Part shown: positions 1-41,096 of the stretch, in pieces | How the letters are laid out: every line of letters starts with the position of its first letter | How positions within the stretch are numbered: position 1 is the stretch's first letter | Virus record (IMG/VR): IMGVR_UViG_2541047851_000007 | Length of the DNA: 41,096 nt | Strand: one strand, 5' to 3' | Origin: a virus | Lineage: Duplodnaviria; Heunggongvirae; Uroviricota; Caudoviricetes | Program-made: the position numbers and the translations under genes | The notes under the pieces: generated by a model | Databases searched by the model: none | What the model saw: the letters and a program-made list of their open reading frames with translations, nothing else | Told to the model about the DNA's origin: nothing

Positions 1-14
1 GGTTTGGGAGAAGG
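1..14. repeat. Right crossover half-site of invertible tail-fibre segment (partial; rest upstream of window)
   Basis: Positions 1-12 ggtttgggagaa match the reverse complement of 1827-1838 at 11/12. Confidence 0.5.
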
Positions 15-456
15 TGCTCCAGCTATTGGCGTTCCGTTCTTCTGGCCGTCCGCCGCAATGCCAAATTCTGTCATCGACAGCTGGTCCGGTATGGTGTTTT
101 TGAAGTTCAACGGGGCGAAATTTTCTGCCACTGATTACCCTGTGCTGGCGAAAGTGTTTCCTTCGCTGGTATTACCTGAAGCCCGCGGTGATTTCATTCG
201 TATCTGGGATGACGGGCGAGGTGCAGATGGTGGTCGCGAATTATTAAGCTGGCAGGAAGCTACAAACTTTTCTCAGTTTGCCGGGAATATAGGCGGAGGT
301 GCGGGACACGCAATTGACTTTCATGATGGCATCGCCGGAAATCAGCCAGGATTTTCACGATTTAATTTCACCAGTAACTCTGTGGGTGATGGTGTGAATT
401 TTGTTGCTGTCAGACCGCGAAATATTGCATTTAACTTTCTGGTGAGGGCTAAATAA
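4..456 (+). CDS. Alternative tail-fibre C-terminal segment (S'v-like), no own start; expressed only after inversion
   Basis: Frame open to window start; begins GLGEGAPAIG, the same GLGE encoded at the crossover site of the minus-strand fibre gene; tail-fibre-like C-terminus ...RPRNIAFNFLVRAK. Confidence 0.6.
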   Translation: MGEGAPAIGVPFFWPSAAMPNSVIDSWSGMVFLKFNGAKFSATDYPVLAKVFPSLVLPEARGDFIRIWDDGRGADGGRELLSWQEATNFSQFAGNIGGGAGHAIDFHDGIAGNQPGFSRFNFTSNSVGDGVNFVAVRPRNIAFNFLVRAK

Positions 457-1049
457 TGAAACCTGTTTTTGATGAAAATGGGCTGGCTACAGTGCCGGGC
501 GATATGCGTTGTTTTTATTATGATGCTGAAACAACTGAGTATACGGGCTGGTCTGATGAATATATTAATACTGGCGTAAGTATGCCCGCCTGTTCCACTG
601 GTATTGACCCGGGCGAAAACATTCCGGGAAAAGTGGCAGTATTTACGGGTAAGGGATGGAGCCATGAAGAAGACCATCGCAATGAGACTGTTTACTCAAC
701 AGAAAATGGTGCAGCTGTTACAGTGGATTATATCGGTGCCATCAAAGACGGTTATGTCACGCTTTCACCGTTAACGCCATACGATAAATGGGATGGTGAG
801 AAATGGGTGACGGATACCGAGGCACAGCATAGCGCCGCAGTAGGCGCGGCAGAAGCACAGCGCCAGTCGCTGATTGATGCAGCAATGGCTTCCATTAGTC
901 TGATTCAGCTGAAATTACAGGCCGGGCGGAAACTGACGCAGGCAGAAACAACCCGGCTTAACGCTGTGCTGGATTACATTGACGCGGTGACGGCAACAGA
1001 TACCAGCACCGCGCCGGATGTCATCTGGCCTGAACTGACGGAGGCGTAG
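456..1049 (+). CDS. Tail fibre assembly protein (partner of alternative fibre segment)
   Basis: 197 aa; Tfa-like C-terminus (LNAVLDYIDAV...APDVIWPE); start overlaps stop of upstream fibre segment. Confidence 0.7.
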   Translation: MKPVFDENGLATVPGDMRCFYYDAETTEYTGWSDEYINTGVSMPACSTGIDPGENIPGKVAVFTGKGWSHEEDHRNETVYSTENGAAVTVDYIGAIKDGYVTLSPLTPYDKWDGEKWVTDTEAQHSAAVGAAEAQRQSLIDAAMASISLIQLKLQAGRKLTQAETTRLNAVLDYIDAVTATDTSTAPDVIWPELTEA

Positions 1050-1461
1050 GCCATTCAATATCTGGCGCACTGGAAGTATCGACCATTTCCAGTGCGTCCA
1101 GGTAATCCAGCCACAAATTATATTGCGCCAGTTCCTCACCTTTCAGACGACCAATAGCCGCTTTACCAGGCCATTGTTTACTGTTCATATAATCGTTGGC
1201 CTGATTAATCAATTGCTGCTTTTCCAGTTCGGCTGCAGCAATCTGTTCCTCATGCGTTGGTGGTGGAATTTCAGACCATGCAGGAAAACCATTTTCTCCA
1301 GCGATACGGATTTTTCCTTCCGGCGGTAATCCGGAAAACTCAATATACACTTGCTCATCAACTTCAACAGCATCATCTGGCCATGAGTCAGCTTGCGTGT
1401 AATCCTCTTTCATCTCCAAGGGATAGAAAGAGTTTGTAGTCGCGGAATATATGTAATTCAT
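1021..1461 (-). CDS. Tail fibre assembly protein (partner of currently expressed fibre)
   Basis: 146 aa; C-terminus NLWLDYLDALEMVDTSSAPDIEWP is paralogous to the plus-strand Tfa; the two genes converge and overlap. Confidence 0.7.
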   Translation of the reverse strand: MNYIYSATTNSFYPLEMKEDYTQADSWPDDAVEVDEQVYIEFSGLPPEGKIRIAGENGFPAWSEIPPPTHEEQIAAAELEKQQLINQANDYMNSKQWPGKAAIGRLKGEELAQYNLWLDYLDALEMVDTSSAPDIEWPTPPSVQAR

Positions 1462-1487
1462 TTTTCACTCCATAAAGTTAAAAGAAA

Positions 1488-2195
1488 TTAACACCCTAAT
1501 GCGAAAAATGAAGCACCGATACCGGGTACGCCTGCTCTGGAAATAAATTTCACCGGGTCCTGGTTATAACCGGCACAAGCTATATAGCCAACATTTGCAC
1601 TGCCGGGAGTGTAATCCTGAGTCGCAAATACCCGCAGACATCTGTTCGGAAATGCAATCGGAAAATAGGTTACTGTGTCCTGAGACGTCAGCGGAACATC
1701 AATTGGCCCCCATTGAATAATTAAACCGGATGGCAATTTTTGATATCCAGGAACTGAAGCAGAAAGCATAAAACTACCCATATCAGGTATCTGATTCGTC
1801 CCTGTCCCCACATTCCTTTTTGCCGCCTCTCCCAAACCAAGGTTTTCGAGAGCCGTTTTCACCGTGCCATCCGATTTGATATCGCCAAACGGATTCTTGC
1901 GGCTCAGGTATTCAACAGCAAACCCCGATCCCAGCAATTCAACAAAACCGGGCAGATCACCATTATCAAGCACATCCCGTTGCGTTTTGTCACTTACAAA
2001 CTGGGCCAGAGCTGCAGCAATAAAGCTGGCCTGCCGAATAACCTTATTGACTTGCGCACTGGATGCTTTCCCTGCTGTAAATCCGGATAAAAGCGCAGGC
2101 AACGCTTCCCATTCCTCCTGCGACATAACATTGGCATTTTTACCCGTTGCGAATGCTTTAAAGTCATTTTTTGCCATCAGAGTAATACTCCCCAT
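1488..2195 (-). CDS. Tail fibre protein (constant N-terminus + variable C-terminus in current orientation)
   Basis: 235 aa; residues about 117-123 (ENLGLGE) are encoded by the crossover site; sits after baseplate genes. Confidence 0.65.
1827..1852. repeat. Hin/Gin/Pin-type recombination (crossover) site inside tail-fibre gene
   Basis: ctctcccaaacc-aa-ggttttcgagag: imperfect 12-bp inverted halves around a central AA; core AAACCAAGGTTTT as in hix/gix sites (recalled from memory). Confidence 0.6.
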
Positions 2196-2857
2196 GCCCC
2201 TACATCAAAACCACTGATGAATTCGTTATCCATATCAAAACCAAAAAATTTTGAACCTTCCGATGGGGTTTCCACCGAAGGTGTTTCAATGCCACCCGCC
2301 CACACCCCGGCGGCTTTTACTGTGAGATATCCCTGTTTAATTGCAGCAATTAACTCACGCGATACATCTGAAATATCAGTATCAGGAAAGACCCAGACCG
2401 ATATCGTCATGTCCTGGTTATCGACTATCTGCATTCGCAGCCCGGATCCTGCTGTTGCCGCGTCAAGAATTACCGGAAGCGAATCATTCCGTCCGTCCCA
2501 GTTATTAATCGCAATCTTCGCTTTAAGGATGACACGATAAGTTTCATCGCTGAGGTACATGTATCCGGAATCAGGATCGTATGGCCCCTGCCATACACCC
2601 TGATCATATCCAAGCCCGTCGGTATCCCAGCTGAAATAGACACCTGAGATAGGCTGGCTGACAACACGGCTACGTCCGATCCACAATCCAAGAATGTCAA
2701 GTTGCACACCAACCGCGGAGTCAATATCAAATGCAGTAATCAACCCTCTGGTGGCCGCCGCAACATCAATAAGCGGCCGGGTCATCAGATCAACATGCGC
2801 AAGAAATTTAGGTTTGGTGGCGTGGTAGTTCGTGATTAGTTCGGTGTATTTGCTCAT
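2177..2857 (-). CDS. Baseplate/tail-fibre-proximal protein (YmfQ / Mu gp48-like)
   Basis: 226 aa; position between J-like baseplate gene and fibre; family assignment from memory. Confidence 0.5.
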
Positions 2858-4053
2858 GACTCCACCGTTATAACGATATTTTCCGGGGTACAGGACGCAG
2901 ATTCGTTGTATCTGATATCAATGTTTGATGACGACAAAGCCCCCGGGGATTTCCCAATCGTCAGTTCCTGAATATCGTAATAGCGTGCATTCCCGCCACT
3001 CACCACGCCAAGATTCGCCGGTGAGTAAATGCGACTTAAAAGGACCGAATCACCAATCATCAGACTATTGATATAGTCGGAAATAGCCTGCTGGATCTGC
3101 TGCCCTATCTGTGAGGTATAACCCGTAAAAACTTTTAATTTAATCCGGGCATAAACAGGCACATCACTGGAACGCGAGAATTTGATTACATGGGGATTGC
3201 CGTATTTATCCGGAACCGTAACGGATGTTGTACCGTGAGTGGCTGTCCCCTGGCCTTTATTTCCTCTGATAGCCTGAGCAATATCCGTCACATCACCGCC
3301 ATCCACAATTACAGCAACAGAGTGTGGCGGTAACCCGTTACCGTCCTCTGAACCAGTATCGTTTTCATAGAGTTTGTGGCGGGTTACACCGGTAACATTA
3401 GAAACAGCACCATCCAGTGCTTCAAATGGGGTTATTGATGGCAACGCAACACTTTGCGACTGACGGATACGTAACTCCGCATCAGTTTCTGCCGGAGTGC
3501 CTACAGTAGCTGCAGCAGGATTGGTTACCGAAACCCAGCCACGGGTTGGCGTATTAATTTCAGTGATAGTTCCAGCCAGCGCCGCCACTGCACCACTGAC
3601 GGAACATGTTGCGGTCGCCATCACTGTACCATCCACGCCGACCACCACTGAAGCAGGCAAACGCCATATCACATTATTACCATCTTTCACGCTGCCATTA
3701 ATGATGGTTGTTCCGGCAGTTCCTGTAAGAAGCAAATCAACCGTAGAGTTCGTCGCGCCTTTACGTGAAATACCATTTATTTTCACGTTACTGGTCAGTG
3801 CAGCCCCATAGCCGGTTGCCGGTGAAAAACAGTTGTAGACAGTTATCGCAGTATTATTGGCATCATGAATCGCCAGCGCCATCAGAGCCACCATCTGGCC
3901 GTCTTTGCTGTCCGGTTCGAGGTAGGCATCACTGCCATAAATCTGCTGAAAATAGCTAATCAGGGTGCTGAGTATCGTCTGATAATCAGGCGCACTGATC
4001 CCCTCCGCGGTTACCTTTGCAGATAAACCGAGAGAATCAAGGTTCAGAGCCAT
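2854..4053 (-). CDS. Baseplate J-like protein
   Basis: 399 aa; size and position in baseplate cluster. Confidence 0.6.
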   Translation of the reverse strand: MALNLDSLGLSAKVTAEGISAPDYQTILSTLISYFQQIYGSDAYLEPDSKDGQMVALMALAIHDANNTAITVYNCFSPATGYGAALTSNVKINGISRKGATNSTVDLLLTGTAGTTIINGSVKDGNNVIWRLPASVVVGVDGTVMATATCSVSGAVAALAGTITEINTPTRGWVSVTNPAAATVGTPAETDAELRIRQSQSVALPSITPFEALDGAVSNVTGVTRHKLYENDTGSEDGNGLPPHSVAVIVDGGDVTDIAQAIRGNKGQGTATHGTTSVTVPDKYGNPHVIKFSRSSDVPVYARIKLKVFTGYTSQIGQQIQQAISDYINSLMIGDSVLLSRIYSPANLGVVSGGNARYYDIQELTIGKSPGALSSSNIDIRYNESASCTPENIVITVES

Positions 4054-4406
4054 TACGCCTCCGATGTAACAGTCGTTATTCCATAAAGAGTGTCGATTTC
4101 AGCGGAAAACATGACACGTCGGGTCGTGGTATCCAGCGTCGTATTGAAAGAGAGGATTGATTTAACGCCCTGCGTTTCGAGGATGCGCTTACGGATCGCC
4201 AGGTTGTAGGTTTCCGGCTTCTGCTTACCGAGTACGGACTGGATCCACGGAGTCCCCTCGGTGGTGTCGAGAAACCATTGCCCATACCACAATTCGAATC
4301 GTGTTTTTACCGCCTGCGCCACGGCCTCCGGTGAGTTAATCAGCCAGGTGTCATCACCGCTGCCAAAGGTGTAATCGCCATCGGCGTCTTCACGTCTGTA
4401 TCGCAT
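4053..4406 (-). CDS. Baseplate wedge protein (gp25/W-like)
   Basis: 117 aa; between spike-like and J-like genes; coupled start/stop. Confidence 0.5.
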   Translation of the reverse strand: MRYRREDADGDYTFGSGDDTWLINSPEAVAQAVKTRFELWYGQWFLDTTEGTPWIQSVLGKQKPETYNLAIRKRILETQGVKSILSFNTTLDTTTRRVMFSAEIDTLYGITTVTSEA

Positions 4407-5158
4407 CAGTTTACCCCGTCGGTACTGCTTTCACCGCGCTGAACACCACCATGAGTGTGCGTATCATCGATTGGCTTGCCGTTAGCCTTCACGCCCCCCA
4501 AAAACTCAACAGCACCAGTGATTTTTGAAGCCACACCAGAAACCACAGACCCCACCATGCCCCCCATCCAGGTTAACAGGCCATGAATGGTTACTTTCTC
4601 AGAAAAATCAGCCAGGGGGGCAACCACATCAAGACCACCTGGAGCGACAATTTTAATTTTCCTGGTATCAGGATTAAGCTCAAAATAGGTGCTGCCGTCA
4701 TCACTACGCAACTGTGTGGCACTGGTATTAATACCGCTAATCTTCCTTGCCTGCGACTGGGGACCGACAATACAAAACGCATCCGATAAATCATGCATTC
4801 TGTCATCGACCGACTCCTGTATCCCGCCACTCTGCCACCAGAAATCAATACAACGATCGGCAAAAATCACCAAACATTCATCACCGGCTTTAACTGGGAA
4901 CGTTAGCGTACATCCTCCGCCGCGCGGGAATACCACTGGCACATCCACCAGCAATGGGTAATTTTTGGTAATGCGGTTGCCGTCATTATCCTTTTCAACC
5001 GAACGGATAGCAGGCTGCACAACTGCCGTCACCGCATCAGGATCGAATGACTGAATAATGCCAGGCAAGGCGACACGGATCTGGTTCTTTGTTGTTTCCC
5101 GTTCAGATTTGAATGTTTCGGCAAGGTCGCCGCTGCGGGTCTGGTCAGATACTGCCAT
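4406..5158 (-). CDS. Baseplate spike protein (gpV/Mu gp45-like)
   Basis: 250 aa; C-terminal Gly-rich tail with HTHGG motif typical of spike tips. Confidence 0.55.
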   Translation of the reverse strand: MAVSDQTRSGDLAETFKSERETTKNQIRVALPGIIQSFDPDAVTAVVQPAIRSVEKDNDGNRITKNYPLLVDVPVVFPRGGGCTLTFPVKAGDECLVIFADRCIDFWWQSGGIQESVDDRMHDLSDAFCIVGPQSQARKISGINTSATQLRSDDGSTYFELNPDTRKIKIVAPGGLDVVAPLADFSEKVTIHGLLTWMGGMVGSVVSGVASKITGAVEFLGGVKANGKPIDDTHTHGGVQRGESSTDGVN

Positions 5159-5174
5159 TTAGTAGGCTCCAGAA

Positions 5175-5200
5175 AGCAAAAAACCCGCCGAAGCGGGTTT
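5175..5200 (-). terminator. Intrinsic terminator downstream of HEPN cassette
   Basis: Minus strand AAACCCGC-UUCG-GCGGGUUU followed by UUUUGCUUUCU. Confidence 0.6.
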
Positions 5201-5217
5201 GATAACGTTAATTTTAT

Positions 5218-5613
5218 TCATGAAACTCTAGCAGACTTTAGCTGTTCCCAGCGCTCAAAATAGAGTTCAGCAGCCTCGATTGCATCCTGTCCCATCTCTT
5301 TCGAAACAGTCACATTCGTCAGATCATAGTCAGCTTCATTTCTAGCATCCCGCCACTGGCGAAGTACGAAAGCTAGGGATTTCAGTGTATTTGTCGGGTA
5401 TGGCTCTGATTTGCACTCTGAGGGCGTTGACATATAACCCACAGTATTTTTGTGATGCTCATGGGTAAAATGCGGTATGGCAGTAAGTGAGCTAATAGAC
5501 TCATGTAACATACTGTAATACGCCCTTGAGATAGCGCTTCGAAATCCACTCTCAATATTTTCAGACAGACATAATCGAGCGGTATCGAGAATCTGATTGC
5601 TAGTTACCGACAT
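5218..5613 (-). CDS. HEPN-domain protein (moron, second gene of cassette)
   Basis: 131 aa; N-terminal SRAYYSMLHES and C-terminal WRDARNEADYD...AIEAAELYFE resemble canonical HEPN helices; AT-rich; RBS GGGGTGAG. Confidence 0.55.
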   Translation of the reverse strand: MSVTSNQILDTARLCLSENIESGFRSAISRAYYSMLHESISSLTAIPHFTHEHHKNTVGYMSTPSECKSEPYPTNTLKSLAFVLRQWRDARNEADYDLTNVTVSKEMGQDAIEAAELYFERWEQLKSARVS

Positions 5614-6373
5614 GGTAGCTCACCCCCGTATGCAACTGACGCGGAGAGGTAAATCTAGCTAACAGGGAACAATCATCCAGTTTAGATTCAGCGCAGACTC
5701 TATCAGCCAAGTCGAAGTTCATTTTGGCAATAGTTTTAGGCTCAAGATTTTTAATATCAACAACATAGCAACCGCTTCCACTAAGCTGAACGAAACCTGT
5801 CGTAGCCTTGTATTCACTTAGCAAGCCCCAGATTATGGATGCTAAGGTCTGGAACTGTTCCTTCGAGCACTGTGTGGCGCTATAGAAATTATCCATTTCT
5901 GCAAGGAGTTCTTCTTTGTGCTTCATAGCATTACTCCTGCCTTCTGATTCAGAAAGAAGCTTAATGTGCTCTTCCATATAAAATTTTAACTGTTCACGCT
6001 CGCCGCAACGGTACGCCCAACTGTATGCGTTGTGACTAAAGAGTTTTGTCCGATACTTCTTTGCCAGCGGGACATAGACATCCTTGAGTTCATTATAGCT
6101 AAATGTATTAATTAAAATGTGATGATAGTGCATTGCCAACGTTACATCGTTTACTTCTAGGCTTATCCTGAGATAACGTAACGCGCTTTCAATCTTTCCG
6201 GTTATTGCATCCAGATAAGATAGTGCAATGTTGGTAGCAGGCGTTGGAGAGACAGAAAGTTCCTCTCGAATTTTCTTTTCAGTGAAGGGATCTAAACTTT
6301 CCCTATCCAATAGAAGCGCATTGAATTGTTCAATATATTTTTGCGCTTTTTCTAATGGGATGCCTGCCGCCAT
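5600..6373 (-). CDS. Hypothetical all-alpha protein (moron, first gene of cassette)
   Basis: 257 aa; overlaps the HEPN gene by 14 bp; AT-rich; no recognisable motif. Confidence 0.55.
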   Translation of the reverse strand: MAAGIPLEKAQKYIEQFNALLLDRESLDPFTEKKIREELSVSPTPATNIALSYLDAITGKIESALRYLRISLEVNDVTLAMHYHHILINTFSYNELKDVYVPLAKKYRTKLFSHNAYSWAYRCGEREQLKFYMEEHIKLLSESEGRSNAMKHKEELLAEMDNFYSATQCSKEQFQTLASIIWGLLSEYKATTGFVQLSGSGCYVVDIKNLEPKTIAKMNFDLADRVCAESKLDDCSLLARFTSPRQLHTGVSYHVGN

Positions 6374-6468
6374 GGATTATTTCTCTTACTAAAGGGATTG
6401 TGATTGTGAACTTTGAACAATATCTCGTCAACCTTAAAGCGCTCATCTCGGAAGATTGACATCAAACT
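6374..6468 (-). promoter_or_regulatory. Candidate promoter of HEPN cassette
   Basis: Minus strand TTGACG - 17 bp - CACAAT, then RBS-like AAGAG before the ATG. Confidence 0.3.
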
Positions 6469-6801
6469 TTAGCGTAACGCCTTTTTACACGGGAAAGATC
6501 CAATGATTTTCGGCGCGTCCATGCTGTTCTGCAGCAGCTGGACGTTCAGGAAAGCTTTTCCGTTACGTTTCACAAACTCAAAGCCGTAATTGTTACCATC
6601 ACGGGAAGGCATCAGGCCCATGTCCATTTTCATGTTTGAATAGTCACCATCTTTTCCCAGAAATTTTATCTTCTGTGATGTGACAGTTTCACCGTTAATA
6701 ACAGTCATTCCGTCACCGGTCATCGTGTAGTTGCCGCACTGAATTGCAGCCATCGCCGGAGCAGTAACCATCATAACTAACGCCAAACATAACCGTTTCA
6801 T
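6469..6801 (-). CDS. Small exported protein (signal peptide), unknown function
   Basis: 110 aa; N-terminal MKRLCLALVMMVTAPAMA-AI signal-peptide-like; two Cys; start overlaps stop of upstream baseplate gene. Confidence 0.5.
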   Translation of the reverse strand: MKRLCLALVMMVTAPAMAAIQCGNYTMTGDGMTVINGETVTSQKIKFLGKDGDYSNMKMDMGLMPSRDGNNYGFEFVKRNGKAFLNVQLLQNSMDAPKIIGSFPCKKALR

Positions 6802-7865
6802 TAAAGCACTCTTTCCCTCGCTGATGAGGAAACAAGATCCGCCGCGCCACGCGCTTCACACATCATATCCATGTACCACGCCTGGCCCCTTGTGTCGCCA
6901 GTGTACATAATCCCGCGCACAATATAAACGCCATCCGTTGCGATGCTGGCAGGCTGCGATGTGGTGCCGCTGAGCGTGATATTTCCGTCCGTGTTCTGGT
7001 CGGTGATCTGACCACCAGCCATCGCAATATCGTTGTTCGACAACGCGGTACGATAGACGGAAGCCTGATCCAGCTGAATGAGCCCGTTAACCCGGATGTT
7101 CGGATTAATAAGCGCGCGGACGTTTACGCCGTTACCGATAGTCTGCTGCGGCATTCCAATAAGCCCGGTAGCGCTGTTGAGCACAATCGCTTCGTGAACA
7201 TATTCGTTATTCGCCACCATCTGGCGCTGACCGTCCACGAATTGCCATGTTGCGCCACATTGTCCGGCTACGTTATCCATTAGATGCCGCGTCATGCCAA
7301 AGAGTACCCGCCCCCGAGGGAATACAGTAGCAGGCATTTCAGGCGTCAGGCCTTCTGTCGCGCCTTTGGCTTCGAAGTCTTTCATCAGCGCACGGTTCAC
7401 ATCAGCGACCGTGTAACCGGCAGCCAGCGTCTGTGAGGTTATACTGGTAGCAAAAGCCAGATCAGTATCTGCTGCCTGAATCAGGACGTAGGTATCAACC
7501 GGACTGTCTTTTCCTGTGACCGAGTAGCGAATTTCACCGCTGAAAATCAGTCCGTAGTTGCGGCCATCTCTCTGGCCCACGTCCGCCGCGTCAACTTCCC
7601 GCACGGTCCCTACGTCGCTTGCTGACACCTCCGGCGCGATACCGTCGTAACCGGCAATCAGACGCACTTTCGAAAACTCCTGCCCGGTAATTCGGTTCAC
7701 AGTATCTGCCGAGAGGTTATAAATTTTGATAGTCCCTACCCGGGACGCGCTGCTGATGTTGAACCAGTCGATCGTAAAGGTGACTTTGAAATCACTTAGC
7801 TCAATTCCCTGACCGTTCCCGTCCACAAGCTGCAGCTCGAAATGTCTCATCCAGTTCTGTGACAT
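6801..7865 (-). CDS. Baseplate hub-like protein (Mu gp44-like)
   Basis: 354 aa; position between tape-measure-proximal genes and spike. Confidence 0.45.
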   Translation of the reverse strand: MSQNWMRHFELQLVDGNGQGIELSDFKVTFTIDWFNISSASRVGTIKIYNLSADTVNRITGQEFSKVRLIAGYDGIAPEVSASDVGTVREVDAADVGQRDGRNYGLIFSGEIRYSVTGKDSPVDTYVLIQAADTDLAFATSITSQTLAAGYTVADVNRALMKDFEAKGATEGLTPEMPATVFPRGRVLFGMTRHLMDNVAGQCGATWQFVDGQRQMVANNEYVHEAIVLNSATGLIGMPQQTIGNGVNVRALINPNIRVNGLIQLDQASVYRTALSNNDIAMAGGQITDQNTDGNITLSGTTSQPASIATDGVYIVRGIMYTGDTRGQAWYMDMMCEARGAADLVSSSARERVL

Positions 7866-7867
7866 GC

Positions 7868-8170
7868 TTACTCCGTTGATACCAGTAAATGGCTGCGACC
7901 GCCCAGGTCAGTTTTTGTGGGGTAATCCTGTGTGTTGTCATCACAGACCACCACCAGCTTAAAACCAAGCCCCATACAGGCGTACTGCGCCAGCAGGTCA
8001 GCACCAGTGACGAGAGGAATACCGGAGATTACCGGCTCCCCTCTGTCGTTCTGCAGGTCCATAATCCAGTACAGATCGCGCCATATGATGCTAATCCGCC
8101 AGGTGACACCACCCAGGACGATGCTGAACTGCTGGTTGTCCGCTGTCAGCGGAATTTCCTGAATTGTCAT
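7868..8170 (-). CDS. Tail/baseplate-associated hypothetical protein
   Basis: 100 aa; coupled within tail operon. Confidence 0.4.
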   Translation of the reverse strand: MTIQEIPLTADNQQFSIVLGGVTWRISIIWRDLYWIMDLQNDRGEPVISGIPLVTGADLLAQYACMGLGFKLVVVCDDNTQDYPTKTDLGGRSHLLVSTE

Positions 8171-8757
8171 TAGCCGCCCCCCAGTAATGACGCCACGTTA
8201 CCCGTGATGCTTTTCAGCAGTGAAGTATCTGGAGGCTTTGTGGTTTTGTTGCCGCTGTTCTGTACCGCCGACGTGCTGGCCCCTTCCTTCATGTTGGTTT
8301 TATCCGCGACGGTAATCTGCTGTGTCCGGGAGATAATGACCTCCCTCAGGGTGAGGACAGCGGACAGGACGTTTTCGGTTGTCTTGTCCGTCGTCACTTC
8401 CAGCGCCCGGATCAACATGTTGCTGTACAGCCGTTTACCGGTTACCACATCGAAGGGGATACGGCTTTCCTGCAGACCCAGTAGCTCCTGATACGTCTGC
8501 TGAGGACTCAGGCCGAGCAGGCTGGTAGCCGTCAGGTTACTGGCAAAATCCAGCAATGCGCCGCCACCGGCGAAACCAACCTCCATCACCACTTCTGACG
8601 GTTTTTTATAGGCATGATCAGCGACAGCGGCCCCGACCTCTACCGGATGCTCTGTTATTTCAAGCATATCTGTATGCTTCTCTGAAATAACAACACTGGG
8701 AACAATCATTCCTATTTTTCTGCTCTGCTGATGAAAAAGTGTAGAGAGAATATCCAC
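8170..8757 (-). CDS. Tail/baseplate-associated hypothetical protein
   Basis: 195 aa; immediately downstream of tape measure gene. Confidence 0.4.
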   Translation of the reverse strand: MDILSTLFHQQSRKIGMIVPSVVISEKHTDMLEITEHPVEVGAAVADHAYKKPSEVVMEVGFAGGGALLDFASNLTATSLLGLSPQQTYQELLGLQESRIPFDVVTGKRLYSNMLIRALEVTTDKTTENVLSAVLTLREVIISRTQQITVADKTNMKEGASTSAVQNSGNKTTKPPDTSLLKSITGNVASLLGGG

Positions 8758-10763
8758 TAACCCACCCTCACCTGATTACTTCGCATGACCTGAGCATTTG
8801 CAGACTGTTGCCGACGTGCAACCTCATTACCGACAGCGTGCGGATCTCCGCCACCGTAAATGTGGTAGGTATTTTGCTGGTTAACCTCTGTCACTTTGCC
8901 ACTAATTCCCGCCACGGCAGCCTTATTAATCAGCTCTCGAGAATAGATATTTCTTCCATTCTCATGCTGGATAATGCTGCTCATCAATGCTGACATGGTT
9001 TGCGGATCACTCATATTCAGGGCAGCCCGGGGATCCACTCCCAGTCGTTGCGATACAGCCCTGATATACGCTGTTGTGTTGTTATTATCAGACGCAGGTG
9101 CCCAGGTAGAGATAATTTTCTCCACACTGTTTATTCCCCGTCCGGCGTACAGCATTAACTGACGAGCAAGAGCCCGTAATCCATCAAAGGCAGTTTCAAA
9201 TCTGGCAAATCGCCCGCCCGGGCGTTCAAGAGAAGCCCCTGCCTGACCAGCAAAATTAAGGTTTCCCGGATTGTTATTCCGTTCTCCTCGTTTCGTAGCC
9301 TGTGCATATTGTTCCGGCTCAGCACCTGGAATATCTGACTGAATATTTGCGCCTTTTACGGTATGAGGATTACGACCAAAATCGGTATCAATGCCAAGCC
9401 AGCGCAATGAATCTCCAATATTTTGTTTCGTGTAATCCCAGGATGACTTCGCACTGGCACCAATATTTTCGCGATCAGAGTACAAATACGCAGCATAAGC
9501 CATCCAGCCTTTTAACCACGGCGGGACCGGCAAACCTGATATTTTCCCGAAAGCCCCCAGAACCCTGGATACCCAGACACCCGCGATGAATGTACCAAGG
9601 ATTTCCAGTGCATTTTGCCAGCCGCCAACACCATCTTTTAGTTCCAGAAGGTGATCACGAAGCCAGGTGATCGCATCCTTCGCTTTATCTATTGCCGGTT
9701 GCCATTTTTCCCAGTCGATAAGACTGTTACCGCCTTCTTTCCATGTTTTGTAGTCTTCCCACAAGAGACCGAGAGCCACGATCAGACCGGTAATCAGCCC
9801 TATAGGTGACATCCAGAAAGTAGAGTTAAGTATCCGCATGGCGACAACCAGACCGCCGATAACCTCTATCAGGGTTTTCGTTTCGGCATCCAGTTTCCCC
9901 CACCACTCGATGATATCTCCGACACCATCGACTATCCGAAATGCTACCCGCCCGACTATCTCACCCAGCCAGAGGATCCCCTTTATGACCTTTGTGATGG
10001 TGACTTCAATTTTGGGAAAATTTTCAATTATCTTTTTGCGCAGGTTATCAATCTGCCCCGCCAGTCCGTCCGCAAGATTCGATCCGATTTTGTCCCGCGC
10101 CATCCTGGCCATTTCACCGAGCGATTTCAGCGAGGTCATAAACCGGTTTGACGATAAGGCAGCCTGATCGGCATTAAATCCGATCGCTTTCACCATTTCT
10201 GAATACTGAGCGCTGAACTGCCCCACTCCGCGACGCATAGCCATCAGGGTATTTTCGTCAATGCCCAGCATCTGCGCATACTGGTTAGCCCGGTAATACG
10301 GCATGCTGCTGAGTTTCTGTCCAACGCCCGTAAAGATAGCAGCCATGTCACGCATGTTACCGCTGGCATCACGGGTCTGTACGCCCAGGCGATTCAGAAA
10401 GCCTTCTGCTCCGGGATTGTTACGAATAAACCGGGAGAGGCTTTCCAGAGAAGATCGCGCAGCGTCCACACTGCCGCCAACCTGCGAAACCGCATAGCCA
10501 ATAGACTGAATTCCCTGGACCGTCGCGCCGGTGCGCTGTGACGCCCAGTAAAGATTATCCAGGCCGGAGGCGATCTTAGCCGTGAAGGCCACCACGGACA
10601 GCGCAGCCCCTTCAACAGCCAGCCCCATTTTGATGACATTTGCAGTTGTACCGGCGAGGACAGAACCGAACTTTTTCGCTCCTGCATCATCCACACTGAA
10701 GCCAAGCGAGACGAGGAAATCTTTAATAGTTTCAGCGTTCATTATCCTCTCTCCATTTCTCAA
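8757..10763 (-). CDS. Tail tape measure protein
   Basis: 668 aa; helical with hydrophobic central segments; position after tail chaperone. Confidence 0.8.
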   Translation of the reverse strand: MRNGERIMNAETIKDFLVSLGFSVDDAGAKKFGSVLAGTTANVIKMGLAVEGAALSVVAFTAKIASGLDNLYWASQRTGATVQGIQSIGYAVSQVGGSVDAARSSLESLSRFIRNNPGAEGFLNRLGVQTRDASGNMRDMAAIFTGVGQKLSSMPYYRANQYAQMLGIDENTLMAMRRGVGQFSAQYSEMVKAIGFNADQAALSSNRFMTSLKSLGEMARMARDKIGSNLADGLAGQIDNLRKKIIENFPKIEVTITKVIKGILWLGEIVGRVAFRIVDGVGDIIEWWGKLDAETKTLIEVIGGLVVAMRILNSTFWMSPIGLITGLIVALGLLWEDYKTWKEGGNSLIDWEKWQPAIDKAKDAITWLRDHLLELKDGVGGWQNALEILGTFIAGVWVSRVLGAFGKISGLPVPPWLKGWMAYAAYLYSDRENIGASAKSSWDYTKQNIGDSLRWLGIDTDFGRNPHTVKGANIQSDIPGAEPEQYAQATKRGERNNNPGNLNFAGQAGASLERPGGRFARFETAFDGLRALARQLMLYAGRGINSVEKIISTWAPASDNNNTTAYIRAVSQRLGVDPRAALNMSDPQTMSALMSSIIQHENGRNIYSRELINKAAVAGISGKVTEVNQQNTYHIYGGGDPHAVGNEVARRQQSANAQVMRSNQVRVG

Positions 10764-10919
10764 TGCGTCGCTGGTTATCCGCTTTTACCGCCAGATGGTC
10801 ATTCAAGAGAGCAATGTCATACAAATCGACAGAGCCATCTTTAAGTGCTGTATAAGGAATTAACCCGGCGTCAACCGGATTGAGAAGGTAGGACAGCCCG
10901 TCCGGCAGGCTGTTAAACG

Positions 10920-11372
10920 TCAGCCCTGTTGCAGGCTCTGCGTCGTGCTGGTAAGGGGTGTAGGCAAAAAATTTCCCAGCGAATCGGCGACCACCCGCGC
11001 CACCAGCTGCAGCATGACCAGCAAGTCAATATCATCAAACATCAGTTCGCCCTGGGTAAATACCGGCACCCATCCGTCCATATGACGCCGCGATACCACC
11101 GCAAGACAGGGATGAATAATCGCATCGGTGTCATCTTCGGTCAGGGAAGACAGTTCCTCAGCGATACGCGGGAGCATGGTTTCAAACACCGGTTTTAATT
11201 GCTCGAATTTCACGGTGTCGATTTTGCCGTCAGCAGGCAAACGGGAGCGAATGCTCCCGAAATCTGACATCATTCCCGCCAGTACCGGCAGAAGTTTGCG
11301 GGTCACTTTCAGCTGGTCAAAAACGCTGAGTTTTGCCACGCGATATTTCACACCTTTAATTTCGAATTCCAT
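10920..11372 (-). CDS. Tail assembly chaperone
   Basis: 150 aa; between tube and tape measure genes. Confidence 0.5.
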   Translation of the reverse strand: MEFEIKGVKYRVAKLSVFDQLKVTRKLLPVLAGMMSDFGSIRSRLPADGKIDTVKFEQLKPVFETMLPRIAEELSSLTEDDTDAIIHPCLAVVSRRHMDGWVPVFTQGELMFDDIDLLVMLQLVARVVADSLGNFLPTPLTSTTQSLQQG

Positions 11373-11375
11373 GCA

Positions 11376-11816
11376 TTAAAACTCCCCGAGAACCTGGTCA
11401 ATCTTGCCGCAGTCAAACACCCACGGCATCGTATTACCGGTTTTAGCGTTGGCGTTATCCGGTTGTTTCTGGAACGCAACACTGCGTGCCGTGATGATGT
11501 CGCCGCTGACCTTGTTGCGGATCACGATAACGTTATTCCCCCATGTGGCAGAAGACTGGCTCTGTGCGTTATACGCCAGCGACAATTTTTTATTTGTCGG
11601 TGATGTCTTCAGAAGGTTAACGGTAATCGTCCCGCTTTTATCTGCATGGAGACTGTGCATCACTTCGCCATCAGCACCGATGGTCATGGTGTTTTTAGGA
11701 CCACCCATCGCAACCACAATCCCCTCTTCAGAACTTGCCGAACCGTACCCGAGGTCAATCGAACCGGTCGGCCCGGTCAGCGTCGCAGTGACATCCATAA
11801 AAGAATAGGTAGACAT
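11376..11816 (-). CDS. Tail tube protein
   Basis: 146 aa; directly downstream of sheath-like gene. Confidence 0.5.
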   Translation of the reverse strand: MSTYSFMDVTATLTGPTGSIDLGYGSASSEEGIVVAMGGPKNTMTIGADGEVMHSLHADKSGTITVNLLKTSPTNKKLSLAYNAQSQSSATWGNNVIVIRNKVSGDIITARSVAFQKQPDNANAKTGNTMPWVFDCGKIDQVLGEF

Positions 11817-11826
11817 TCACTTCCCC

Positions 11827-12972
11827 TTAGCGAACAACGTTAATCTGTACGTCAGCGTAATGAACCGCGCCTGCAAGTTTTATTGCAGCCTGAATCACCG
11901 GAGCCTTACGGGCTTCACGTTCTGATTGTGCCTGTTCATCCAGCGGCTGGGCGTATACGTAATAACCTTTGGGCAGTGTGTCACCTGATGACAACTGACC
12001 AAGGTCGCCCCCGTTCCATACGCCCGGAGCAATCAGTCCATTCTGAACGGCCTGATCCAGTGATTTTTCAACATTTGATAACAGTCGGGTAATACCGGCT
12101 TCAGTCTGGGGAACTTTCGTGGTACTGGAATAAAGCAGGTTATAGAGGTTGGTCTGCACATAATTCTGTAACCAGTCCAGGCCGTGGCGTTCATCAAAGA
12201 AATCGCCGTTAGCCATCACTCCCTGCTGGAGGATAGCTGTATCATTCTGGTAGTACACGAACACATTGCAGTTTTTTGCATCAAGTGCCGATGCCTGGCT
12301 GACTGTCAGTGTTTCATACCCGACACCCGGCTCCTGCTTAAACTTGAGCGTAATCGCGGTATTACTGCCATTGAAATTAACCGTGAATGCCCGGCCAAAT
12401 GCAGATAACGCAGCGTATTTATTACCCGATGAATACTGAATAAAACTGCGTGAATATCCGGCGGTTTTCAGTTTTGATGCCAAATCATCGCTGGATGCAG
12501 TCTGCAGGCATTTCTCATCGCTTGTCGTAATCGCCAGAATACGGCTTACAGAAGAGGATTCGATCGCCGCAGCCACTTTCAGCCAGTCTGCATCCGGAAT
12601 ATCTTCATCGCCTGCAATCCCCAGCCCATACCATGAAGTATAATCGAGCATGGCATTCACAGCCTGCTCCAGCGTCTCAGGCGTGGCCTGTTCGCTGTCT
12701 CCCTTCGTTTTCACCCAACGACCAACAAAAACCTCCTGAGGTTTCGGTGATTGTGAGAAAAACACCTGCGCAGCTTTATATTCTGGTGATTCCACGCCAA
12801 AATCTTTTCCAATATCTTCCGCGGCAGAATAACGACGAATGCGCTCACTTACCGGAATGATTGTGGACGGGCCGAGAATGAGTAATGCACCAAAATTTCG
12901 CCCTGATGCTGCACGCGGCGACATGATCACATCAACATTAACAACGTTTGATACAGGCAAGCCCTGTGCCAT
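11827..12972 (-). CDS. Tail sheath protein
   Basis: 381 aa; first gene of sheath-tube-chaperone-TMP order. Confidence 0.5.
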
Positions 12973-12975
12973 AGC

Positions 12976-13542
12976 TTAATCTCCGAAAAAGATGACTGGT
13001 GCTTCCACCAGCGATTTAATACCGTACTCGCGCACAACCTTCCGGCGCAGACGCACCGTCATATCGTAGCGGCGGACCCATTGCTGATTAATAAGTTCAG
13101 GGAAGGGAGTCAGACCTGTGTAATCGCCAAGAGACAGCCCCAGCGCATTCAGTGCTGCGTTGTTCTGCGGTACAGATATACCGTCACGAAACCGGGACGC
13201 ATACACCATCCCCGCCGGACCATAAAACGAAGCCATACACTCAATCGTTTCATGCCGCCAGAGCTGAGAGCCATCATCGGTCTGTCTGGTGAATGCCGGA
13301 CTGTCATCACCTGACCATCCGATAACCCCAAACGCACACCAGTTCGTTTCAGCCGGTAGCAGTGGCGGTTGCTCTTTCTGCCAGCGCGGACGAACCATCC
13401 CGGCAGACAGACCGGAAACGTTACGCATCCACTGGCTTAACAGCCTGTCGAGCGCTTCGTCATAATCCGGATCGCCACTGGTTGGTATTAACCATCCGCG
13501 CTCTGTACTGGTGTTATTGCTCAACCGGAGTTCCCCCATCAA
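12976..13542 (-). CDS. Neck/tail completion-like hypothetical protein
   Basis: 188 aa; between head and tail modules. Confidence 0.35.
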   Translation of the reverse strand: MMGELRLSNNTSTERGWLIPTSGDPDYDEALDRLLSQWMRNVSGLSAGMVRPRWQKEQPPLLPAETNWCAFGVIGWSGDDSPAFTRQTDDGSQLWRHETIECMASFYGPAGMVYASRFRDGISVPQNNAALNALGLSLGDYTGLTPFPELINQQWVRRYDMTVRLRRKVVREYGIKSLVEAPVIFFGD

Positions 13543-13903
13543 ACGGCATCAACTCACAATGCGCCTGAACGAATCCGGCCCCATAAGCTGTATACGGGTC
13601 GACGAAGGTCACACGATAATCACGGCCCTGATACGTCACGATATCGGCATCACGGCCAGTCTGTCCCTGCGTCAGTCGCTCAGTCGTCACGATCAGAATT
13701 GCACCGCTGATTACCTGCCCGGCCTGCATACGGCGGTTTTCCAGAGAGCGATCAACAGTTACGACTCCGGCAAACTGCTTTTTAACTTCACTGTCGCTGC
13801 CGATCCCGTCCTCATCCACCGTTTGCTCTCGGCGTGTTACCCACAAATTGAAGTCGCAAAAATCGGGGTCAAAAAGCACATCTGTTACATCAAGAGTCGG
13901 CAT
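13514..13903 (-). CDS. Head-tail joining hypothetical protein
   Basis: 129 aa; coupled in structural operon. Confidence 0.35.
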   Translation of the reverse strand: MPTLDVTDVLFDPDFCDFNLWVTRREQTVDEDGIGSDSEVKKQFAGVVTVDRSLENRRMQAGQVISGAILIVTTERLTQGQTGRDADIVTYQGRDYRVTFVDPYTAYGAGFVQAHCELMPFDGGTPVEQ

Positions 13904-14444
13904 CTTTATCCCTCACAACATGGGTAATCGCTCTGCGATATTGCCCGGTGTCAATTAATGGTTTCGCCAGATCGGTTCCCGGAGATTCGCCAGCAGCACG
14001 CCGGGCAAGTTCCAGTGTTGCCCCCTTGCGCCCCCGACGAGCCCGGGCTTCAACAGTACTGTCAGCAAGCGGCGTAAAGCCGGTAATGGTCATGTAACGC
14101 CTGACGCCATTAACGGCCAGCGTTCCGGCACGGTTGAGTGCACTTTCTGCTCCCGCAGCATTACCATCAAGTGCAGCCTGCGCCGCGGTTTTAAGCTGCG
14201 GCACCGTCTGCTCTTCTGCCGATTTAACGCCGGGGACCAGGTGAGGTCGTGGCGGGATGTTCTGCTCTGGTGAGCCGTATTCGTTGAGGTAACCGATGCC
14301 CGCATTACCAAACGGAACATCATCCCGCTCGCTGTCTTCCGAAGGGATGCCGACCAGCACATCTTTTTTGGTTAACGACCTGAGCGCATCCAGAATGGCC
14401 TTAGCGTTATCCACCCTCGTTGTTACACCGCTTTTGAAACTCAT
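13890..14444 (-). CDS. Virion morphogenesis / head-tail adaptor-like protein
   Basis: 184 aa; position only. Confidence 0.35.
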
Positions 14445-14848
14445 AGCTGGCGACCACCTGCACCGAACATCATGATCAACTGATAAAATTCAGCGCCATA
14501 TCGGGTGTTATTCCAGAAACCTGCATCAGGATTCAGCGTCGCGCTGGTGTCATAACTGACGCTTACCTTATCCACGGACTTTGAGGACTGAACACCATTG
14601 GTTGAACCGCCCGGACCACCAGCCAGCATCGCCCTGCTGTCTGCCGCCCAGAGCGTCATGTAGTGCGCAACGAACAACCCGGCAAAGTACGGAAACAACT
14701 TTTTGCCGGTGACGTTTTCGCTCAGTAGTTCATCTGCCAGATTCAGACGAAACTGGATTTGCGCTTCGGGATATTTGGCAGGGTCAGCAAACTGCGGGAA
14801 GTCGCGGCGAAAATCACTTACCGCTGGCAGACTTTGATTCTTTGGCAT
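14441..14848 (-). CDS. Head-tail connector-like protein
   Basis: 135 aa; position only. Confidence 0.35.
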
Positions 14849-15035
14849 TTTTTACCTCGTTACGCGCGTCTGTGGCTTTGCCAACGGATACTTCCGCGTG
14901 CGCACGAGTGAACCAGTGCGTGGCAACGTCTTCCTCCACAGCATGACGGCCTTTAACAAACTCGCGCCGTGAACCGTCGGGAAGCGTGAGCACAAACGGG
15001 GTATGTACGTGTATTACTGCATTATTTTTTGCCAT
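14814..15035 (-). CDS. Small structural-module protein
   Basis: 73 aa; RBS AAGGA upstream; follows capsid gene. Confidence 0.35.
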
Positions 15036-15076
15036 CGGGTCATCCTTAATGGCCCCGCCAGGGGGCCATGTGGCTG

Positions 15077-16018
15077 TTAAATGCCATCAACGTACGAAAT
15101 GGTTTCTTTGTACACTGGCTCAACCGCACCCAGCTTGCCGTAGTAAGTGACGATCTGATACAGACCGCGATACTGCACCGGCACGCTCTGAAGCGGAACC
15201 AGCGGGTAGCGGACGTATTTTTTATCGTTGGTGTACGCAACCATGCGATCCTTTTTCCCCACACCACGGCCTTTCAGCCATTTAACCGCGCGGATATTCA
15301 GCGGAACACCGTTCTGGTGATAGCTGATGGTGTTGGTCCGAAGGTACGTCAACAGGGACTGGTTACCCGCAGATGAAACGATGATGCTGGACAACAGAGC
15401 AAACTGCTCAGGCGGGATCAGCAAATCACGCGGAACCACAGAGTAACCGGAAGCGGCCCACGCATCAGACAGCACCTGGTTAATGCTTGCGCGGATTTCG
15501 TCCGGTGTTGAGGTTGCCCACGTTTTGGCAGAGTTGTTGACAGGCACGCCGTCCAGGGTAACAAGGCCTTTCAGGTTTAATGCGGAATCGCCAACATATA
15601 CCTGTTCATCGTTATCCATCTGCCATTTCAGTTGCATACCGTCATACTTCTGCGTATCAATCGGGCGGCCGACCTGCTGAGCAGCCTGCAATTCTATGAT
15701 CGTCCAGCCAAGTTCCATCCCCCACAGGTTCAGCGGGTTACCGGATTTGCCGATATCCACGTTCACGCCAGCAATAGCGGTTGAGTCTTTGCCTACCCAG
15801 TTTTTGCCATTCGGATTTGCACCAGTACCCGCAGCGGCGAAGCTGGTATTCGTCCAGCTGGAAATGTCATCTGCGATAGAGACATCTTCACGCAACTGAA
15901 TATCGCGGGTCCAGGTGTACCCCACCAGCGGCAGGTTCAGCGTCTGGTCGAGTCGCTCCAGCTCCCCGATGAGAAAGGCACCAGAGCTGTCAACGGTTGC
16001 CTGATCAAAAGTAATCAT
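15077..16018 (-). CDS. Major capsid protein
   Basis: 313 aa; after scaffold/protease-like gene; GC-rich hairpin (15052-15068) just downstream. Confidence 0.6.
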   Translation of the reverse strand: MITFDQATVDSSGAFLIGELERLDQTLNLPLVGYTWTRDIQLREDVSIADDISSWTNTSFAAAGTGANPNGKNWVGKDSTAIAGVNVDIGKSGNPLNLWGMELGWTIIELQAAQQVGRPIDTQKYDGMQLKWQMDNDEQVYVGDSALNLKGLVTLDGVPVNNSAKTWATSTPDEIRASINQVLSDAWAASGYSVVPRDLLIPPEQFALLSSIIVSSAGNQSLLTYLRTNTISYHQNGVPLNIRAVKWLKGRGVGKKDRMVAYTNDKKYVRYPLVPLQSVPVQYRGLYQIVTYYGKLGAVEPVYKETISYVDGI

Positions 16019-16029
16019 TCGTCTGTTCC

Positions 16030-16536
16030 TTAAATTTTCCAGGAAATTTCTGCATTGCCGTCAGCATCACCGGCACCTGTGAATTCAGCGTTGGTCAGCA
16101 CCACATTTTTGCCACTGACTGACGTGGACATGAATCCACCCAGCGGCACTTTGATGGATTCATCAGTGGAGACGACAACGTATACCGGGTCGCCTTTTTT
16201 GATGGTGCTGGCATCAAAATCAGAACCGAGATTAACGGTCACGTAGCCACGCTTCATGGCGTCGCCCGGGAAGTTCTTGCCACTCCCCACCTGGCGAACC
16301 ATGTCCGGCTGCGAAGTGGTCGGATAAGGGCGCACGTAGATCCCCTTCACCTTGTCTGCGGTATCACCATCTGCCAGCGGCACGAAAAAACCGTCATCAT
16401 CGTATTTACCAGCCAGCCCATAGGCAGCGAAGGCGTTATCGGATTTAAGGACCACCGGTTCGACGGTTAAGTCCTGCGGGCGAGAGACAGCCCCGGCAAT
16501 GCCAACAGGCATCCGGTACAGAAATACATTATTCAT
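16030..16536 (-). CDS. Head decoration or scaffold-like protein
   Basis: 168 aa; between protease/scaffold and capsid genes. Confidence 0.4.
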   Translation of the reverse strand: MNNVFLYRMPVGIAGAVSRPQDLTVEPVVLKSDNAFAAYGLAGKYDDDGFFVPLADGDTADKVKGIYVRPYPTTSQPDMVRQVGSGKNFPGDAMKRGYVTVNLGSDFDASTIKKGDPVYVVVSTDESIKVPLGGFMSTSVSGKNVVLTNAEFTGAGDADGNAEISWKI

Positions 16537-16539
16537 TTT

Positions 16540-17760
16540 TTACCCTTTACGGTTTGCCCAGAATTCAGCGTTTTGTTTGTTCAGGGAAGCGATACTGGTC
16601 ATGCCCATATTTGGGCGCTGTGCATCGCCGGTGGTGGCGCGGGTGTTTCGCCCTTTGGCAATCTCAGACACGGCATTAAACGCCATGTCGACCGATTGTT
16701 TCGGCAATTTGCGGATATCCGCATCACCGACTATCTGGCGAACCAGCGTTTTGTCAGCAGAAGCCAGAACCTCACGTTTGAACGCGGTCGGTTTCATCTT
16801 ACGGCTCAGATCAATACCCGGAACGATAACTTCGGCACGCCAGGCTGAGTCACCAGTAATCGTGGTTTCCTCTTCATCGTCCTCGCCGTCACCGGTCGGA
16901 TTATCGTCAGGCTTATTGTCGTTATCGCCCGTCGCATTTCCTTCCAGCTTAGCCAGCAGGGCTTTCAGTAATGTTTTGAGGTCATCATCACTGTCGCCCG
17001 TTGGACCTCCGCCCATCTCTGGTGCTTTGTCCGGTAGCGGTTGCTGCGGGGACAGGTTGATGTTGAGATTAACGCCCTGCGGCAAATCCCCCTCATCTCC
17101 TGTAACCGATGCGGGAGCCGACTCCACCAGTTCGTTCATGGTGTCAGCGTCACCCGTTTTGATGGCCGTGCGCATGCGGGTCCACCAGCTTTTCTTTTGA
17201 TTTGCCATTGTGTCTCTGTCTCCAATTGCACAACGATTTCCGGCTCTGCCTTTGGGGACAAGAGCCACATGGTTTCCGGTAATATCAACCTGCTCAGCCT
17301 TACCCGGCTCAGTCTGCTTATATTCCGCGTCATAGCCACACGACACTTCGCGCAGGCCATCTTCGATCAGCTGAATGGCGTTTTCGTCTTTGACGATAAG
17401 GTCAGCCAGCATCAAATCAGACTGCACACCCGTCCCGCGCCGGACATTCTGAAGATGCCCGACCGCGAGCTCTTTCCAGTTCTCTGGATTCACCAGCCGC
17501 ACATCCCCGTTTTCATCCTCGGGATGCAACACCGTGATACTCATTCCTTCGAATGAGGCAAGCGTGGCGGGATGGAATACCTGCTCAGGAGAACGCGTGA
17601 CGACTATTTCACCGAACTTATCGGGTTTCAGTTTTGGCAGGTCATCAGCACCATAGAGCTGCTTACCTGTTCGTCCTATCGGCACGTCTTTGCACAGCAA
17701 CGAGCCGTCAGCCAGCTGATAGCGGGTTTCCCCCAGCCGGGTATTGAAAAAATATTTCAT
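16540..17760 (-). CDS. Prohead protease/scaffold-like protein
   Basis: 406 aa; strongly acidic internal tract (GDNDNKPDDNPTGDGEDDEEE). Confidence 0.45.
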   Translation of the reverse strand: MKYFFNTRLGETRYQLADGSLLCKDVPIGRTGKQLYGADDLPKLKPDKFGEIVVTRSPEQVFHPATLASFEGMSITVLHPEDENGDVRLVNPENWKELAVGHLQNVRRGTGVQSDLMLADLIVKDENAIQLIEDGLREVSCGYDAEYKQTEPGKAEQVDITGNHVALVPKGRAGNRCAIGDRDTMANQKKSWWTRMRTAIKTGDADTMNELVESAPASVTGDEGDLPQGVNLNINLSPQQPLPDKAPEMGGGPTGDSDDDLKTLLKALLAKLEGNATGDNDNKPDDNPTGDGEDDEEETTITGDSAWRAEVIVPGIDLSRKMKPTAFKREVLASADKTLVRQIVGDADIRKLPKQSVDMAFNAVSEIAKGRNTRATTGDAQRPNMGMTSIASLNKQNAEFWANRKG

Positions 17761-17774
17761 GTGTTACCTGCGAT

Positions 17775-18548
17775 TCAGGCGGGGTAAGAATGGGAGGTGG
17801 GAAAAACAATTTCTTTATAACAACGACAATTCGGGAACTCGCCAGCGTGACCTGTCATGCCGTCAAGCGTTGGAGGTTTGCCCCATTCGACAAATTTACC
17901 TTCCATTTCCCGATGAGAATGCCTGACGTCACCATCTTCGGCTGTACGCCAGATATAACCATTCGAACCAATTGCCAGCGCACGCGCCTGATCCAGCGCG
18001 CCGGTTGCACGTCCAAGTTCAGTACGGGCAATCAGGTCAGCTCTGGACTTTGCTATATCACCCGATGCTGCTATTTCTTTAGCAAAATGTTCTGCTCTCC
18101 CACCGGTCACAACAGCTTCAATCGCCCGATTCTGGATGTCGTACACCCTGTCAGCCGCCTCGAGGGGGAGCGATTTGATGTACTTGACCTGTTCGGCGAT
18201 GATGGATTGCATCACCTGGCCCACAGGAGCGCTTTCCACAAGATTGCGGAGCTCGCGACTGATGTTCTTGCTGTGTTGCCGCCAAACTTTCTCGTTCTGC
18301 CGGGTCAGGTCCGCAGTAAAGTTTTCCGCGACCTTTGTCGCCCAGGGGGTGATGATTTCACTGTAGCGTTCCAGCGCCTCAATAATTTCCGTGATACTGT
18401 CATTTGAACCATCGTAGCGACCATTTACGATGTCTCCGACCGCCCGCGCTATCCTGCGTAGGCTGGTTCGATAGCGGATTTCCGCCTGACGGTTCCTGCG
18501 GTTCGTCATCAGGTTCGCCGATGCCGGGCGGCGCTTCATCTTCGGCAT
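17775..18548 (-). CDS. Head morphogenesis protein (Mu F / SPP1 gp7-like)
   Basis: 257 aa; immediately after portal; true start may be internal (overlaps portal 3' end). Confidence 0.5.
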   Translation of the reverse strand: MPKMKRRPASANLMTNRRNRQAEIRYRTSLRRIARAVGDIVNGRYDGSNDSITEIIEALERYSEIITPWATKVAENFTADLTRQNEKVWRQHSKNISRELRNLVESAPVGQVMQSIIAEQVKYIKSLPLEAADRVYDIQNRAIEAVVTGGRAEHFAKEIAASGDIAKSRADLIARTELGRATGALDQARALAIGSNGYIWRTAEDGDVRHSHREMEGKFVEWGKPPTLDGMTGHAGEFPNCRCYKEIVFPTSHSYPA

Positions 18549-19866
18549 TCTCGATGTCCTCGTCGGTAATGGATGCCCCGATGCCGGTTACGTCAGAATT
18601 TTCGCGCAAATCAGTCATAGCGGCTTTCAGTGTCATCAGACCATCACCCAGCGCTGTACTGATTGCGTTGGTGGTGTTTAACGCCACCGTTGAGCGATCG
18701 ACATCAGACATTTGCCAGAGCGGGTTAAACTCAAACGTGAAATCGTCCGGCAGCGGCTTGCCAAGTTCCGAACGATGCATGATGTCCAGTATCCGCCGCA
18801 CCGGAAGACGTAAACGTCTCTCCTGCAACGAGCTTACCCGATCGTAATAGTTGGCAAGGTCTGCATCGCCGGTAGAAAATCCTTTCGGGGACTGTCCGAA
18901 CAACCGCACCAGTGGGATACCAACAGCGCCACTAATCTGTTCTGCAAACTGTGAAAGGATGTCATCCAGACCACTGAAGCTGTACTGATGGGTTTCAAAC
19001 TTATCCCGCGAGTCCATGAGCGTCATGCCTTCATTACTCTGGAACTGTCGAATCAGGTCGATATTCTTCAGCAACGCTTCATACGCAGGACCACCAAGTG
19101 CGATAAGCTCGCGTAGCTTCTCCACGCTGTAGGTACGCAAATGCGCTTTGTAGACCAGCTGCGCCGCGCCGACAGTAGCGCTGTCGAACGCGGTAAGACG
19201 ATCCCAGATACGCTCTACAACCGACATTCCCCATTCGTTCTCGGTCATCTTCTGCTGAAATGGCAGCGTGACGCCATCAAAGCGAATCAGTCGACTGTGA
19301 TGAATGCGCCAGGCAGGAATTCCCGTTGCTGTGGTCACCACATCGTAAAACTCAGGTTTACCCAGGTCCGGCCCCATATCTTTAATGCGGCGGGTCAGTA
19401 CCGGGTCAATCATCCAGCGGTCGAGCGGGAGAATCCCCTTAAACTTGCCCTTACCGATGGTTTCGGGTCGCAGCGGGGTCATTGGTGCCTGCCCCTCAAT
19501 CATGATGAAACCCACCGCGCCGCCGTAGAGGCGCGACCATTTCAGCACGTCATTCAGCGCATCCCAGATTTGCAACTCATCCAGTTGTGATTCGAGAATG
19601 CCGCGATCTTTTGCATCAATTTCCGAAGTGATGCGAATGCCTTTGCGGGTCATATCATCCGGGATAGCATCGACCGCTTCGCCGATGATCCAGGACGAAC
19701 GATAGGACCATTCCACCAGCATGCGGTTACGACTGGTGAAATTAGCCCGGTAGGTGGATGCTGAGTGCTGGTTAGGTGTCTGCATCCCTACGCGGGCAAT
19801 AAAATTCTCATAACCATCAGCTGTGGCCTGCGCAGTTCGCCGCAGGGCTTGTTTGTTTCGTGCCAT
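18400..19866 (-). CDS. Portal protein
   Basis: 488 aa; directly downstream of large terminase; acidic C-terminal region. Confidence 0.7.
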   Translation of the reverse strand: MARNKQALRRTAQATADGYENFIARVGMQTPNQHSASTYRANFTSRNRMLVEWSYRSSWIIGEAVDAIPDDMTRKGIRITSEIDAKDRGILESQLDELQIWDALNDVLKWSRLYGGAVGFIMIEGQAPMTPLRPETIGKGKFKGILPLDRWMIDPVLTRRIKDMGPDLGKPEFYDVVTTATGIPAWRIHHSRLIRFDGVTLPFQQKMTENEWGMSVVERIWDRLTAFDSATVGAAQLVYKAHLRTYSVEKLRELIALGGPAYEALLKNIDLIRQFQSNEGMTLMDSRDKFETHQYSFSGLDDILSQFAEQISGAVGIPLVRLFGQSPKGFSTGDADLANYYDRVSSLQERRLRLPVRRILDIMHRSELGKPLPDDFTFEFNPLWQMSDVDRSTVALNTTNAISTALGDGLMTLKAAMTDLRENSDVTGIGASITDEDIENAEDEAPPGIGEPDDEPQEPSGGNPLSNQPTQDSAGGRRHRKWSLRWFK

Positions 19867-21488
19867 CAGGCCTGTCTCCCTAGCAGCTCCCAGATGTTCA
19901 GGGCTGAATTCATTGGGGCATAGTTGATCATCACCGAGTCGGCAAGGTTTGGCGATCGGGTTCCATCAGGCTGTTTATCAATAACTATTTTTCCCACACC
20001 ATTAATGGAATAGGTCGGCTGCGAAAGCTCGATGATGAGTTTATCTTTGAGTGCCATGCTACTGCTGATTGAGATGATTTCGTCCGGGTTGTAAGCCATA
20101 CCTTCAACCACGGCGCGCCAGGTATTCTGAAAAAGTTTACGTAACCGCCACCAGCTCTGGGCTTTGGCGTTAGCGAAGAAGTCCTTGTTCAGACGTGCGG
20201 CTTGCCCGTTGTCCCCGCGAACAGCTTCATCATCCGGATCAAATACCGCGCCACTACCTCGAAACGGTGTGGCAAGTATTGACGGTCGACGCGCAGCGTT
20301 ACGCAGTTCGTTGATAGCGCGTGCATCGCCGCGAACGCCAGCGCCCAGCCCGTCCTCGTCAAAGCGAAACTCTTCGAGGTTGTCCTGTTCGCAAAAGCCG
20401 AAAACATTCTCGACGGACTGATAAATGTCGCTGCCCACACCGGACCATTCCCGCACATTTTCCAGGAGGAAGCCATGACGGGTGGAAAAGGCATTTTTGT
20501 CCCTGCCTTCGTCGGCGACATCCATCGCGCCAAGTCGTTTGCCTGTTGGCTGGATACCCAGTTTGATATGCGCATCAACGGCAGCCTGTACCCATTCGGA
20601 TGGAATCAGGACGCCTTCCGCTGATGCGCTGTAGTTCAGATCAAGTTCCTGTGCCACCACCACCGGATTATCGATTTTCTCGCATTCCCTGCGATACCAC
20701 TCTTCATCCTTGCGAGGATCATCCCGCCAGTGGAATGTGAATACCGGTATCTTCCCGCCATGACGCTTCTGAGCGAACGGGTTAGCCATGCCGTTAACTG
20801 AACTCAGGTCGATACGGCAACGCGTCGTTTGTGACAACGCCGCATCAATCAGCAGAGGACGCTGAAGGAATGCAGCCTCATCAACCAGATAAAGCGTGGT
20901 ACGGTCACCACGACCAATATTATCGCCAGCCTCGCCTTTGATAACGGCACCAGTTTCAGGAAACTCAACACGCATATATGGCGCGTGCTTCTTCTCGCTC
21001 CACGAACCGCGAAACTCTACAGGCAGTGTTTCCACGAACTTGCGCGCCTTCCAGAACAATGCTTTCGGGTCACCGGTGCTGTCGACGTATTCCTCTTTAC
21101 GGGAGCCGAAACCGATAACCATTTCTTTGTTGAAGAGACAAAGCGAGCAGGCCAGTCCGATCGCGGTCCAACTGAGCCCCATTTCACGGGATTTTTCGGT
21201 AATACCATTCTCCCGATTGCCCCAGCGTTCCATAATCCAGTAGATCCACTCCTCCTGCTTAGGGAAGAGTAAAAACGGAATGGTCACCGGCAGGCCATAA
21301 TCAATATTACGCGGGTCCGTTGTCATGCCCCAGTCGATGATGAACTGAGCCGGATTGGTTCGGTAAAACTGTTTTAGTGCAGGCAATATTTCAGGATTCT
21401 GGCGAATGCGCTGTAGGCGTTCCATCCGCCATTCAAAAACCATCTGGTAATCAGGATGTTTAAAATCGAAGGGGAATGGTAACGGCAT
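19866..21488 (-). CDS. Terminase large subunit
   Basis: 540 aa; size and position after small subunit. Confidence 0.8.
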
Positions 21489-21490
21489 AC

Positions 21491-22063
21491 TTAGCCCATC
21501 ATTTTTCTATACGCCTCTGCAGCCTGCTCCGGCGTTAAGTTGGTAATTTCTGTTCTGACTGGTCCTCCATCAGCGCCAGTCACTTCATTTTTGACGTTGT
21601 CTTTAAACGCCTGAACAGAAACATGACGCCCAAGCAACTCAAGGTTTTTAACCTTATCAGGCCACTTAATCTTTTTAAGGATCCCGACCATTTCTCTGTC
21701 ATCTCCTCGCCCCTCAAACATTTCAGCGAGGTTAAATCCACTCAGGTACCGACGCCACGATTCCGGCCACGCAGACAGAGGCTTAATACTTAAATCGTCC
21801 TCCAGGATGTCAGCCACATCGAGCCTGTCGATCTCAACCAGTCGCATCAGCACATAATTCGCATCAATGCCCAGTTGATCAATACGCTCCTGCTTTAGCT
21901 CGTTAATACGGGCGCGTATCTCAGGTTTACCGTATAGTTCAGCCCCCGTAACATGTGCTCGCCTGGAGACGTAGCCTGCGCGAATAGCTGCTTGTGTAGC
22001 ATTCAGATCGACAAGAAACTCGCGACAAAACACCTCGTGTTTTGCTTTCAGCTTCTTAGTCAT
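21491..22063 (-). CDS. Terminase small subunit
   Basis: 190 aa; N-terminal HTH-like region; upstream of TerL. Confidence 0.6.
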
Positions 22064-22124
22064 TTTATTTTCCAGTTATCAGGTCATTATCGAAGCCCCT
22101 CCTGGAAGAGCTTCTGTAATGCTA

Positions 22125-22649
22125 TTACCGGGACTGTTCTATTTGTCGGACACCAGCCAACTGGTTATTCGCCTTCTCGATGGCCGCCAACAGTGGGTTA
22201 ATCCACAGAACAGCCTGGCAATATGTCAACGTTCTGGTGGTAGTGGCACGATCACCGGCTGAGTCAATGTCCCCGGAATCGGCGTGCAATGCGCTGGCGC
22301 GTAAACGGTTCGCGTAGTTGAGCAACCCGACAGCAATATCAACAGGAACAGGGAAATCACAGTTCTTTTCACGGAGCAGAACCTCACGGTATTTGATGAC
22401 TGTCTTCTCGTGACCGATGTCGACCAGAGAATTTAATCGGCTTGCGTTTTCTGCTATCTGGTTAAAACGATTGAAGTTTAATGCCTGATTAGCTATCACT
22501 TTCCCTTGATATTCAGCTTCACCTTCCGCTTTATCAGCCCGCAACTTTTCTGCCTGATACTTGCTGTGGTAATGGTTTGCAGACCAGACGAGCGCCCCAA
22601 AGGCAGAGAAGAAAAATGCCGCGATGACAATCTTATAAGTCAGCTTCAT
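22125..22649 (-). CDS. Rz-like i-spanin
   Basis: 174 aa; N-terminal TM helix then VWSANHYHSKY, resembling lambda Rz SWAVNHY; overlaps endolysin 3' end. Confidence 0.6.
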   Translation of the reverse strand: MKLTYKIVIAAFFFSAFGALVWSANHYHSKYQAEKLRADKAEGEAEYQGKVIANQALNFNRFNQIAENASRLNSLVDIGHEKTVIKYREVLLREKNCDFPVPVDIAVGLLNYANRLRASALHADSGDIDSAGDRATTTRTLTYCQAVLWINPLLAAIEKANNQLAGVRQIEQSR

Positions 22650-23109
22650 TTACCACCCCACCAGCATCTTTAAACCTGGAAATCAGGTCACCGATTTTAT
22701 GTTCATACTGACCGTAACCTGCACCAGGTAACGACGCCCAGATATTGCTGCAACGGTCGATTGCCTGACGAATATCGCCACGGTCAATCATCGGTAAAGC
22801 GCCACGCTCTTTAATCTGCTGCAGCGCCACAGCGTCCTGACTTTCTGGCGAAAAATCTTTCAGGCCAAGCTGCTTACAGTAGGCATCCCACCAGCGTGAA
22901 AGAAGCTGATACCGTCCTGCGGCTGTTGATTTAAGCTTCGGGTTTAGCGTGACAAGTTTGCGAGGGTGATCGGAGTAATCAGTGAACAACTCACCTCCGA
23001 CAATAACGTCATAACCGTGATTACGTGTCGGTTGTCGCCCGTTATCCGTTCCTTCTGACCATGCCACCATATCCAGGAAAGCTTTACGTTGGGAATTTAG
23101 TGTCTGCAT
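22633..23109 (-). CDS. Endolysin, lambda R-type lytic transglycosylase
   Basis: 158 aa; near-identical over long stretches to lambda R as recalled (NQRKAFLDM.AWSEGTDNGRQ.TRNHGYDVIVGGELFTDYSDHPRKLVTLNPKLKST). Confidence 0.9.
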   Translation of the reverse strand: MQTLNSQRKAFLDMVAWSEGTDNGRQPTRNHGYDVIVGGELFTDYSDHPRKLVTLNPKLKSTAAGRYQLLSRWWDAYCKQLGLKDFSPESQDAVALQQIKERGALPMIDRGDIRQAIDRCSNIWASLPGAGYGQYEHKIGDLISRFKDAGGVVNEADL

Positions 23110-23112
23110 GAA

Positions 23113-23454
23113 TTACTCCTTAGAGCCACCAAACTTGTTACCGATTACTCGCATTGCAGCCCCACGAATAGCATCGACACCGATCAGCCCAACACCACCA
23201 CCAATGGCAACAGAAAGCGATTTAGGCCATCCAACATACTCAAGAGCGGATGCAAAGGTCAGCGTCAGAGCACCACAGAGCAAAATCTCAAGCGTTTTTC
23301 GTTTCCAGCCGCCGCCACCGCCAAAATAGGCAATGCGCAAACCAGCCATAACAATTGACATAACCACTGCGCCCAACGGCGTATCTCCACGCCACCAACT
23401 TTGTAAGAGTTCCAGTAAGTCAGGCCAGGAATGAGGAGCATTGTGCATTTTCAT
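23113..23454 (-). CDS. Holin, lambda S-like (dual-start MKM)
   Basis: Start MKMHNAPHSWPDLL parallels lambda S MKMPEKHDLL; GGAGG Shine-Dalgarno lies inside the annotated N-terminal extension. Confidence 0.7.
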   Translation of the reverse strand: MKMHNAPHSWPDLLELLQSWWRGDTPLGAVVMSIVMAGLRIAYFGGGGGWKRKTLEILLCGALTLTFASALEYVGWPKSLSVAIGGGVGLIGVDAIRGAAMRVIGNKFGGSKE

Positions 23455-23555
23455 ACTTCCCACCTCCGCCATTACGGGGTGTTGTTGAAAGGCGGGCCCT
23501 GCGTATACGCCCGTAGGATTGGGTTATGAGCCGTCCTTCGGTGGGCCCTGAATAC

Positions 23556-23578
23556 AAAAAAAGTTCGCCATAGCGAAC
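23556..23578 (-). terminator. Intrinsic terminator in late leader, upstream of holin
   Basis: Minus strand GUUCGC-UAUG-GCGAAC followed by UUUUUUU. Confidence 0.7.
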
Positions 23579-23808
23579 CTTGTTAAATTTGTTAAAAAAG
23601 GAAGTTATTTAACATAATGTACGTTATAGGAACCACACGATCCCCGCTCGCAATAGATTTGCGATGAAAGGCCTATTTAATCAACTTAAGTGGTCCAGAA
23701 TGACGAAATTCGAGTGAATAAAAGGTGCATAAAAAAGGGCAAAAACTGCATAGCGTTTTTTCGCAGCGAAAGCCCTGTTTTATTAACTTTTCCCCAGAAT
23801 GAGGCAAT

Positions 23809-23832
23809 AAAAAAGGCCCCCTTGCGGAAGCC
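23809..23832 (-). terminator. tR'-like intrinsic terminator downstream of Q
   Basis: Minus strand GGCUUCC-GCAA-GGGGGCC (GNRA loop, two G-U pairs) followed by UUUUUUAUU. Confidence 0.6.
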
Positions 23833-23986
23833 TCTTCGTGATGAACTGTTTTCAACAGATATCAGGCTAATCGGCTTTTTGGAATTCCACAACTATTTTT
23901 TATCTTACCTTGATACCTGAAGCCGTCAGGTGTTTACGGCAATCCTGAATACCATCTGATTCCCTTACGTGATTGATTACTGGATA
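23833..23986 (-). promoter_or_regulatory. Candidate late promoter (pR'-like) and Q-utilisation region
   Basis: Between Q stop and first terminator; promoter-like CTGACG-16-TAAGAT or TTGTGG-17-TAGCCT on minus strand; exact site not resolved. Confidence 0.3.
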
Positions 23987-24409
23987 TTATGCCGCCGGGC
24001 AGCTCCTTCGCAAAGTCCTGATAGCCTTAGGCTTTGACTGAACTGCTTGATCCATTTCCAGAACCACGTCCAGCATAGCCAGGCAGCCGTCGATAAATCC
24101 CTCTGCAGCCTGGAGCCTCTTCAGAACTTGAGTGTGTGATACGCCGAGCTTCACACCCATAGCCCTCACAGGCATCGCCTGGATGTAATGCCACTCAAGG
24201 AGCGTACACAGGTACGGATCTTTTTTCTTCAGGCAGTTCATAGCAGAGCTGATGATCAGACCGTCATTGTCACTGCACTTCAGCCGCCCGGCTTGCGTTG
24301 CAGGTAGCAGATTCTTAAATCCAGCGGAAACAGGTGGATAGTAGACACTGCAACCTTCGCTCGCAGCCCAGCCCCCCCATCGCTCTAAAACCAGTCGAAT
24401 ATCACGCAT
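23987..24409 (-). CDS. Late antiterminator Q (phage 82 / DLP12 QuuD family)
   Basis: 140 aa; N-terminus MRDIRLVLERWGGWAA and C-terminus KRLQAAEGFIDGCLAMLDVVLEMD resemble QuuD as recalled. Confidence 0.8.
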   Translation of the reverse strand: MRDIRLVLERWGGWAASEGCSVYYPPVSAGFKNLLPATQAGRLKCSDNDGLIISSAMNCLKKKDPYLCTLLEWHYIQAMPVRAMGVKLGVSHTQVLKRLQAAEGFIDGCLAMLDVVLEMDQAVQSKPKAIRTLRRSCPAA

Positions 24410-24539
24410 AGCTCTGACCTCTACGTTTTGCTACGAAACAACTTTCCGGGAACCTCGTCTGTTTATCCGTGGGCGTGAATAACGCAGTTCCGATTCGTGT
24501 ATTACGCAGCCCAATATGCAAAAAATTACCAGTTCGCGG

Positions 24540-24718
24540 TGTTACCACCTGTTACCACTGTTACCACCATGTTCTTAACCTTTCCCTGAACGACTTATAT
24601 ATATATATGGGGTTGTTAGTAATAAGGTGGTAACAGTGGTAACAGTGGTAACAAACCTTAAATTTCAATACGTTAAAAAGTTACCACCTTACCTTTGCAG
24701 GTGGTAACAGGTGGTTAC
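24540..24718. repeat. Iteron-type replication origin (inverted iteron sets flanking AT-rich tract)
   Basis: Three direct TGTTACCAC(C) repeats (24540-24570), tatatatatatat (24596-24608), three inverted GGTGGTAACA-type repeats (24627-24654), more copies at 24680-24688 and 24700-24718. Confidence 0.65.
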
Positions 24719-26883
24719 GCCCGCCGCCAAACCTTCATTAACTTGCCTTCAACACGTCGTGTTTCACGCTTATATCCGCAATTTTGCAAAACATTGCTAA
24801 TTCGCATTTCTTCGCGTTTTCCGATGCGGTCAGGTTTTAACCCAATCGCATCTCGCAGGACGTCACTAGCACGTAAAAATTCGCAATTTCGCGGAAGTTC
24901 ATTAGTCATCAGGTCGGGCGTGTCGAGCCATTTCTCTACCGTTTCAAGCCAGGCATCCTTGATGGTGTACTGCTCATGGACACTCGCTGCCAGTTGTTCA
25001 GCCTCACGGAACTGGATACCCCCCAGACGCTGAAACACCTCACGAGCCTCAGCCCAAAGTAAAAGGAGATCTCTTTTTATCGCTTTCACGTCGACTTTCG
25101 ACACTTCCACGGGGAGCCAGCGACGGTTACCAGTCTTGTCCGCAAGGAATTCGTCCTCATTGGTGGTACCAACGAACACCAGGCGACGAGGAAACTGGGT
25201 GGCGAACTCCCGGTATTTCGGGATCCAGTTTTCGTGAGTACGCGTCACAAACGCTTTGATTGACTCCAGCTCTTTGGTATTAAGTCCGCGCAGTTCACCA
25301 ATCTCTGCCACCAGCCGACCACGCATTTTTCGAGCGAGATCATCGTCTTTTTCGGCAAAAGAGATTTCAGTAAAAAACGCAGGATCAGGGCTCAGTGCCT
25401 CCACTCCGGAAGACTTACCGCAGCCCTGCGGACCAACGAGGATCGGCACCATATCCGCTTTGATGCCTGGCTCCAGTACTCGCCCCGCCAACGCGGTCCA
25501 CATGTACATAGACACCGCACGGGTATAAGGCGTGTCGGCGGTACCGAAGTGCGTATGGTAGAAACATTCGATGCGCGGCACGCCATCCCACTCCAGTCCG
25601 TTCAGCCAGGTGATCGCTGAATCGAATGGTTGTTCATCGGCTGCAAGTAACACCACATCGCGAATAAGTTCACGGCCAACAGGTTTAAATCCCCGCTTTT
25701 CCATCGTGATGCGCAGGCGCGCATAATCCGCATCGGTGAATGCCCGCCATTGTCCGGATCCTGCCGGGGCAAACATGATTTCGTCGCGGAACTGGTCAAA
25801 GCGAATATCGATGTCCACAAAATCAGGGCGTACTACTGCTTTGGCTGCGTTGCTGATTGTTGCCTCGATACGCCCCCATTTATCACGCTCGAAAGCAGGC
25901 AGCGGTAAAGGTTCCGCCACTTCGGTGCTGGTCAGATCTTCGAAATCGTCGTTGCGGATCCCGATGGCATTCAGGAAATCTCCGTCATCACGATGCGCGC
26001 AACTGGCATGCAGGCATTTAAAATGCCCCTGCTCAAAGCCTGCGGTTCCCGCAGGAAAATAAACTGTGCTTGTTGGATCGCCTCCGCTACTGTGGCCGTC
26101 TTCAAACGGACAGCGGATATATCGTTCACCGTTTGCGCCATCCAGCAGCGTCCAGCCATTGGCATCAAGATATTCAGCTGTATCATCCGTCGCGCCGGGC
26201 GTGAATGCTGAACGGTCGCGCATCTTCGTGTTGCCCGCTTCGGTGGTTACCGACACAGGGAGTTGTTCAGCCAGGCGCTGCCACAGCGTTTCAAGCTGCT
26301 CACCAGTAATAGCCGGAGGTTCATCCGGCAAACCGCCGTCCCATTCAATACGCGCGCCGCTGCTGTGCGTACCGCAGGCAACGAACTGCTGCCCGTTCGC
26401 CAGCAACTCGATAATGCCCATATCCCCCGCCAGGCGATGGATACGCTTACGGAAATCACCATCAACGGCCAGCAGATACAGACACTTATTACTGTTTGCT
26501 CGCCAGCGTCGCGGCGGCGACTCACCCAGAAGTTGCACAAGTGTTTTGCGAATATCTGCCTGAATGTCTTCATCTTCGCTATCGCAGTCCAGCGCCAGCC
26601 AGCCATGGCCTGTACGCACGCAGATCCCATAGTCCGGTTCGTTCGACCAGCGGGCAAAATCATGCTCAGTTACGACGTGCCCAGTCCAGTCGTTAATTCC
26701 GGTAGCCAGACGGTTGCGGTTATACAGGCTCGGCGTTTTGCCAAGCACTTTGAGTTTGCTGTTCGGTGAAATAATCGCGCCCGGATTGCACACGACCGGT
26801 AGCAGCTGGTCCGTACGACCCAGCACCAGGTCGAAGTGGAACCATTCGTCAGGCGTCGCCCCCCACGGTTTGCTATCAGACAT
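24715..26883 (-). CDS. Replication primase-helicase (P4 alpha-like)
   Basis: 722 aa; Cys/His zinc-binding motif, Walker A GPQGCGKSS, downstream FVGTTNEDEF...TGNRRWLPV; adjacent to iterons. Confidence 0.8.
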   Translation of the reverse strand: MSDSKPWGATPDEWFHFDLVLGRTDQLLPVVCNPGAIISPNSKLKVLGKTPSLYNRNRLATGINDWTGHVVTEHDFARWSNEPDYGICVRTGHGWLALDCDSEDEDIQADIRKTLVQLLGESPPRRWRANSNKCLYLLAVDGDFRKRIHRLAGDMGIIELLANGQQFVACGTHSSGARIEWDGGLPDEPPAITGEQLETLWQRLAEQLPVSVTTEAGNTKMRDRSAFTPGATDDTAEYLDANGWTLLDGANGERYIRCPFEDGHSSGGDPTSTVYFPAGTAGFEQGHFKCLHASCAHRDDGDFLNAIGIRNDDFEDLTSTEVAEPLPLPAFERDKWGRIEATISNAAKAVVRPDFVDIDIRFDQFRDEIMFAPAGSGQWRAFTDADYARLRITMEKRGFKPVGRELIRDVVLLAADEQPFDSAITWLNGLEWDGVPRIECFYHTHFGTADTPYTRAVSMYMWTALAGRVLEPGIKADMVPILVGPQGCGKSSGVEALSPDPAFFTEISFAEKDDDLARKMRGRLVAEIGELRGLNTKELESIKAFVTRTHENWIPKYREFATQFPRRLVFVGTTNEDEFLADKTGNRRWLPVEVSKVDVKAIKRDLLLLWAEAREVFQRLGGIQFREAEQLAASVHEQYTIKDAWLETVEKWLDTPDLMTNELPRNCEFLRASDVLRDAIGLKPDRIGKREEMRISNVLQNCGYKRETRRVEGKLMKVWRRA

Positions 26884-26886
26884 GGG

Positions 26887-27126
26887 TTACACCTTTTGCT
26901 GCTCTGAATTTTCGCCGTTTAATAGCCAGTCAGGATCACATTTAAGAACTTTTGCCAATTCAAGAATGAAGCCAGTACGAGTGGCACGACCGGATTCAAG
27001 GTACTGAACAGACTGCTGGCGCATACCAACCCTTTCAGCCAATGAAGTTTGGGTTATGCCTAAGGCTTTGCGGCGCTCCTTTATACGTGAAGCAAGAGTG
27101 GAACCGGACATAAATAACTTCCTCAC
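26887..27126 (-). CDS. Cro-like HTH regulator
   Basis: 79 aa; XRE-type HTH (LGITQTSLAERVGMRQQSVQYLESG); divergent from CI gene; true start may be internal Met 6. Confidence 0.65.
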   Translation of the reverse strand: MRKLFMSGSTLASRIKERRKALGITQTSLAERVGMRQQSVQYLESGRATRTGFILELAKVLKCDPDWLLNGENSEQQKV

Positions 27127-27131
27127 ATGTT

Positions 27132-27193
27132 TACAGGTTTACTTGTAATTAACCCACAGGCACTCTTGTTTGTCAAATACAGATAGCTCTGTA
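27132..27193. promoter_or_regulatory. Tripartite operator region between cro and cI
   Basis: Three 16-bp sites spaced 23 bp: TACAGGTTTACTTGTA (27132-27147), CACAGGCACTCTTGTT (27155-27170), TACAGATAGCTCTGTA (27178-27193); overlaps TTGACA -35 for cro on minus strand. Confidence 0.6.
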
Positions 27194-27220
27194 ATTATCA
27201 ATGACAGAAAAGGAGTCGAT

Positions 27221-27850
27221 ATGAATCTTGCTATCCGGGCCAAAAAGCGCAGAACAGAACTCAATTTAACTCAGGTCGAAGTTGCTAAACGAGCGGGCAT
27301 AAGCCAGCAGTCAATAGAAGCTATAGAGAACGGCAAAACGCTAAAACCACGTAACCTTCTTGCTTTAGCATCGGCTCTGGAGTGTGATCCTAAGTGGTTA
27401 CTACTCGGGGGTGATGTTGTCACGAATTTCAACTACGGAGCCCGAAGGGTGCCTGTTCTAAGCTATGTACAAGCCGGAGCTTTCACAAGCACTGAACAAC
27501 TTCATGAAGGCGGTGATTTCGAATACATCCTGACAACAACGGAATTATCAGAGCGTTCGTTTGCTCTCCGTATACGCGGAGATTCGATGGAGCCAGAATT
27601 TAAAGAGGGTGACATCGTTATAATTGACACTGACGTATACCCTACCCCTGGCGAATTTGTTGCGGCATGCAATGGTAGCCATGAAGCAACGTTCAAAAAG
27701 TACCGCCCGGTAGGGATTGGCGCTAAAGGTGAGGAAGATTTTGAACTTGTTCCCTTAAACAGCGATTACCCTATTTGCCGCTCCTGGGAAAAACCTATCA
27801 AGATTATTGGAACAATGGTGGAGCATCGCATATTCCGCCGAAAAAGATAA
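27221..27850 (+). CDS. CI-like repressor with LexA-like S24 peptidase domain
   Basis: N-terminal HTH (LTQVEVAKRAGISQQSIEAIENG), Ala-Gly site in YVQAGAF, catalytic GDSMEP; start moved to ATG 27221 after AAGGAG RBS. Confidence 0.85.
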   Translation: MNLAIRAKKRRTELNLTQVEVAKRAGISQQSIEAIENGKTLKPRNLLALASALECDPKWLLLGGDVVTNFNYGARRVPVLSYVQAGAFTSTEQLHEGGDFEYILTTTELSERSFALRIRGDSMEPEFKEGDIVIIDTDVYPTPGEFVAACNGSHEATFKKYRPVGIGAKGEEDFELVPLNSDYPICRSWEKPIKIIGTMVEHRIFRRKR

Positions 27851-27871
27851 TCGCATCTTCGCTTCAAACAA

Positions 27872-27895
27872 AGAGGGCTATGGCCCTCTTTTTTA
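27872..27895 (+). terminator. Intrinsic terminator after cI
   Basis: AGAGGGC-TATG-GCCCTCT followed by TTTTTT. Confidence 0.8.
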
Positions 27896-27936
27896 TTCCC
27901 TTAAAAACAAGTAATTAGGTTTTTAATGCAAATTTA

Positions 27937-27980
27937 TACAAGAATACCTGTTGACTTAATTACAGGTTTACTTGTACTTT
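27937..27980 (+). promoter_or_regulatory. Second operator pair with rightward promoter-like element
   Basis: TACAAGAATACCTGTT (27937-27952) and TACAGGTTTACTTGTA (27961-27976, identical to 27132-27147); TTGACT (27951-27956) - 18 bp - TACTTT. Confidence 0.5.
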
Positions 27981-27989
27981 TAATCCAAC

Positions 27990-28180
27990 GAAGTAATCGC
28001 TCTTTAACAAACAGAACCGCGTGACAGGTAAGCCGCAGTGCTCCTGGCAAAACGAAATAGCACCCGATGGGATCGAGGTAAGCGCCGAGTCCGTATGCGT
28101 ACGGTAAGCGTAGAGGACAACACCGCGATGAACTGATAAGTCACGCAAGTTGAAACGCCCCGATGATGGGGCGCTTAGTT
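27990..28180 (+). ncRNA. Candidate structured non-coding RNA / leader element
   Basis: No credible ORF; closing stem GCGTGAC (28019-28025) with GTCACGC (28140-28146); internal hairpin CCGTA-TGCG-TACGG (28090-28103); terminal hairpin CGCCCC-GATGAT-GGGGCG (28156-28173) then U-rich tail. Confidence 0.25.
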
Positions 28181-28224
28181 CCTTTAACTCTGGGTGACCG
28201 GAAGGGTACCCATGCTTAAAGAAA

Positions 28225-28794
28225 TTACTGGTTGTAAGGATCGTAATCCGTGATTGCCTTCCCCGGATTTTCATCTTCAGAAGGCAGTCGGGCCTCTAAA
28301 GCATTTCGGTTGAACAGATAGGAAGCCCTACAGTACGAACAAACCATATTAACGGCTCGCCCAAGGCCTGGCTTAGTAACCAGTCCTTCCGCTTGCAATA
28401 TAGATTTTCTCTTTTGCTCGTAGCAATTGGGACAAATATAAACCGGAGATTGGTCAGCATCTGCAGAAAGCTTGCTGCGATAGACCAGAGTCCCCCGCAT
28501 AGGCTGGTAAAGTTCATAGCTCGCCGCTTCAGCGGCCCAGTTCTCTTGCTTTACTTTCTCATTTTCCAGTTCAACAATTTTCTCCTTAGCCGCAATCAGC
28601 AGCTCCTGAAGCGACATTTGCTGCATCTGAACATCCATTAGCTTATCGAGTAAGATGTGCGTCTTCTCTTTAACTGCATAGTCTACAGTCAGATTCTGAA
28701 TCTCTCTTGCTGCTCCAACCGCGCTTTTAATTGCTCCTCCCACGCCGGATAACGATTCAGTTATCCGGGAAAGAATTCCTTTTTCTTCAGACAT
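28225..28794 (-). CDS. Coiled-coil / zinc-ribbon protein, unknown function (immunity-region moron)
   Basis: 189 aa; helical N-terminus; CPNC...x25...CSYC at C-terminus; convergent with cI, divergent from early operon; AT-rich. Confidence 0.55.
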   Translation of the reverse strand: MSEEKGILSRITESLSGVGGAIKSAVGAAREIQNLTVDYAVKEKTHILLDKLMDVQMQQMSLQELLIAAKEKIVELENEKVKQENWAAEAASYELYQPMRGTLVYRSKLSADADQSPVYICPNCYEQKRKSILQAEGLVTKPGLGRAVNMVCSYCRASYLFNRNALEARLPSEDENPGKAITDYDPYNQ

Positions 28795-28810
28795 ATCTAA
28801 TCTCTCTCAA

Positions 28811-28886
28811 ACTGTAGGGGTGAAGAGATATTAGACGATTTCTCACTGTAGGGGTACAAGGAGAACCACCTCGCCTGATGTGGTTA
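28811..28886. repeat. Direct repeats and inverted repeat upstream of zinc-ribbon gene
   Basis: ACTGTAGGGGT at 28811-28821 and 28845-28855, each preceded by TCTC; inverted repeat AACCAC-N10-GTGGTT at 28865-28886. Confidence 0.5.
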
Positions 28887-28933
28887 AAAGCAGGCACTCG
28901 ATGATATCCATGTAATTGCTGTGTGTAGTCTTT

Positions 28934-28960
28934 GCCCGCCGCAAGTGACGGGCTTTTTTA
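28934..28960 (+). terminator. Possible leader terminator/attenuator before early operon
   Basis: GCCCG-(10 nt)-CGGGC followed by TTTTTT; short stem, long loop. Confidence 0.35.
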
Positions 28961-28998
28961 TGTCTGAAAGCGCACTCGCAACAGCGCGCTCCCCGATA

Positions 28999-29167
28999 TG
29001 AAAAAAGGAATACAACCGATGAAACCTGAACACATCCATCGACTGACGGGGCGCGATGTTCTCCGTTATCGCCGTAAAAACTTCGATTTGATGACCGGTC
29101 TGGCCGTTGCCACTGCGCTCGGTCTGATCATCACTTTCATTCTCCTTGTAGCGAGGACCACAGTATG
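28999..29167 (+). CDS. Small single-pass membrane protein (first ORF of early operon)
   Basis: 56 aa read by eye ([56 protein letters not shown]); AAAGGAA RBS; stop overlaps next ATG. Confidence 0.35.
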
Positions 29168-30067
29168 AGTTTAGAAACCAGTCTAGAACTTAATAATCAA
29201 CTTCTGGCACAACATAATGCGCTGCTTGAACGTCTTATCCGCACAATGGCATCAGGCATTGTTATGCATCCTGACACGATTTCACGAGTGCAGGAATGTC
29301 GGGATACAGCAACTGAAACTGAAAATATGTCAGCGGCAATGACACTGGATGATCTGGAGTTCAGCGACGTTATCGCACTGGCTGGTTTCTACCCGGTAGC
29401 CACCCCTATCACAGAAGACATGCTGCAACGTGCTGTTGCCTACCGTGATGCTGAAGGCGATAAACGAGTTGTTCAGATTGATGCTCTCGACAGCGCATTG
29501 CAGGGCGTCAAACGAGCCAGGGCGCTGCTTAAACCTGCTCTCCTGGACCTGTCCCGTAACATCCTTAAGTTCTGGGACGACCTGCCAACCATCGGCGAGC
29601 GACGTGCTTTTGCCGAGCAGCTACTTGATGCACCTGCAGATGGGCGTGATGAAGTTAAGCCGAAAAAGGCCAGTAACAAAGATGGAGAACGCACGGGGCC
29701 GTTTTACGTCAAAAATGTATCCGGCACAGCAGCCAGTGAACTCCATACCTTACGCAAGTTGAACGAGATGCTTAAAAAAGGCCATATCGAGATCAACCGT
29801 GTTGAGTACCTTCAGCTGCAGGAAGAATTTGCACGCAGAGACGCAGCAAATTCCAGCCAGAATAATGACGCCAAAGATGACCATACAATTGATTTCGCGG
29901 CACTACGCAAACAAGCTGAAGGGTTGATCCTCCAGTTAGCAAAAGGGGGTTACCGGGCAGAAGCTATTGCAATTCTGGAAAAACAGGGAGCCAGGAAACT
30001 TGGTGAAGTAACGGATGAAAATCTCGCTGAAGTAATCACCCTGGCTGAAAAAGCACTGGAGGGTTAA
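29165..30067 (+). CDS. Hypothetical early protein
   Basis: 300 aa; helical, acidic; coupled to following nuclease gene. Confidence 0.5.
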
Positions 30068-30069
30068 TC

Positions 30070-31371
30070 ATGCCAGACGTTCATGCACAACTTTCTCCAT
30101 CATCAGCGCATCGATGGATGCGCTGCCCAGGAAGTCTGGCGCTGGAGGCCACACAACCGGATAAAGAAACAACTTTTGCAATCGAGGGCACTGCAGCGCA
30201 TGCACTTGCCGAAAAGGTGCTGCGCAACCGCCAGAGCCACCCGGAGCACTATGCAGGTTGCAACGTCGCGATGTTCCTTGGATCCTATCCTCTTGCTGAG
30301 CACCCGGATGATACTTCCGGCCCGCAGGTAGATGAGGAAATGGTCGAAGCCGTTGGTCGTTACGTCGACACTGTTTGGGCGCTGGCGCAGGGCAATGAGC
30401 TGCTGGTCGAGCAGCGTGTCGACTTCTCCCATATAACGGGTGTGGAAGAATCTTTCGGAACTGCCGACAGCATAATCATTGCTGGTAGCGAATTACAAAT
30501 CCACGACCTGAAATATGGCAAAGGCGTCCGCATTGATGCAGAACAAAATGAGCAACTACAACTGTATGCTCTGGGTGCGCTCGAACAATTCAGCATGCTG
30601 TATGACTTTGAGACTGTAAGATTATTTATTCACCAGCCGCGGCTTAACCACGTTTCAGAGTGGGCTCTGACGGTGGAAGAGCTCCAGGCGTTCGGTGAAC
30701 GGGCACAGGAGGCCGCAACCAGTGCGATCCTTGTTCTCAATATTGCTGAATGCGAAGGCATTGAGACACTACCGCTGGAAAACTTCATACCTGGAGAAAA
30801 ACAGTGCCGCTTCTGTAAAGCAAAAGCTATTTGCACTGCCCAGAAAATGCAGCATTTACAAACAGCGGCCAGCGACTTTGAAGATCTGACAAAGCCTGTC
30901 AGCGAAATAATCACCAATGCCAGCGCACGTGTACCTCTGTTAACCATTGAGCAGCTTGCGGAGATCTATAGCCAGACCGACTTTATTGAGTCCTGGCTAA
31001 AGGCAGTACGGGACCGGGTTCACAATGAACTCAATGCCGGACATCCGGTACCGGGGTTTAAACTGGTAACAGGAAAACAAGGTAACCGGGCCTGGAGTGA
31101 TGAAGAGGCAGCTCGCGCACTTCTGAAGGACCAGTTCAGGTACAAAACTGAAGAAGTATTCGACTTTAAACTTATTAGTCCCACAAAAGCCGAAAAACTT
31201 ATCAAAAAGGCCAGTCCGCGCCGTTGGTCAAAAGTCGAGGCACTGATAACACGAGCTGATGGTAAACCCACCGTCGTTCCCGAGTCAGACCCACGCCCCG
31301 CACTCAATATCAACCCTGTAAATGATTTCGACGACGTATCCGACGATACGCTAACCGCAGACCTCATCTGA
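30070..31371 (+). CDS. PD-(D/E)xK nuclease, Cas4/RecB-like
   Basis: 433 aa; IHDLKYGKG (D-x-K), QLQLYALG (QxxxY), Cys cluster [10 protein letters not shown]. Confidence 0.65.
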
Positions 31372-31386
31372 TTTAAGGAAATCCCC

Positions 31387-31935
31387 ATGAAACTGAAGCT
31401 GAACAATGTTCGTCTGGCCTTCCCGTCTCTGTTTGAAGCTAAAACTGTAAACGGCGAAGGCGATCCGCGTTTCTCCGCAGTATTTTTAATGTCTCCCAAA
31501 CACCCACAACTGGAAGAAATCCGTAAAGCTATGAAGCAGGTAGCGAAGGAAAAATGGGGGGAGAAGTGGGAGTCCATTTATAACCAGCTGGAGAAAAAAC
31601 TCAATCTGTGCCTGCATGATGGTGATGAAAAAGCAGAGTATGAAGGCTTTCCCGGCAATTTCTTCCTGAACGCTGCTAACAAAGCGCGCCCAGCTGTTCT
31701 TGATCGCGATCGTTCGCCACTAATTCAGGCTGATGGACGTCCCTATGCAGGGTGCTATGTAAACGCCGTTATCGATATCTGGGCACAGGACAATAATTTC
31801 GGTAAACGCATTAATGCCTCACTCGGCGGAGTCCAGTTCCTGCGAGACGGCGATGCATTCGCTGGCGGCGGAGTGGCAAGCGCTGACGATTTCGACGATA
31901 TCAGCGAAGGTGCTGATGCTGAAGCACTAATTTAA
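31387..31935 (+). CDS. Phage ssDNA-binding-like protein
   Basis: 182 aa; between nuclease and polymerase; acidic C-terminal tail (DDFDDISEGADAEALI). Confidence 0.45.
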   Translation: MKLKLNNVRLAFPSLFEAKTVNGEGDPRFSAVFLMSPKHPQLEEIRKAMKQVAKEKWGEKWESIYNQLEKKLNLCLHDGDEKAEYEGFPGNFFLNAANKARPAVLDRDRSPLIQADGRPYAGCYVNAVIDIWAQDNNFGKRINASLGGVQFLRDGDAFAGGGVASADDFDDISEGADAEALI

Positions 31936-31956
31936 AAATATTCATCCCCCAGCTGC

Positions 31957-32625
31957 GTGCTGGGGGATCTCATGAGGGAAAGAATAATGTCACAGCCCGT
32001 ATTAACTAATTACCTTAAAACTCAAATCATCAATAACGCACTTGAGAAAGCGGGTATCCCCAAACGTAAATCAGCACTACGAGCTGCTCGTGTTGAATGG
32101 GCCGAACGTGTTCGGCTTGCAGCTATCGGGGGCGTAGAGAAAGAAGCTGAAATATTAAAAAATATAAAAAAAATAGAAACACTGGTATCAAAATTCCCCG
32201 AAGCATTAAAAACCGCCAATAACATTATCAGGGAAGAGTGTTACATGTGTCTGAATCTGGCAGGTTCTCGGGTTACCGTCTATTTCAACGGTAACTACCG
32301 AGGATATGAATCAGGGTCACCAGACCATATTCACAAAATCGCGCCGGGGGAATTTACCCTTCTGGCAAATGACCCTCTAGTTACAGAGTTTTACGGGTTT
32401 GATACACTTTATGAGCAGATACAGAGCGATGAGTCAGACATTCGACAGAATGTCAGCGCTGCACTCAGTAAAGTGCGCACAGTTAAGCGCCTGCTGGAAG
32501 AGTGGCCTGAAGCTAAAGAACTTCTGCCAGCCGATGCACCATCTGCTCCGCTTCCGCCAGCTATACGACGCGAAACTCTCAACGAAATGATCGGCCTCCC
32601 TTCTGACGAAGGGGTAGATGCTTAA
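31957..32625 (+). CDS. Hypothetical early protein (likely start at 31987)
   Basis: 222 aa ORF; internal Met with RBS GAGGGAAAG. Confidence 0.45.
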   Translation: MLGDLMRERIMSQPVLTNYLKTQIINNALEKAGIPKRKSALRAARVEWAERVRLAAIGGVEKEAEILKNIKKIETLVSKFPEALKTANNIIREECYMCLNLAGSRVTVYFNGNYRGYESGSPDHIHKIAPGEFTLLANDPLVTEFYGFDTLYEQIQSDESDIRQNVSAALSKVRTVKRLLEEWPEAKELLPADAPSAPLPPAIRRETLNEMIGLPSDEGVDA

Positions 32626-32692
32626 TATTTCTTATAACAAAGGCTGGCTTAAGAAAATAGTTATCCAAACCAGCCTACCGCAATACTAAAAA

Positions 32693-32962
32693 TTAAAATT
32701 CATTGAATTTAAAAAGACATTTCCCTATTGGATTGCCATAGTCTCTACATACCGAAATGCTGTCCCATACAGGCTGAGCCAAACACCCAAGAAAGAACCC
32801 AATAAGCGCAAAAATTATAATTTTGGGAAGAACACGATCCTTAGGACCTTCTTCACGTTCGAGCCATGCGCCACCAGCCCGAACTATTCTCCCTAAAATA
32901 TAAAGAATGGGGAAAGCAATAATACCTATCAATGAAAGTATTCCGATACCAAAGCTAAACAC
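32693..32962 (-). CDS. Small two-helix membrane protein, opposite-strand moron
   Basis: 89 aa; two hydrophobic helices; GTG start with GGAG RBS; very AT-rich; antisense to flanking operon. Confidence 0.45.
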   Translation of the reverse strand: MFSFGIGILSLIGIIAFPILYILGRIVRAGGAWLEREEGPKDRVLPKIIIFALIGFFLGCLAQPVWDSISVCRDYGNPIGKCLFKFNEF

Positions 32963-33018
32963 CGCCGTCTCCTTGTTTATTTACACCTACATAACCATAT
33001 ATCACACAAGGTTATTTT

Positions 33019-35082
33019 ATGTCCAATATACTATGGGGTGACCTAGAAACCTATTGCGAAATCCCTATTACGAACGGTACCCATGCGTATGCCGAAGGCG
33101 TTGAAGTGATGCTGTTCGCATGGGCTATCAACGACGAGCCCGTAAACGTGTGGGATATCACTGCCGGTGGTGGTATTCCACACGGCTTATACGAAGCAAT
33201 CGCAGCCCCTGAAACCCTGCTTTATTTTCATAACTCTCACTTCGACCGCACCGTCCTGCGTTATGCAATGCCGCGCCTGGCACCGCCAGTCGAACGTTGG
33301 CGCGACACAATGGTGCAGGCGCTGGCGCACGGTCTCCCGGGGTCTCTGGGGGAACTCTGCGAAGTACTAGGCGTCCCGCAAGACAAAGCGAAGGACAAAG
33401 AAGGTAAAGCGCTGATCCAGCTGTTCTGTAAGCCACGCCCGAAAAACAGCAAACTGCGCCGGGCCACCAGCAAAACCCACCCGGAAGAATGGCGGCGCTT
33501 TGTTGCTTACGCCGGACTGGATATCGAGGCAATGCGCGAAGTCTATAAACGTCTGCCGAAGTGGAATTATCAGGGGACAGAACTGGCGCTCTGGCATCGT
33601 GATCAGCAGATCAACGACCGGGGCGTCTGCATGGACATTCAACTCGCGCGCGCTGCGATCGAAGCGGTAGACCAGGAGCAAAAGCGCCTGGCAAAGCGTA
33701 CACAGGAAATGACTGATGGCGAAGTGCAGGCAGCAACACAACGGGACGCGTTGATTAAGCACATCGTTGAATCCTACGGTGTGGAGCTACCAGACATGCA
33801 ACGCAGTACTCTGGAACGTCGTATAGCCGACCCCGATTTACCATCTGCCGTGAAAGAACTGCTGGCTATCCGCCTGCAGGCCAGTACTACCAGCACCAGT
33901 AAATACAAGGCACTGATGAAAGGCGTAAGCCACGACGGGCGCTTACGCGGTACGCTACAGTTCTGCGGGGCGTCACGTACCGGTCGTTGGGCCGGACGGC
34001 TATTCCAGCCCCAGAACCTTCCCCGCCCTTCACTAAAACAGGAACAAATAGACGAAGGCATCGAAGCACTGAAAGCCGGATGTGCAGACCTGCTGTTTGA
34101 CAATATCATGGAACTAACCAGTTCAGCGTTACGTGGCTGCATTATCGCGCCAACAGGCAAAAAACTGGTGGTAAGTGACTTGTCGAACATTGAAGGCCGT
34201 ATGCTGGCATGGCTGGCGGGAGAAGAATGGAAACTGAATGCATTCAGAGAGTACGACGCCGGAACGGGTCCGGACTTATATAAACTGGCGTATGCAAAAG
34301 CTTTCGATATTGCACCAGATGATGTTGATAAACACATGCGTCAGATCGGTAAAGTCATGGAACTCGGTCTGGGTTATGGAGGTGGTGTATCGGCTTTCAT
34401 CACTTTTGCTCTGGTTTACGGTCTCGATCTCGACGAGCTGGCGAACGCCGCACTGCCAAACATTCCCCGCGATGTTATCCGCGAGGCGAAAAGCTGGTAC
34501 AACGAATCGGTTAAACGTAAGTCGACCTTTGGCCTGTCCGAGCGTGTATTCATCGCATGTGACTCGCTCAAGCGCCTGTGGCGCAGGGCGCACCCGGCGA
34601 CCTGCGATTTCTGGTACGAACTGGAGCGCACCGTCCGCACTGCAATCGCCACACCGCAAAAAACATTGTATTGCGGTTATCTTAAAATCCGCCGCGATGG
34701 CGCGTGGCTGCGCATACAGCTACCATCCGGACGCGCTGTATGCTACCCCTCTCCGGTTATCGAAAAAGGGAATATCACCTATATGGGTGTTAACTCTTAT
34801 TCGCGTAAATGGCAACGACTCAAAACCTACGGCGGAAAGCTGGTAGAGAACGTCACCCAGGCGGCCGCCCGCGACGTTCTGGCCGGAAACATGCCGCTTA
34901 TCGAAGATGCCGGTTACAGCATTGTGCTGACGGTACACGACGAGGTGATCACCGAAGCACCTGACACAGAAGATTTCAACGATAAAGCGCTTTCCGCGCT
35001 TCTCTCCACTAACCCCGAATGGGCGCCCGATATCCCACTGAACGCTGGCGGTTTTGAGGCGTACCACTACCGTAAGGATTAA
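33019..35082 (+). CDS. Family A DNA polymerase with 3'-5' exonuclease domain
   Basis: 687 aa; exo motif DLET; motif [14 protein letters not shown]; motif [17 protein letters not shown]; motif C LTVHDEV. Confidence 0.85.
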
Positions 35083-35087
35083 TCGCT

Positions 35088-35291
35088 ATGACTGTAATCA
35101 AAACGCATACCGGAACGGTTATTACCCGCACCGGTGAAAAGCAGGTGCAATTGCATCAAAACGCGACAACGTGGGTGGCTGGCCCAAAAGAGTATTACTA
35201 CAAAGACACTGGCCGCCGCGGTGGTGCTGTCGGTGTCCGCACTCGTCTGGTGCTGAGCAGCATCCGCCCAATCGAAGCAAAGCAGGAGTAA
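35088..35291 (+). CDS. Small hypothetical protein
   Basis: 67 aa; coupled ORF after polymerase. Confidence 0.35.
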   Translation: MTVIKTHTGTVITRTGEKQVQLHQNATTWVAGPKEYYYKDTGRRGGAVGVRTRLVLSSIRPIEAKQE

Positions 35292-35296
35292 CCCCT

Positions 35297-35518
35297 ATGT
35301 CATTTAAATATCGGGACAGTCCGCTTTATTACCGGGCTGCGAGGGAGGCCTTGCGCCTTGAGCAGTCCGGCGAATATGACCGGGCAGCGAAGGTCTGGGC
35401 CAAGGCTAACCGCCAGTCACGTAACGAACTGAATCAGGACTGGAGCGAACGCCGGTCTGATTTTTGTCTGATGCAGAACATGCGCGAAAAGCGTAAGGCG
35501 GTGAGCGATGACTTGTGA
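35297..35518 (+). CDS. Small basic protein, possible regulator
   Basis: 73 aa from ATG 35297 with AGGAG RBS (ORF track extends upstream without RBS). Confidence 0.4.
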   Translation: MSFKYRDSPLYYRAAREALRLEQSGEYDRAAKVWAKANRQSRNELNQDWSERRSDFCLMQNMREKRKAVSDDL

Positions 35519-35990
35519 GCAGACCATTCTTGACATGTGCTGCGGCTCTCGTATGTTTTGGTTCGACAAGGAGGACAAGCGCGCCGTGTTCAGTGATATC
35601 CGCGCCGAGCAGCATGAGCTTTGCGACGGTCGCCAGTTGGTTATAAGTCCGGACCTTATAGCTGATTTCCGCGCCCTTCCCTTTGCCGATAACACTTTCC
35701 CTGTCGTCGTTTTCGATCCGCCGCACCTCGAGCGCGTCGGCGATAACGCATGGATGAGGAAAAAGTACGGGCGGCTCAACAAAGAAACATGGCGCGATGA
35801 TCTTCGCGACGGCTTCGCCGAAGCATTCAGGGTATTGCGGCCCCACGGTGTACTCATATTCAAATGGAACGAAACGCAGATCCCGGTAAGCAATATCTTG
35901 GCGCTGACCGACGAGAAGCCGGCCATATGGCAACGAACCGGAAAAGCCGACAAAACCCACTGGGTTATTTTCGTCAAAGGTGTGGAATGA
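35508..35990 (+). CDS. Small SAM-dependent DNA methyltransferase (amino-MTase type)
   Basis: 160 aa; motif I LDMCCGS; motif IV VVFDPPH (DPP[YFH] class). Confidence 0.5.
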   Translation: MTCEQTILDMCCGSRMFWFDKEDKRAVFSDIRAEQHELCDGRQLVISPDLIADFRALPFADNTFPVVVFDPPHLERVGDNAWMRKKYGRLNKETWRDDLRDGFAEAFRVLRPHGVLIFKWNETQIPVSNILALTDEKPAIWQRTGKADKTHWVIFVKGVE

Positions 35991-36283
35991 TGGCCTACGA
36001 ACGTGAAAGCCTTATCGAAAAGCACCTCGTCGCCGAAGTGAAAAAGGCTGGCGGGGTCGCCTTTAAGTTCGTGTCACCCGGTCGCCGCTCGGTACCGGAT
36101 CGCATTGTCCTGCTACCCGGCGGTCGCATCGTCTTTGTCGAATGCAAAGCGCCAAGCAAACCACCACGGCCTGACCAGTTACGCGAGCACGAACGGCTGC
36201 GCGCGTTGGGCTTTACCGTGGTGGTATTAGATAGCAAAAATCTGGAGGGGATATTGTGCGGGGAGCCTATTACAACGAAATAG
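35987..36283 (+). CDS. VRR-NUC domain nuclease
   Basis: About 98 aa from ATG overlapping upstream stop; PDRIVLL...IVFVECK (D...E-x-K). Confidence 0.6.
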   Translation: MMAYERESLIEKHLVAEVKKAGGVAFKFVSPGRRSVPDRIVLLPGGRIVFVECKAPSKPPRPDQLREHERLRALGFTVVVLDSKNLEGILCGEPITTK

Positions 36284-37284
36284 ACCCTAACGCAGCACAA
36301 TGGCTGCGTAACCTTATTGCTGCAGGTCATATCGCCCCGGGTGAAGTTGATGAAAGGAGTATCGAAGATGTCGCACCAGACGACTTGCGCGGATTCACAC
36401 AGTGCCATTTCTTCGCCGGGATCGGCGTCTGGTCTTATGCTCTGCGTCTGGCCGGATGGCCGGATAACAAACCGGTCTGGACAGGAAGTTGCCCGTGCCA
36501 GCCTTTCAGCTCGGCTGGTAAAGGCGCTGGGTTTGATGACGAGCGGCACCTATGGCCAGCACTATTCCACCTCATCAGCGAGCGACGCCCTAAGCTGGTA
36601 TTTGGCGAACAGGTTGCGGGAGTCAATGCCTGGTTCGATCTTGTACAAACTGACGTGGAAGCAGTGGACTACGCCTTTGGGCTTGTCCCGTTTCCGGCTG
36701 CGGGCGTCGGTGCCCCGCATATCCGAGATAGAGCGTATTGGGTGGCCGACGCCAGCGGCGAGCGATCACAGCGGTGGCGAAAGCGCCTCAATAGCATTGA
36801 GGAAGATGTCTGGAGATCGTCGACCGTCCGGCAACACGCTACACAGCTCCCTGCGGAATTTTGCTCACCTAGCGGGGTGGTACACCCCAACCTGCAACAC
36901 AAACCCACAGCCGGAGACAAAACGCGGTCTAGAAACCTTAGCGGGACTATCCAGATTAGCGGGATGGCCGACAGTGACGACGATCGACAACAACCAAGTT
37001 CGTGCCGAGGGCGCAGCGGCCAATCATACCGAACGGGGAACGACCCTCGGCGGCGCTGCGAGAATCTGCGGCCCAATACGATTAACGGCTGCTGGGATGG
37101 TGCTGACTGGCTCCTCTGCCGGGATGGTCGCTGGCGGCCAGTTGAATCCGGCACATGCCCGTTGGCTAATGGGATTACCTCCAGAGTGGGACGACTGCGC
37201 GCCTACGGCAACGCGATAGTCGCACCAGCTGCCGCAACATTCATCCGCTCGTTTATGGAATGCGCAGGATACGACCTTATTTAA
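36256..37284 (+). CDS. DNA cytosine-5 methyltransferase
   Basis: 342 aa; motif I FFAGIGV; motif IV PCQPFS; motif X RAYGNAIV; GTG start. Confidence 0.8.
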
Positions 37285-37601
37285 TGCCACTCACATCTGG
37301 CATGATACCGTCCAGAAGGTAATTGCTTATATACAACGGAGCCGCCCATGGCATAAGTATAAGCATGAAGTTTTGTCCAGAAGTCCCCATAAACTAGTAT
37401 TGGGGCTAAAAATTTTGGATCGCTAACCATAGATGTAGCAGGAAGCTCGAAACCTTTAGAAAGAATGTTTACCAGTGAAGGGTAATTTTCAAAATCAGTG
37501 CTATTCCCGCCCACCTCTAAAGCATCCAGTTCAAAGTCGAGCACTCCACCATTTTTGTAATACTCCGGAACAGTTAACCCTGATGTTAACAAAGTAGCCA
37601 T
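37281..37601 (-). CDS. Hypothetical protein, opposite-strand AT-rich moron
   Basis: 106 aa; AGGAGG RBS; AT-rich relative to flanking GC-rich genes. Confidence 0.5.
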   Translation of the reverse strand: MATLLTSGLTVPEYYKNGGVLDFELDALEVGGNSTDFENYPSLVNILSKGFELPATSMVSDPKFLAPILVYGDFWTKLHAYTYAMGGSVVYKQLPSGRYHARCEWH

Positions 37602-37635
37602 TAAACAATCCTCCTGAATTTTAAAGGGTTACATT

Positions 37636-39030
37636 ATGCCCAAAGTTTTCACGCCTCGCCCCTACCAAGATCTAATTATCAACCACGAAATCGACATTCA
37701 CCGCTGCAACATCTGGGCAGGGATGGGGATGGGTAAAACCGTAGCGACACTCACCACGCTGGAAGATCTTTTCATGGCGGGCTCAGAGACACAGCCCGCG
37801 CTGGTCCTCGCGCCCCTACGCGTTGCAGCAAGCACATGGCCGGATGAAGCGCTGAAATGGGGGCATCTGCGCAATATCGAGGTGCAGCCGATTGTTGGTA
37901 ACGCCAAAGCACGCTCTGCAGCGCTGGCGAACAGCAACGCGAGCGTGTTCACCATCAACTACGATAACCTTGTCTGGCTGGTTGAGGAATTGGGAGAACG
38001 ATGGCCGTTCGGTACTGTCATTCCAGATGAAAGCACCCGGCTAAAATCCTTCCGGCTGCGAGGTGGTGGTAAGCGCGCGGCGGCGCTGGGCAAAGTGGCG
38101 CATAAGTATGTCCAGCGCTGGATAAATCTCACCGGTACGCCAGCACCGAACGGCCTGGTAGATTTGTGGGGACAATTGTGGTTTGTGGACCAGGGGCAAC
38201 GTCTCGGGCGCACTTACGGCGCGTTTACCTCACGCTGGTTCAACTCGATACAGTTTCCGGGGCAGAGCTGGACCAAACTGGAGCCGTTTGCTCACTCACA
38301 TGCTGAAATACAGCGAGCGTTAGCCGATGTGACCCTCTCGCTGGATGCGGCCGACTGGTTCGATATCAAAGACCCCATCCATAACGTAATCCGCGTGGAT
38401 ATGCCGCCGAAGGCCCGTCAGCAGTATCGTGAAATGGAAAAGGAAATGTTCCTCGAGCTGAACGGCGAAGGCATCGAAGCACCAAACGCCGCGGCAAAGA
38501 CACTGAAGTGTCTGCAAATCGCCAGTGGCGCAGTATACACAGACGACACCGGAAGTTGGTCAGAACTGCATGACACCAAACTACAAGCGCTGGACAGCAT
38601 ACTGACCGAAGCAGCTGGCGCACCTGTGCTGGTTGCTTATCACTGGAAACACGATCTTGAACGCTTGCTTAAAGCATTCCCTCGCGGTCGTCACCTCGAC
38701 CAAGATCCACAGACACTGCGCGACTGGAATTCCGGAAAGATTCCTGTTCTCTTTGCACACCCAGCCAGCGCGGGCCACGGTCTGAACATGCAGGACGGCG
38801 GAAACATACTGGTATTTTTCTCACACTGGTGGGACCTGGAGCAGTATCAGCAAATTATTGAACGTATCGGCCCCACCAGGCAGATACAGGCCGGACACAA
38901 TCGTCCGGTATTTATTCACCACATTATTGCGGCCGACACTATGGACGAAATGGTGATGGAGCGGCGCAACTCAAAACGAACAGTGCAGGACATCCTGCTC
39001 GATGCCATGAAAAAGAGAGGTATAGCATGA
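37636..39030 (+). CDS. SNF2-family helicase
   Basis: 464 aa; Walker A AGMGMGKTV; DExx box IPDESTRLK; C-terminal helicase region. Confidence 0.75.
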   Translation: MPKVFTPRPYQDLIINHEIDIHRCNIWAGMGMGKTVATLTTLEDLFMAGSETQPALVLAPLRVAASTWPDEALKWGHLRNIEVQPIVGNAKARSAALANSNASVFTINYDNLVWLVEELGERWPFGTVIPDESTRLKSFRLRGGGKRAAALGKVAHKYVQRWINLTGTPAPNGLVDLWGQLWFVDQGQRLGRTYGAFTSRWFNSIQFPGQSWTKLEPFAHSHAEIQRALADVTLSLDAADWFDIKDPIHNVIRVDMPPKARQQYREMEKEMFLELNGEGIEAPNAAAKTLKCLQIASGAVYTDDTGSWSELHDTKLQALDSILTEAAGAPVLVAYHWKHDLERLLKAFPRGRHLDQDPQTLRDWNSGKIPVLFAHPASAGHGLNMQDGGNILVFFSHWWDLEQYQQIIERIGPTRQIQAGHNRPVFIHHIIAADTMDEMVMERRNSKRTVQDILLDAMKKRGIA

Positions 39031-39227
39031 GCGAGAAACCCGACGATTTACTCACCCCAGATGAAGTATGCCAAAAGTTAGGTATTACACAGAAAACGCT
39101 ATGTGAGTGGAATATTAAGCATCGTCATCGGGCTATCCTGGCACCAATTCGTTTCAGTGCAAAAGTAGTTCGTTATGAGCGCCGAAATGTCGACGCTTTT
39201 ATTCAAAAGTGTCGCAGCCAGTATTAA
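39027..39227 (+). CDS. Excisionase / AlpA-like DNA-binding protein
   Basis: 66 aa; HTH (LTPDEVCQKLGITQKTL); overlaps integrase 3' end. Confidence 0.6.
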   Translation: MSEKPDDLLTPDEVCQKLGITQKTLCEWNIKHRHRAILAPIRFSAKVVRYERRNVDAFIQKCRSQY

Positions 39228-40627
39228 CCTCGCCGCCGTAGCAATGCAACCTGCGCAAGTATGCTCCGCTCGTGAGCCTCGAAAGCTTCGCGCTTTAACG
39301 CAATCTCTTCCTGTAAAATCTCATCAGAAAAGTCGTAATGTTCTGCCATCGGGTCATCTGACTTGCTGGAGTGGTGAAGGCAAAGGAGGCTGATTTCCCT
39401 TCGGTCTGATCGGGAATAGCCTCTTTCCTTCATCAAGGCAATAACATTGCTCTTAAGGAATTTACGGCACATCGTATTAAATGCACCGTCTTTCCCTTTA
39501 ACAGTCCCATCATGTTTTATTCCTTTTACAGCCCCGTCCGGGCTGTATGTTTTCACCAGCTTATCCAGTGATCGTTTTGAAAATGGCTGCATTGGATCAC
39601 GTGGCTGCAAAAATACATAATCCCTGTTGCACTCAGGAACTGAATCACGCCAGGCTTTCTGCTCGTCGATAATCCGCCGGATCTCAGGCGTTATCGGCAG
39701 GCGGAAAGCCTTTTGTGTTTTCATAGCCCCTCGCATGCCGATAACCCCTTCCGGATAAACAATTTCACCAGCCTCCTCGTGAACGTAGTCCCAGCGCAGG
39801 TTATGGACATTAATCGGACGAACGCCAGTGATGATCATGAAGCGAACAGCATTCTTCTGGTGTACAGAGGTGCAGGCAGCAACATTGAGCCAGAGTCGGG
39901 CGATTGATTCAATATCGGTAAAAAGCCGTGTGGGGGTAGGTTTCTGTATGCGGGAGGAAACATAATCATCTGGCAGACTGGCGGCAACATTGCGGCCGTT
40001 GCAAAGAGTAGGTGCGCAGAACTTCCAGAACCGACGGAGCTCGGCAAACAACTCCAGGGCGTTATTGTTCGAGCGAGTGGCGATCCACTCGTCCAGCACT
40101 TCCACCAGCCGATTGTATGTTACGTCGCTGAACACCTCACGCTCGCCGAACGTTGCTTTAATCCGGTCGATACGCACCCCGTAGGTTGTGAAACTGTCCG
40201 GGCTCAGCTTCTGCCGGGCGACTTTGGCTTTGAGGTCATCCCGGTACATTTCCAGCGCTGCATGTACTGACTCTGCCCGCAAGCCACAGTCAGCCATACC
40301 TAGCGCTTTTTCGCGCGCCAGCTGGATAGCGAGCTCCGGCCACTCGCCGAGCTTTTTACCCTTGAGGCCCATCTTTTTTGGAAACTCGGCGTAAAATGTA
40401 ACCTTACCGGCTTTGCTGAAATCGATACGGAGATAGTTCTCTTTTTCGTATTTGGAACGGCGAGCCACGCCGGAAGCAGCGAGGATGATTTTGGCAGCAG
40501 CAACACAGATTTTCATGTGTGCGCTGGTATAGGGGGGTTTACAGGCGTCCCATTTTTCAGATGCGGCTAAAACATCGTCATTATTGGGGCTATCCGGATT
40601 ATGTGTTACAGTGCGCGGCATTCTCAA
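39224..40627 (-). CDS. int: Tyrosine integrase (start possibly internal, near 40516)
   Basis: 467 aa ORF; catalytic-domain features (TGVRPINV, LHH, AEHYDF); adjacent to xis at prophage end. Confidence 0.85.
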   Translation of the reverse strand: MRMPRTVTHNPDSPNNDDVLAASEKWDACKPPYTSAHMKICVAAAKIILAASGVARRSKYEKENYLRIDFSKAGKVTFYAEFPKKMGLKGKKLGEWPELAIQLAREKALGMADCGLRAESVHAALEMYRDDLKAKVARQKLSPDSFTTYGVRIDRIKATFGEREVFSDVTYNRLVEVLDEWIATRSNNNALELFAELRRFWKFCAPTLCNGRNVAASLPDDYVSSRIQKPTPTRLFTDIESIARLWLNVAACTSVHQKNAVRFMIITGVRPINVHNLRWDYVHEEAGEIVYPEGVIGMRGAMKTQKAFRLPITPEIRRIIDEQKAWRDSVPECNRDYVFLQPRDPMQPFSKRSLDKLVKTYSPDGAVKGIKHDGTVKGKDGAFNTMCRKFLKSNVIALMKERGYSRSDRREISLLCLHHSSKSDDPMAEHYDFSDEILQEEIALKREAFEAHERSILAQVALLRRRG

Positions 40628-40826
40628 TCCTTATCTGCGTAGGCGCAGAAAACAAGCTCACACATACAAGTCTTTTCTACGGGACAAAATGCAATGTGTT
40701 GCGGTTTTGTGTTGCTGGACTGAGTTTATCAAGGTTAAATGCACTGGATCAACATACAGTAAGTTAATGACAGTAAAACATACAAACTCGATACAACTTA
40801 CTGATTTTAAAATGATTTAACGGTAA

Positions 40827-41096
<270 letters not shown>

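Follow-up and report, generated by a model that had tools for sequence, protein, structure and literature searches.

At the tail-operon end of a myovirus prophage inserted in yfhL of Escherichia coli lies a locus that is very probably a site-specific inversion switch of the Pin type, i.e., of the Hin/Gin/Cin/Pin family. It is an ordinary, working copy of the classic e14/Mu-type switch, a kind of system that is already very well known. The analysis covered a window of 41,096 nucleotides, which is the whole stretch of phage DNA under consideration; the carrier is a 42.8-kb, complete-looking SEN34-like prophage. DNA upstream of the window was read in complete E. coli genomes that agree with the window at every base of its first 3 kb, and the 12-15 kb loci read in this way differ from the window at 1-4 positions. 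Positions designated L001 refer to the locus including this upstream DNA.

Invertase gene and crossover sites

The first-pass annotation, made from the window letters only, had proposed that an invertible tail-fiber segment begins at the window edge and that a serine invertase gene and the missing half of a crossover site should lie just upstream. Both were found in the complete genomes. An intact serine invertase gene, annotated pinE, occupies the minus strand 69-623 nt upstream of the window (184 aa); it is thus located 68 nt to the left of the window edge, with its transcription leading away from the segment. The protein contains the Pfam domains Resolvase (residues 3-135, E 9e-52) and HTH_7 (residues 138-179), as well as Ser9 in the sequence VRVSTNDQ; small serine recombinases of this family typically have ~185-190 aa and a catalytic Ser at about residue 9-10. 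It is identical to PinE of the K-12 e14 element in 176 of 184 residues (95.7%, with 92.5% identity in nucleotides), and its residues 1-181 align with Mu Gin (PDB 3uj3/4m6f, E 2e-93). Also present is the Q..RL motif of DNA-binding helix 1, which is conserved among Fis/enhancer-dependent invertases (PMC3798978).

This switch may depend on Fis and an enhancer. No convincing enhancer was located. In this family, the recombinational enhancer acts in cis and consists of two Fis sites with 48-bp spacing in the 5' part of the invertase gene (pin nt ~90-170). When 300 nt from the start of each of pin, K-12 pinE and Mu gin were scanned, no G-N13-C core pair 48 bp apart was found at pin nt ~90-170. Such pairs were found at pin nt 200/248 and 229/277, with centers that are A/T-poor and unconvincing, and a single candidate Fis core at pin nt 94-108 (GAAGACAAAATAAGC) is common to Mu gin (GAAGATAAATTAAGC). 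Over its initial 200 nt, pin agrees with K-12 pinE at 196 positions, and therefore any e14 enhancer is retained. A promoter scan of the cassette revealed no clear pin promoter, and matches were no commoner than in shuffled sequences.

The two 26-bp sites have a 12-2-12 structure with imperfect dyad symmetry, and a site alignment showed that both fit the Mu gix pattern. Their plus-strand cores are TT and AA; therefore, the sites are mutually inverted, and the segment between them measures 1,840 bp from core to core. The complete pin-proximal site, TTTTCATAAACG-TT-GGTTTGGGAGAA, extends from window position -14 to 12 (L001 5987-6012). Its central TT falls at -1 to 0 and window position 1 is the first base past it, so that only the inner half is within the window and the outer half is seen upstream in the complete genomes. 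As first proposed, window positions 1-12 are an 11/12 match to the reverse complement of 1827-1838, and they read G-L-G-E in frame with the open reading frame (ORF) ending at 456. The inverted repeat continues beyond the window edge, to a total of 18 nt with one mismatch (window -7 to 11 against 1828-1845). PGAP annotates a pseudogene that begins 6 nt further upstream than the window start, and the window edge is therefore not the boundary of that pseudogene.

The fiber-side site was located where it had been described, in a minus-strand fiber gene at the codons for ENLGLGE: it lies within the ORF 1488-2195 and spans codons A-L-E-N-L-G-L-G-E, with its core AA (1839-1840) providing bases 2 and 3 of a minus-strand Leu (CTT) codon. 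The site pattern TCNNAAACCWWGGTTTNNGA has one match, with no mismatches, in the 41-kb window; in the 15-kb locus, upstream DNA included, it has two and no more, a count that was reached in at most 5 of 200 shuffles. With only these 2 sites in 15 kb, a multi-site, shufflon-like (Min-type) arrangement is ruled out.

Alternative fiber C-termini and their chaperones

Features of the inversion cassette and the adjoining tail genes, in window coordinates
Feature	Position	Strand	Remarks
Inner half-site of the pin-proximal 26-bp site	1-12		GGTTTGGGAGAA; full site identical to the K-12 e14 pin-proximal site
Alternative ("silent") fiber C-terminus (Sv')	1-456	+	151 codons, GLGE to stop; PHROG tail-fiber C-termini
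Tfa chaperone paired with Sv', 197 aa	456-1049	+	Caudo_TAP, E 1e-26; phrog_105; 64% identical to e14 TfaE
Tfa chaperone paired with Sv, 146 aa	1021-1461	-	Caudo_TAP, E 2e-38; 53% identical to e14 TfaP
Currently expressed variable fiber C-terminus (Sv)	1488-1838	-	Inside segment; Pfam Gp53-like_C
Fiber-side 26-bp crossover site	1827-1852		CTCTCCCAAACC-AA-GGTTTTCGAGAG; 1 nt off the e14 fiber-side site
Constant N-terminal fiber part (Sc), ~113 codons	1839-2177	-	Outside segment; PHROG tail-fiber N-termini phrog_1396, phrog_11303
Baseplate wedge genes: DUF2612 (226 aa), Baseplate_J (399 aa)	2177-4053	-	Directly upstream of fiber gene, same strand

The fiber gene is transcribed together with the baseplate genes, which supply its transcription. 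PGAP places its start at 2177, and the longest ORF starts at 2195; both fusions to the constant N-terminus form uninterrupted, in-frame ORFs (229/235 aa and 264/270 aa). The C-termini themselves come from two different families. In the 229-aa fiber, Gp53-like_C covers residues 147-229 (E 5e-18), and Sv' is of the PHROG collar-fiber type, matching positions 211-381 of 382 in phrog_3100 (E 6e-52). The latter family holds natural full-length fibers that match the constant part plus Sv'. At 229 or 264 aa, the fiber is unusually short.

Each C-terminus is closely followed by its Tfa gene: the ATG of the 197-aa Tfa overlaps the Sv' stop codon (TAATG), and 26 nt separate the end of Sv from the 146-aa Tfa. 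The two Tfa genes are convergent and their 3' ends overlap by 29 nt, in agreement with the first description of this region, and both proteins have the Caudo_TAP domain. The earlier view that inversion swaps the fiber C-terminus together with its chaperone was borne out by genomes carrying the segment in the opposite orientation, in which the flipped fusion is an annotated coding sequence (WP_029404455.1, 264 aa) with the 197-aa Tfa directly after it. The plus-strand segment had also been called promoterless. No consensus promoter was found in front of it, but the segment does have its own start outside the window: in the complete genomes, the pin-proximal Sv' frame runs 42 nt past the window edge to an ATG (L001 5959) that is preceded by AGGA and sits in the stretch separating pin from the site.

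As in other members of the family, Pin dimers on the two sites would synapse, cut the central dinucleotide, rotate and rejoin the ends, and the segment would flip. Catalysis is probably carried out by the resident Pin and not by another invertase. The constant N-terminus (~113 aa) and the promoter would stay in place, and the flip would exchange the C-terminal receptor-binding part and the Tfa that is read. In the window orientation, the predicted products are a 229-aa fiber with a Gp53-like C-terminus and the 146-aa Tfa; in the flipped orientation, they would be a 264-aa fiber with a collar-fiber-like C-terminus and the 197-aa Tfa. A lysogen population could then give rise to two virion types with different receptor specificity, and the flip may change host range.

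Both orientations in nature and alternative explanations

Junctions of the flipped state were built in silico, and 600-nt junction queries were searched at 100% identity in complete genomes. Each predicted flipped junction was present over the full 600 nt in 5 complete genomes and the unflipped junctions in 6, i.e., among 11 genomes with identical junctions, six have the orientation of the window and five are inverted. These are differences between assemblies, not within one culture. Two near-clonal pairs differ by the inversion: over 12 kb, BH100 and BH100N are distinguished by an exact inversion plus 1 SNP, and RIVM_C036204 and RIVM_C029670 by the inversion alone. The expectation in the first-pass annotation that both orientations would be observed was thus confirmed in assemblies. 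A comparison of flipped and unflipped sister genomes also located the exchange. Of the marker bases, the one at L001 6012/7827 travels with the segment and those at 5998/7841 stay; therefore, the exchange occurred within TTGGTTTGGGAGA, core included. This interval corresponds to 1828-1840, and although it contains the core dinucleotide, the resolution is 13 bp, not 2 bp.

These data bear directly on other explanations of the locus. If the sites and Tfa genes were relics of a cassette that no longer flips, they would resemble the fixed fiber-Tfa modules of many P2-like and lambdoid phages. The window alone has one complete site, and pieces of the cassette without the whole occur in many genomes (2,916 of 5,426 match some part of it, and at least 80% of the 3 kb is matched in 13 only). 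However, pin is intact, both sites match functional e14 sites, the genomes with identical junctions are split six to five, and the near-clonal pairs differ by exactly the inversion, which essentially refutes this reading and leaves it very improbable. That the orientation differences are assembly artefacts of deposited genomes is hardly credible at all. A segment between inverted repeats can be placed the wrong way round by an assembler, but the 18-nt repeat is far shorter than the reads, so there is no assembly ambiguity; in addition, the breakpoints are exactly at the invertase sites, the marker bases are swapped as the mechanism predicts, and at least two distinct sets of strains, one from Brazil and one from the Netherlands, show the difference. 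It is also quite unlikely, if less so than either of these, that the flip is real and is due to another resident invertase acting in trans or to RecA recombination between short inverted repeats. For RecA, the common repeat is merely 18 nt with a mismatch, which is too short for efficient recombination, and the exchange interval includes the invertase core dinucleotide. E. coli genomes commonly carry Pin-like genes (up to 6-9 matching places in one genome), and PinQ, from the Qin prophage, is reported to be more effective than PinE at inverting the e14 P segment (PMC12529663). Against this, the adjacent pin is intact and encodes a close relative of PinE; mutants of pinE are reported to be stuck in a single orientation, and overproduction of PinE to raise inversion (PMC12529663). 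Inversion by the resident Pin is the preferred reading.

An additional role in the lysogen, compatible with the switch, is improbable but can be formulated: the pin-proximal copy might be expressed as a free receptor-binding fragment together with Tfa and mask a surface receptor against other phages, and a flip would switch the masked receptor. In either orientation, this copy is an ORF of 165 or 130 aa that starts between pin and the site, at an ATG with an AGGA, the 130-aa form is a PGAP coding sequence (WP_227431557.1), and the matching Tfa gene is next on the same strand. StfE2, the corresponding chimera of e14, is reported to block adsorption of T2 (PMC12529663). However, the cassette scan detected no consensus promoter ahead of the pin-proximal copy; the lone plus-strand promoter-like match (9/12) lies inside pin, and such matches are no commoner than in shuffles. 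Furthermore, the 14-codon leader of this copy shares its DNA with the crossover site and the presumed promoter of pin, and its conservation can therefore be explained without a coding role. Were this role real, which we consider doubtful, a flip would change the phages that are excluded, and the locus would be an invertase-driven two-state superinfection-exclusion switch on an intact prophage.

Relation to known inversion systems

The likeness to Mu G, P1 C and the e14 P segment that was pointed out in the initial reading is apt, and the layout matches e14 gene for gene. The P segment of K-12 e14, with PinE, has the same gene order and orientation (stfP-tfaP-tfaE-stfE'-pinE), the same 29-nt tail-to-tail Tfa overlap, the same conserved fiber "hinge" (87 nt at 94%) and, in front of the pin-proximal copy, the same leader of 14 codons. 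The e14 sites used for comparison come from the K-12 genome itself; the pin-side site agrees with its e14 counterpart in 26 of 26 positions and the fiber-side site in 25 of 26. The segment is 1,840 bp here and 1,797 bp in e14 (PMC12529663), and the e14 P segment flips experimentally (PMC4272514, PMC12529663). The two systems differ in their receptor-binding parts, which are 40-45% identical, and in their Tfa proteins (53-64%). The fiber N-terminus and the upstream gene are unrelated, the latter coding for a DUF2612 baseplate wedge protein here and DUF2313 YmfQ in e14. The carriers are also different, e14 being a 15-kb remnant in icd and the present one the complete-looking prophage in yfhL, which is unrelated to e14 outside the cassette. 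Cargo ORFs that were checked in this prophage (window 5218-6373 and 28225-28794; L001 4650-5297) returned nothing from PADLOC or NCBIfam.

In the G segment of Mu, the invertase (Gin) is homologous over its full length (E 2e-93), the 26-bp sites follow the same pattern, and the crossover is likewise inside the fiber gene, with the constant N-terminus outside the segment. Two C-termini, each with an assembly protein, are arranged tail to tail within the segment, and the invertase is adjacent and outside. However, the Mu segment is ~3 kb and its fiber ~500 aa with a 170-aa constant part, as compared with 1.84 kb and fibers of 229 and 264 aa here; the core dinucleotide is GA/TC in Mu and AA/TT here; and the Mu U/U' genes do not overlap, whereas the Tfa genes here do. 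The P1 C segment with Cin is grouped with Mu G/Gin as a similar invertible fiber system.

Hin and the H segment, responsible for flagellar phase variation in Salmonella, belong to the recombinase family of Pin and use 26-bp sites of the same type; residues 142-182 of Pin match the DNA-binding domain of Hin, and the invertasome mechanism is presumed to be common to Pin (PMC3798978). In contrast to the present locus, where coding 3' ends are exchanged within one gene, Hin flips a promoter and is an on/off transcriptional switch. The Sp1 prophage of O157:H7 Sakai (pinE-yfdL-yfdK-tfaE-fiber) keeps the same order of genes, pinE being adjacent, and its fiber gene is 97.5% identical to the flipped fiber junction over 600 nt. 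Sp1 differs in being a degraded lambda-like remnant in which the fiber gene abuts a replication-gene pseudogene, so that no tail remains to carry the fiber, and its second cassette is of the yfdL/yfdK type, not Gp53-like. O157 strain 319, which seemed to carry a flipped Sp1, has an IS1203-flanked and truncated cassette and was not counted as an inversion.

The value of these observations is practical rather than conceptual. Annotations such as "hypothetical protein" and "incomplete phage tail protein" at this locus represent two states of one fiber gene. The BH100/BH100N and RIVM pairs, in which the locus differs by the flip, are natural controls for host range or lysogen phenotype in each state; nothing on this locus was found in the literature for BH100. 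The Pin cassette, comprising the invertase, the sites, the fiber hinge and the Tfa C-terminal halves, is a portable module, found here on a baseplate unrelated to that of e14. Finally, in genome comparisons a 1.84-kb inversion at this position is expected phase variation, not a rearrangement or an assembly error.

Crossover sites and the adjacent invertase

The first-pass annotation had read window positions 1-1852 as an invertible tail-fibre segment. This reading is supported, since the invertase, the second half-site and both orientations have all been seen. Inside the window, its description of the sequence proved accurate. The fibre-side crossover site, CTCTCCCAAACC-AA-GGTTTTCGAGAG, lies within the minus-strand fibre gene and on that strand encodes (A)LENLGLGE. 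At the window edge, positions 1-12, GGTTTGGGAGAA, match 1827-1838 in reverse complement at all but one base and encode GLGE in frame with the ORF ending at 456. The two tail-fibre assembly (Tfa) genes are convergent and overlap by 29 nt.

The minus-strand fibre (229 aa, counted from its annotated start) has a Gp53-like C-terminal domain in Pfam and is preceded on the same strand by DUF2612 and Baseplate_J genes. The plus-strand fibre fragment has no match in Pfam and resembles the C-terminal part of several PHROG tail-fibre families. Of these, phrog_3100 also matches, through its N-terminal part, the constant N-terminus of the minus-strand fibre, so natural full-length fibres that join the constant part to the fragment exist.

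Features of the prophage and related loci. Positions are those of the window unless marked L001 (locus from a complete E. coli genome with the same prophage, including DNA upstream of the window) or L010 (locus of prophage Sp1, O157:H7 Sakai)
Feature	Position	Strand	Remark
Fibre-side crossover site	1827-1852		within ORF 1488-2195
Fibre ORF	1488-2195	-	
Tail-fibre assembly gene	456-1049	+	Pfam Caudo_TAP
Tail-fibre assembly gene	1021-1461	-	Pfam Caudo_TAP
131-aa ORF	5218-5613	-	phrog_5176
257-aa ORF	5600-6373	-	phrog_17809
Tape-measure-like gene	8757-10763	-	lytic transglycosylase domain
VapE-domain protein	24715-26883	-	722 aa
Early region	29165-39030	+	replication/modification set
Intact yfhL	40837-41096		
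18-bp direct repeat	L001 4098-4115; 40866-40883		
WP_001288820.1	L001 4650-5297	+	215 aa, hypothetical
Sp1 pinE cassette	L010 1322-4139		

Window 1-3000 has a 100% match in six complete E. coli genomes, and 3 substitutions in 41,096 nt separate the full window from RIVM_C036204. The upstream DNA was read in the complete genomes BH100, F11 and RIVM_C036204, in which TTTTCATAAACG-TT lies directly left of the window edge; the window therefore starts directly behind the central dinucleotide of a complete 26-bp site. A partial "phage tail protein" feature (PGAP/RefSeq) begins 6 nt left of the window start, and the right end of the window is the stop codon of yfhL. Read on one strand, the cores of the two sites are TT and AA; thus, the sites are inverted relative to each other, which is the requirement for inversion rather than deletion. 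A family-style pattern, TCNNAAACCWWGGTTTNNGA, with up to 3 mismatches allowed, has one match in the window, with 0 mismatches, and exactly two matches in the 15-kb locus that includes upstream DNA. A chance match is ruled out.

An intact gene for a 184-aa protein, annotated pinE, begins 68 nt left of the window and runs leftwards, so that the invertase predicted just upstream, like the complementary half-site, is present in complete genomes. Its product, Pin, contains Resolvase and HTH_7 domains and is identical at 176 of 184 residues to PinE of e14, the K-12 defective prophage with the invertible P segment (196/200 over the first 200 nt of the gene). Residues 1-181 align with the sequences of Mu Gin crystal structures (E 2e-93), and Pin has both Ser9 and the Q..RL motif, which is reported to be specific to Fis/enhancer-dependent invertases (PMC3798978). 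A scan of the first 300 nt of pin for the paired Fis cores of an enhancer (G-N13-C, 48 bp apart) gave no convincing pair. When the e14 sites were taken from the K-12 genome itself, the pin-side site, TTCTCCCAAACC-AA-CGTTTATGAAAA, was identical to that found here, and the fibre-side site, TTCTCCCAAACC-AA-GGTTTTCGAGAG, differed at the first base. The Mu gix sites, TTATCCAAAACC-TC-GGTTTACAGGAA and TTCCTGTAAACC-GA-GGTTTTGGATAA, have the same pattern.

Inversion in complete genomes and its consequences

We built the two junctions expected after a flip of window 1-1838 and searched for them in 5,426 complete E. coli genomes. The same five genomes (BH100N substr. MG2017, RIVM_C029670, RIVM_C040348, HG994850 and HG994851) contain both flipped junctions, each with 100% identity along its full 600 nt, and the unflipped junctions have 100% matches in six genomes (BH100 MG2014, BH100 MG2017, Ecol_542, F11, RIVM_C036204 and RIVM_C040753). 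Over 12 kb, BH100 and BH100N differ by the exact inversion and one SNP in mltF, and by nothing else; between RIVM_C036204 and RIVM_C029670, inversion is the sole difference over the same length. The two expected orientations are thus observed within at least two strain lineages.

Sequence differences between the two sites provide marker bases by which the exchange can be located. The marker at L001 6012/7827 travels with the segment and that at L001 5998/7841 stays put, which places the exchange within TTGGTTTGGGAGA (window -1 to 11, negative positions lying left of the edge, and 1828-1840), an interval that includes the central dinucleotide. The flip itself is probably made by the adjacent Pin, and another resident invertase is a less likely source; PinQ is reported to work in trans on e14 (PMC12529663).

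The flipped genomes have a fibre CDS of 264 aa (WP_029404455.1, annotated merely as "hypothetical protein") with the 197-aa Tfa immediately downstream, and the Gp53-like end and the 146-aa Tfa face pin. Inversion swaps the fibre C-terminus together with its chaperone, as had been proposed. The constant part (~113 aa) and transcription from the baseplate genes stay in place during the flip, and one promoter and one N-terminus serve two alternative receptor-binding ends, each with its own chaperone. This is the same logic as in Mu G and e14 P. Since the two ends belong to different families, we infer that they would bind different receptors.

In complete genomes, the pin-proximal copy, i.e., the alternative fibre end facing pin, is an ORF of 165 aa in the window orientation and 130 aa when flipped, and the 130-aa form is annotated as a CDS by PGAP. 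The plus-strand segment had been called promoterless. A search for a promoter of this copy found no credible one, but the copy has its own ATG (L001 5959) with AGGA just upstream. The same 14-codon leader is present in e14; since it coincides in part with the crossover site and with the region upstream of pin, its conservation can be explained without a coding role. The e14 counterpart, the chimera StfE2, is claimed to block phage T2 adsorption (2025, PMC12529663), and for this reason an additional lysogen-level role of the pin-proximal copy is retained as a low-probability reading by analogy.

The carrier prophage

The cassette lies at the left end of a 42.8-kb prophage bounded by an 18-bp direct repeat, AATTGTGATATGTGTGAA, inside the yfhL 5' end. 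On the integrase side, yfhL remains intact because the prophage supplies it with a new 5' end; the yfhH side retains a 17-codon stub. The left repeat is 1.9 kb left of the window, and the left 1.9 kb of the prophage, absent from the window, holds pin, a 215-aa ORF and a small ORF. Besides terminase, portal, head, sheath/tube-type tail and baseplate genes, the prophage carries lysis genes, a replication module and genes for an integrase, a LexA-family repressor and a Q antiterminator. In the structural half, identity is 98.6% to the vB_EcoM-689R2/606R2 records and 81% to Salmonella phage SEN34. The prophage is apparently complete.

The 215-aa hypothetical protein, encoded between attL and pin and adjoining pin at the prophage end, has no match in PHROG, NCBIfam or PADLOC. 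In O157 strains, the slot beside pinE is occupied by a 257-aa hypothetical protein (Sakai) or a LEM-3-like GIY-YIG protein (strain 319), and it looks like a variable cargo slot. Within the tail operon, the overlapping 131- and 257-aa ORFs, which separate the spike gene from the baseplate genes, match solely PHROG families of unknown function, with no match in NCBIfam or PADLOC; the smaller also lacks a Pfam match, and it carries no RefSeq annotation in the annotations read. These two ORFs look like a cargo (moron) pair. By RefSeq names, the early region encodes DUF2800 and DUF2815 proteins, an Nmad5-family putative nucleotide-modification protein, a family-A-type DNA polymerase, two methyltransferases (one a cytosine methyltransferase), a PDDEXK nuclease and an SNF2-related protein; together with the VapE-domain protein, this set may point to DNA modification by the phage. 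The tape-measure-like gene forms one 668-aa ORF in the window, and BH100 likewise has it as one CDS. The annotation of RIVM_C036204 splits it into two pseudogene pieces, though that genome differs from the window by only the 3 substitutions; the cause may be one inactivating SNP or a quirk of annotation.

Pin cassettes in other backgrounds

Outside the cassette, this prophage and e14 have nothing in common. At the DNA level they share only pin with its adjacent site (92.5%), an 87-nt fibre "hinge" around the fibre-side site (94%), the C-terminal halves of the two Tfa genes (89%) and two more patches of merely 35-51 nt. Identity is 40-45% in the receptor-binding parts, and the baseplate gene upstream is not of the same family. 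The Pin cassette thus behaves like a portable module, and 2,916 of the 5,426 complete E. coli genomes contain parts of it.

The fibre gene of Sp1 is 97.5% identical to the flipped-state fibre and is also adjoined by pinE. The Sp1 cassette resides in a degraded lambda-like remnant, where a replication-gene P pseudogene directly adjoins the fibre gene, leaving no tail to carry the fibre; this cassette is kept without a virion. Matches in many E. coli genomes and P2-like phages begin at window 415/442 or 768 and not at gene ends. Positions 415-442 lie in the alternative fibre end and 768 in the 197-aa Tfa gene. P2-like phages are ~90% identical to window 768-1327, which spans both C-terminal Tfa halves; this suggests mosaic joints inside the Tfa genes.

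The invertible tail-fibre mechanism has been textbook knowledge since the 1980s. Inversion of e14 has been documented by sequencing (PMC4272514, PMC12529663). The system described here belongs to the Hin/Gin/Cin/Pin invertible tail-fibre class and is very closely related to the e14 P segment, from which it differs in its receptor-binding ends and in being carried by another, apparently complete prophage. The most useful by-product is the set of natural genome pairs in which the flip is the only difference at the locus.

Follow-up and report, generated by a model that had tools for sequence, protein, structure and literature searches.

A SEN34/Brunovirus-like E. coli prophage was found to carry, in the gap that separates its baseplate-hub and spike genes, a two-gene cassette which is a credible candidate for a novel anti-phage module resembling toxin-antitoxin systems. 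It lies in a 41,096-nt stretch of phage DNA, hereafter the window, and encodes a small protein of the HEPN class together with a larger partner that is predicted to be TPR-like. With its own predicted promoter and terminator, its deviant GC content, its presence/absence polymorphism and its sharp breakpoints at 5203 and 6481, the cassette has the sequence hallmarks of a phage moron, and we consider the chances about even that this moron would encode a type II-like toxin-antitoxin or abortive-infection module.

The extent of the exchangeable material was defined by blastn comparisons. Breakpoints against the loci L001, L003, L016, L017 and L018 delimit a replaceable cargo segment, to which no strand is assigned, at 5203-6481; homology to prophages having other cargo ends at 5190-5202 and restarts at 6480-6482. 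These limits are close to the 5175-6468 interval of the original prediction. Of 352 E. coli genomes with a prophage of this type, 27 contain the cassette; among complete E. coli genomes, about 6% have the slot between hub and spike genes. In ca. 92% of related E. coli prophages, in which hub and spike are 95-99% identical, the slot is filled by other cargo, including a YafO toxin-antitoxin, proteins with DUF2335 or DUF4282, other hypothetical proteins and a distant version of the HEPN/partner pair. The moron-type insertion that had been proposed for this locus is consistent with this patchy distribution and with the occupation of the slot by other genes elsewhere, as well as with the low GC content and the predicted signals described below.

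Such a distribution also bears on the position of the cassette inside the baseplate operon, in the hub-spike gap, which by itself could suggest that the two proteins are accessories of tail or baseplate assembly or structure specific to this phage. This explanation is scarcely tenable, because unrelated cargo replaces the cassette in most of the closely related prophages, because lambdoid phages have the pair outside their tail regions (after O/P and in the Q/lysis gap), and because the cassette deviates in GC content and is equipped with a predicted promoter and terminator of its own. The possibility, raised together with the original prediction, that the two are conserved virion components found at this position in related phages is likewise not borne out.

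The HEPN/partner pair was further detected at no fewer than five unrelated sites in other temperate phages, where promoter and terminator are retained. These sites comprise the gap between the tape measure and gpM genes in lambda-like phages, the gap between the tail tube and tape measure genes, the region following lambda O/P, the gap between the antiterminator Q and the lysis genes, beside HicAB, and the neighbourhood of a gpS-like gene. The HEPN subfamily ranges over temperate phages of Enterobacterales and Aeromonas, and the family is confined to phage genomes, at classic moron sites. The hub-spike slot resembles known prophage hotspots (P2/P4, lambdoid Q-lysis and nin-region morons) in being a fixed site, flanked by conserved phage genes, in which different low-GC genes alternate that are predicted to be self-transcribed and among which there are toxin-antitoxin-like modules; the P2/P4 hotspots are said to have been treated by Rousset et al. 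in 2022. No description of the slot of SEN34-like myoviruses, or of this cargo family, was found in the literature searched.

The cassette is composed of two minus-strand genes, both with an ATG start, and the ORFs are those that had been called from the sequence. The partner gene (5600-6373) encodes 257 aa and the HEPN gene (5218-5613) 131 aa; they overlap by 14 bp (5600-5613, minus strand), the ATG of the HEPN gene being situated within the 3' end of the partner gene. Inspection of the sequence revealed a Shine-Dalgarno-like run, GGGGTGAG, 7-14 nt 5' of this ATG which, together with the overlap, implies translational coupling. Comparable short overlaps occur in most homologous loci. Database accessions of the two proteins include WP_000718774.1 for the partner and AQV47925.1 for HEPN.

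A sigma-70-like promoter is predicted on the minus strand at 6403-6431, within the region (6374-6468) to which a promoter-like element had been ascribed, on the basis of a consensus scan and of its recurrence in homologous cassettes. It consists of a -35 TTGACG (6431-6426), a spacer of 17 nt and a -10 CACAAT (6408-6403), the end of which is 29 nt from the partner ATG. The element scores 9/12 in the scan, its -10 hexamer is weak, and promoter-like sites in a 3-kb scan were no more frequent than in shuffled sequences. Taken alone, the predicted promoter is weak, and its recurrence before homologous cassettes counts in its favour: alignment and per-locus scans found a -35 TTGAC and a -10 again, 29-32 nt from the ATG, on unrelated phage backbones, with many of these cassettes having a better -10 (TAGAAT or TAAAAT).

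On the other side of the genes, a scan predicts an intrinsic terminator at 5175-5200, minus strand, in accordance with the strong terminator first noticed there. Positions 5200-5181 read AAACCCGC-TTCG-GCGGGTTT and are followed by TTTGCTTTCT, which corresponds to a G+C-rich stem of 8 bp (5 of the 8 pairs being G-C), a TTCG loop and a T-run. Nearly all homologous loci, those on unrelated backbones included, have a hairpin of the same type, ACCCGC(C)-loop-(G)GCGGGT with 5-7 T, 3' of the HEPN gene, and its stem variants keep pairing (ACCCAGC/GCTGGGT). In the window, the terminator falls inside sequence that is common to relatives without the cassette and belongs to the shared boundary of the slot, a refinement of the earlier description.

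As for base composition, the cassette has a GC content of 42.1% versus 50.8% for the window, which ranks it in the bottom 0.3% of 1279-bp windows overall, and sliding GC places the minimum of the whole stretch inside it. The two cassette genes have a GC3 of 0.40-0.43, the hub gene one of 0.61 and the spike gene one of 0.49. These values agree with the AT-richness relative to the flanks on which the original prediction had relied.

With its 131 aa, the smaller protein corresponds to a HEPN domain, which is of the AF0298/UPF0332 "HEPN-T" type and has a putative RNase role. When a profile of the family was compared with PDB, 9xbd (E=2.6e-6), 2hsb (AF0298; E=2e-3) and 9xbc were matched, and H54 and the RNxxDY block of the protein align with 9xbd and AF0298 in these matches. 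A literature search on 9xbd returned no paper. Foldseek with the AF2 model (pLDDT 88.6) placed 2hsb on top (prob 1.0, TM 0.57), followed by HepT, the sacsin HEPN domain and 4nqf, all of them with E-values above 0.03. The Pfam HEPN family (PF05168) is matched by 7 of 22 family members, with a best E-value of 3.8e-5, the window protein itself being unmatched, and relatives are named "HEPN domain-containing" or "UPF0332 family" in their source annotations. The helices that had been read as HEPN-like hold up in the PDB profile and Foldseek comparisons, and the blocks SRAYYSMLHE and RDARNEADYD are the most conserved of the family. The HEPN ORF is absent from some RefSeq annotations. That it might be missing from protein databases altogether was considered and rejected, since the protein is present on at least 1000 contigs, in a database cluster that is represented by the partner protein.

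What had to be refined is the active site, in which the canonical His is absent. The motif R88-x2-R91-N92-x2-D95-Y96 is located at the end of helix 74-96, and H53/H54 between helices 2 and 3. In place of the canonical Rx4-6H the protein has R91-N-E-A-D-Y96, and a Tyr occupies the His position in 22 of 22 aligned relatives as well as in distant pairs. R91 and H53/H54 are invariant across the 22 sequences, down to 48% identity, and the motif Arg and an alternative His persist in distant pairs (RILSDY with NHQG; RVNSDY with GVHM). In AF0298-like HEPN-T proteins and in AbiV, the motif His is similarly absent and a conserved alternative His is found between helices 2 and 3 (Anantharaman et al. 2013, PMC3710099); the window protein shares the features of the AF0298-like clade, with the motif Arg kept, the motif His lost and a second conserved His in the helix 2-3 insert.

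Because the canonical catalytic His is absent, the HEPN protein could be a non-catalytic binder of RNA or nucleotides which, together with its partner, would tune host or phage expression (lysogenic conversion or regulation) with neither cleavage nor killing. Non-canonical HEPN domains may indeed act non-catalytically (Anantharaman et al., PMC3710099), and the protein is mildly acidic (pI about 5.7), unlike many RNA-binding toxins. This explanation is nonetheless unlikely in our view, as ten residues (R25, R30, H37, H53, H54, R88, R91, N92, D95 and Y96) that are invariant over wide divergence resemble an active site, and as the related AbiV is an active RNase.

HEPN and partner form an obligate pair. 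The HEPN gene was found directly 3' of the partner gene in all 60 partner loci and, conversely, the partner was found 5' of the HEPN gene in 65 of the 66 HEPN loci with room upstream; no minimal nucleotidyltransferase (MNT) was seen beside any family member in the surveyed loci. Adjacent, co-directional and overlapping genes, paired in ca. 100% of loci from either side, correspond to the layout of type II toxin-antitoxin systems. Purifying selection acts strongly on both genes (dN/dS 0.06-0.10), HEPN being the slower-evolving member. From one pair of loci to the next, the divergence of HEPN follows that of the partner (r=0.97), a correlation which is driven by linkage and does not prove physical interaction.

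In a confident structure prediction, the partner consists of a solenoid that is probably TPR-like and, at its C-terminal end, of a small alpha/beta domain. In the predicted structure, TPR-like helical repeats (ca. 7-139) are followed by two long helices (146-187), a beta-beta-alpha-beta domain (192-242) and a disordered tail (248-257). Residues 212-228 form a helix with a conserved (M/L)(N/D)x(D/E)LA pattern. In distant partner members, the C-terminal domain gave sub-threshold Pfam matches to CesT_Tir_1 and FliW, which are a lead only. The partner has no DNA-binding domain of the sort usual in type II antitoxins, neither HTH nor RHH having been detected.

Toxicity can be assigned directly to neither protein and, to our knowledge, the toxin member is not settled for every family of the classical HEPN-MNT pairs of the HEPN-T clade. 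The roles might be reversed or different, with the 257-aa protein acting as the effector, for instance by sequestering a host or phage protein via its TPR surface, and HEPN acting as a regulator or antidote. A strongly conserved partner block, H136-x-K-L-L-S-x2-E-x-R...H152-K-x-E-L, could be taken in support of such roles, but it is not kept in distant family members. This reading seems doubtful at best, since the search for an enzymatic fold in the partner was negative and since the toxin of a pair is as a rule encoded by the gene that is downstream, smaller and slower to evolve, here that of HEPN.

Comparison with known systems sets the pair apart from several of them. Classical AF0298-like HEPN-T proteins (UPF0332; 2hsb, 9xbd/9xbc) have MNT as a neighbour or fusion partner and are found mostly in archaea and thermophiles, whereas the window subfamily is paired only with the TPR-like 257-aa protein and occurs in temperate phages. 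The type VII HepT-MntA systems (Shewanella SO_3166/SO_3165, Aphanizomenon, Legionella) likewise have a small HEPN protein, the dimeric HepT toxin, beside a dedicated protein partner. HepT, however, belongs to the DUF86 clade, has an RX4HXY motif and is neutralised when the MNT enzyme AMPylates one of its Tyr residues; the window HEPN reads RNEADYDL, with a Tyr at the His position and no Tyr two residues on. The partner gave no NTase family match and has neither the pol-beta NTase fold nor the GSx(n)DxD motif of type VII antitoxins, which agrees with the initial view that it is not an MNT and that the pair is not a standard HEPN/MNT one. With the Rx4Y motif and no NTase in the partner, any neutralisation must differ from that of HepT/MntA and would most likely proceed by direct binding.

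A precedent for the HEPN protein may be AbiV, the metal-independent rRNase toxin of an abortive-infection system, which has AF0298 among its closest structural homologues (bioRxiv 10.1101/2024.05.05.592566; review PMC13064643). This Lactococcus protein is a HEPN with ties to the AF0298 group, and its active-site arrangement, as described in the literature, is non-canonical like that of the window HEPN. AbiV has 201 aa and is controlled by an RNA antitoxin, abiV2 (type III), whereas the cassette encodes a protein partner and has no repeat or RNA element. Indeed, no tandem repeats were found in 5100-6900, Rfam returned only sub-threshold matches for the cassette, which are driven by the terminator hairpin, and the upstream gene is protein-coding and under purifying selection; a type III RNA antitoxin, or a riboregulator, was accordingly rejected.

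Searches of defence and domain resources were consistent with an undescribed pair, as had been suspected. In PADLOC-DB v2.0.0, no family was matched at E<=1 by either window protein; among the slot cargo, the best match was that of the distant T28R HEPN to PADLOC HEPN_IX (E=0.009), and none was significant. This null result fits novelty and fits a non-defence role equally well. Neither the partner nor the HEPN protein of the window matched a family in Pfam or NCBIfam, PHROGs lists "unknown function", and the literature searched for HEPN with COG2250, TPR, prophage or AbiV contains no description of the pair. One system of the DefensePredictor study, the validated anti-phage DS-28 of E. coli, consists of two genes encoding a 163-aa HEPN nuclease and a 252-aa hypothetical protein, and thus resembles the window pair in composition. 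It was rejected as a match, having the opposite gene order, a canonical RNSVAH motif and sequences that are unrelated, as judged by eye only. The accessions of the window proteins were not found in the examined parts of the DefensePredictor supplement.

The cassette could also be a plain addiction module, that is a toxin-antitoxin which acts by post-segregational killing and either stabilises the prophage or propagates itself selfishly, with no specific anti-phage role. The overlapping two-gene, antitoxin-first-like layout and the high mobility of the cassette among backbones are in keeping with this, as are the YafO-type toxin-antitoxin found in the same slot of other prophages and the HicAB genes that adjoin lambdoid copies. 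We nevertheless hold it to be rather unlikely: a 257-aa partner with a predicted TPR-like, protein-binding solenoid and no DNA-binding domain is more sensor-like than a labile antitoxin would be, and the family is restricted to phages, in which it occupies classic moron positions that often hold defence cargo. Addiction and anti-phage roles are not mutually exclusive.

If the cassette is instead a type II-like toxin-antitoxin or abortive-infection module, the reading preferred here, it would function as an autonomous transcription unit made of a promoter, two coupled genes and a terminator, and exchanged as cargo between the hub and spike genes. Both proteins would be produced in the lysogen as a type II-like toxin-antitoxin pair in which the partner binds and silences the HEPN RNase, the active site of the latter, which has Tyr instead of the canonical His, being completed by the conserved His of the helix 2-helix 3 insert. 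HEPN would be freed when another phage infects the lysogen, either through capture of a phage protein by the TPR surface or through loss of a labile partner after host shut-off, and the freed HEPN may then cut an essential RNA (rRNA or tRNA) and abort the infection.

A more specific version, which we offer only tentatively, is that the cassette represents an unrecognised phage-borne immune family in which the TPR-like protein is both the antitoxin and a direct sensor of a phage protein, the binding of which would release an Rx4Y + His HEPN RNase that aborts the infection. Should this sensor reading be true, the pair would divide between two proteins what CapRel and other fused sensor-toxins combine in one, with a non-enzymatic protein in the position that MNT holds in classical HEPN-T modules.

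The cassette is easy to clone and test because it spans only 1.3 kb and carries its predicted promoter and terminator. If functional, it would provide a new class of partner for HEPN toxins, with a TPR-like binder replacing a nucleotidyltransferase or an RNA, and would make the poorly understood AF0298/UPF0332 clade, with its active site devoid of the canonical His, readily accessible to study in E. coli. The hub-spike gap of SEN34-like prophages would, in that case, be a cargo hotspot that could be mined for further systems.

The cassette lies among the tail and baseplate genes of a temperate E. coli myovirus of the SEN34/Brunovirus-like type. In order of transcription, this module comprises the genes for the tape measure (8757-10763), a Dit-like protein (8170-8757), the baseplate plug (7868-8170), the hub (6801-7865), a 110-aa protein (6469-6801, minus strand), the spike (4406-5158), the sheath initiator (4053-4406) and baseplate J (2854-4053), the cassette being inserted between the 110-aa gene and the spike. 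A hub-to-spike query matched 352 of 5,426 complete E. coli genomes, only 27 of which carry the cassette, and homology to relatives devoid of it breaks sharply at 5190-5202 to restart at 6480-6482. Other cargo occupies the slot in these relatives: a 170-aa protein in phage 606R2, a 266-aa protein in Yersinia phage YP3, proteins of 77 and 138 aa in SEN34 and, elsewhere, a DUF2335 membrane protein, a DUF4282 protein or a YafO-type toxin with a 190-aa upstream partner. In strain T28R, the slot contains a 243-aa and 142-aa pair corresponding to a distant version of the HEPN/partner module (hhalign probability 97%, E=7e-11 for the HEPN protein; 72%, E=3.5e-5 for the partner). Examples of slots with such alternative cargo are positions 808-1798 of NZ_CP173561.1 (L016), 1111-1683 of related locus L017 and 1118-2277 of L018. 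Because cargo varies at the same position across relatives, the hub-spike slot is a cargo hotspot. Despite the location among baseplate genes, a role as tail-assembly accessory is effectively excluded by the distribution of the cassette.

The 110-aa product has a clear signal peptide (MKRLCLALVMMVTAPAMA, followed by A), belongs to PHROG 3443 and is named "STY1065/STY2022 family phage-derived protein" in RefSeq. Its gene is found between hub and cargo slot in nearly all relatives, with 35-100% identity and thus far more divergence than the hub, and it is a predicted secreted or periplasmic prophage protein.

The two minus-strand ORFs, encoding the 257-aa partner (5600-6373) and the 131-aa HEPN protein (5218-5613), overlap by 14 bp as originally described, with a GGGGTGAG run immediately 5' of the HEPN-gene ATG. 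The strong terminator that had been predicted is of the textbook intrinsic type (5200-5181, minus strand), with an 8-bp stem, a TTCG loop and a T-run. A candidate promoter, TTGACG-17-CACAAT (6431-6403, minus strand), is located inside the 95-bp upstream gap; with 9/12 matches it is a weak call when taken alone, and the scanned cassette region had no excess of promoter-like sites over shuffled sequences, but it is credible because a TTGAC-type -35 and a TA(G/A)AAT-type -10 box are conserved 29-32 nt 5' of the partner ATG across unrelated backbones. Downstream of the HEPN gene, the same backbones carry an ACCCGCC-loop-GGCGGGT(n) terminator, whose stem variants preserve pairing. Sliding-window analysis bore out the AT-richness: the cassette has 42.1% GC versus 50.8% for the 41-kb window, in which no stretch of equal size is poorer in GC (lowest 0.3% of windows), and its GC3 of 0.40-0.43 lies below that of the hub (0.61) and spike (0.49) genes. 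Since promoter and terminator are retained across backbones and the cassette is exchanged, it constitutes a self-contained, horizontally exchanged transcription unit, i.e. a moron. The original prediction of such an insertion reflects a real observation, and its interpretation is supported in every testable respect.

Pairing of the two genes is obligate. The HEPN gene occurs directly 3' of the partner gene on the same strand in 60/60 partner loci, usually with a short overlap, and the partner gene is upstream in 65 of the 66 HEPN loci having upstream room, the lone exception displaying a shorter ORF at that place. Purifying selection acts strongly on the two genes (dN/dS 0.06-0.10), whose pairwise divergences are correlated (r=0.97), the HEPN gene being the slower-evolving member. 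A plain addiction module is a rival reading, to which we give a minor share of our confidence.

The majority of copies reside in SEN34-like myoviruses, within the hub-spike slot, and some of these backbones have a hub of no more than 47-65% identity. The pair is also found between tape measure and gpM in lambda-like siphoviruses (homologous loci L012 and L046), between tail tube and tape measure (L013, L048 and L059), downstream of lambda O/P (L063), between antiterminator Q and the lysis genes beside a methyltransferase and HicAB (L021-L023) and adjoining a gpS-like gene (L041). In one lambdoid sequence (L021 6700-8470, a Logan SRR20799009 contig), a distant HEPN pair, an N6/N4 DNA methyltransferase and HicA/HicB form a small accessory-gene island. 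A 165-aa ORF (8296-8793) in L063, located ca. 1.1 kb 3' of the nin-region pair, has a weak RiboL-PSP-HEPN Pfam match (E=6e-4, below cut-off) and is possibly another HEPN cargo gene. The HEPN protein is spread over at least 1000 contigs, and the named hosts of relatives are Aeromonas and Enterobacterales (Escherichia, Citrobacter, Cronobacter, Klebsiella, Kluyvera, Enterobacter, Lelliottia, Rahnella, Cedecea, Edwardsiella, Yersinia, Phytobacter and Hafnia). Decay of one pair member is occasional: among L028/L083 (IMGVR_UViG_2585427779_000001), L057, L058, L087 and L089, one HEPN ORF is truncated (282 bp) and several partner genes are split by frameshifts.

The 131-aa protein, in which HEPN-like helices had been recognised, falls into PHROG 5176, of unknown function, and single-sequence Pfam, NCBIfam and PADLOC scans gave no match. 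A profile built from 22 relatives (48-89% identical) matched two solved "HEPN domain-containing protein" entries, 9xbd (E=2.6e-6) and 9xbc (E=1.1e-5), and the UPF0332 protein AF0298 (PDB 2hsb, E=2e-3); Pfam HEPN PF05168 was touched by 7 of these relatives and by two distant homologues, and source annotations of some relatives read "HEPN domain-containing" or "UPF0332 family". The AlphaFold2 model is all-helical and confident (pLDDT 88.6), and its best Foldseek match was again 2hsb (prob 1.0, TM 0.57), followed by HepT/SO_3166, the sacsin HEPN domain and 4nqf, with the weak E-values usual for small helical bundles. RefSeq/PGAP leaves the ORF unannotated in NZ_CP025703.1 (L002) and NZ_CP134718.1 (L020), where the DNA of this region is 99.9-100% identical to the window, while the gene is annotated in strain KOr019 and many GenBank records; this looks like an annotation gap. 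The two proteins of the pair (P0189/P0190) share one 90%-identity cluster despite unrelated sequences, probably a clustering artefact that, for example, a fused or read-through gene call could have produced.

The canonical Rx4-6H motif is absent from the HEPN protein, whose family has instead an invariant block R88-D-A-R91-N-E-A-D95-Y96 (Rx4Y) together with invariant H53 and H54, the latter aligning with the His of 9xbd and AF0298. The remotest pairs retrieved keep Arg, Asp-Tyr and His (RILSDY with NHQG; RVNSDY with GVHM). AF0298-like HEPN-T proteins and AbiV likewise retain the motif Arg and have lost the motif His, and a second conserved His in the helix 2-3 insert could complete an alternative active site (Anantharaman et al. 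2013, PMC3710099). AbiV, which has AF0298 among its closest structural homologues, is a metal-independent, rRNA-degrading RNase and the toxin of an abortive-infection system (bioRxiv 10.1101/2024.05.05.592566; PMC13064643), which by analogy makes a catalytic role plausible for this clade. A non-catalytic regulatory pair is rather improbable in our estimate.

As first reported, the partner bears no recognisable motif: no significant family match was obtained in Pfam, NCBIfam or PADLOC, and its PHROG is of unknown function. Its AlphaFold2 model is very confident (pLDDT 91.7, pTM 0.86) and TPR-like, with helix pairs (residues 7-139), two long helices (146-187), a small beta-beta-alpha-beta unit (192-242) and a disordered tail (248-257). 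In an exhaustive profile search, only ca. 121 of 1.84 billion representative proteins were retrieved, nearly all of 245-270 aa and matching end to end, indicating at the sequence level a small family of one fixed architecture. The sole feature kept family-wide is a helix with (M/L)(N/D)x(D/E)LA (residues 212-228). The HIKLLSE-EGR-KHKEELL block occurs solely in the subfamily of closer relatives, a distribution that speaks against a catalytic site common to all members. Reversed roles, in which the partner would be the effector, are considered improbable. In the homologues at L131 2181-3011 and L021 5001-5774, the C-terminal alpha/beta domain shows sub-threshold Pfam similarity to chaperone-like families, CesT_Tir_1 (E=0.02) and FliW (E=0.05), a lead pointing to a possible protein-binding module.

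Candidate prophage defence cassettes are already numerous. This one is best classed as a moron-borne, two-gene candidate for a HEPN-based toxin-antitoxin or defence system, its partner belonging to a class not described before. No published description of the pair was found in the literature that was open to search. It lacks the MNT association that is the usual genomic hallmark of the AF0298-like HEPN-T clade and, in agreement with the view that it is no standard HEPN/MNT pair, has neither the NTase antitoxin nor the RX4HXY motif of type VII HepT/MntA. It differs from AbiV, a type III system, in that no repeat or RNA element was found at the cassette and the neighbour is a conserved protein. 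DS-28, an E. coli DefensePredictor system, has a similar make-up of HEPN and a ca. 250-aa protein, but its genes stand in reverse order, its HEPN motif is a canonical RNSVAH and its sequences look unrelated as judged by eye, and it was rejected as the same system.

The reading favoured, at roughly even confidence, is that the lysogen expresses the cassette as a putative type II-like toxin-antitoxin or abortive-infection module. In this model the HEPN protein, presumably dimeric as other HEPN RNases are, would be the toxin, bound and silenced by the TPR-like partner. Infection by another phage would set it free, either because a phage protein engages the TPR surface or because a labile partner is lost after host shut-off, and the freed HEPN protein would cleave RNA and abort the infection. 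The missing canonical His, the mildly acidic character of the HEPN protein (pI 5.7) and the partner's lack of a DNA-binding domain count against this toxin-antitoxin or abortive-infection model.

The cassette is compact, widespread, cleanly delimited and easy to test. The hub-spike slot is worth mining as a general cargo hotspot, and study of the cassette would illuminate the poorly understood clade of HEPN proteins with an alternative active site.

What the first reader, a model, noticed from the sequence alone, without database searches (positions are those of the whole stretch)
6469..6801. Exported small protein encoded inside the baseplate operon
The 110-aa protein has a typical cleavable signal peptide (MKRLCLALVMMVTAPAMA-AI) and two cysteines. 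Tail and baseplate proteins are not Sec-exported, so a periplasmic product is unexpected here; it may be a lysogenic-conversion or superinfection-exclusion factor expressed with the adjacent cassette.
Basis: partly seen in the sequence, partly recalled or inferred. Interest (0 to 1): 0.45.

Follow-up and report, generated by a model that had tools for sequence, protein, structure and literature searches.

The report
Exported accessory protein beside baseplate hub
A small protein made to be exported into the bacterial periplasm is encoded between the baseplate-hub and tail-spike genes of an E. coli prophage. It is a conserved gene of unknown function, not part of the neighbouring mobile cassette and not a tail part, and it most likely alters the cell envelope against phage entry.

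Summary
The ORF is real: window 6469-6801, on the minus strand, 110 aa. It has a classical Sec signal peptide (MKRLCLALVMMVTAPAMA|AIQC) and two cysteines in the mature part that are almost invariant across the family.

It belongs to PHROG 3443, which PGAP names "STY1065/STY2022 family phage-derived protein". This is a narrow family, seen only in Enterobacterales, with no assigned function, no Pfam domain and no informative fold match.

In about 125 related loci the gene always follows the hub gene directly. Its start overlaps the hub stop (TAATG or ATGA) in most loci where both could be placed. The spike gene follows 21 to 4114 nt later.

So the variable cargo slot lies after this gene. In the window that cargo is a separate two-gene HEPN-like cassette with promoter-like and terminator-like sites of its own.

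Homologous tails in Providencia, Acinetobacter and Burkholderia phages lack the gene. Hafnia phage yong1 keeps only a 20-codon remnant. It is therefore accessory, not structural. One variant in the same slot is a lipoprotein fusion.

The mature protein is under strong purifying selection (dN/dS 0.04-0.16).

Export and accessory status are well supported. The function is inferred only: a periplasmic blocker of phage entry, as in T5 Llp or Cor "lytic conversion". Interest is moderate.

The parts
6469..6801 (-). ORF of the 110-aa exported protein (precursor), stop codon included
   Evidence: PHROG 3443 at E 2e-52. The identical protein WP_000824896.1 is named 'STY1065/STY2022 family phage-derived protein'.
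6748..6801 (-). Signal peptide, codons 1-18 (MKRLCLALVMMVTAPAMA). Predicted SPase I cleavage is after AMA.
   Evidence: Sequence. Family-wide n/h/c statistics. Relaxed dN/dS of 0.53-0.63. AF2 models it as a lone N-terminal helix, residues 2-23.
6472..6747 (-). Mature domain, 92 aa, predicted all-beta (7 strands). Conserved Cys22 is at 6736-6738 and Cys105 at 6487-6489, a presumed disulfide.
6799..6803 (-). TAATG: the hub stop codon overlaps the start codon of the exported protein by 1 nt
   Evidence: Among about 110 loci with both ends placed, the overlap is 1 nt in 66 and 4 nt (ATGA) in 27.
6809..6819 (-). Purine-rich Shine-Dalgarno-like stretch GAGGGAAAGAG, 8-18 nt before the ATG, inside the end of the hub gene
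   Evidence: Read from the sequence
6801..7865 (-). Baseplate hub gene (354 aa) immediately upstream
   Evidence: phrog_196 baseplate hub at E 5e-89 and PF22759 E217_GP41 at E 3e-5
6403..6431 (-). Sigma-70-like site TTGACG-17-CACAAT in the 95-nt gap downstream of the exported-protein gene. It would drive the cargo cassette, not this gene.
   Evidence: The number of promoter-like sites in the region equals the chance expectation, so this is only suggestive.
5218..6373 (-). Separate two-gene cargo cassette: 257 aa (5600-6373, phrog_17809) and 131 aa (5218-5613, phrog_5176, weakly HEPN-like)
   Evidence: Present in only some related loci. G+C is 0.42-0.44.
5181..5200 (-). Intrinsic-terminator-like hairpin AAACCCGC-TTCG-GCGGGTTT followed by a T run, closing the cargo cassette
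4406..5158 (-). gp138-type membrane-puncturing spike gene, the right-hand border of the variable slot
   Evidence: PF18352 at E 4e-44 with the Apex motif. PGAP name.

Best explanation
SHOWN. The gene encodes a small precursor with a Sec signal peptide. Its mature 92-aa beta-rich domain keeps two cysteines, so it is built to work in the periplasm.

The gene is fixed at the hub/spike junction of one clade of temperate myoviruses of Enterobacterales. It is integrated into the late tail operon: its start overlaps the hub stop, and it has no promoter-like or terminator-like site of its own. It is dispensable for building this type of tail. It lies just upstream of a hotspot where unrelated cargo cassettes come and go.

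INFERRED (my commitment). It is a 'lytic conversion' or superinfection-exclusion factor. It would be made together with tail proteins and exported by Sec. SPase I would cleave it after AMA18 and DsbA would oxidise it. It would then bind a conserved envelope component from the periplasmic side and close the entry route used by tails of this kind.

That would keep sibling or related phages from injecting into the producing cell. It would also protect progeny from wasteful ejection on envelope debris. T5 Llp and Cor do this at FhuA (general knowledge).

The target is more likely a conserved host component than a variable tail part. The confidence of 0.35 refers to this inferred mechanism. The shown part (exported, accessory, non-structural, separate from the cassette) I put at about 0.9.
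For: Export
- Signal-peptide anatomy holds across the family, and selection is relaxed on that segment only.
- The two Cys of the mature part are almost invariant.
- A variant in the same hub-spike slot carries the domain behind a lipobox (LTGC) lipoprotein N-domain. That is a second, independent export signal.

Accessory, not structural
- Homologous tail modules in Providencia PSTCR3 and Acinetobacter AbTJ go from hub straight to spike.
- Hafnia phage yong1 has a hub 77% identical but keeps only a 20-codon remnant.
- Burkholderia Magia and Elizabethkingia EKP1 carry unrelated small signal-peptide proteins in the same slot.

Operon integration
- The start overlaps the hub stop in 93 loci, and lies within +1 to +5 nt in about 10 more, out of about 110 with both ends placed.
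- No promoter-like site lies upstream.
- GC3 is close to that of the tail genes.

Conserved target
- The mature C-terminal half averages 90% identity to the window. That is higher than the hub (80-85%), the TMP C-terminal part (65%) and the spike C-terminal half (57%).
- dN/dS is 0.04-0.09 in that half.
- A free-standing chromosomal homolog sits between yciY and yciI in a housekeeping neighbourhood.

Precedent, from general knowledge and not tested here: exclusion genes are often linked to entry machinery, for example llp beside the T5 receptor-binding gene, cor beside tail-fibre genes and HK97 gp15 inside the tail operon.
Against: - No experiment, no expression data and no literature bear on this family.
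- The gene has no detectable promoter of its own, so protection of a lysogen is not explained.
- A purely late-expressed exclusion factor has a less obvious benefit for a temperate phage.
- There is no covariation with any tail protein beyond linkage to its neighbours. Pairwise dN/dS shows no diversifying selection, so there is no arms-race signature.
- The window protein is not a lipoprotein (residue -1 before Cys22 is Gln), unlike Llp and Cor.
Confidence: 0.35

Rival explanations
1. Spackle-like self-immunity. The periplasmic protein binds and inhibits the muralytic domain carried at the C-terminus of the tape measure protein of incoming phages of the same kind. This would block cell-wall penetration, as T4 Spackle (gp61.3) does with the gp5 tail lysozyme.
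For: The tape measure protein (8757-10763) carries a C-terminal domain homologous to a solved endolysin (7q47_A, E 9e-14) and to the N-terminus of Gp29 (9vvp_L, E 1e-20). Relatives are annotated as SLT or lytic transglycosylase proteins. So a periplasm-acting tail lysin exists for such an inhibitor to target. The size, the export signal and the genetic linkage to the penetration machinery all fit.
Confidence: 0.12
2. Lysogenic-conversion or host-fitness factor. It would be expressed from the prophage in the lysogen and would change an envelope property that benefits the bacterium, such as stress or serum resistance or adhesion, like lambda Bor and Lom. It would not be directed at phages.
For: Exported small proteins in tail regions of temperate phages are the classic morons (general knowledge). 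The gene is widespread in clinical Enterobacterales prophages, and related DNA occurs in 318 of 5426 complete E. coli genomes. A chromosomal orphan copy exists. Synonymous diversity is reduced in the last ~45 codons of the hub gene, which could hide a regulatory element.
Against: No promoter-like site lies upstream and no terminator-like site follows. The start overlaps the hub stop. The dip in synonymous diversity coincides with an allele-exchange breakpoint and with an invariant amino-acid motif, which explain it as well. The gene is fixed across the clade, not patchy as morons usually are.
Confidence: 0.2
3. Late helper of lysis or release. A periplasmic protein made at the time of tail assembly would modulate cell-wall or outer-membrane breakdown or lysis timing.
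For: Late-operon placement and periplasmic location. Other late phage proteins act in the periplasm, such as spanins and T4 RI (general knowledge).
Against: A complete canonical lysis cassette lies elsewhere in the window. It comprises a holin (23113-23472), a 158-aa ORF read by eye as a lambda-R-like endolysin (22633-23109, no Pfam match), Rz (22125-22649) and embedded Rz1 with a lipobox (22226-22387). Related phages do without the gene. There is no similarity to known lysis proteins.
Confidence: 0.08
4. A virion or assembly component. The hydrophobic N-terminus would be a membrane anchor or membrane-insertion segment of a tail-tip protein, not a cleaved signal peptide.
For: The position between hub and spike and the overlap with the hub gene. 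Conservation is comparable to that of structural genes.
Against: It is absent from homologous tails and reduced to a remnant in an isolated phage. A small-x-small cleavage motif lies at a fixed distance from the first Cys, and selection is relaxed on the N-terminal segment. The Cys pair is conserved. A lipoprotein variant occupies the same slot. A chromosomal orphan copy lies outside any prophage.
Confidence: 0.05

Closest known systems
PHROG 3443 / PGAP 'STY1065/STY2022 family phage-derived protein'
   Same: This is the family the protein belongs to (E 2e-52). The identical protein WP_000824896.1 carries the PGAP name.
   Different: The family has no assigned function, no Pfam domain and no literature. 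The export signal, the fixed position after the hub and the accessory status are worked out here.
Bacteriophage T5 Llp (lytic conversion lipoprotein)
   Same: A small exported protein with a disulfide, encoded next to the phage's host-entry machinery. It acts from the periplasmic side during the lytic cycle to shut the phage's own entry route and protect progeny (general knowledge). This is the closest functional model for a gene expressed in the lytic programme.
   Different: Llp is an outer-membrane lipoprotein made early. The window protein has an SPase I site, not a lipobox, and sits in a late operon. No sequence or fold similarity was detected. Its target is unknown.
Cor (phi80, N15, HK022, mEp167) exclusion lipoprotein
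   Same: A small exported exclusion protein of temperate coliphages, encoded at the edge of the tail gene cluster (general knowledge).
   Different: Cor is a lipoprotein that acts on FhuA and is expressed in lysogens. No homology was detected, and no promoter of its own was found here.
T4 Spackle (gp61.3)
   Same: A small Sec-exported periplasmic protein that blocks superinfection. The phage here also carries a tail-borne lysin domain that could be a target.
   Different: Spackle is helical, made early and not linked to tail genes (general knowledge). There is no similarity by sequence or fold and no covariation with the lysin-bearing part of the TMP.
HK97 gp15 moron (superinfection exclusion inside the tail operon)
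   Same: An accessory envelope protein inserted among tail genes of a temperate coliphage that blocks DNA entry of the same phage type (general knowledge).
   Different: gp15 is an inner-membrane protein and a classical moron with its own promoter. The gene here is translationally coupled to the hub gene, is soluble and periplasmic by prediction, and is fixed across a clade.
Lambda Bor and Lom (classical morons)
   Same: Exported proteins encoded within or beside late genes of a temperate phage (general knowledge).
   Different: They are self-contained transcription units expressed in lysogens and serve the host. That matches the neighbouring 5218-6373 cassette better than it matches this gene.

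Membership tests
PHROG 3443 / STY1065-STY2022 family | Significant full-length sequence match to the family profile | tested here: met
   E 2.3e-52, residues 3-107 against profile positions 6-112 of 115. The identical protein carries the PGAP family name. NCBIfam release 20 HMMs gave no hit, so the name probably comes from another rule type.
Sec/SPase I secretory protein | Positively charged n-region, hydrophobic h-region of 8 or more residues, small-x-small c-region | tested here: met
   MKR / LCLALVMMV / AMA|A. The same holds in 150 of 151 family members. SignalP itself was not available.
Sec/SPase I secretory protein | Actual export and cleavage | not testable with these tools
   Needs PhoA or Bla fusions, or N-terminal mass spectrometry.
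Bacterial lipoprotein (Llp/Cor-type exclusion proteins) | Lipobox [LVI][ASTVI][GAS]C at the end of the signal peptide | tested here: not met
   The window protein has A-I-Q-C, with Gln at -1. Fusion variants P0196, P0135 and P0156 do have LTGC, LSGC and LVSC lipoboxes.
Bacterial lipoprotein (Llp/Cor-type exclusion proteins) | Sequence or fold similarity to Llp or Cor; blocking of FhuA | tested here: not met
Classical moron (own promoter and terminator, different composition, patchy among relatives) | Own promoter upstream and terminator downstream | tested here: not met
   The start overlaps the hub stop. No promoter-like site was found upstream, and no terminator-like site lies between the stop codon and the next gene.
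Classical moron (own promoter and terminator, different composition, patchy among relatives) | Base composition different from flanking genes | tested here: inconclusive
   G+C is 0.45 against 0.54 for the hub, but GC3 is 0.54 against 0.61. The true cargo has GC3 of 0.40-0.43.
Classical moron (own promoter and terminator, different composition, patchy among relatives) | Present or absent among otherwise homologous phages | tested here: met
   Absent from PSTCR3, AbTJ, Magia and EKP1, and a remnant in yong1. But it is fixed within the clade that carries it.
Baseplate structural component | Present in all homologous baseplates, cytoplasmic, found in virions | tested here: not met
   Missing from homologous modules, and it carries an export signal. 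No virion proteomics was found; the SEN34 paper holds none of the proteomics terms searched.
T4 Spackle / periplasmic lysozyme inhibitors (Ivy, PliC/MliC, PliG) | Sequence or fold membership | tested here: not met
T4 Spackle / periplasmic lysozyme inhibitors (Ivy, PliC/MliC, PliG) | Inhibition of a tail-associated muralytic enzyme | not testable with these tools
   A candidate target exists, the TMP C-terminal endolysin-like domain. There is no covariation with it.
Known anti-phage defence systems (PADLOC) | Match to a defence-protein model | tested here: not met
   No hit at E up to 1 for this protein or for the two cargo proteins.

The most novel reading that the evidence does not exclude
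The protein founds a new class of phage 'lytic conversion' factor. It would be a soluble periplasmic protein made stoichiometrically with tail parts that disables a conserved, Enterobacterales-specific envelope component needed for genome delivery by contractile tails with gp138-type spikes. Finding its target would reveal a so far unknown periplasmic or inner-membrane host factor for myovirus DNA entry. The hub-spike junction would then be a dedicated locus for envelope-directed exclusion genes, which would explain why unrelated small exported proteins recur there in distant phages.
Probability: 0.15. Interest if true: 0.65.

Novelty: new variant of a known kind. Interest (0 to 1): 0.4.

Why it matters
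Little is known about how contractile-tailed phages cross the periplasm and inner membrane, or how resident phages block that step.

This family offers a good handle on the question. It is conserved and strongly constrained, and it is periplasmic by prediction. It is genetically tied to the hub and spike, and related DNA occurs in about 6% of complete E. coli genomes. The obvious experiments are to express it, look for exclusion and pull down its target.

The analysis also maps a cargo hotspot between this gene and the spike gene. About 116 loci hold many unrelated gene sets there, including HEPN-like pairs and other exported proteins. That is useful for finding defence and exclusion genes.

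If the protein has no phenotype, it remains an ordinary uncharacterised prophage accessory gene.

Tried and rejected
- Pfam, NCBIfam and PADLOC scans of the protein gave nothing.
- The afdb50 library was not available.
- A profile of the family against PDB sequences gave only chance-level MurD hits at E 0.7.
- I looked for a partner by covariation with every neighbouring tail protein segment. Only linkage to the adjacent hub C-terminal half and spike N-terminal half appeared.
- I looked for an embedded promoter in the hub 3' end. Synonymous diversity does dip there, but the alignment shows no conserved -35/-10 pair. The dip coincides with an invariant peptide motif and an allele-exchange breakpoint.
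- I did not attempt co-folding with candidate partners, because the structure tool returns no interface measures.
- Pairwise dN/dS gave no sign of diversifying selection.
- Literature searches for the locus tags, the accession and the related phages found no functional or proteomic data.
- The search for related loci with the divergent alignment A2 failed for lack of a conserved stretch. The closer alignment A1 worked.

Full report
**1. The observation**

The ORF is at window 6469-6801, on the minus strand. It starts with ATG and encodes 110 aa.

The N-terminus MKRLCLALVMMVTAPAMA|AIQC has the charged, hydrophobic and small-x-small parts of an SPase I signal peptide. SignalP was not available, so I tested the signal by comparison.

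Among 151 full-length relatives:
- 150 have a small-x-small motif. In about 135 it lies exactly three residues before the first conserved cysteine.
- 145 have a net positive n-region.
- The most hydrophobic 9-residue stretch has a median Kyte-Doolittle mean of 2.83.
- 147 have exactly two cysteines in the mature part.

The signal segment diverges freely (dN/dS 0.53-0.63). The mature part is strongly constrained (0.08-0.16 in the N-terminal third, 0.04-0.09 in the rest).

This is the signature of a cleaved signal peptide in front of a functional domain. It also shows that the ORF is a real gene. The precursor has three cysteines, of which two (C22, C105) are in the mature protein and are invariant in alignments A1 and A2.

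**2. What family it is**

The protein matches PHROG 3443 (unknown function) at E 2e-52. The identical RefSeq protein WP_000824896.1 is named "STY1065/STY2022 family phage-derived protein" by PGAP.

It has no Pfam, NCBIfam-HMM or PADLOC match.

The family is narrow:
- 410-425 clusters at 90% identity among 5.8 billion proteins.
- Only 65 representatives at E of 0.001 or better among 1.84 billion.
- Every named source is in the Enterobacterales: Escherichia, Klebsiella, Salmonella, Yersinia, Photorhabdus, Serratia, Pantoea, Edwardsiella and Mixta. One genome-collection locus (L007) is labelled Chryseobacterium sp., which looks like a mislabel or contaminant.

I found no paper on the family or on its locus tags, and no virion proteomics for related phages.

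**3. Surroundings**

The minus strand carries a tail module:

| Gene | Coordinates |
|---|---|
| Tape measure protein (TMP) | 8757-10763 |
| Dit-like protein | 8170-8757 |
| Pam3-gp18-type plug | 7868-8170 |
| Hub | 6801-7865 |
| The exported protein | 6469-6801 |
| 257-aa gene | 5600-6373 |
| 131-aa gene | 5218-5613 |
| gp138-type spike | 4406-5158 |
| Sheath initiator | 4053-4406 |
| Baseplate J | 2854-4053 |
| DUF2612 wedge protein | 2177-2857 |
| Fibre | 1488-2195 |

The start codon of the exported protein shares one base with the hub stop codon (TAATG). A purine-rich stretch lies 8-18 nt upstream.

The 95-nt gap after the gene holds a sigma-70-like site (TTGACG-17-CACAAT, 6431-6403). A strong terminator-like hairpin (5200-5181) follows the 131-aa gene. 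The 257/131-aa pair therefore looks like a self-contained moron. The exported-protein gene lies outside it, upstream of its promoter-like site. The count of promoter-like sites in the region equals the chance expectation, so the promoter call is only suggestive.

G+C content:

| Gene | G+C | GC3 |
|---|---|---|
| Hub | 0.54 | 0.61 |
| Exported protein | 0.45 | 0.54 |
| Cargo genes | 0.42-0.44 | 0.40-0.43 |

**4. Comparative anatomy**

I fetched 42 loci from species genomes and 80 from IMG/VR, plus phage and plasmid records. I located all the tail genes in them by tblastn.

The homolog always follows the hub gene. Among the roughly 110 loci where both ends could be placed:
- the start overlaps the hub stop by 1 nt in 66;
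- it overlaps by 4 nt (ATGA) in 27;
- it lies within 1-5 nt in about 10.

The spike gene follows 21 to 4114 nt after the stop. Ten loci have no cargo at all, with hub, exported protein and spike back to back (L036, L038, L039, L041, L042, L043, L048, L049, L108, L109).

The basic arrangement is therefore hub, exported protein, spike. The variable slot lies between the exported-protein gene and the spike gene.

A survey of that slot in 116 loci found 179 ORF clusters. A HEPN-like gene related to the window's 131-aa gene occurs in 31 loci with different partner genes. At least three cargo clusters have signal peptides of their own.

The same order holds in relatives whose homolog is only 37% identical, such as Klebsiella phages ST405-OXA48phi1.2 and ST340-VIM1phi10.1, and in a Rahnella megaplasmid prophage.

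**5. Accessory, not structural**

Tails with homologous hub, plug, Dit, spike, sheath initiator and J genes exist without it (profile search):
- Providencia phage PSTCR3 and Acinetobacter phage AbTJ go straight from hub to spike.
- Burkholderia phage Magia has a reverse-strand 123-aa gene there.
- Elizabethkingia phage EKP1 has a 107-aa gene there. Both of these are unrelated in sequence, but both have signal peptides and two cysteines.
- Hafnia phage yong1 has a hub 77% identical to the window's. It has other genes in the slot and keeps only a 20-codon remnant of the C-terminus.

In one phage (L134) the slot holds a 303-aa lipoprotein. It has an LTGC lipobox and a helical N-domain of about 200 aa. 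Its C-terminal domain is 67% identical to the window protein. This is a second kind of export signal on the same domain.

A diverged free-standing copy sits between yciY and yciI, in the opp-cls-trp housekeeping region of a Mixta-like genome.

Together these results argue against a virion or assembly role and for an extracytoplasmic accessory role.

**6. Evolutionary behaviour**

Alleles 60-70% identical to the window's occur in phages whose hub is 96-98% identical. In L119-L122 the hub is 94-98% identical and the homolog 70%.

The exchange breakpoint lies about 40 nt before the hub stop. It sits just after an invariant block that encodes TGDTRGQAWYMDMMCEARG. The same block shows reduced synonymous diversity. 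I read this as a recombination anchor plus a conserved peptide, not as a promoter, because no conserved -35/-10 pair is visible.

Pairwise identity of the exported protein co-varies only with its neighbours, the hub C-terminal half and the spike N-terminal half. When hub C-terminal identity is 90% or more, no covariation remains with the TMP, the spike C-terminal half, the sheath initiator or J.

The mature C-terminal half is the most conserved segment of the whole region. It averages 90% identity to the window, against 80-85% for the hub, 65% for the TMP C-terminal part and 57% for the spike C-terminal half. This points to a conserved target, more likely a host envelope component than a variable tail part.

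**7. How it most likely works**

*Shown by sequence and comparison:* it is an exported, probably disulfide-bonded periplasmic protein. It is placed so as to be co-transcribed and co-translated with late tail genes. It is dispensable for the tail and separate from the neighbouring cassette.

*Inferred:* it is a lytic-conversion or exclusion factor that acts on a conserved envelope component from the periplasmic side. It would stop tails of this type from delivering DNA into the producing cell. It might also protect progeny from ejecting on debris. The model is T5 Llp and Cor (general knowledge). I give this about 0.35.

*Rivals:*
- A host-fitness conversion factor expressed in lysogens (0.2). 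The lack of any promoter signal weakens it.
- A Spackle-like inhibitor of the tail-borne lysin (0.12). The TMP C-terminus is indeed homologous to a solved endolysin (7q47_A, E 9e-14) and to Gp29 (9vvp_L). But there is no covariation and no similarity to known inhibitors.
- A lysis helper (0.08). The window already has a holin, an endolysin-like gene, Rz and embedded Rz1 at 22125-23472.
- A structural part (0.05).

The remaining probability is for functions I cannot name.

**8. Comparison with what is known, and novelty**

The protein is a member of a catalogued but uncharacterised family (PHROG 3443).

By function it resembles the exported accessory proteins that temperate and virulent coliphages encode beside their entry machinery: Llp, Cor, HK97 gp15, Spackle, and Bor and Lom. 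It fails the membership tests for each of them:
- no lipobox;
- no promoter or terminator of its own;
- no sequence or fold similarity.

It differs from a classical moron in being fused into the operon and fixed across a clade. I therefore rate it a new variant of a known kind. Interest is moderate at 0.4. It is a clean and testable candidate, but no result so far would surprise a specialist.

Noticed in passing
window 5181-6431 (minus strand): A self-contained two-gene cassette of 257 aa and 131 aa. It has a sigma-70-like site of its own (6431-6403) and a strong terminator-like hairpin (5200-5181). The 131-aa protein is weakly HEPN-like (PDB 9xbd_A, E 0.002). Relatives of it occur in 31 of 116 related loci, paired with several different upstream genes. 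This looks like a toxin-antitoxin or abortive-infection type moron. It has no PADLOC or Pfam match.
   Followed up: partly
Between the exported-protein gene and the spike gene in loci L001-L136 (window 5159-6468): This junction is a cargo hotspot. The distance from the stop codon to the spike gene ranges from 21 to 4114 nt, with 179 ORF clusters in 116 loci. They include at least three other families with signal peptides, a 411-aa protein and genes on the reverse strand. Distant phages (Burkholderia Magia, Elizabethkingia EKP1) also carry unrelated small exported proteins between hub and spike.
   Followed up: partly
window 6860-6935 (3' end of the hub gene): Synonymous diversity falls to 0.14-0.22, against 0.3-0.5 elsewhere in the hub gene. 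The dip lies over an invariant block encoding TGDTRGQAWYMDMMCEARG. Alleles of the downstream gene switch about 40 nt before the hub stop, just after this block. It is probably a recombination anchor, but a hidden regulatory element is not excluded.
   Followed up: partly
window 8757-9350 (C-terminal ~200 aa of the tape measure protein): The tape measure protein ends in a domain homologous to a solved endolysin (7q47_A, E 9e-14) and to the N-terminus of Gp29 (9vvp_L, E 1e-20), so it is a tail-borne muralytic domain. Pfam does not detect it. In the identical RefSeq locus, PGAP annotates this gene as two pseudogene fragments, although the ORF is intact in the window.
   Followed up: partly
L134 7001-7912 (Logan SRR16693535 contig); also proteins P0135 and P0156: A lipoprotein fusion variant. 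It has a lipobox, a conserved helical N-domain of about 200 aa with its own Cys pair and an AAYHEYG motif, and then the family domain. In L134 it sits in the same hub-spike slot. The genomic context of P0135 and P0156 was not seen. The N-domain has no Pfam or PHROG match and no hit in the phage collection.
   Followed up: partly
L128 7001-7357 (ENA ERZ27284868 contig, Mixta-like): A diverged free-standing homolog (P0145, 118 aa, with a signal peptide). It lies between yciY and yciI, in the opp-cls-trp housekeeping region, with no prophage genes nearby.
   Followed up: partly
L129 4523-4582 (Hafnia phage yong1): A 20-codon remnant of the C-terminus of the exported protein (80% identical). It sits just after an unrelated 136-aa gene and shows that the gene was lost in an isolated phage.
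   Followed up: yes
window 1-2195: Convergent tail-fibre and tail-fibre-assembly genes: 4-456 and 456-1049 on the plus strand, 1021-1461 and 1488-2195 on the minus strand. They are bracketed by a 19-nt inverted repeat (424-442 and 1470-1488, 84% complementary). This resembles an invertible host-range segment. No invertase gene was looked for, and the left end runs off the window.
   Followed up: partly
window 22125-23472: A complete lysis cassette: holin (23113-23472, Phage_holin_3_1), a 158-aa ORF read by eye as a lambda-R-like endolysin with no Pfam match (22633-23109), Rz (22125-22649) and an embedded Rz1 lipoprotein ORF (22226-22387, lipobox LSGC).
   Followed up: partly
L007 (CACSKA010000001.1): A genome labelled Chryseobacterium sp. 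18061 carries a locus whose hub is 93% identical and whose exported protein is 88% identical to the window's. Elizabethkingia phage EKP1 likewise has a tail module 48-81% identical to these enterobacterial ones. Both suggest a mislabelled or contaminated record, or an unexpected host range.
   Followed up: no

What the first reader, a model, noticed from the sequence alone, without database searches (positions are those of the whole stretch)
24540..24718. Iteron-type origin next to the P4-alpha-like primase-helicase
Three direct TGTTACCAC(C) repeats, a 13-bp alternating TA tract, then three or more copies in inverted orientation; the last overlaps the primase-helicase stop codon. The repeat resembles the TGTTCACC octamers bound by P4 alpha (from memory).
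Basis: partly seen in the sequence, partly recalled or inferred. Interest (0 to 1): 0.45.

Follow-up and report, generated by a model that had tools for sequence, protein, structure and literature searches.

The report
Prophage replication origin with iterons
The repeats are real and are very probably the replication origin of an E. coli prophage, bound by the C-terminal end of the primase-helicase encoded right next to it; this is an ordinary origin of a known type (as in staphylococcal and E. coli pathogenicity-island satellites), not a P4-like one.

Summary
GTTACCAC occurs 9 times in 41 kb (0.8 expected), 8 of them in 24541-24708. Nine iterons lie immediately 3' of a 722-aa gene, and the first overlaps its stop codon. 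Two inverted triplets flank a 57-bp spacer holding a 13-bp TA tract.

The protein is not P4-alpha-like (BLASTP E 0.69, different domains). It is a Prim-Pol primase fused to a VapE-type helicase whose closest solved relative is SaPI1 Rep1 (E 7e-34), followed by a predicted winged helix.

SaPI and E. coli PICI origins have this layout: iteron sets in opposite orientation around an AT-rich centre, directly downstream of rep.

In more than 100 related loci, from Enterobacterales to alpha-proteobacteria, an iteron array starts at or soon after the stop codon. All arrays change sequence together while the central spacer stays conserved. Iteron class tracks five residues of the predicted wing: seven predictions held, and the match was near one-to-one in 71 viral contigs.

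Best reading (about 0.8): a self-loading initiator-helicase origin. It is a new member of a known kind, with no experimental proof. Interest is modest; the natural wing-iteron specificity series is the most useful by-product.

The parts
24715..26883 (-). Initiator gene (722 aa). It comprises a Prim-Pol (AEP) primase domain at about aa 5-318, a VapE/SaPI-Rep-type SF3-like helicase at aa 393-657, and a C-terminal winged helix at aa 644-722. It sits 3 nt downstream of the cro-like HTH gene (26887-27111).
   Evidence: Pfam VapE-like_dom at aa 427-639, E 2e-60. PHROG 1156 primase and PHROG 256 helicase. PF09250 Prim-Pol in relatives. PDB sequence hit 7PDS (SaPI1 Rep1 with dsDNA), E 7e-34. Foldseek: 7PDS at E 7e-13, and the pRN1 ORF904 and NrS-1 prim-pol domains. 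Invariant D99, D101, H173 and Walker A G487-K490-S491.
24718..24954 (-). Coding region of the C-terminal DNA-binding domain (aa 644-722). The near-invariant helix 689-701 is KREEMRISNVLQN. The wing is a beta-hairpin, 704-711 and 714-721. The variable 'wing motif' is L715-M716-K717-V718-W719.
   Evidence: AF2 secondary structure H672-680, H689-701, E704-711, E714-721, with pLDDT about 70-84. Alignment conservation. The wing motif tracks the iteron class.
24700..24718 (-). Iterons 1 and 2 in gene orientation. Iteron 1 is GTAACCACC (degenerate) and contains the stop codon TAA. Iteron 2 is TGTTACCACC.
   Evidence: The same position holds iterons in all group-1 relatives.
24680..24689 (+). Iteron 3, inverted relative to iterons 1 and 2. 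With iteron 2 it forms a 10-12 bp hairpin (24680-24708) followed by U5 (24675-24679) on the early transcript. This looks like an intrinsic terminator.
   Evidence: I13. RNA fold centroid -16.3 kcal/mol, MFE -18.6.
24654..24679 (.). AT-rich spacer A (22% G+C), with a partly conserved TTTTAAC..ATTGAAATTTAAGG element. TTTCAATACGTTA at 24663-24675 is one mismatch from the IHF consensus WATCAANNNNTTR.
   Evidence: G+C content; alignment. The IHF resemblance was judged by eye only and not tested.
24626..24653 (-). Iterons 4-6: three tandem TGTTACCAC(C) at 9-bp spacing, pointing toward the central spacer in gene orientation.
24569..24625 (.). Central spacer (about 31% G+C) holding the 13-bp TA tract at 24596-24608, the candidate unwinding element. 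In gene orientation it reads AACCCCATATATATATATAAGTCGTTCAGGGAAAGGTTAAGAAC. It is conserved across relatives with different iterons.
   Evidence: Third least stable 20-mer of the window. Spacer identity is 0.77 between loci of the same iteron class and 0.74 between classes. The exact 22-nt core occurs in 72 viral contigs.
24540..24568 (+). Iterons 7-9: three tandem TGTTACCAC(C) at 10- and 9-bp spacing, inverted relative to iterons 4-6.
   Evidence: Together with iterons 4-6 they form an imperfect palindrome; as single-stranded DNA it folds at -29.5 kcal/mol, z = -5.7.
24517..24529 (-). Conserved GTAATTTTTTGCA element just after the last iteron array. Function unknown.
   Evidence: Present as GTAAnTTTWTTGCA in most group-1 loci. 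The scan found no sigma-70 promoter here.

Best explanation
Window 24540-24718 is the replication origin of a temperate myovirus-type prophage of E. coli. It is used by the 722-aa protein encoded immediately upstream.

Shown:
- Nine 9-10-bp iterons start inside the stop codon.
- Two inverted triplets flank a 57-bp spacer that is AT-rich and contains a TA tract.
- The protein is a Prim-Pol primase fused to a helicase homologous to SaPI1 Rep1, followed by a predicted winged helix.
- In relatives, all iteron arrays change in concert with five wing residues, while the spacer does not change.

Inferred mechanism:
- After induction, the cro-initiator-Q early transcript produces the initiator.
- Its winged-helix C-terminal domains bind the iterons. 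The near-invariant helix 689-701 probably reads the constant CCA(C/A)C part, and wing residues 715-719 the variable 5' part.
- Two hexamers assemble on the opposed triplets, as proposed for SaPI Rep, and melt the TA tract.
- The helicase loads itself, the Prim-Pol domain primes, and the phage's own family-A DNA polymerase extends.
- The extra iteron trio at the stop codon may serve as a nucleation or auxiliary site. Its hairpin plus U5 may also attenuate read-through into the Q antiterminator gene.
For: - Repeat cluster far beyond chance, and the only one in the window.
- TA tract is among the least stable DNA of the 41 kb.
- Homology to an experimentally characterised initiator-helicase: 7PDS SaPI1 Rep1, sequence E 7e-34 and fold E 7e-13 over about 470 columns.
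- The SaPI origin is defined as 6-12 short iterons immediately downstream of rep, with an AT-rich centre and at least 2 iterons on each side pointing in opposite directions, bound by the C-terminal winged helix (PMC9371898; PMC7581432). E. coli PICIs have the same layout, and the EcCICFT073 pri-rep-ori segment drives plasmid replication (PMC6092414).
- The window after the stop codon is the most repeat-dense in 29 of 34 related loci. The architecture persists down to 30% protein identity in alpha-proteobacteria.
- I predicted the iteron from the C-terminal tail for 7 loci before looking, and all 7 held. These include a 93%-identical protein with a different wing and a different iteron, and a 71%-identical protein with the same wing and the same iteron.
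- Two further E. coli prophages and phage YeP4 fit the pattern.
- 71 viral contigs share the identical spacer core and show a near one-to-one wing-motif to iteron mapping in 8 classes.
- Iteron segments are 0.89-1.00 identical within a class and 0.60-0.66 between classes, while the interleaved spacer is 0.77 and 0.74.
- The rep-plus-iteron block is exchanged as a cassette: phage vB_EcoM-611R5 has the same Q gene but a different initiator with its own iterons.
Against: - There is no experimental evidence for binding, melting or initiation in this phage family.
- The wing codons and the iterons are physically adjacent, so part of their association could be linkage rather than function. The conserved interleaved spacer argues against this but does not exclude it.
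- One exception to the mapping: Yersinia locus L032 has wing VQRVW with TGTTACCAC, while 7 viral contigs with VQRVW have TGTAACCAC.
- The AF2 model is only moderately confident (mean pLDDT 69.6, helicase core below 50).
- GC skew gives no independent sign of an origin at this position.
- Many of the 100+ loci are close relatives, so they are not independent observations.
Confidence: 0.8

Rival explanations
1. The repeats are binding sites for the initiator, but they act mainly as a cis-regulatory or auxiliary element and initiation takes place elsewhere. They could be a crr-like enhancer, or a roadblock/terminator that controls read-through into the Q antiterminator gene.
For: In P4 the repeat block directly after the alpha stop codon is crr, not the annotated ori. 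The array lies between the early replication gene and Q. Iterons 2 and 3 form a hairpin of -16 to -18.6 kcal/mol followed by U5 on the early transcript.
Against: There is no second iteron cluster anywhere in the 41 kb. The inverted triplets around an easily melted TA tract match the experimentally defined SaPI/PICI origins of homologous initiators. The U-run after the hairpin is missing in several relatives (L026, L034), so a terminator role cannot be the conserved function.
Confidence: 0.1
2. The element works at the RNA or single-strand level only, as a large stem-loop (terminator, attenuator or structured RNA), and the 'iterons' are just the arms of the hairpin.
For: The long imperfect palindrome folds well (DNA -29.5 kcal/mol, z = -5.7). 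Rfam gives weak hairpin-type (miRNA precursor) matches. The pRN1 origin was described as a 100-nt stem-loop downstream of a prim-pol/SF3/winged-helix gene (PMC4234260).
Against: All Rfam matches are far below their gathering scores. The arms are tandem 9-bp units rather than arbitrary complementary sequence. The middle copy of one arm is often degenerate and non-complementary (L004, L026, L030). Unit sequence tracks a protein motif. No U-run directly follows the large stem.
Confidence: 0.05
3. The cluster is a chance or simple-sequence repeat, or a small palindromic mobile element unrelated to the gene.
For: None beyond its palindromic shape.
Against: None of 100 shuffles reached more than 3 copies, against 9 observed. 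The element is always positioned at the stop codon of homologues in many genera.
Confidence: 0.01

Closest known systems
SaPI (staphylococcal pathogenicity island) Pri/Rep-ori replicon, e.g. SaPI1 Rep1 and SaPI5 PriRep5
   Same: The helicase domain is homologous (7PDS, sequence E 7e-34, fold E 7e-13). The origin starts immediately 3' of the initiator gene. Short iterons lie in two opposed sets around an AT-rich centre. The DNA reader is a C-terminal winged helix. The primase is fused to the helicase, as in PriRep5 (PMC9371898).
   Different: The host element is a complete temperate myovirus-type prophage, not a satellite. Iterons are 9-10 bp rather than 5-6. There is an extra iteron trio overlapping the stop codon. 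The primase domain is of the Prim-Pol (AEP) type. The host is Gram-negative.
E. coli PICI replicons (EcCICFT073 pri-rep-ori; Fillol-Salom et al. 2018, PMC6092414)
   Same: Same host species. The origin lies immediately 3' of pri-rep. [quoted passage not shown] Function was shown on a temperature-sensitive plasmid.
   Different: Those elements are satellites with unidirectional transcription, and their Pri-Rep is distantly P4-alpha-like. This one is a cI/cro/Q-type prophage with a Prim-Pol-VapE initiator. [quoted passage not shown]
Satellite phage P4 alpha protein with ori and crr
   Same: Same logic: one polypeptide carries primase, SF3-type helicase and a C-terminal origin-binding domain, and it binds octamer repeats present in both orientations. 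A repeat block (crr) starts about 46 bp after the alpha stop codon.
   Different: There is no detectable sequence similarity (E 0.69). The primase is of a different type (Zn-ribbon + Toprim) and the C-terminal domain differs (Pox_D5). P4 needs two repeat regions 4.5 kb apart, whereas there is only one cluster here. The repeat is TGTTCACC there and TGTTACCAC(C) here.
pRN1 ORF904-type replicons (Prim-Pol + SF3 helicase + winged helix, origin downstream of the gene; PMC4234260)
   Same: The N-terminal domain has the fold of the ORF904 prim-pol domain (1RNI, 3M1M). An essential stem-loop or palindrome of about 100 nt lies directly downstream of the replication gene. Berkner et al. noted similar stem-loops 3' of such proteins in bacteriophages.
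   Different: pRN1 is an archaeal plasmid. Its origin was defined as a stem-loop without recognised iterons, and its helicase belongs to a different family.
Lambdoid O-protein/ori-lambda iteron origins
   Same: A temperate-phage early-right operon in which initiator and iterons co-vary between phages as an exchangeable specificity module (established knowledge; not tested here).
   Different: The lambda iterons lie inside the O gene. O is not a helicase and recruits host DnaB through P. There is no homology.

Membership tests
SaPI/PICI-type Rep-ori replicon | The origin lies immediately 3' of the initiator (rep) gene | tested here: met
   The first iteron contains the stop codon (24710-24718). 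The whole array lies within 178 bp after it.
SaPI/PICI-type Rep-ori replicon | Two sets of short iterons, at least 2 per side, in opposite orientation, flanking an AT-rich region | tested here: met
   There are 3 + 3 inverted iterons around a 57-bp spacer of about 31% G+C with a 13-bp TA tract. The definition is taken from PMC9371898 and PMC6092414.
SaPI/PICI-type Rep-ori replicon | The initiator is a Rep-type helicase with a C-terminal winged-helix domain | tested here: met
   7PDS Rep1: sequence E 7e-34, Foldseek E 7e-13. The predicted helix-helix-helix plus beta-hairpin fold spans aa 644-721. The model has moderate confidence only.
SaPI/PICI-type Rep-ori replicon | The C-terminal domain binds the iterons specifically, and rep-ori supports autonomous replication | not testable with these tools
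   Only indirect evidence: co-variation of wing motif and iteron in more than 100 loci.
SaPI/PICI-type Rep-ori replicon | The element is a phage-inducible chromosomal island (a satellite lacking most structural genes) | tested here: not met
   The prophage is about 37 kb and carries terminase, portal, capsid, sheath, baseplate, lysis, cI/cro/Q and integrase genes. The origin works like a PICI origin, but the element is not a PICI.
P4 alpha / ori-crr system | Alpha-type protein: Zn-ribbon primase + Toprim + D5_N + SF3 helicase + Pox_D5 C-terminal domain | tested here: not met
   BLASTP E 0.69. The Pfam architectures differ. The only overlap is a sub-threshold DUF5906 match (24 bits against a cut-off of 27.6).
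P4 alpha / ori-crr system | Type 1 octamer TGTTCACC repeats in two separate regions (ori and crr, 4.5 kb apart) | tested here: not met
   The repeat here is TGTTACCAC(C), in a single cluster. The P4 layout comes from the annotated record.
pRN1 ORF904-type replicon | Prim-Pol + SF3-type helicase + winged-helix protein, with a large stem-loop or palindrome directly downstream of its gene | tested here: met
   Prim-Pol fold matches 1RNI, 3M1M and 6A9W. The palindrome folds at -29.5 kcal/mol, z = -5.7. Whether the two replicons share ancestry beyond the Prim-Pol domain was not tested.
Classical iteron plasmids (RepA/pi/TrfA type) | Tandem direct iterons of 17-22 bp beside a DUE and DnaA boxes, with a non-helicase Rep initiator that recruits DnaB | tested here: not met
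   The iterons are 9-10 bp and arranged in inverted sets. The initiator is itself a helicase. DnaA-box-like matches in the window are at chance level (75 against 69 expected).

The most novel reading that the evidence does not exclude
This replicon family carries a natural allelic series of at least 11 initiator-iteron specificities built on one almost invariant origin scaffold.

- Five residues on the second strand of the winged-helix wing (aa 715-719 here) appear to set the variable bases of a 9-bp iteron.
- Examples: LMKVW with TGTTACCAC, KCKVW with TGGAACCAC, QIRVW with CTAGACCAC, QQRVF with CTAGACAAC, MTRIF with TGTACCAAC, KMRIF with TGTCCCAAC.
- A terminal W goes with C at iteron position 7, and a terminal F with A.

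If the wing is the direct reader, this is a compact recognition code that could be reprogrammed. The diversity would then reflect selection for replicons that do not cross-activate, between co-resident prophages or against satellites that hijack the origin. It would also mean that the 'PICI-specific' origin design is really a general phage design.
Probability: 0.5. Interest if true: 0.5.

Novelty: new member of a known kind. Interest (0 to 1): 0.33.

Why it matters
- It gives an unannotated 300-bp intergenic region a concrete, testable function in a prophage family found in about 100-140 of 5,426 complete E. coli genomes and in many other Enterobacterales.
- It corrects the family assignment of the initiator from P4-alpha-like to Prim-Pol + SaPI-Rep-like.
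- It shows that the origin layout described as a hallmark of PICI satellites also occurs in complete temperate phages.
- The wing-iteron series could be used to design orthogonal replicons and to study how self-loading helicases recognise origins.

Tried and rejected
- P4 homology was rejected: BLASTP E 0.69, different Pfam architecture, and P4 has a bipartite ori and crr.
- Rfam gave only sub-threshold miRNA-precursor hairpin matches caused by the palindrome.
- The sigma-70 promoter and terminator scan found nothing in 24410-24714. It missed the iteron 2/3 hairpin, which has a bulged stem; I found that by folding.
- DnaA boxes: 1-mismatch matches to TTWTNCACA are at chance level in the window (75 against 69 expected), so the TTATTCACG at 24474-24482 is not evidence.
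- GC skew: cumulative skew flattens near 28-29 kb, at the divergent cI/cro promoters, not at 24.6 kb. It is confounded by transcription direction and is uninformative.
- NCBIfam gave no match for the initiator.
- The original SaPI origin papers (PMC1964853, PMC3804134) are not held. I used later open-access descriptions of them instead.
- No paper was found that describes this prophage family's origin.
- The repeat-density test failed in 5 of 34 loci. In three, the cause was unrelated tandem repeats (27-nt or 6-nt units) elsewhere in the locus. In two, the array starts about 90-110 nt further downstream.

Full report
**1. The observation**

On the + strand there are:
- three TGTTACCAC(C) copies at 24540-24568;
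- a 13-nt alternating TA tract at 24596-24608;
- three inverted copies at 24626-24653;
- another inverted copy at 24700-24709;
- a degenerate inverted copy, GGTGGTTAC at 24710-24718, which contains the stop codon (24715-24717) of the 722-aa ORF 24715..26883(-).

Exact GTTACCAC occurs 9 times in 41,096 bp against 0.82 expected. No shuffle exceeded 3, and 8 of the 9 copies lie within 168 bp. Allowing one mismatch reveals no second cluster. A sliding 8-mer count shows this is the only repeat-dense spot in the window. By nearest-neighbour free energy, the TA tract is the third least stable 20-mer of the window.

**2. Context**

The window is 100% identical to a prophage in E. coli RIVM_C029670, integrated next to yfhL. 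It is a complete temperate myovirus-type prophage with sheath, baseplate, capsid, portal, terminase and lysis genes.

Around the repeats the order is: LexA/S24-type repressor (27221-27850, +), cro-like HTH gene (26887-27111, -), the 722-aa gene, the repeats, then the Q antiterminator (23987-24409, -). On the other side of the repressor lie DUF2800, DUF2815, Nmad5, a family-A DNA polymerase, methyltransferases, an SNF2 protein and the integrase.

**3. The neighbouring protein is not P4-alpha-like**

- Pfam finds a VapE-like domain at aa 427-639.
- PHROGs find a primase family at aa 5-318 and a helicase family at aa 281-714.
- Relatives score PF09250 Prim-Pol.
- The only solved sequence relative is 7PDS (E 7e-34, aa 393-657). 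This is SaPI1 Rep1 bound to DNA.
- An AlphaFold model (mean pLDDT 69.6, helicase core poorly resolved) matches 7PDS over about 470 columns (E 7e-13). Its N-terminal domain matches the prim-pol domains of pRN1 ORF904 and phage NrS-1.
- The last 80 residues are predicted as three helices plus a beta-hairpin, which is a winged helix.
- P4 alpha shows no significant similarity (E 0.69). Its architecture is different: Zn-ribbon, Toprim, D5_N, DUF5906, Pox_D5.
- In the annotated P4 genome, the repeat block next to the alpha stop codon is crr. The annotated ori is 4.5 kb away.

**4. What homologous systems do**

[quoted passage not shown] It has 6-12 iterons of 5-6 nt, an AT-rich region at the centre, and at least two iterons on each side pointing in opposite directions. 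The C-terminal winged helix recognises it, and no loader is needed (PMC9371898; PMC7581432). [quoted passage not shown] For pRN1, an essential 100-nt stem-loop lies downstream of the prim-pol/SF3/winged-helix gene, and similar structures were noted 3' of such genes in phages (PMC4234260). The anatomy in this window matches these definitions point for point.

**5. Comparative test**

I collected homologues with their flanks from several sources:
- 24 loci from species-representative genomes;
- 11 contigs encoding chosen protein variants;
- two phage records;
- two further E. coli prophages.

Among intact homologues an iteron array starts at, or soon after, the stop codon (up to about 110 nt in L007/L018), and the repeat sequence differs by lineage. 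In 29 of 34 loci, the 280 bp after the stop codon is the most repeat-dense window of the locus. The exceptions are explained by unrelated tandem repeats or by an offset array.

The layout in the closest group is constant. In gene orientation it reads:
- two iterons at or over the stop codon;
- about 9-12 nt, then one inverted iteron;
- about 26-30 nt of AT-rich DNA;
- three tandem iterons;
- a spacer of about 55 nt, AACCCCATATATATATATAAGTCG..GGGAAAGGTTAGAA;
- three inverted iterons.

The same design is seen in alpha-proteobacterial homologues at 30% identity, with GGGTCA(G/C) iterons. It is also seen in a second protein group that shares only the Prim-Pol domain and has a DUF5906-type helicase.

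**6. Co-variation with the protein**

The protein alignment is conserved up to the helix KREEMRISNVLQN (aa 689-701) and then varies in the wing. Before inspecting the DNA, I predicted the iteron from the tail for seven loci, and all seven predictions held. Two cases are the most telling:
- P0029 is 93% identical overall but has wing QIRVW, and its iteron is CTAGACCAC.
- P0095 is 71% identical, with a divergent Prim-Pol domain, but has wing LMKVW, and its iteron is TGTTACCAC.

Phage YeP4 and two more E. coli prophages also fit.

An exact search for the 22-nt spacer core found 72 viral contigs. In the 71 that could be analysed, the five residues after the wing's Gly-Lys map onto the iteron almost one to one:

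| Wing motif | Iteron | Contigs |
|---|---|---|
| K[CSR]K[VLI]W | TGGAACCAC | 23 |
| MTRIF | TGTACCAAC | 17 |
| VQRVW | TGTAACCAC | 7 |
| QIRVW | CTAGACCAC | 6 |
| KMRIF | TGTCCCAAC | 5 |
| QQRVF | CTAGACAAC | 5 |
| VLKVW | TGTATCCAC | 5 |
| [LS]MKVW | TGTTACCAC | 3 |

A terminal W always goes with C at iteron position 7, and a terminal F with A. Two of the five VLKVW contigs also carry TGTAACCAC copies.

Iteron segments are 0.89-1.00 identical within a class and 0.60-0.66 between classes. The spacer that lies between the arrays is equally conserved in both comparisons, 0.77 and 0.74. Concerted change of three separate arrays around an unchanged spacer is what selection by a shared trans-acting reader predicts. 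Simple linkage to the neighbouring wing codons does not predict it.

Caveats:
- The wing codons lie only about 10-200 bp from the iterons.
- Many loci are close relatives.
- One locus breaks the mapping: L032 has wing VQRVW with TGTTACCAC.

**7. Mechanism proposed**

Shown: the anatomy, the homology and the co-variation.

Inferred:
- The initiator binds the iterons through its winged helix.
- Two hexamers assemble on the opposed triplets, as proposed for SaPI Rep.
- The TA tract melts and the helicase loads itself.
- The fused Prim-Pol domain primes, and the phage polymerase extends.

The iteron trio at the stop codon may act as a cis nucleation or auxiliary site. On the transcript, iterons 2 and 3 form a hairpin of -16 to -18.6 kcal/mol followed by U5. 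This could attenuate read-through into Q. The U-run is not conserved in all relatives, so I treat this as a secondary and uncertain role.

**8. Rivals**

- A purely regulatory or crr-like role is possible but unlikely, because there is no second cluster.
- A purely RNA or stem-loop role is unlikely. The arms are tandem units with degenerate, non-complementary middle copies, they track a protein motif, and the Rfam matches are sub-threshold hairpin artefacts.
- Chance is excluded.

**9. Novelty and verdict**

This is a new member of a known kind: a SaPI/PICI-type (and, by analogy, pRN1-type) initiator-helicase origin, here in a complete enterobacterial prophage. It is not a PICI, since the structural genes are present, and not a P4-type system.

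I found no paper describing this family's origin. The design is well documented elsewhere, so a specialist would not be surprised. Two points are mildly new. [quoted passage not shown] Second, there is an unusually clean natural series of wing-iteron specificities.

Confidence that this is the origin is about 0.8. Interest is 0.33.

Noticed in passing
L033 (about 3650-3678), L002, L004/L026, L035, L040, L041; compare window 24710-24718: In several relatives the initiator ORF reads through the first iterons, so its extra C-terminal residues are simply translated iterons. In L033, GTG AAA CCA CCT GTA ACC ACC TAA gives VKPPVTT*; other tails are EPPGTT and KTSTT. In the window the stop codon itself lies inside iteron 1.
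   Followed up: partly
window 24675-24708 (- strand): Iterons 2 and 3 form a 10-12 bp hairpin followed directly by UUUUU on the early transcript (centroid -16.3 kcal/mol). It looks like an intrinsic terminator between the initiator gene and Q. The consensus scan missed it. The U-run is absent in some relatives.
   Followed up: partly
window 24517-24529 (- strand GTAATTTTTTGCA); same position in L002-L004 and L026-L036: A conserved GTAAnTTTWTTGCA element follows the last iteron array in most relatives, whatever their iteron class. No sigma-70 promoter was called there, and its function is unknown.
   Followed up: no
window about 24434; L038 (phage vB_EcoM-611R5) 3001-5900: There is a mosaic joint about 25 nt upstream of Q. 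Phage vB_EcoM-611R5 has a 100% identical Q gene but a different initiator (same Prim-Pol N-terminus, DUF5906-type helicase, different C-terminus). Its own (A/C)CGTCACCT iterons lie downstream in a comparable inverted arrangement. Initiator and origin are exchanged together as one cassette.
   Followed up: partly
window 24463-24482; L040 and L041, about 70 nt after the last iteron: Relatives carry a perfect DnaA box, TTATCCACA, in an inverted arrangement (TTATCCACACCCACGGATAA) between the origin and Q. The window has only TTATTCACG. One-mismatch DnaA-box matches are at chance frequency in the window, so this is unproven.
   Followed up: partly
window 24663-24675 (+): TTTCAATACGTTA in AT-rich spacer A is one mismatch from the IHF consensus WATCAANNNNTTR. 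A similar TTCAA-N4-TTA is present in several relatives. This was judged by eye only.
   Followed up: no
L004 3-403 and L009 830-1234 (related loci, upstream of the repressor region); L006 40-137: There are long perfect tandem repeats elsewhere in related prophages: 27-nt units x 15 copies with different consensus sequences in two genera, and TCTGGC x 16. They are unrelated to the origin. The 27-nt arrays are probably coding 9-aa repeats.
   Followed up: no
window about 8757-10742 (L001 4358-6343): RefSeq annotates the lytic transglycosylase (tape-measure-like) gene of the identical prophage as two pseudogene fragments separated by about 360 nt. The prophage may therefore be defective in tail assembly.
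   Followed up: no
window about 30070-35082 (+) versus 24715-26883 (-): Replication functions are split between the two divergent early operons. DUF2800 nuclease, DUF2815, Nmad5 and a family-A DNA polymerase lie on the repressor side. The initiator and origin lie on the cro side.
   Followed up: no
E. coli genome hits to window 24410-24720: Across E. coli prophages the initiator gene is about 93% identical, but the 300-bp origin region is only 76-80% identical. The cause is iteron-class replacement, for example TGTACCAAC in FDAARGOS_144 and TGGAACCAC in ECE170.
   Followed up: yes

Follow-up and report, generated by a model that had tools for sequence, protein, structure and literature searches.

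In co-crystal structures of the phage 434 repressor, Gln33 reads position 4 of the operator half-site; a literature search on this contact gave nothing useful. Relative to the locus described here, phage lambda has operators of another length (17 bp) and a different sequence, and a Cro protein that differs in fold and in HTH specificity. The lambda PR and PRM -35 hexamers do not overlap, and the lambda cI mRNA made from PRM is leaderless. The operators of P22 are longer and different, and its recognition helix is different as well. The 434 operators are 14-bp sites of the form ACAA-N6-TTGT, among which OR3 reads ACAGTTTTTCTTGT (PMC1636474). RecA-stimulated cleavage is established for the 434, P22 and lambda repressors (PMC3564112).

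The DNA analysed here, referred to as the window, is a stretch of 41,096 bp. Read from its sequence, the region around cro and cI serves an E. coli prophage as the control region for lysis and lysogeny, close in structure to the textbook 434 switch with a slightly changed operator sequence, and we regard it as very probably a 434-type CI/Cro bistable immunity switch. The 434-type immunity family thereby gains a member that is ordinary in kind, carried by a SEN34-like myovirus prophage. The prophage backbone (structural genes) is 98.5% identical to isolated myoviruses of the vB_EcoM-606R2 group and 81% identical to SEN34, and the prophage itself is present in about 26 of 5,426 complete E. coli genomes. 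The prophage genes include the full set for lysis, packaging and the virion. A plasmid origin search gave no match, an Rfam search of the whole window at gathering thresholds gave none, and a literature search with the exact operator sequences returned nothing relevant.

Predicted operators and promoters between cro and cI

The cro-like gene and cI are divergent and enclose three operator-like sites, listed below both as the 16-bp sites first reported and as 14-bp cores, together with two opposed promoters:

26887..27111, minus strand: cro-like gene, 74 aa, HTH_3 (ORF list; Pfam HTH_3 E = 2.3e-14)
27132-27147: OR site 1 in its 16-bp form, TACAGGTTTACTTGTA
27133..27146: OR1-like operator ACAGGTTTACTTGT, aligning with annotated 434 OR1; identical in the relative CREC-544
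27148..27153, minus strand: inferred PR -10 GTTAAT, 17-bp spacer (sequence reading; same position as the annotated 434 pR -10 GAAAAT)
27155-27170: OR site 2 in its 16-bp form, CACAGGCACTCTTGTT
27156..27169: OR2-like operator ACAGGCACTCTTGT, aligning with 434 OR2
27170..27176: overlapping opposite-strand -35 hexamers, PRM TTGTCA (27170-27175, plus) and PR TTGACA (27176..27171, minus)
27178-27193: OR site 3 in its 16-bp form, TACAGATAGCTCTGTA
27179..27192: OR3-like operator ACAGATAGCTCTGT, aligning with 434 OR3 (ACAGTTTTTCTTGT)
27193..27198, plus strand: PRM -10 hexamer AATTAT (promoter scan; geometry as for the annotated 434 pRM -10 and start)
27221..27850, plus strand: cI, 209 aa, HTH_3 and Peptidase_S24 (Pfam; alignments to lambda CI and the 434 repressor)

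In the three sites the 14-bp core, ACAG-N6-YTGT, begins at 27133, 27156 and 27179, so that the spacing is exactly 23 + 23 bp. A preliminary description of this DNA had reported three 16-bp sites 23 bp apart between cro and cI. The sites, their location and the exact spacing are borne out; the conserved unit is the 14-bp core, and the 16-bp form fits sites 1 and 3 only, because site 2 lacks the outer T/A. That account of a three-operator switch also holds for OR, but it had missed a distal pair of sites at a PL-like promoter, with which the detectable operators number five (3 + 2). The TTGACA -35 on the cro strand, which it had drawn as overlapping the sites, instead abuts them, as it falls between core 2 and core 3. 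Across the five operators position 4 of the half-site gives 6 ACAG and 4 ACAA: in OR1, OR2, OL1 and OL2 an ACAA half-site faces an ACAG half-site, and only OR3 has ACAG on both sides, forming a perfect palindrome across its outer 4+4 bases.

The promoter scan returned PRM as TTGTCA-17-AATTAT with an upstream TG. Its transcription start is inferred near 27206, and a Shine-Dalgarno sequence for cI, AAGGAG, lies at 27210-27215, so the cI message probably has a leader of ~15 nt with a ribosome binding site, which the lambda PRM transcript lacks. OR3 lies within the PRM spacer and its CTGT provides the TG of the extended -10. OR2 lies within the PR spacer, abutting the PRM -35 hexamer and centred about -43.5 from the inferred PRM start, as in 434, and OR1 spans the inferred PR transcription start (near 27141, minus strand). 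The cro gene is preceded by the Shine-Dalgarno sequence GAGGAAG at 27124..27118. The inferred PR -10 (GTTAAT) and the -10 of the PL-like promoter described below (GTACTT) are poor consensus matches that the promoter scan did not report, in the case of GTTAAT because it has no A at position 2; both are placed by collinearity with 434.

Over the 41,096 bp of the window, a search for ACAG-N6-YTGT gave just 5 places, as compared to an average of 2.17 in shuffled sequence (both strands), and all five fall in two clusters that flank cI at promoter regions; the looser ACAR-N6-YTGT finds the same 5 places across the whole window. For the 109-bp intergenic region, the probability that at least three such sites arise by chance is ~3e-8.

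The half-sites are also the part of the region that is conserved. In the 89%-identical E. coli relative CREC-544, intergenic substitutions hit 0/24 half-site positions, 6/18 positions in operator centres and 16/67 positions elsewhere (Fisher p = 0.003); its differences in OR2 are confined to central bases, and its OR3 keeps both half-sites with four central bases changed. The string TTTGTCAA(A/T)TACAG is invariant across relatives, and OR2 deviates (CTGGT) in L004-L006. In Pantoea, Tatumella, Erwinia, Enterobacter, Xenorhabdus and Gilliamella, homologues with 54-59% identity to CI also have Q-Q-S helices and are accompanied by three ACAG-N6-CTGT sites at a spacing of 22 + 23 bp; most have a distal pair too, 23-24 bp apart and downstream of cI. 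Homologues with different recognition helices have different palindromes at the same locations.

These observations bear on another explanation, in which the palindromes recur by chance or serve a host factor such as LexA in place of CI and Cro. The LexA box of E. coli is indeed built from ACAG and CTGT as well, but in the opposite order (CTGT-N8-ACAG); no LexA box is present anywhere in the window, and from locus to locus the sites vary together with the recognition helix of the neighbouring repressor. With the chance probability given above, we consider this explanation extremely unlikely. Homology and the comparative evidence support a three-operator CI/Cro switch.

Predicted distal operators, a PL-like promoter and the boxA leader

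Beyond cI we identified the following elements:

27870..27898, plus strand: intrinsic terminator of the cI transcript, a 9-bp stem followed by a T run (terminator scan)
27938..27951: OL2-like operator ACAAGAATACCTGT, aligning with 434 oL2
27951..27979, plus strand: PL-like early promoter, TTGACT (27951-27956), 17-bp spacer, GTACTT (27974-27979) (sequence reading)
27962..27975: OL1-like operator ACAGGTTTACTTGT, aligning with 434 oL1; conserved in L004-L006
27999..28010, plus strand: boxA GCTCTTTAACAA, rrn/nut-type (NusB-NusE), an exact match and unique in the window

OL1 is an exact copy of OR1 (16/16 bases; 19/20 with flanks) and covers the PL spacer and -10 region. OL2 touches the PL -35 hexamer from immediately upstream; in the close relatives (L004-L006, CREC-544) its sequence is degenerate, and distant relatives have a perfect pair at this location. 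The PL-like promoter is directed away from cI, with a transcription start inferred near 27987. It was not reported by the consensus promoter scan and lines up with the -10 and start site annotated for 434 pL, CTTGTA(A/C)TTTTAA(G/T)CCA. A candidate third OL operator at 27907 was rejected, as it scores 6/8 and the background for 6/8 is ~11 per kb.

The boxA lies ~12 nt past the inferred PL start and forms the right-hand edge of an exchangeable immunity module: at least six different modules join the same leader exactly there, and relatives likewise carry boxA after the distal operators. Thus 434-type immunity modules swap as cassettes onto a non-lambdoid backbone, with one cassette edge exactly at boxA. 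After cro, a search allowing one mismatch found no second boxA, which some relatives have; no cII-like gene was seen adjoining cro.

A search for an N gene found no ORF of at least 40 aa on the plus strand between 27987 and 28998. The minus strand carries the sole gene of this interval (28225-28794), whose 189-aa antisense protein had no PADLOC or Pfam match and a PHROGs match only to a family of unknown function. The path of a PL transcript to the early genes crosses this antisense gene and two terminator-like hairpins. Local hairpins are predicted in the leader RNA (27986-28200), with a fold stability at the level of shuffled sequence (z = 0.30). Aligned leaders from six loci contained no compensatory changes, the only event being the deletion of a 26-nt repeat unit in L090. 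A distant blastn search for diverged leaders in phages returned near-identical copies only, and a permissive Rfam search of 27850-28300 returned sub-threshold chance matches only.

CI, Cro and the relation to phage 434

The residues of CI referred to below are encoded at the following plus-strand positions:

27305-27334: recognition helix, Q29-Q30-S31-I-E-A34
27473-27478: predicted cleavage site, Ala85-Gly86
27584-27586: predicted catalytic Ser122
27695-27697: predicted catalytic Lys159

CI matches PF01381 with 54.8 bits and, over residues 78-200, PF00717 with 66.3 bits (cut-off 23.3); its RefSeq name is 'LexA family protein'. The best PDB matches of both its N-terminal domain and Cro are 434 Cro and the 434 repressor, ungapped over 61-64 residues. 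By phmmer, the CI N-terminal domain matches the 434 repressor with E = 2e-12 (residues 3-63, ungapped, 30/60 identical), and Cro matches 434 Cro with E = 1.5e-15, also ungapped and with 50% identity over 62 residues. Full-length CI is 35% identical to 434 CI (E = 5e-31). The recognition helix reads QQSIEAIENG here and QQSIEQLENG in the 434 repressor, and that of Cro also starts with Q-Q-S. P22 C2, which also belongs to the HTH_3 repressors, is matched in the PDB less strongly than the 434 proteins are (E = 1.7e-6 with CI, 5e-8 with Cro).

In its C-terminal half CI has the motifs VQA85-G86AF, GDS122MEP and TFK159K. Ala85-Gly86, Ser122 and Lys159 align with A111-G112, S149 and K192 of lambda CI and with the equivalent residues of the 434 repressor, and all 19 relatives L004-L022 have AG, GDSM and TFKK without variation. 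E. coli LexA shares this S24 chemistry of self-cleavage (Ala-Gly, Ser, Lys) but differs in having a winged-helix domain and a CTGT-N8-ACAG box in place of HTH_3 and ACAG-N6-CTGT. The Ala-Gly site and GDSMEP of the preliminary description are thus present. Homology and comparative evidence support the conclusion that CI carries all sequence determinants for RecA-stimulated self-cleavage.

The likeness to 434 extends through the whole region, and here the preliminary description, which had taken the operators for an ACAG/CTGT family unlike those of lambda and 434, is contradicted. We compared the locus with the annotated 434 record, in which the -35 hexamers of pRM (1741-1746) and pR (1742-1747) overlap. 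Both phages have 14-bp two-fold symmetric operators with ACA...TGT outer bases and variable uncontacted centres, three OR sites 22-23 bp apart, -35 hexamers of PR and PRM that overlap in the interval from OR2 to OR3, and OL1 and OL2 overlapping a PL that faces away from cI. The OR sites stand at -88/-65/-42 from the cI start codon here and at -90/-68/-45 in 434, and the 18-nt string CTTGTTTGTCAAATACAG is identical in the annotated 434 OR. The DNA-binding domains of CI and Cro are 50% identical to those of 434, ungapped, with the Q-Q-S recognition helix, and CI, like the 434 repressor, is of the S24 kind, with Ala-Gly, Ser and Lys. These elements of sequence, their conservation and their homology to annotated and experimentally characterised 434 elements are direct observations.

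The differences from 434 are of two kinds. In the operators and repressor, half-site position 4 is G in 6/10 half-sites here and in 1/12 in 434 (A in 11/12), CI has Ala34 where the 434 repressor has Gln33, the OR1-OR2 spacing is 23 bp as compared to 22, and two OL sites are detectable in place of three. In the surroundings, no hex gene follows cI, which has its own terminator; PL is followed by a consensus boxA and an opposite-strand gene, with no N gene; and the carrier phage, a SEN34-like myovirus, has a VapE primase along with a family A DNA polymerase module, whereas 434 is a lambdoid siphovirus. The excess of G at position 4, which rises to nearly all half-sites in the more distant relatives, and the Ala34 replacement are what could be said for a distinct operator family unrelated to 434 or lambda. 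Against this, 434 OR3 is itself ACAG-N6-TTGT, four of the five sites here pair an ACAA-type with an ACAG-type half-site, and operator size, outer triplets, spacing, positions from the cI start, promoter overlap and the 18-nt string are common to both phages. PL, OL1 and OL2 are also collinear with 434, and both CI and Cro are closest to the 434 proteins; we find a separate family very improbable. Given the 6 ACAG and 4 ACAA half-sites and the replacement of Gln33 by Ala34, the 434-type module described here is related to imm434 but distinct from it, and it would be expected to be heteroimmune with imm434. The likeness to lambda is more general: cI and cro are divergent with three operators ~23 bp apart, a second operator cluster lies at an early promoter beyond cI, and the CI C-terminal domain is homologous, with aligned cleavage and catalytic residues.

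Proposed operation of the switch

From these elements we infer operator binding, an order of occupancy, activation of PRM and RecA-dependent induction. In a lysogen, CI dimers would bind the 14-bp operators through the HTH, using the recognition helix that starts with Gln-Gln-Ser. CI on OR1 (27133) and OR2 (27156) would block PR (-35 27176..27171, -10 27153..27148), from which transcription would otherwise run along the minus strand through cro and the genes for the VapE-type primase, Q, lysis and the virion. As OR2 lies directly beside the PRM -35, CI bound there would be placed to stimulate its own synthesis, and at high CI levels occupation of OR3 (27179), inside the PRM spacer, would shut PRM off. 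CI on OL1 and OL2 (27962 and 27938) would cover the PL-like promoter, which when free is predicted to fire rightward through the boxA leader toward replication and recombination genes. Since position 4 is mixed and an Ala of CI replaces Gln33 of 434, the relative affinities and the order of occupancy are not predictable.

After DNA damage, RecA filaments would stimulate CI self-cleavage at Ala85-Gly86 by Ser122 and Lys159, releasing PR and PL, and Cro, with the same Q-Q-S helix, would take the same operators and turn PRM off. The switch could operate as described and yet be induced otherwise, through an antirepressor or some signal other than SOS, or the prophage might be non-inducible because it is defective. 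Some S24-type phage repressors are poor at cleavage, and the step is tunable, as 434 Hex modulates it (PMC3564112). We nevertheless judge such alternatives unlikely, because Ala-Gly, Ser and Lys of CI are intact and invariant across relatives, the 41-kb window has no LexA box to drive a LexA-controlled antirepressor, and a defective prophage is at odds with full lysis, packaging and virion genes and with structural genes 98.5% identical to those of isolated phages. The production of SEN34 is mitomycin C-inducible (PMC5261728).

The relevance of the 434-type switch lies mainly in annotation and prophage biology, as it assigns an immunity type to a SEN34-like myovirus prophage; no open question depends on it. 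Two more tentative ideas, possible though on balance doubtful, are that the module is a natural specificity variant between imm434 and an ACAG-only family (Pantoea, Gilliamella) and that antitermination from PL is N-independent. The latter, by Nus factors alone or by the RNA itself, is suggested by the consensus rrn-type boxA, the lack of an N gene and the obstacles before the early genes. If the module is such a variant, OR3 would be told from OR1 and OR2 by the same base pair as in 434 with the sign altered, and partial cross-immunity with 434 may occur. The series from 434 (ACAA, Gln33) through this phage (mixed, Ala34) to Pantoea and Gilliamella (ACAG, Ser or Ala) could serve as a small natural data set on the drift of HTH specificity.

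Operators on both sides of cI

A preliminary description of this switch had placed three 16-bp operators, 23 bp apart, between cro and cI. In outline this is right, and the spacing holds, but site 2 departs from the 16-bp form that sites 1 and 3 follow, and the count was incomplete because a second cluster lies at 27938-27975. The elements are as follows.

24715-26883: VapE-type primase gene, 722 aa, its start overlapped by the cro stop codon (26883-26887)
26887-27111, minus: cro-like gene, 74 aa, HTH_3
27132-27147: site 1 (OR1), TACAGGTTTACTTGTA, 14-bp core from 27133
27155-27170: site 2 (OR2), CACAGGCACTCTTGTT, 14-bp core from 27156
27170-27175, plus: TTGTCA, −35 of the cI promoter PRM, overlapping the opposite-strand TTGACA of PR
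27176..27171, minus: TTGACA, −35 of the cro-side promoter PR (TTGACA-17-GTTAAT)
27178-27193: site 3 (OR3), TACAGATAGCTCTGTA, 14-bp core from 27179
27221-27850, plus: cI, 209 aa, HTH_3 and Peptidase_S24
27870-27891: cI terminator
27938-27951: OL2, operator-like site (motif match) downstream of the cI terminator
27951-27956, plus: TTGACT, −35 of a PL-like promoter (TTGACT-17-GTACTT) directed away from cI, putative start near 27987
27962-27975: OL1, operator-like site past the cI terminator, identical to site 1 at 16/16 bases

The conserved unit is the 14-bp core ACAG-N6-YTGT, and the cores of sites 1 to 3 are exactly 23 bp apart. A pattern search for this core across the 41-kb window returned five sites and no more, all in the two clusters flanking cI, and a looser search with ACAR-N6-YTGT gave the same five. 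At the background rate derived from shuffled sequence, the probability of at least three sites in the 109-bp intergenic region is ∼3e-8. The minus-strand TTGACA thought to be overlapped by the operators is present, but it lies between cores 2 and 3 and abuts the sites. OL1 and OL2, 24 bp apart, bracket TTGACT and form a second operator cluster on the promoter directed away from cI. Only two OL sites are detectable, and some close relatives have degenerate versions of OL2 and OR2. The promoter scan independently identified PRM as TTGTCA-17-AATTAT with an upstream TG (putative start at 27206); the −10 hexamers of PR and PL are weak, and the scan missed both.

A 434-type switch in an E. coli prophage

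Among all PDB sequences, both the CI N-terminal domain and Cro find their best matches in 434 Cro and 434 repressor, with gapless alignments over 61-64 residues. Over its full length, CI shares 35% identity with 434 CI (E = 5e-31); for Cro, identity to 434 Cro is 50%. In the annotated phage 434 sequence record, OR1 (ACAAACTTTCTTGT), OR2 (ACAATGTATCTTGT) and OR3 (ACAGTTTTTCTTGT) lie at −90/−68/−45 from the cI ATG, as compared to −88/−65/−42 in the window, and the 434 annotation shows the −35 hexamers of pRM and pR, one on each strand, overlapping in the OR2-OR3 gap, as they do here. Both contain the 18-nt string CTTGTTTGTCAAATACAG, 434 oL2, oL1 and pL align with the distal cluster, and CTTGTA(A/C)TTTTAA(G/T)CCA, spanning the annotated −10 and start site, is common to 434 pL and the window PL. 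Because the protein matches, operator positions, −35 overlap and shared strings all fit 434, the earlier view that the operators are not 434-like is wrong.

The 434 sites are 14 bp long, with the outer 4 + 4 bases conserved save for one exception (PMC1636474). That single exception is the ACAG half-site of OR3, and position 4 of the half-site is G in 1/12 cases in 434 versus 6/10 in the window. The window CI has Ala34 at the place of Gln33 in 434 repressor; in the 434 co-crystal structures of Aggarwal et al. 1988 and Rodgers and Harrison 1993, Gln33 reportedly reads position 4. The real departure of these operators from 434 is half-site position 4, where the mixture of bases precludes predicting the order of occupancy.

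For the C-terminal domain of CI the match is the corresponding domain of lambda CI, whose A111-G112, S149 and K192 align with VQAG, G(D/N)SM and TFKK. The cleavage motifs first noted in CI, Ala85-Gly86 and Gly-Asp-Ser122-Met-Glu-Pro, are present, as is Thr-Phe-Lys159-Lys, and AG, GDSM and TFKK are invariant in all 19 homologous loci L004-L022. RecA-stimulated cleavage is known for the 434, P22 and lambda repressors (PMC3564112).

The elements of the switch are read directly from the DNA, and from them we infer their functions. CI on OR1 and OR2 would block PR, since OR2 lies inside the PR spacer and OR1 at its start site, leaving cro, the VapE primase, Q, and the lysis and virion genes silent. 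The OR2 centre is at about −43.5 from the PRM start, the same position as in 434, and CI at OR2 would therefore be placed to activate PRM. OR3 occupies the PRM spacer and would mediate negative autoregulation, while CI on OL1 and OL2 would block PL. Upon DNA damage, RecA-stimulated cleavage at Ala85-Gly86 would inactivate CI, and Cro would then occupy the same operators. The window contains no LexA box, so a LexA-controlled antirepressor is not evident.

The window is a chromosomal prophage of E. coli. The 1.34-kb region around the switch is 100% identical to E. coli A34, whose prophage adjoins yfhL/shoB with a tyrosine integrase at its end, and to several RIVM isolates. At least 80% of this region is present in ∼26/5,426 complete E. 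coli genomes and in none of the plasmids of the searched collection. Over its structural half, the prophage shares 98.5% identity with the isolated myoviruses vB_EcoM-606R2, 611R5, 683R1 and 689R2, and 81% with Salmonella phage SEN34. SEN34 is temperate and a myovirus, and mitomycin C induces its production (PMC5261728). The feature is genuine and adds a new member, carried on a SEN34-like myovirus backbone, to the well-known family of 434-type immunity regions.

The PL leader and early genes

Transcription from PL would meet the following features.

27999-28010, plus: boxA GCTCTTTAACAA, exact consensus, 12 nt past the putative PL start, unique in the window
28011-28224: PL leader, ∼215 nt, ∼97% conserved in heteroimmune phages
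28156-28173: PL leader hairpin, on the path from PL to the early genes
28225-28794, minus: gene for a 189-aa protein, antisense to the PL transcript and convergent with cI
28811-28821 and 28845-28855: two copies of the repeat ACTGTAGGGGT, 34 bp apart
28934-28959, plus: terminator-like hairpin GCCCG-N10-CGGGC followed by TTTTTT (T6 run)

Homology with heteroimmune phages resumes exactly at boxA. Because at least six immunity modules, which are unrelated and differ in their operator palindromes, join the same leader exactly there (IMG/VR loci L085-L094), boxA marks the module boundary and is a recombination junction. PL of one of these loci, L088, carries a perfect 434-consensus site, ACAATTCAAATTGT. 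GGTAAGC occurs three times in the leader (from 28027, 28077 and 28103), the second and third copies being separated by the small hairpin CCGTA-TGCG-TACGG, and in the L090 leader exactly one 26-nt repeat unit is missing. The leader folds no better than shuffled sequence and showed no Rfam family match and no covariation; it may serve in antitermination, as an origin or as a binding site for a protein.

No N gene was found, as the plus strand has no ORF of at least 40 aa from PL to 28998. The sole gene in this interval encodes the 189-aa protein, which has a coiled-coil N-terminus and a CxxC...CxxC C-terminus, matches phrog_1244 (a family of unknown function) and has no match in Pfam or PADLOC. 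The terminator-like hairpin directly precedes the first early gene on the plus strand (28998), which suggests that expression of the early genes requires antitermination or some other regulator. After cro there is no space for nutR or cII, in contrast to 434 and lambda.

Relatives of the switch

In E. coli CREC-544 (89% identical), CI shares 201/209 residues and the same recognition helix. Substitutions between its 109-bp intergenic region and that of the window fall at 0/24 half-site positions, 6/18 positions in operator centres and 16/67 elsewhere (Fisher p = 0.003). CI homologues at 54-59% identity occur in Pantoea, Tatumella, Erwinia, Enterobacter, Xenorhabdus and Gilliamella. All keep the Q-Q-S helix in both CI and Cro, with three ACAG-N6-CTGT sites at spacings of 22 + 23 bp and an invariant TTTGTCAA(A/T)TACAG, and most have a distal operator pair, 23-24 bp apart, at 0.7-3 kb past the start of cI. 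Homologues whose C-terminal domain is related but whose recognition helix differs have other palindromes in the same places, such as three copies of ATTAG-N4-CTAAT in Acinetobacter and CGCAT...ATGCG in vB_EcoM-606R2. Together, CREC-544, the distant relatives and the other-helix homologues indicate that the sites are probably functional.

At the homologous loci L007-L009, L012-L020 and L022, where OR1 and OR2 are 22 bp apart, the neighbouring half-sites of the two together read CTGT-N8-ACAG, the core sequence of a LexA box of the E. coli type; a Gilliamella example, AACTGTATTAAATAACAGTT, overlaps the PR −10 region. PR at these loci might be co-repressed by host LexA. With its 23-bp spacing and a TTGT half-site, the window has no such box between OR1 and OR2. 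The operator set is mostly or wholly missing at the CI homologues of Sodalis (L010, L011) and of one Gilliamella locus (L021), some of which are without a divergent cro; these could be the remains of prophages decaying in the genomes of symbionts.

Follow-up and report, generated by a model that had tools for sequence, protein, structure and literature searches.

A conserved stretch of ~180 nt behind the repressor gene of a temperate phage belongs, as judged by comparison of its relatives, to a real, structured RNA family that is presently unannotated. Because this element sits where other phages keep read-through signals, it is probably an undescribed read-through device. Our preferred reading, to which we give a probability of about 0.5, is that it forms the leader of the rightward early (replication) operon and brings about processive antitermination in cis, for which it would need host factors only. 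The element combines conserved sequence features with a fold on the + strand, a link to a boxA, a position behind early promoters, and terminators downstream.

Locus, promoter and boundaries of the module

The window, that is, the whole stretch of 41,096 nt that was analysed, holds a temperate phage whose leftward operon runs from a cro-like gene through a VapE-type primase and Q to the lysis and structural genes. Beyond the CI-type repressor gene lie the promoter, the element and the rightward genes. The features of the locus are:

23987-24409, leftward operon: Q antiterminator
24715-26883, leftward operon: VapE-type primase
26887-27126, start of the leftward operon: cro-like gene
27221-27850, + strand: CI-type (CI/LexA-type) repressor gene, HTH_3 and Peptidase_S24 (Pfam and PHROG matches; ORF list)
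27870 onwards: terminator hairpin of the repressor gene
27937-27952: operator TACAAGAATACCTGTT, a 3-mismatch copy of TACAGGTTTACTTGTA, overlapping the -35
27951-27956, + strand: -35 hexamer TTGACT of the rightward early promoter
27961-27976: operator TACAGGTTTACTTGTA, 0 mismatches against 27132-27147, covering the spacer and the -10
27975-27980, + strand: -10 hexamer TACTTT, weak
27998-28010, + strand: boxA CGCTCTTTAACAA, rrn type, 5' edge of the module
28019-28146, + strand: core structured RNA, a four-way junction closed by P1
28156-28173, + strand: 3' hairpin, 3' edge of the module
28225-28794, - strand: convergent accessory gene, Zn-ribbon-like (phrog_1244)
28850-28963, + strand: RprA-like RNA module (Rfam RprA 47.5 bits, gathering 70; 3' half identical)
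28936-28955, + strand: stem of the strong intrinsic terminator of the RprA-like module, followed by a T tract
29019-30067, + strand: first two early genes, 49 aa and 300 aa

The 16-bp palindrome TACAGGTTTACTTGTA occurs in exact copies at 27132-27147 and 27961-27976, and the palindrome TACARG-N4-CYTGTA is also found at 27155 and 27178 in the cro/cI intergenic region. In dinucleotide shuffles of the window, the mean number of such operator sites expected by chance was 0.16. Sequence and shuffle test therefore agree with the earlier note, which had reported two more operators beyond cI, one of them identical to 27132-27147. The rightward promoter that it had placed between them is indeed present, with TTGACT and TACTTT separated by an 18-bp spacer; its -10 is weak, matching TATAAT at 3/6 positions, and a consensus scan makes no -10 call. 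Relatives with the same operators read TTGACG-18-TATTTT at the equivalent place, and a -35 of the form TTGACx or a close variant stands at the same relative place in every related locus. Transcription would start near 27987, and the flanking operators argue that the promoter at 27951-27980 is under the control of the CI-type repressor.

A comparable arrangement was seen across the relatives. Wherever the flank is long enough, a sigma-70-type promoter with operator-like repeats, either inverted or direct, precedes the element by 10-65 nt, and at least a dozen unrelated operator sets or immunity types were found upstream of it. Two unrelated backbones carry the element, namely the DUF2800/DUF2815/DNA-polymerase phages, to which the window belongs, and lambdoid prophages, so that it is common to phages with unrelated replication modules. 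In the lambdoid prophages it occupies the PL leader at the nutL or nutL-N position, and downstream of it come a lambda-like N-leader stem (CUUUGGGGUG...CACCACCAAAG) and the kil and gam genes. In locus L034 the promoter/operator region shares ~85% identity with HK022 PL as far as the transcription start, beyond which HK022 has putL and L034 has a leader, the boxA and the element.

BLAST against phages and E. coli genomes placed a mosaic boundary of the relatives at 27999, which is the 5' end of conservation, and a second boundary at ~28173-28185, irrespective of the flanking sequence. The module thus delimited comprises boxA, the 128-nt core and the 3' hairpin, ~180 nt from 27998 to ~28173. Since the edges of conservation are constant whatever flanks them, we regard it as a portable module and not as part of the immunity region.

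The boxA at the 5' edge begins ~12 bases past the predicted transcription start and is the sole full boxA match in the window. The E. coli rrnH leader reads TGCTCTTTAACAA, to which the boxA of the window is identical at 12/12 core bases, and some relatives match the rrn boxA at 13/13. When elements were retrieved without requiring a boxA, TCTTTAACAA was present within 40 nt upstream in 101/103 of them, and the remaining two had a 1-nt boxA variant. Furthermore, the spacing from boxA to P1 is fixed at 8 nt in the family alignment. Since boxA and structure were never found apart among these 103 elements, the two are inseparable. The boxA had been overlooked in the earlier note; we consider it the decisive feature.

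Distribution and fold of the RNA

The module was found in 105 of 5426 complete E. coli genomes, in ~95-100 genuine copies on IMG/VR contigs (pattern scan) and in four isolated phages, the vB_EcoM-606R2 group. A scan with one genome per species returned only Citrobacter, Pseudocitrobacter and Trabulsiella. The covariance model of the family gave a single match in each locus, with no further match in the window, and neither a second copy nor a second boxA was found in the other early operon of the window or of the related loci. Patterns with a free interior yielded no new classes and a single chance match in a coding region; the collections scanned for relatives were already saturated.

An Rfam scan, which the earlier note had proposed, matched no known RNA family to the element: Rfam 15 gave no gathering-level match in the window or in six related loci, and at E<=10 nothing over 27998-28180 except a spurious snoRNA edge match. 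C4/IsrK-type phage RNAs, our first suspicion, were dropped for lack of an Rfam match to the element, and a tRNA/tmRNA scan of the window returned none. The literature searched gave no account of the module or of its sequence strings; an earlier description among put-like RNA comparisons is possible.

The comparative model of the core is a four-way junction, and the minimum free energy fold of the single sequence 28015-28150 has the same helices. The helices, all on the + strand, are:

28019-28025 / 28140-28146: P1, closing stem of 7 bp, GCGTGAC/GTCACGC
28032-28040 / 28121-28129: P2, with a 1x1 mismatch at 28037/28124
28042-28045 / 28114-28117: short helix UCCU/AGGA, closing the junction, almost invariant
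28046-28048 / 28060-28061 + 28063: P3, GGC as 5' strand, 11-nt A-rich loop, almost invariant
28064-28068 / 28072-28077: P4 hairpin, invariant GGA in the loop, bulged A at 28076
28082-28086 / 28107-28111: P5, enclosing P6 (hairpin 28082-28111)
28091-28095 / 28100-28104: P6, UGCG loop, with a UAA/GAG internal loop in the P5/P6 hairpin
28156-28161 / 28168-28173: 3' hairpin CGCCCC-GAUGAU-GGGGCG, apart from the core

In a MAFFT alignment of 61 distinct sequences, 93.8% of the cells pair and 10 pairs are changed on both sides, as against 25-44% paired and 0-4 double-changed pairs when the partners were slid by 1-3 columns in the same alignment. A model-based realignment, which leans towards the model, gave 94.5% paired and double changes in 16/43 pairs; over all slid-partner controls 25-46% were paired. 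P1 covaries at 28020/28145, where C-G becomes A-U or U-A, and 3/8 pairs of P2 have compensatory changes, for example U-A to C-G or A-U. All five pairs of P4 (5/5) show double changes in the model-based realignment. Compensatory changes were also seen in P5 (G-C to A-U; C-G to G-C) and P6 (A-U to G-C), and the 3' hairpin is 98.9% paired with one C-G to U-A change. At least five lineages contributed such changes: the lambdoid clade (P1 C-G to A-U, P2 U-A to C-G, P5 G-C to A-U), L043 (P1 to U-A, two P2 pairs to A-U), L068 (P4 C-G to U-A), L027 (P6 A-U to G-C) and L082 (3' hairpin C-G to U-A). In addition, four variant sequences have P4 and P5/P6 rebuilt from different sequence with the same architecture. 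G-U pairs are frequent, for instance at 28082/28111 in 56 sequences, and since they would be A-C on the opposite strand, the folded molecule is the + strand transcript.

The family is shallow, with a mean column identity of 92% and an effective sequence number of 1.06. The pairs of UCCU/AGGA and P3 are kept at 100%, so that these helices and most of P1, being invariant or nearly so, are weakly tested. The folding energy is unremarkable against shuffles (z = +0.55 for 27986-28185, z = -0.20 for the core), and the argument for the structure therefore rests on the comparative data and not on thermodynamics.

Folding and covariance, which the earlier note had put forward as a check, thus revealed a conserved structure with compensatory changes in related prophages. 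The 7-bp closing stem that it had drawn is real, and where it had seen one internal hairpin there are two, at 28064-28077 and 28082-28111. Its terminal hairpin with a U-rich tail stands as to the hairpin, which is conserved at 28156-28173, and falls as to the tail: in relatives GGGGCG is followed by UGCAGUGAAUUA or CUGAUUCAACUU, mostly not U-rich. The terminator scan makes no call at 28156-28173 on the + strand, and with no conserved U tract this hairpin does not qualify as an intrinsic terminator.

Several sequence details accompany the fold. AGAGGAC is invariant in the family, and three GGTAAGC repeats stand at equivalent helix junctions (helix end GG, YAA, helix start GC), their middle changing to CAA in variants. 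Two of the three face GAN on the other strand, an arrangement that we take to resemble the UAA/GAN internal-loop motif. In L050, L062 and L112 a third of the structure has been lost by deletion between GGTAAGCG repeats, which points either to a modular element or to defective prophages. Three other pairings were rejected. An RNAalifold fold of the MAFFT alignment (e.g. 35-38 with 48-51) had only 3 compensatory pairs and was less well supported than the manual model, and in both an extension of P1 by AAC/GUU and a boxA-sequestering pairing of UUUAAC with GUUGAAA the 3' partner changes uncompensated in the alignment.

The stretch of ~190 bp for which the earlier note had found no credible ORF is also non-coding by comparison. 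No credible ORF crosses the element in the window, and neither a conserved frame nor a silent-site bias of the kind expected of a protein-coding gene was detected. Family members carry indels of 1, 2, 26 and 50 nt inside the element, and the stop-free frames over it share 65-81% amino acid identity against 87.5% DNA identity. Frame-breaking indels and a protein less conserved than its DNA likewise speak against the decayed coding remnant that the note had considered. These stop-free frames are the only 'ORFs' common to the lambdoid relatives and the window; some records have a hypothetical CDS annotated over the element, and the records disagree with one another.

Terminators ahead of the early genes

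As the earlier note had described, the first protein gene of the rightward operon is ~1 kb away and lies beyond a convergent gene: the latter occupies 28225-28794 on the - strand, and the rightward genes begin at 28998 or 29019. DUF2800, DUF2815, Nmad5 and a DNA polymerase come next in the operon. The convergent gene is absent from many relatives and is thus an insertion between the element and the early genes, placed in the window between the element and the RprA-like module. The terminator of that module, detected at +760 past the element, is the predicted first barrier for the early transcript.

Such barriers are common to the family. With a detector that requires a hairpin of 5 bp or more, with 4 G-C pairs as the minimum, ahead of a T run, a strong sense-strand intrinsic terminator was found within 1 kb past the element in 80/94 loci, compared with 2/76 for a control stretch at +2 to +3 kb; 14/94 loci had no terminator within 1 kb. 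The terminator belongs to the RprA-like module in 50/94 loci. Overall, the terminators are of different kinds and stand at variable distance, from 66 to >1000 nt past the element. In compact loci the terminator ends at ~+92 and the first early gene starts at ~+104 to +108, and in many loci the terminator ends ~10-20 nt short of the first early gene. A further promoter does not fit into so short a gap, and some read-through must therefore take place. A BLAST search of the RprA-like stretch against E. coli genomes was swamped by an unrelated, widespread 58-nt segment.

Proposed antitermination and its alternatives

From this arrangement we infer a course that involves transcription from the promoter, binding of Nus factors, retention of the RNA on the polymerase and read-through. 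During lysogeny the CI-type repressor would occupy both operators and keep the promoter shut, and upon induction transcription would proceed from near 27987. The first conserved product, the rrn-type boxA at 27998-28010, should bind host NusB-NusE (S10), and the next ~130 nt would fold into the four-way junction, in which P1 would bring boxA and the 3' hairpin together. The folded RNA, with host Nus factors and no phage protein, would then stay with the elongating polymerase and may stabilise or extend the NusB/NusE modification recruited by boxA. In this way the polymerase could cross ~1 kb of untranslated RNA that would otherwise be a Rho target, pass the RprA-like intrinsic terminator at 28936-28963 and reach the replication genes.

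The earlier note had suggested either a put-like read-through element or a small RNA. The context favours the former role, given the early promoters of many immunity types, the boxA at the edge, the terminators ahead of the early genes and the occupation of putL's place behind an HK022-like PL; kinship with put itself did not hold up, and a small RNA is unlikely, as discussed below. Counting against an antitermination leader are its single copy per phage, the N gene in L074, the 14/94 loci without a terminator within 1 kb, the deletions in L050, L062 and L112, the shallow family and a folding energy no better than that of shuffles.

put acts on the zinc-binding domain of the RNA polymerase beta' subunit without protein factors, and in lambda as in HK022 each of the early operons has its own site. 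Processive terminator read-through is also promoted by EAR, the eps-associated RNA of Bacillus, a structured cis-acting RNA in an operon; EAR differs from the element in belonging to another phylum, lacking a boxA and not being phage-borne, and the element is without any Rfam match. For HK022 put, RNA-only processive antitermination is established, and the ten known put sequences are all ~70 nt (PMC9378689). Like HK022 put, the element lies directly behind a repressor-controlled early promoter, as its operators suggest, has terminators downstream and no dedicated phage protein evident, and in L034 stands in putL's place behind an HK022-like PL. The agreement is one of location and does not extend to size, architecture or the presence of two sites: put has ~70 nt, two stem-loops and no boxA and occurs in both early operons, whereas the element has ~180 nt, an rrn-type boxA, a four-way junction and a 3' hairpin and occurs in one copy. 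In addition, a search of the HK022 PL/putL-cI region (L119) with the covariance model of the element gave nothing at E<=10. On these counts the element falls outside the put family.

The element may represent a third kind of phage early antitermination beside N/nut and put, RNA-only and made of an rrn boxA and a 130-nt four-way-junction RNA, which would employ host Nus factors alone, ignore both Rho and strong intrinsic terminators, and be portable between lambdoid and non-lambdoid temperate phages of Enterobacteriaceae. Many temperate enterobacterial phages lack an N gene, and a put-like RNA is simply taken for granted in them, as it is for phage LLS (PMC12315714); the element is a concrete, conserved and structurally defined candidate for such a mechanism. 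Since the element carries the host rRNA boxA, it links the phage and rRNA antitermination systems. If the antitermination reading is true, it would be usable in E. coli as a compact part that forces read-through without any protein, and structural studies of modified elongation complexes would gain a new substrate. It is also an annotation target, being unannotated or mis-annotated as a hypothetical CDS in ~2% of complete E. coli genomes, and if it were instead a stable phage RNA with another role, it would still be a new structured RNA family absent from Rfam.

The boxA alone might give anti-Rho activity, which would leave another job to the structured part. The alternative that survives best, itself rather unlikely, builds on this: boxA alone would antiterminate as a Nus-factor shield against Rho, and the four-way-junction RNA would be a passenger, a stable processed phage RNA with a function of its own, e.g. 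binding or titrating a host protein. In its favour, both the conserved GGA in the loop of P4 and the invariant AGAGGAC look like motifs for protein binding, and the 3' hairpin, which is G+C-rich and lacks a U tract, might serve to stabilise the end of the RNA; the leader in the window is ~1 kb of untranslated RNA. However, boxA and structure never occur apart and are spaced at a fixed 8 nt, and the barriers are mostly strong intrinsic terminators, with which boxA/Nus complexes alone cope poorly. The known boxA-only systems speak for this alternative, and boxA-dependent shielding of long untranslated RNA from Rho, established for rRNA and CRISPR arrays (PMC7665894), is a precedent for the antitermination leader as well. 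Leaders of rrn operons and CRISPR arrays have a boxA core GCTCTTTAACAA identical to that of the element, ahead of long untranslated RNA, and work with host factors only, as proposed here. Beyond the boxA consensus the likeness to an rrn leader ends: the element has no rrn-like boxB or GU-rich boxC and nothing similar past boxA, and its boxA is joined, at a constant distance, to a conserved and structured RNA of 130 nt. Unlike in rrn and CRISPR leaders, the barriers downstream of the element are strong intrinsic terminators.

We also consider it unlikely that the element is the gene of a trans-acting small RNA, either alone or fused to the RprA-like 3' module, with host or phage mRNAs or proteins as its targets. 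An RprA-like seed and terminator stand within the next ~90 nt in many relatives, from which a transcript of ~290 nt with an Hfq-type 3' end is predicted, and a single copy per phage would suit a small RNA. Yet the element occurs both with and without the RprA-like module, and in the window a 570-bp convergent gene separates the two; a boxA is not expected on a short small RNA; and early genes directly after the terminator, with no promoter room, need some read-through.

Still more doubtful is a nut-type site for an unrecognised phage protein, with the 3' hairpin or the junction as the boxB equivalent for an N-like factor. Its appeal lies in the geometry of boxA and hairpin, which P1 would draw together, and the position matches: as in lambda nut, an early-operon leader has the boxA at its 5' end, and in lambdoid relatives the element stands at the nutL position. 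The boxA itself is the high-affinity rrn form, and lambda's reads CGCUCUUA (affinities of both forms in PMC2800207). Instead of a 15-nt boxB hairpin with a GNRA-like pentaloop beside boxA, however, the P1 strand of the 128-nt domain comes 8 nt past it, and the 3' hairpin has a 6-nt GAUGAU loop, which is not a GNRA-like pentaloop. Nor was a cognate protein found. Pfam and PHROG detected no N-type family near the element of the window, highly divergent N analogues being possible, and no protein within ~5 kb is common to both backbones, apart from the spurious frames over the element and a distant repressor similarity. An N gene is missing from the window and ~99% of relatives; the one lambda-N homologue among ~100 loci is in the lambdoid L074, where a lambda-type N gene lies downstream of the element and no lambda-type boxB was found anywhere in the locus, a combination that speaks for this reading.

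A riboswitch-like sensor leader, in which entry into the early operon would depend on a metabolite or host factor bound by the junction RNA, is very unlikely: size, a multi-helix junction and invariant junction nucleotides are typical of aptamers and a terminator is usually downstream, but there is no conserved alternative pairing between aptamer and terminator, the terminators differ in kind and distance (66 to >1000 nt), the adjacent hairpin lacks a U tract, and no Rfam riboswitch matched. Finally, that the element does not act as RNA at all, and is either what remains of a decayed gene or a site acting as DNA, such as repeats bound by a protein (GGTAAGCG occurs three times) or a single-strand signal for the initiation of replication, is highly improbable despite the three GGTAAGC repeats and the short hypothetical CDS annotated across it in some records, as helices are kept by compensatory changes, G-U pairs fit one strand only, indels break the frames, protein identity is below DNA identity, the annotated CDS differ between records, unrelated replication modules share the element, and the repeats stand at equivalent helix junctions with CAA in variants.

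Features on the 3' side of the element

Downstream of the element (boxA, a four-way-junction RNA core and a 3' hairpin), the window carries the following features.

28225-28794, minus strand: convergent accessory gene (phrog_1244), encoding 189 aa with two CxxC pairs
28811-28821 and 28845-28855: two copies of the direct repeat ACTGTAGGGGT, 34 bp apart
28850-28963, plus strand: RprA-like RNA module (Rfam RprA, 47.5 bits, below the gathering score of 70)
31957-32625, plus strand: protein with an Nmad5 (nucleotide-modification-associated) domain (Pfam PF18757, E = 3.6e-56)

The 3' half of the RprA-like module, consisting of AAUUGCUGUGUGUAGUCUUUGCCC and a terminator, is nearly identical to the RprA consensus, and its 5' half is unrelated to RprA. 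Its core, TTGCTGTGTGTAGTC, was present no more than 1.5 kb 3' of the element in 50 of the 94 related loci, often immediately next to it. The module may be a phage-borne mimic of RprA; a literature search for such a phage module found no paper. In the window and some relatives, the module is separated from the element by the convergent gene, which is an insertion and is missing from other relatives. The ACTGTAGGGGT repeat pair lies between this gene and the module. Of 5426 complete E. coli genomes, 3116 matched the 58-nt stretch at 28840-28897, which is thus a very widespread prophage segment.

On the minus strand, the 3' hairpin of the element is followed by UUUCAACUU and could double as the terminator of the convergent gene. 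Further into the early operon, the Nmad5 gene is flanked by the genes for a DUF2815 protein and for the DNA polymerase, and the predicted domain hints at DNA base modification in the phage group of the window.

Deletion variants and annotation of the element

Natural deletion variants of the element were found in three related loci (L050, L062 and L112). The deletions comprise either 50 nt, from the 5' strand of helix P2 to P4, or 26 nt, covering the 5' strand of P5 together with P6, and arose via recombination between GGTAAGCG repeats. These variants imply either a modular element or defective prophages.

In database records, short 'hypothetical protein' genes are annotated across the element.

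ON470579.1, 31989-32132, minus strand: URC08718.1
NZ_CP081762.1, 2885757-2885984, minus strand: WP_134393345.1

These minus-strand CDSs are not alike from record to record and are almost certainly spurious.

The leader of lambdoid relatives

Five relatives on a lambdoid backbone (L117, L074, L011, L052 and L116) carry, 300-600 nt 3' of the element, a long stem resembling the lambda N-leader (CUUUGGGGUG...CACCACCAAAG). Its ends look like an acceptor stem with ACCA, and its interior is highly variable. At this stem, L074 has a T arm of tRNA-like kind, L011 a stretch that by eye resembles a 16S rRNA fragment, and L117 a tRNA-like sequence.

L117 3161-3231, minus strand: tRNA-Ser(tga)-like sequence at the stem (ARAGORN call)

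L074 (IMGVR_UViG_2924896205_000007) also encodes a close lambda N homologue (ARM sequence MDARARRRERRAEKQAEWKAAN) about 700 nt 3' of the element and in the same PL operon. No lambda-type boxB hairpin was found in the whole 6.8-kb locus.

Directly 3' of the element, the lambdoid relatives share a conserved three-codon mini-ORF (ATG AAG CAC/AAC TAA), preceded by a strong GAGGAG Shine-Dalgarno sequence.

13-36 nt 3' of the 3' hairpin: mini-ORF in L002, L011, L014, L034, L116 and L117

It is followed by about 300 nt of conserved, non-coding sequence rich in hairpins.

Follow-up and report, generated by a model that had tools for sequence, protein, structure and literature searches.

The gene at positions 28225-28794 (minus strand) of the window, by which we mean the whole 41,096-nucleotide stretch of phage DNA analysed here, encodes a protein that is likely, given its sequence and predicted fold, to be a member of the Rip1 family with a Rip1-like role in defence. 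By analogy with characterized relatives, the best explanation of this gene, referred to here as rip1, is that its product acts on its own as an abortive-infection system and that the gene is a moron in a myovirus-type prophage of E. coli. The locus is real and, going by homology, both the protein and its regulatory module are of already known types (Rip1 and sieB/sas, respectively). An initial annotation had guessed that an exclusion or abortive-infection gene occupies this position, and the guess proves right because the protein belongs to the Rip1 family: it is a confident homologue, by sequence and by fold, of the characterized Rip1.

The window represents a ~41-kb myovirus-type prophage located between yfhH and yfhL, and 158 of 5426 complete E. 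coli genomes contain relatives of it. To the left of the immunity region are cro and genes for a VapE primase, Q, lysis, terminase, portal, head and tail functions. Rightward are genes encoding a 56-aa protein, a 300-aa protein, DUF2800 and DUF2815 proteins, Nmad5, a DNA polymerase, methylases and an integrase. No tRNA genes were found in the window, and a tape-measure-like gene called a pseudogene in a RefSeq relative is an intact 668-aa open reading frame (ORF) here. As annotated in RefSeq for an identical prophage, the part of the early operon at about 31957-32625 and downstream encodes an Nmad5-family putative nucleotide-modification protein, two methyltransferases and a SNF2-related protein. 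This set of genes hints at DNA modification by this phage.

The ORF described by the initial annotation is confirmed at 28225-28794 (minus strand), with an ATG start and a length of 189 aa. A Shine-Dalgarno-like GAGAGAG, read from the sequence, lies 7 nt 5' of the ATG (28802-28808, minus strand), and alignment indicates that this purine-rich stretch is also kept in HK446 and HK620. The gene is AT-rich as described, if only mildly so, with 46.3% GC vs 50.8% for the window. In the product, an amphipathic N-terminal helix rich in Gly and Ala is followed by a long helix and by a zinc-ribbon domain of the Cys4 type at the C-terminus. The helical N-terminus and the CPNC/CSYC ribbon proposed previously are both borne out: an AlphaFold2 model of moderate confidence (pLDDT 69.8) has helices spanning residues 3-34 and 39-90 and, after them, a C-terminal domain rich in beta structure, and the two cysteine motifs correspond to residues 121-124 (CPNC) and 152-155 (CSYC). 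Residues 7-39 are rich in Gly, Ala and Ser and have the highest helical hydrophobic moment in the protein (muH 0.39-0.44), and in the BLASTP alignment the N-terminal segment closely resembles the N-terminus of HK446 Rip1. Inspection of the sequence revealed no evident Esc-like internal start with a good ribosome-binding site within rip1.

Among PDB sequences the protein has a single strong match, chain L of entry 9oox, described as "ring interacting pore 1 (Rip1)" (phmmer E 3.5e-47), and a 14-member profile searched against the same sequences recovers 9oox at E 1e-66 with residues 3-166 aligned. A Foldseek comparison, named in the initial annotation as a way to check its reading, matches the AlphaFold2 model to chain M of 9oox (E 1.5e-10, TM-target 0.91, rmsd 2.0 Å, 128 columns), and no other PDB entry comes close in this search. 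In BLASTP, identity is 52% over 166 residues to HK446 gp37 (Rip1; E 6e-59) and 29% to HkaP of HK620 (E 4e-15). Across 43 diverse family members, aligned down to 21% identity, Y93, Y105, C121, C124, C152 and C155 are invariant and W86, L133 and Q134 nearly so; every family-invariant residue is present in the rip1 product. A profile search of 1.84 billion representatives identified 3406 Rip1 relatives at E<=1e-3. Searches of Pfam, NCBIfam and PADLOC 2023 with the rip1 product returned nothing, and the only match in PHROGs is phrog_1244, a family without a name. Homologues in Pseudomonas Mu-like phages share about 31-32% identity over residues 11-134 and are located at terminase genes. The Photorhabdus homologue adjoins terS, and the Yersinia homologue lies antisense directly 3' of N in the P_L operon.

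Entry 9oox is a cryo-EM structure of HK446 Rip1 bound to the T6 small terminase. Rip1 is described as a prophage protein that is harmless by itself and whose trigger comes late in infection (PMC13434031, a review of Patel et al., Nature 651:1060, 2026). In the complex, 12 Rip1 protomers surround an 11-mer terminase ring, which is contacted by the C-terminal half of the protein, while the N-terminal amphipathic helix builds the pore (PMC13434031). The same review reports that escape mutations affect the portal in Pseudomonas phages and the small terminase in E. coli phages, and that homologues are found mostly in proteobacterial prophages. If the window protein behaves as its family does (PDB 9oox title; PMC13434031), Rip1 would be present at a low, harmless level in the lysogen, and the ring-shaped small terminase or portal of a superinfecting phage, made late in infection, would act as the trigger. 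About 12 protomers would then dock round the ring via their C-terminal zinc-ribbon domains, the N-terminal amphipathic helices would form a pore in the inner membrane, and the cell would die or lyse ahead of progeny maturation. The triggers and phenotype are extrapolated here from a homologue 52% identical to the rip1 product.

Homology also assigns the region upstream of rip1, which is a P_sieB-type promoter opposite a sas-type antisense RNA. The ~100 bp 5' of the gene are 81-87% identical to the sequences preceding sieB in lambda and P22, and the same range applies to those preceding HK446 rip1 and HK620 hkaP; sieB-type upstream modules were found in 159 phage records. The -10 hexamer TAATAT (28828-28833, minus strand) aligns with TAAAAT in HK446 and HK620 and with TAAACT in lambda and P22. 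The -35 element TGTACC (28853-28858, minus strand) was assigned by homology to the annotated P22 P_sieB; the 'P sieB' annotation in the P22 record exactly covers TGTACC through the -10. The rip1 promoter has a poor -35 and a 19-20 bp spacer. By homology, these two elements would drive transcription of rip1.

The two direct repeats noted earlier in this region are exact copies of ACTGTAGGGGT at 28811-28821 and 28845-28855, 34 bp apart from start to start. With at most one mismatch, ACTGTAGGGGT has three matches in the window, where 0.38 are expected, and 0 of 100 shuffles gave as many as three. Copy 1 (28845-28855) overlaps the -35 region, and copy 2 (28811-28821), which reads ACCCCTACAGT on the rip1 strand, coincides with the predicted transcript start and 5'-UTR. 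Both copies, the inverted repeat discussed below and the spacing are invariant across the window phage, lambda, P22, HK446 and HK620. Further copies of the module were collected in two scans of viral contigs, and together the direct repeats fall into at least four sequence types, ACCCCTACAG, TTTCCACAGTCAAA, TCCCCAACAAC and TCCCCAATAGT. The two copies co-vary, because each repeat type occurs twice, 33-34 bp apart and in the same register. Modules of type 1 precede diverse cargo, and among 162 sampled modules these were genes for P22-type SieB (about 70), lambda-type SieB (26), Rip1-family proteins (28) and other small proteins (7). A third copy with one mismatch (ACTGTAGGGCT) lies inside rip1 at 28324-28334 (minus strand), across the CSYC codons. 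It is on the coding strand and is complementary to the 5'-UTR copy of the rip1 mRNA itself; its presence is probably due to chance.

In P22, sas was detected as a 127-nt antisense species in a 2026 RNA-seq study. The RNA given there begins across from the start codon of sieB, includes two copies of CUGUAGGGGU and extends about 20 nt beyond GAACCACCGAGCCUGACGUGGUUAAAAGACAGGC (PMC13397905). End-to-end alignment to this RNA places a putative homologue at 28780-28915 (plus strand) of the window, which begins across from the start codon of rip1, takes in both repeats and stops slightly beyond a pair of interleaved helices. Because of these two homologies, the ~110-bp control region is read as P_sieB on the rip1 strand, with a sas-type antisense RNA encoded opposite it. 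The antisense RNA contains two matches to the motif that the mRNA leader has once, and this would account for the co-variation of the repeats. The promoter scan called no sigma-70 promoter for the sas-like RNA in the first rip1 codons. Reviews describe sas as switching sieB translation and letting P22 bypass its own exclusion.

The inverted repeat AACCAC-N10-GTGGTT reported by the initial annotation is present at 28864-28885 and is unique in the window (0 expected). It corresponds to helix 1 (AACCAC/GTGGTT), for which the compensatory variants CCTC/GAGG, TCACG/CGTGA, CGGGA/TCCCG and ACACG/CGTGT were found. A second putative helix, GCCTG (28873-28877) with CAGGC (28891-28895), spans 28873-28895 and is interleaved with helix 1 in a pseudoknot topology. 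In 23 distinct sequences, 93.6% of cells are paired when both helices are considered. Helix 2 is 100% paired in this set, in which UA has changed to GC three times and three G.U pairs occur on the plus strand. Pairs changed on both sides number 4 in the 23 distinct sequences vs 1.2 ± 0.9 in shuffles. One compensatory example combines GCCGGG/CCCGGC with ACACG/CGTGT and comes from the locus of a 65%-identical homologue in the same phage type. Wobble G.U pairs number 8 on the plus strand vs 2 on the minus strand, and the loop lengths fit an H-type pseudoknot on the plus strand. Covariation gives moderate support to these predicted helices, with the sequences being related and the tested structure itself read from them. 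A simple hairpin formed by the inverted repeat on the rip1 strand was rejected (z -0.46), and the interleaved helices explain the repeat better.

The interleaved-helix element also occurs alone, at ~97% identity and without the sieB-type promoter, in the early-left operons of other phages (L012 1501-1533, L013 1501-1532 and 17 viral-contig loci). Small zinc-ribbon ORFs often come after this stand-alone element. Its occurrence suggests that the helix element has its own function on the early transcript.

The upstream repeats could be interpreted in other ways. The initial annotation had proposed a gel-shift test of CI and Cro on the repeats, and in that reading the direct and inverted repeats would be operators by which the phage's own CI or Cro controls rip1. 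The location of rip1 next to cI and the operator-like appearance of paired repeats bracketing the -10 lend this some appeal. However, the phage's own operator motif, ACAGGTTTACTTGTA, differs from the repeats, is found beside cI only and is absent from the rip1 upstream region. Moreover, the identical module occurs in the hetero-immune phages lambda, P22, HK446 and HK620, all with different immunities, and the cassette recurs at 98% identity in a hetero-immune relative that has a different repressor. Action of CI or Cro on the repeats is not supported by these comparisons, and we consider it very improbable. Another phage or host factor might instead repress or activate the promoter through the direct repeats as DNA sites with no function in RNA, in which case the paired co-variation at a constant spacing of 33-34 bp, or about three helical turns, and the position of the repeats, straddling the -35 and the transcript start, would find a ready explanation. 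Type-1 copies contain TACCCCT, matching the NarL/NarP heptamer TACYYMT (consensus as cited in PMC4886647), but types TTTCCACAGTCAAA, TCCCCAACAAC and TCCCCAATAGT do not match it, and NarL heptamers were rejected as a general account of the repeats. No candidate phage factor tracks the repeat type, type 1 precedes three unrelated cargos, and both copies are within the experimentally detected P22 sas RNA. Sites for such a factor are conceivable although on balance unlikely, and the P_sieB promoter with its opposing sas-type RNA is the reading retained here.

A related question is whether the protein itself could be a SieB-type exclusion protein or a nucleic-acid-binding zinc-ribbon regulator, and not a pore former. 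The sieB promoter, the sieB-like slot and the Cys4 ribbon are compatible with this, as is a short C-terminal likeness to lambda SieB. The rip1 product has a 24-residue C-terminal tail (residues 166-189; 28225-28296, minus strand) that ends in ITDYDPYNQ. HK446 Rip1 does not have the tail with its DYDPY motif, which homologues P0004 and P0011 do keep. The tail is similar to the end of lambda SieB (DYDPYN vs SYDPYN, within VASYDPYN), with a pairwise E of 0.002 over an 11/29-residue patch. Beyond this patch, however, there is no protein or DNA similarity to lambda or P22 SieB, the rip1 product is without a SieB-like hydrophobic segment, and the match to Rip1 is full-length whereas there are no matches to DNA-binding families. 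We therefore find either form of this alternative hardly credible and continue to treat the protein as a member of the Rip1 family. No DNA homology of the rip1 3' end to lambda sieB was found that would account for the tail, and the DYDPYN sequence may be a short linear motif or a coincidence.

A putative repressor-controlled early-right promoter with a boxA, the second promoter under repressor control, is located at 27937-28010 (plus strand), directly downstream of cI. Its TTGACT (27951-27956) is flanked by early-right operators at 27937-27951 and 27962-27976. The operator motif ACAGGTTTACTTGTA, which is found between cro and cI as well as around TTGACT, occurs at 27133 and 27962, with an inverted copy at 27937. 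The -10 of this promoter is weak (TACTTT), and the promoter was missed by the promoter scan. A perfect boxA, CGCTCTTTAACAA, follows at 27998-28010 (plus strand). In the hetero-immune phage, a strong promoter and an operator-like motif particular to that phage occupy the matching spot, and homology to the window resumes exactly at boxA. The promoter scan found no promoter-like sites from rip1 to the first early gene, an interval in which an intrinsic terminator is present. Because there is no promoter between rip1 and the early genes and there is an upstream promoter with a boxA, we infer an antiterminated early-right transcript that begins near 27985 and passes through rip1 in antisense. The initial annotation had described rip1 as divergent from the early operon. 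This is correct for orientation and goes no further, the gene being embedded antisense in that operon with the promoter upstream at 27951.

The leader after boxA is conserved and ~165 nt long, contains GGTAAGC three times and ends in a stable hairpin at 28156-28173. It looks like a nut-type antitermination leader; no N-like gene was found near it. When the 190-nt leader (27985-28173) is folded as one RNA, the result is not significant (z 0.22) and only the last hairpin stands out. This hairpin, CGCCCC-GATGAT-GGGGCG at 28156-28173, has a fold z-score of -3.8 and belongs to the phage backbone, being present in relatives without rip1. Because TTTCAACTT comes next on the minus strand, the hairpin is a candidate rip1 terminator.

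Upon induction, early-right transcription from the CI-controlled promoter at 27951 would cross rip1 antisense, and the same antisense transcription would be expected upon infection by a phage with the same module. This transcription, the sas-like RNA, or both could silence Rip1 synthesis and so spare the phage's own development. Our judgement on such antisense shut-off of Rip1 is about evenly balanced.

Downstream of the sas homologue, an RprA-like 3' domain with an intrinsic terminator is predicted at 28914-28963 (plus strand), with a stem formed by 28934-28938 and 28949-28953 and then a T-run. The element consists of AATTGCTGTGTGTAGTCTTTGCCC and the terminator hairpin, and it resembles the conserved 3' ~50 nt of host RprA, with a different stem sequence. 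Against Rfam RF00034 it scores 47.5 bits, under the gathering score of 70, with a convincing alignment for the 3' ~50 nt only; at gathering thresholds, Rfam identified nothing in the window. The element is an 82.6% match to the annotated rprA of 5421 E. coli genomes. The part of RprA that is matched is its functional processed form, the last 47 nt (PMC9262595). The RprA-like element is part of the phage backbone directly 5' of the first early gene, and relatives have it with or without rip1. A role as a phage-encoded mimic of RprA, or as a sponge for it, is possible.

A broader reading would make the module upstream of rip1 a general self/non-self switch for exclusion genes of prophages, in which one early-induced sas-type RNA running from 28780 to 28963 with an Hfq-type RprA-like end both silences Rip1 while the phage goes through its own lytic cycle and mimics processed RprA. 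Such an antisense RNA may carry two co-varying copies of a motif from the mRNA 5'-UTR together with a 3' pseudoknot, and the DYDPY tail may, as part of the same reading, retune which rings trigger the pore. We regard the switch as a whole as speculative and probably incorrect in this general form.

The gene and its promoter/sas module form an exchangeable, self-contained cassette of 732 bp (28174-28905) with a promoter of its own, and its flanks are kept in relatives with other cargo. Comparison with these relatives delimits the conserved flanks at 27851-28173 and 28906-29000. The full rip1 cassette is found in 49 of 5426 complete E. coli genomes. This interval, bounded by the leader and the RprA-like terminator, is a hotspot for cargo, and the alternative genes in it are all on the plus strand, the orientation of the early transcript. 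The alternatives are an unannotated small zinc-ribbon ORF, a 68-aa ORF, or a 68-aa ORF with an HNH endonuclease gene, in slots that were compared with 28174-28905 (L004 2855-3142, L005 2857-3111 and L006 2794-3048). The initial annotation had placed the gene in an immunity-proximal slot typical of such systems, and this agrees with the comparison to other phages, the topological slot being the same as that of HK446 rip1, HK620 hkaP and lambda and P22 sieB.

The closest characterized system is HK446 Rip1, with which the window locus shares 52% identity over residues 1-166, the predicted fold, the Cys4, Tyr and Trp invariants and the sequence of the N-terminal helix. The two also have in common the upstream promoter/sas module and a predicted antisense location in a repressor-controlled, antiterminated early operon. 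In contrast to HK446, the phage that carries the window gene is not lambdoid but a myovirus-type prophage that encodes a VapE primase and has a DUF2800/DUF2815/PolA replication module, and the window protein has the extra 24-aa C-terminal tail. Window rip1 also lacks an adjoining N gene, whereas HK446 rip1 lies antisense directly 3' of N in the P_L operon. HK620 HkaP, a 'putative superinfection exclusion protein', likewise belongs to the Rip1 family and has the identical module, the sieB slot and an antisense position after N, but it represents a distant subfamily (164 aa) without the C-terminal tail.

The Rip1 proteins of P. aeruginosa Mu-like prophages (D3112 orf25 / JBD30 / DMS3 type) are similar in being single prophage genes of the same family. 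However, their loci are at terminase genes and not in the immunity region, and their escape mutations map to the portal and not to the small terminase (PMC13434031). They also differ in being without the sieB-type promoter module. The SieB systems of lambda and P22 share with the window locus a promoter/antisense module of ~100 bp, which is homologous and includes both repeats and both helices, as well as the antisense orientation in an early operon and, by analogy, an abortive-exclusion role. Unlike these shared features, the proteins are unrelated, and P22 SieB has an internal Esc product with no counterpart evident in rip1. In contrast to the characterized examples, the antisense strand in the window continues into the RprA-like terminator.

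Together, these observations propose a function for a gene that is labelled 'hypothetical protein' in all 49 complete E. coli genomes with the full cassette. They also point to the Rip1 family having been mobilized, along with the old sieB promoter/sas module, into non-lambdoid phages. The antisense slot 3' of an early promoter that has a boxA and is under repressor control looks like a conserved site in which to seek exclusion genes, and the paired co-varying repeats and interleaved helices would provide handles on how such a gene is switched off during the phage's own growth.
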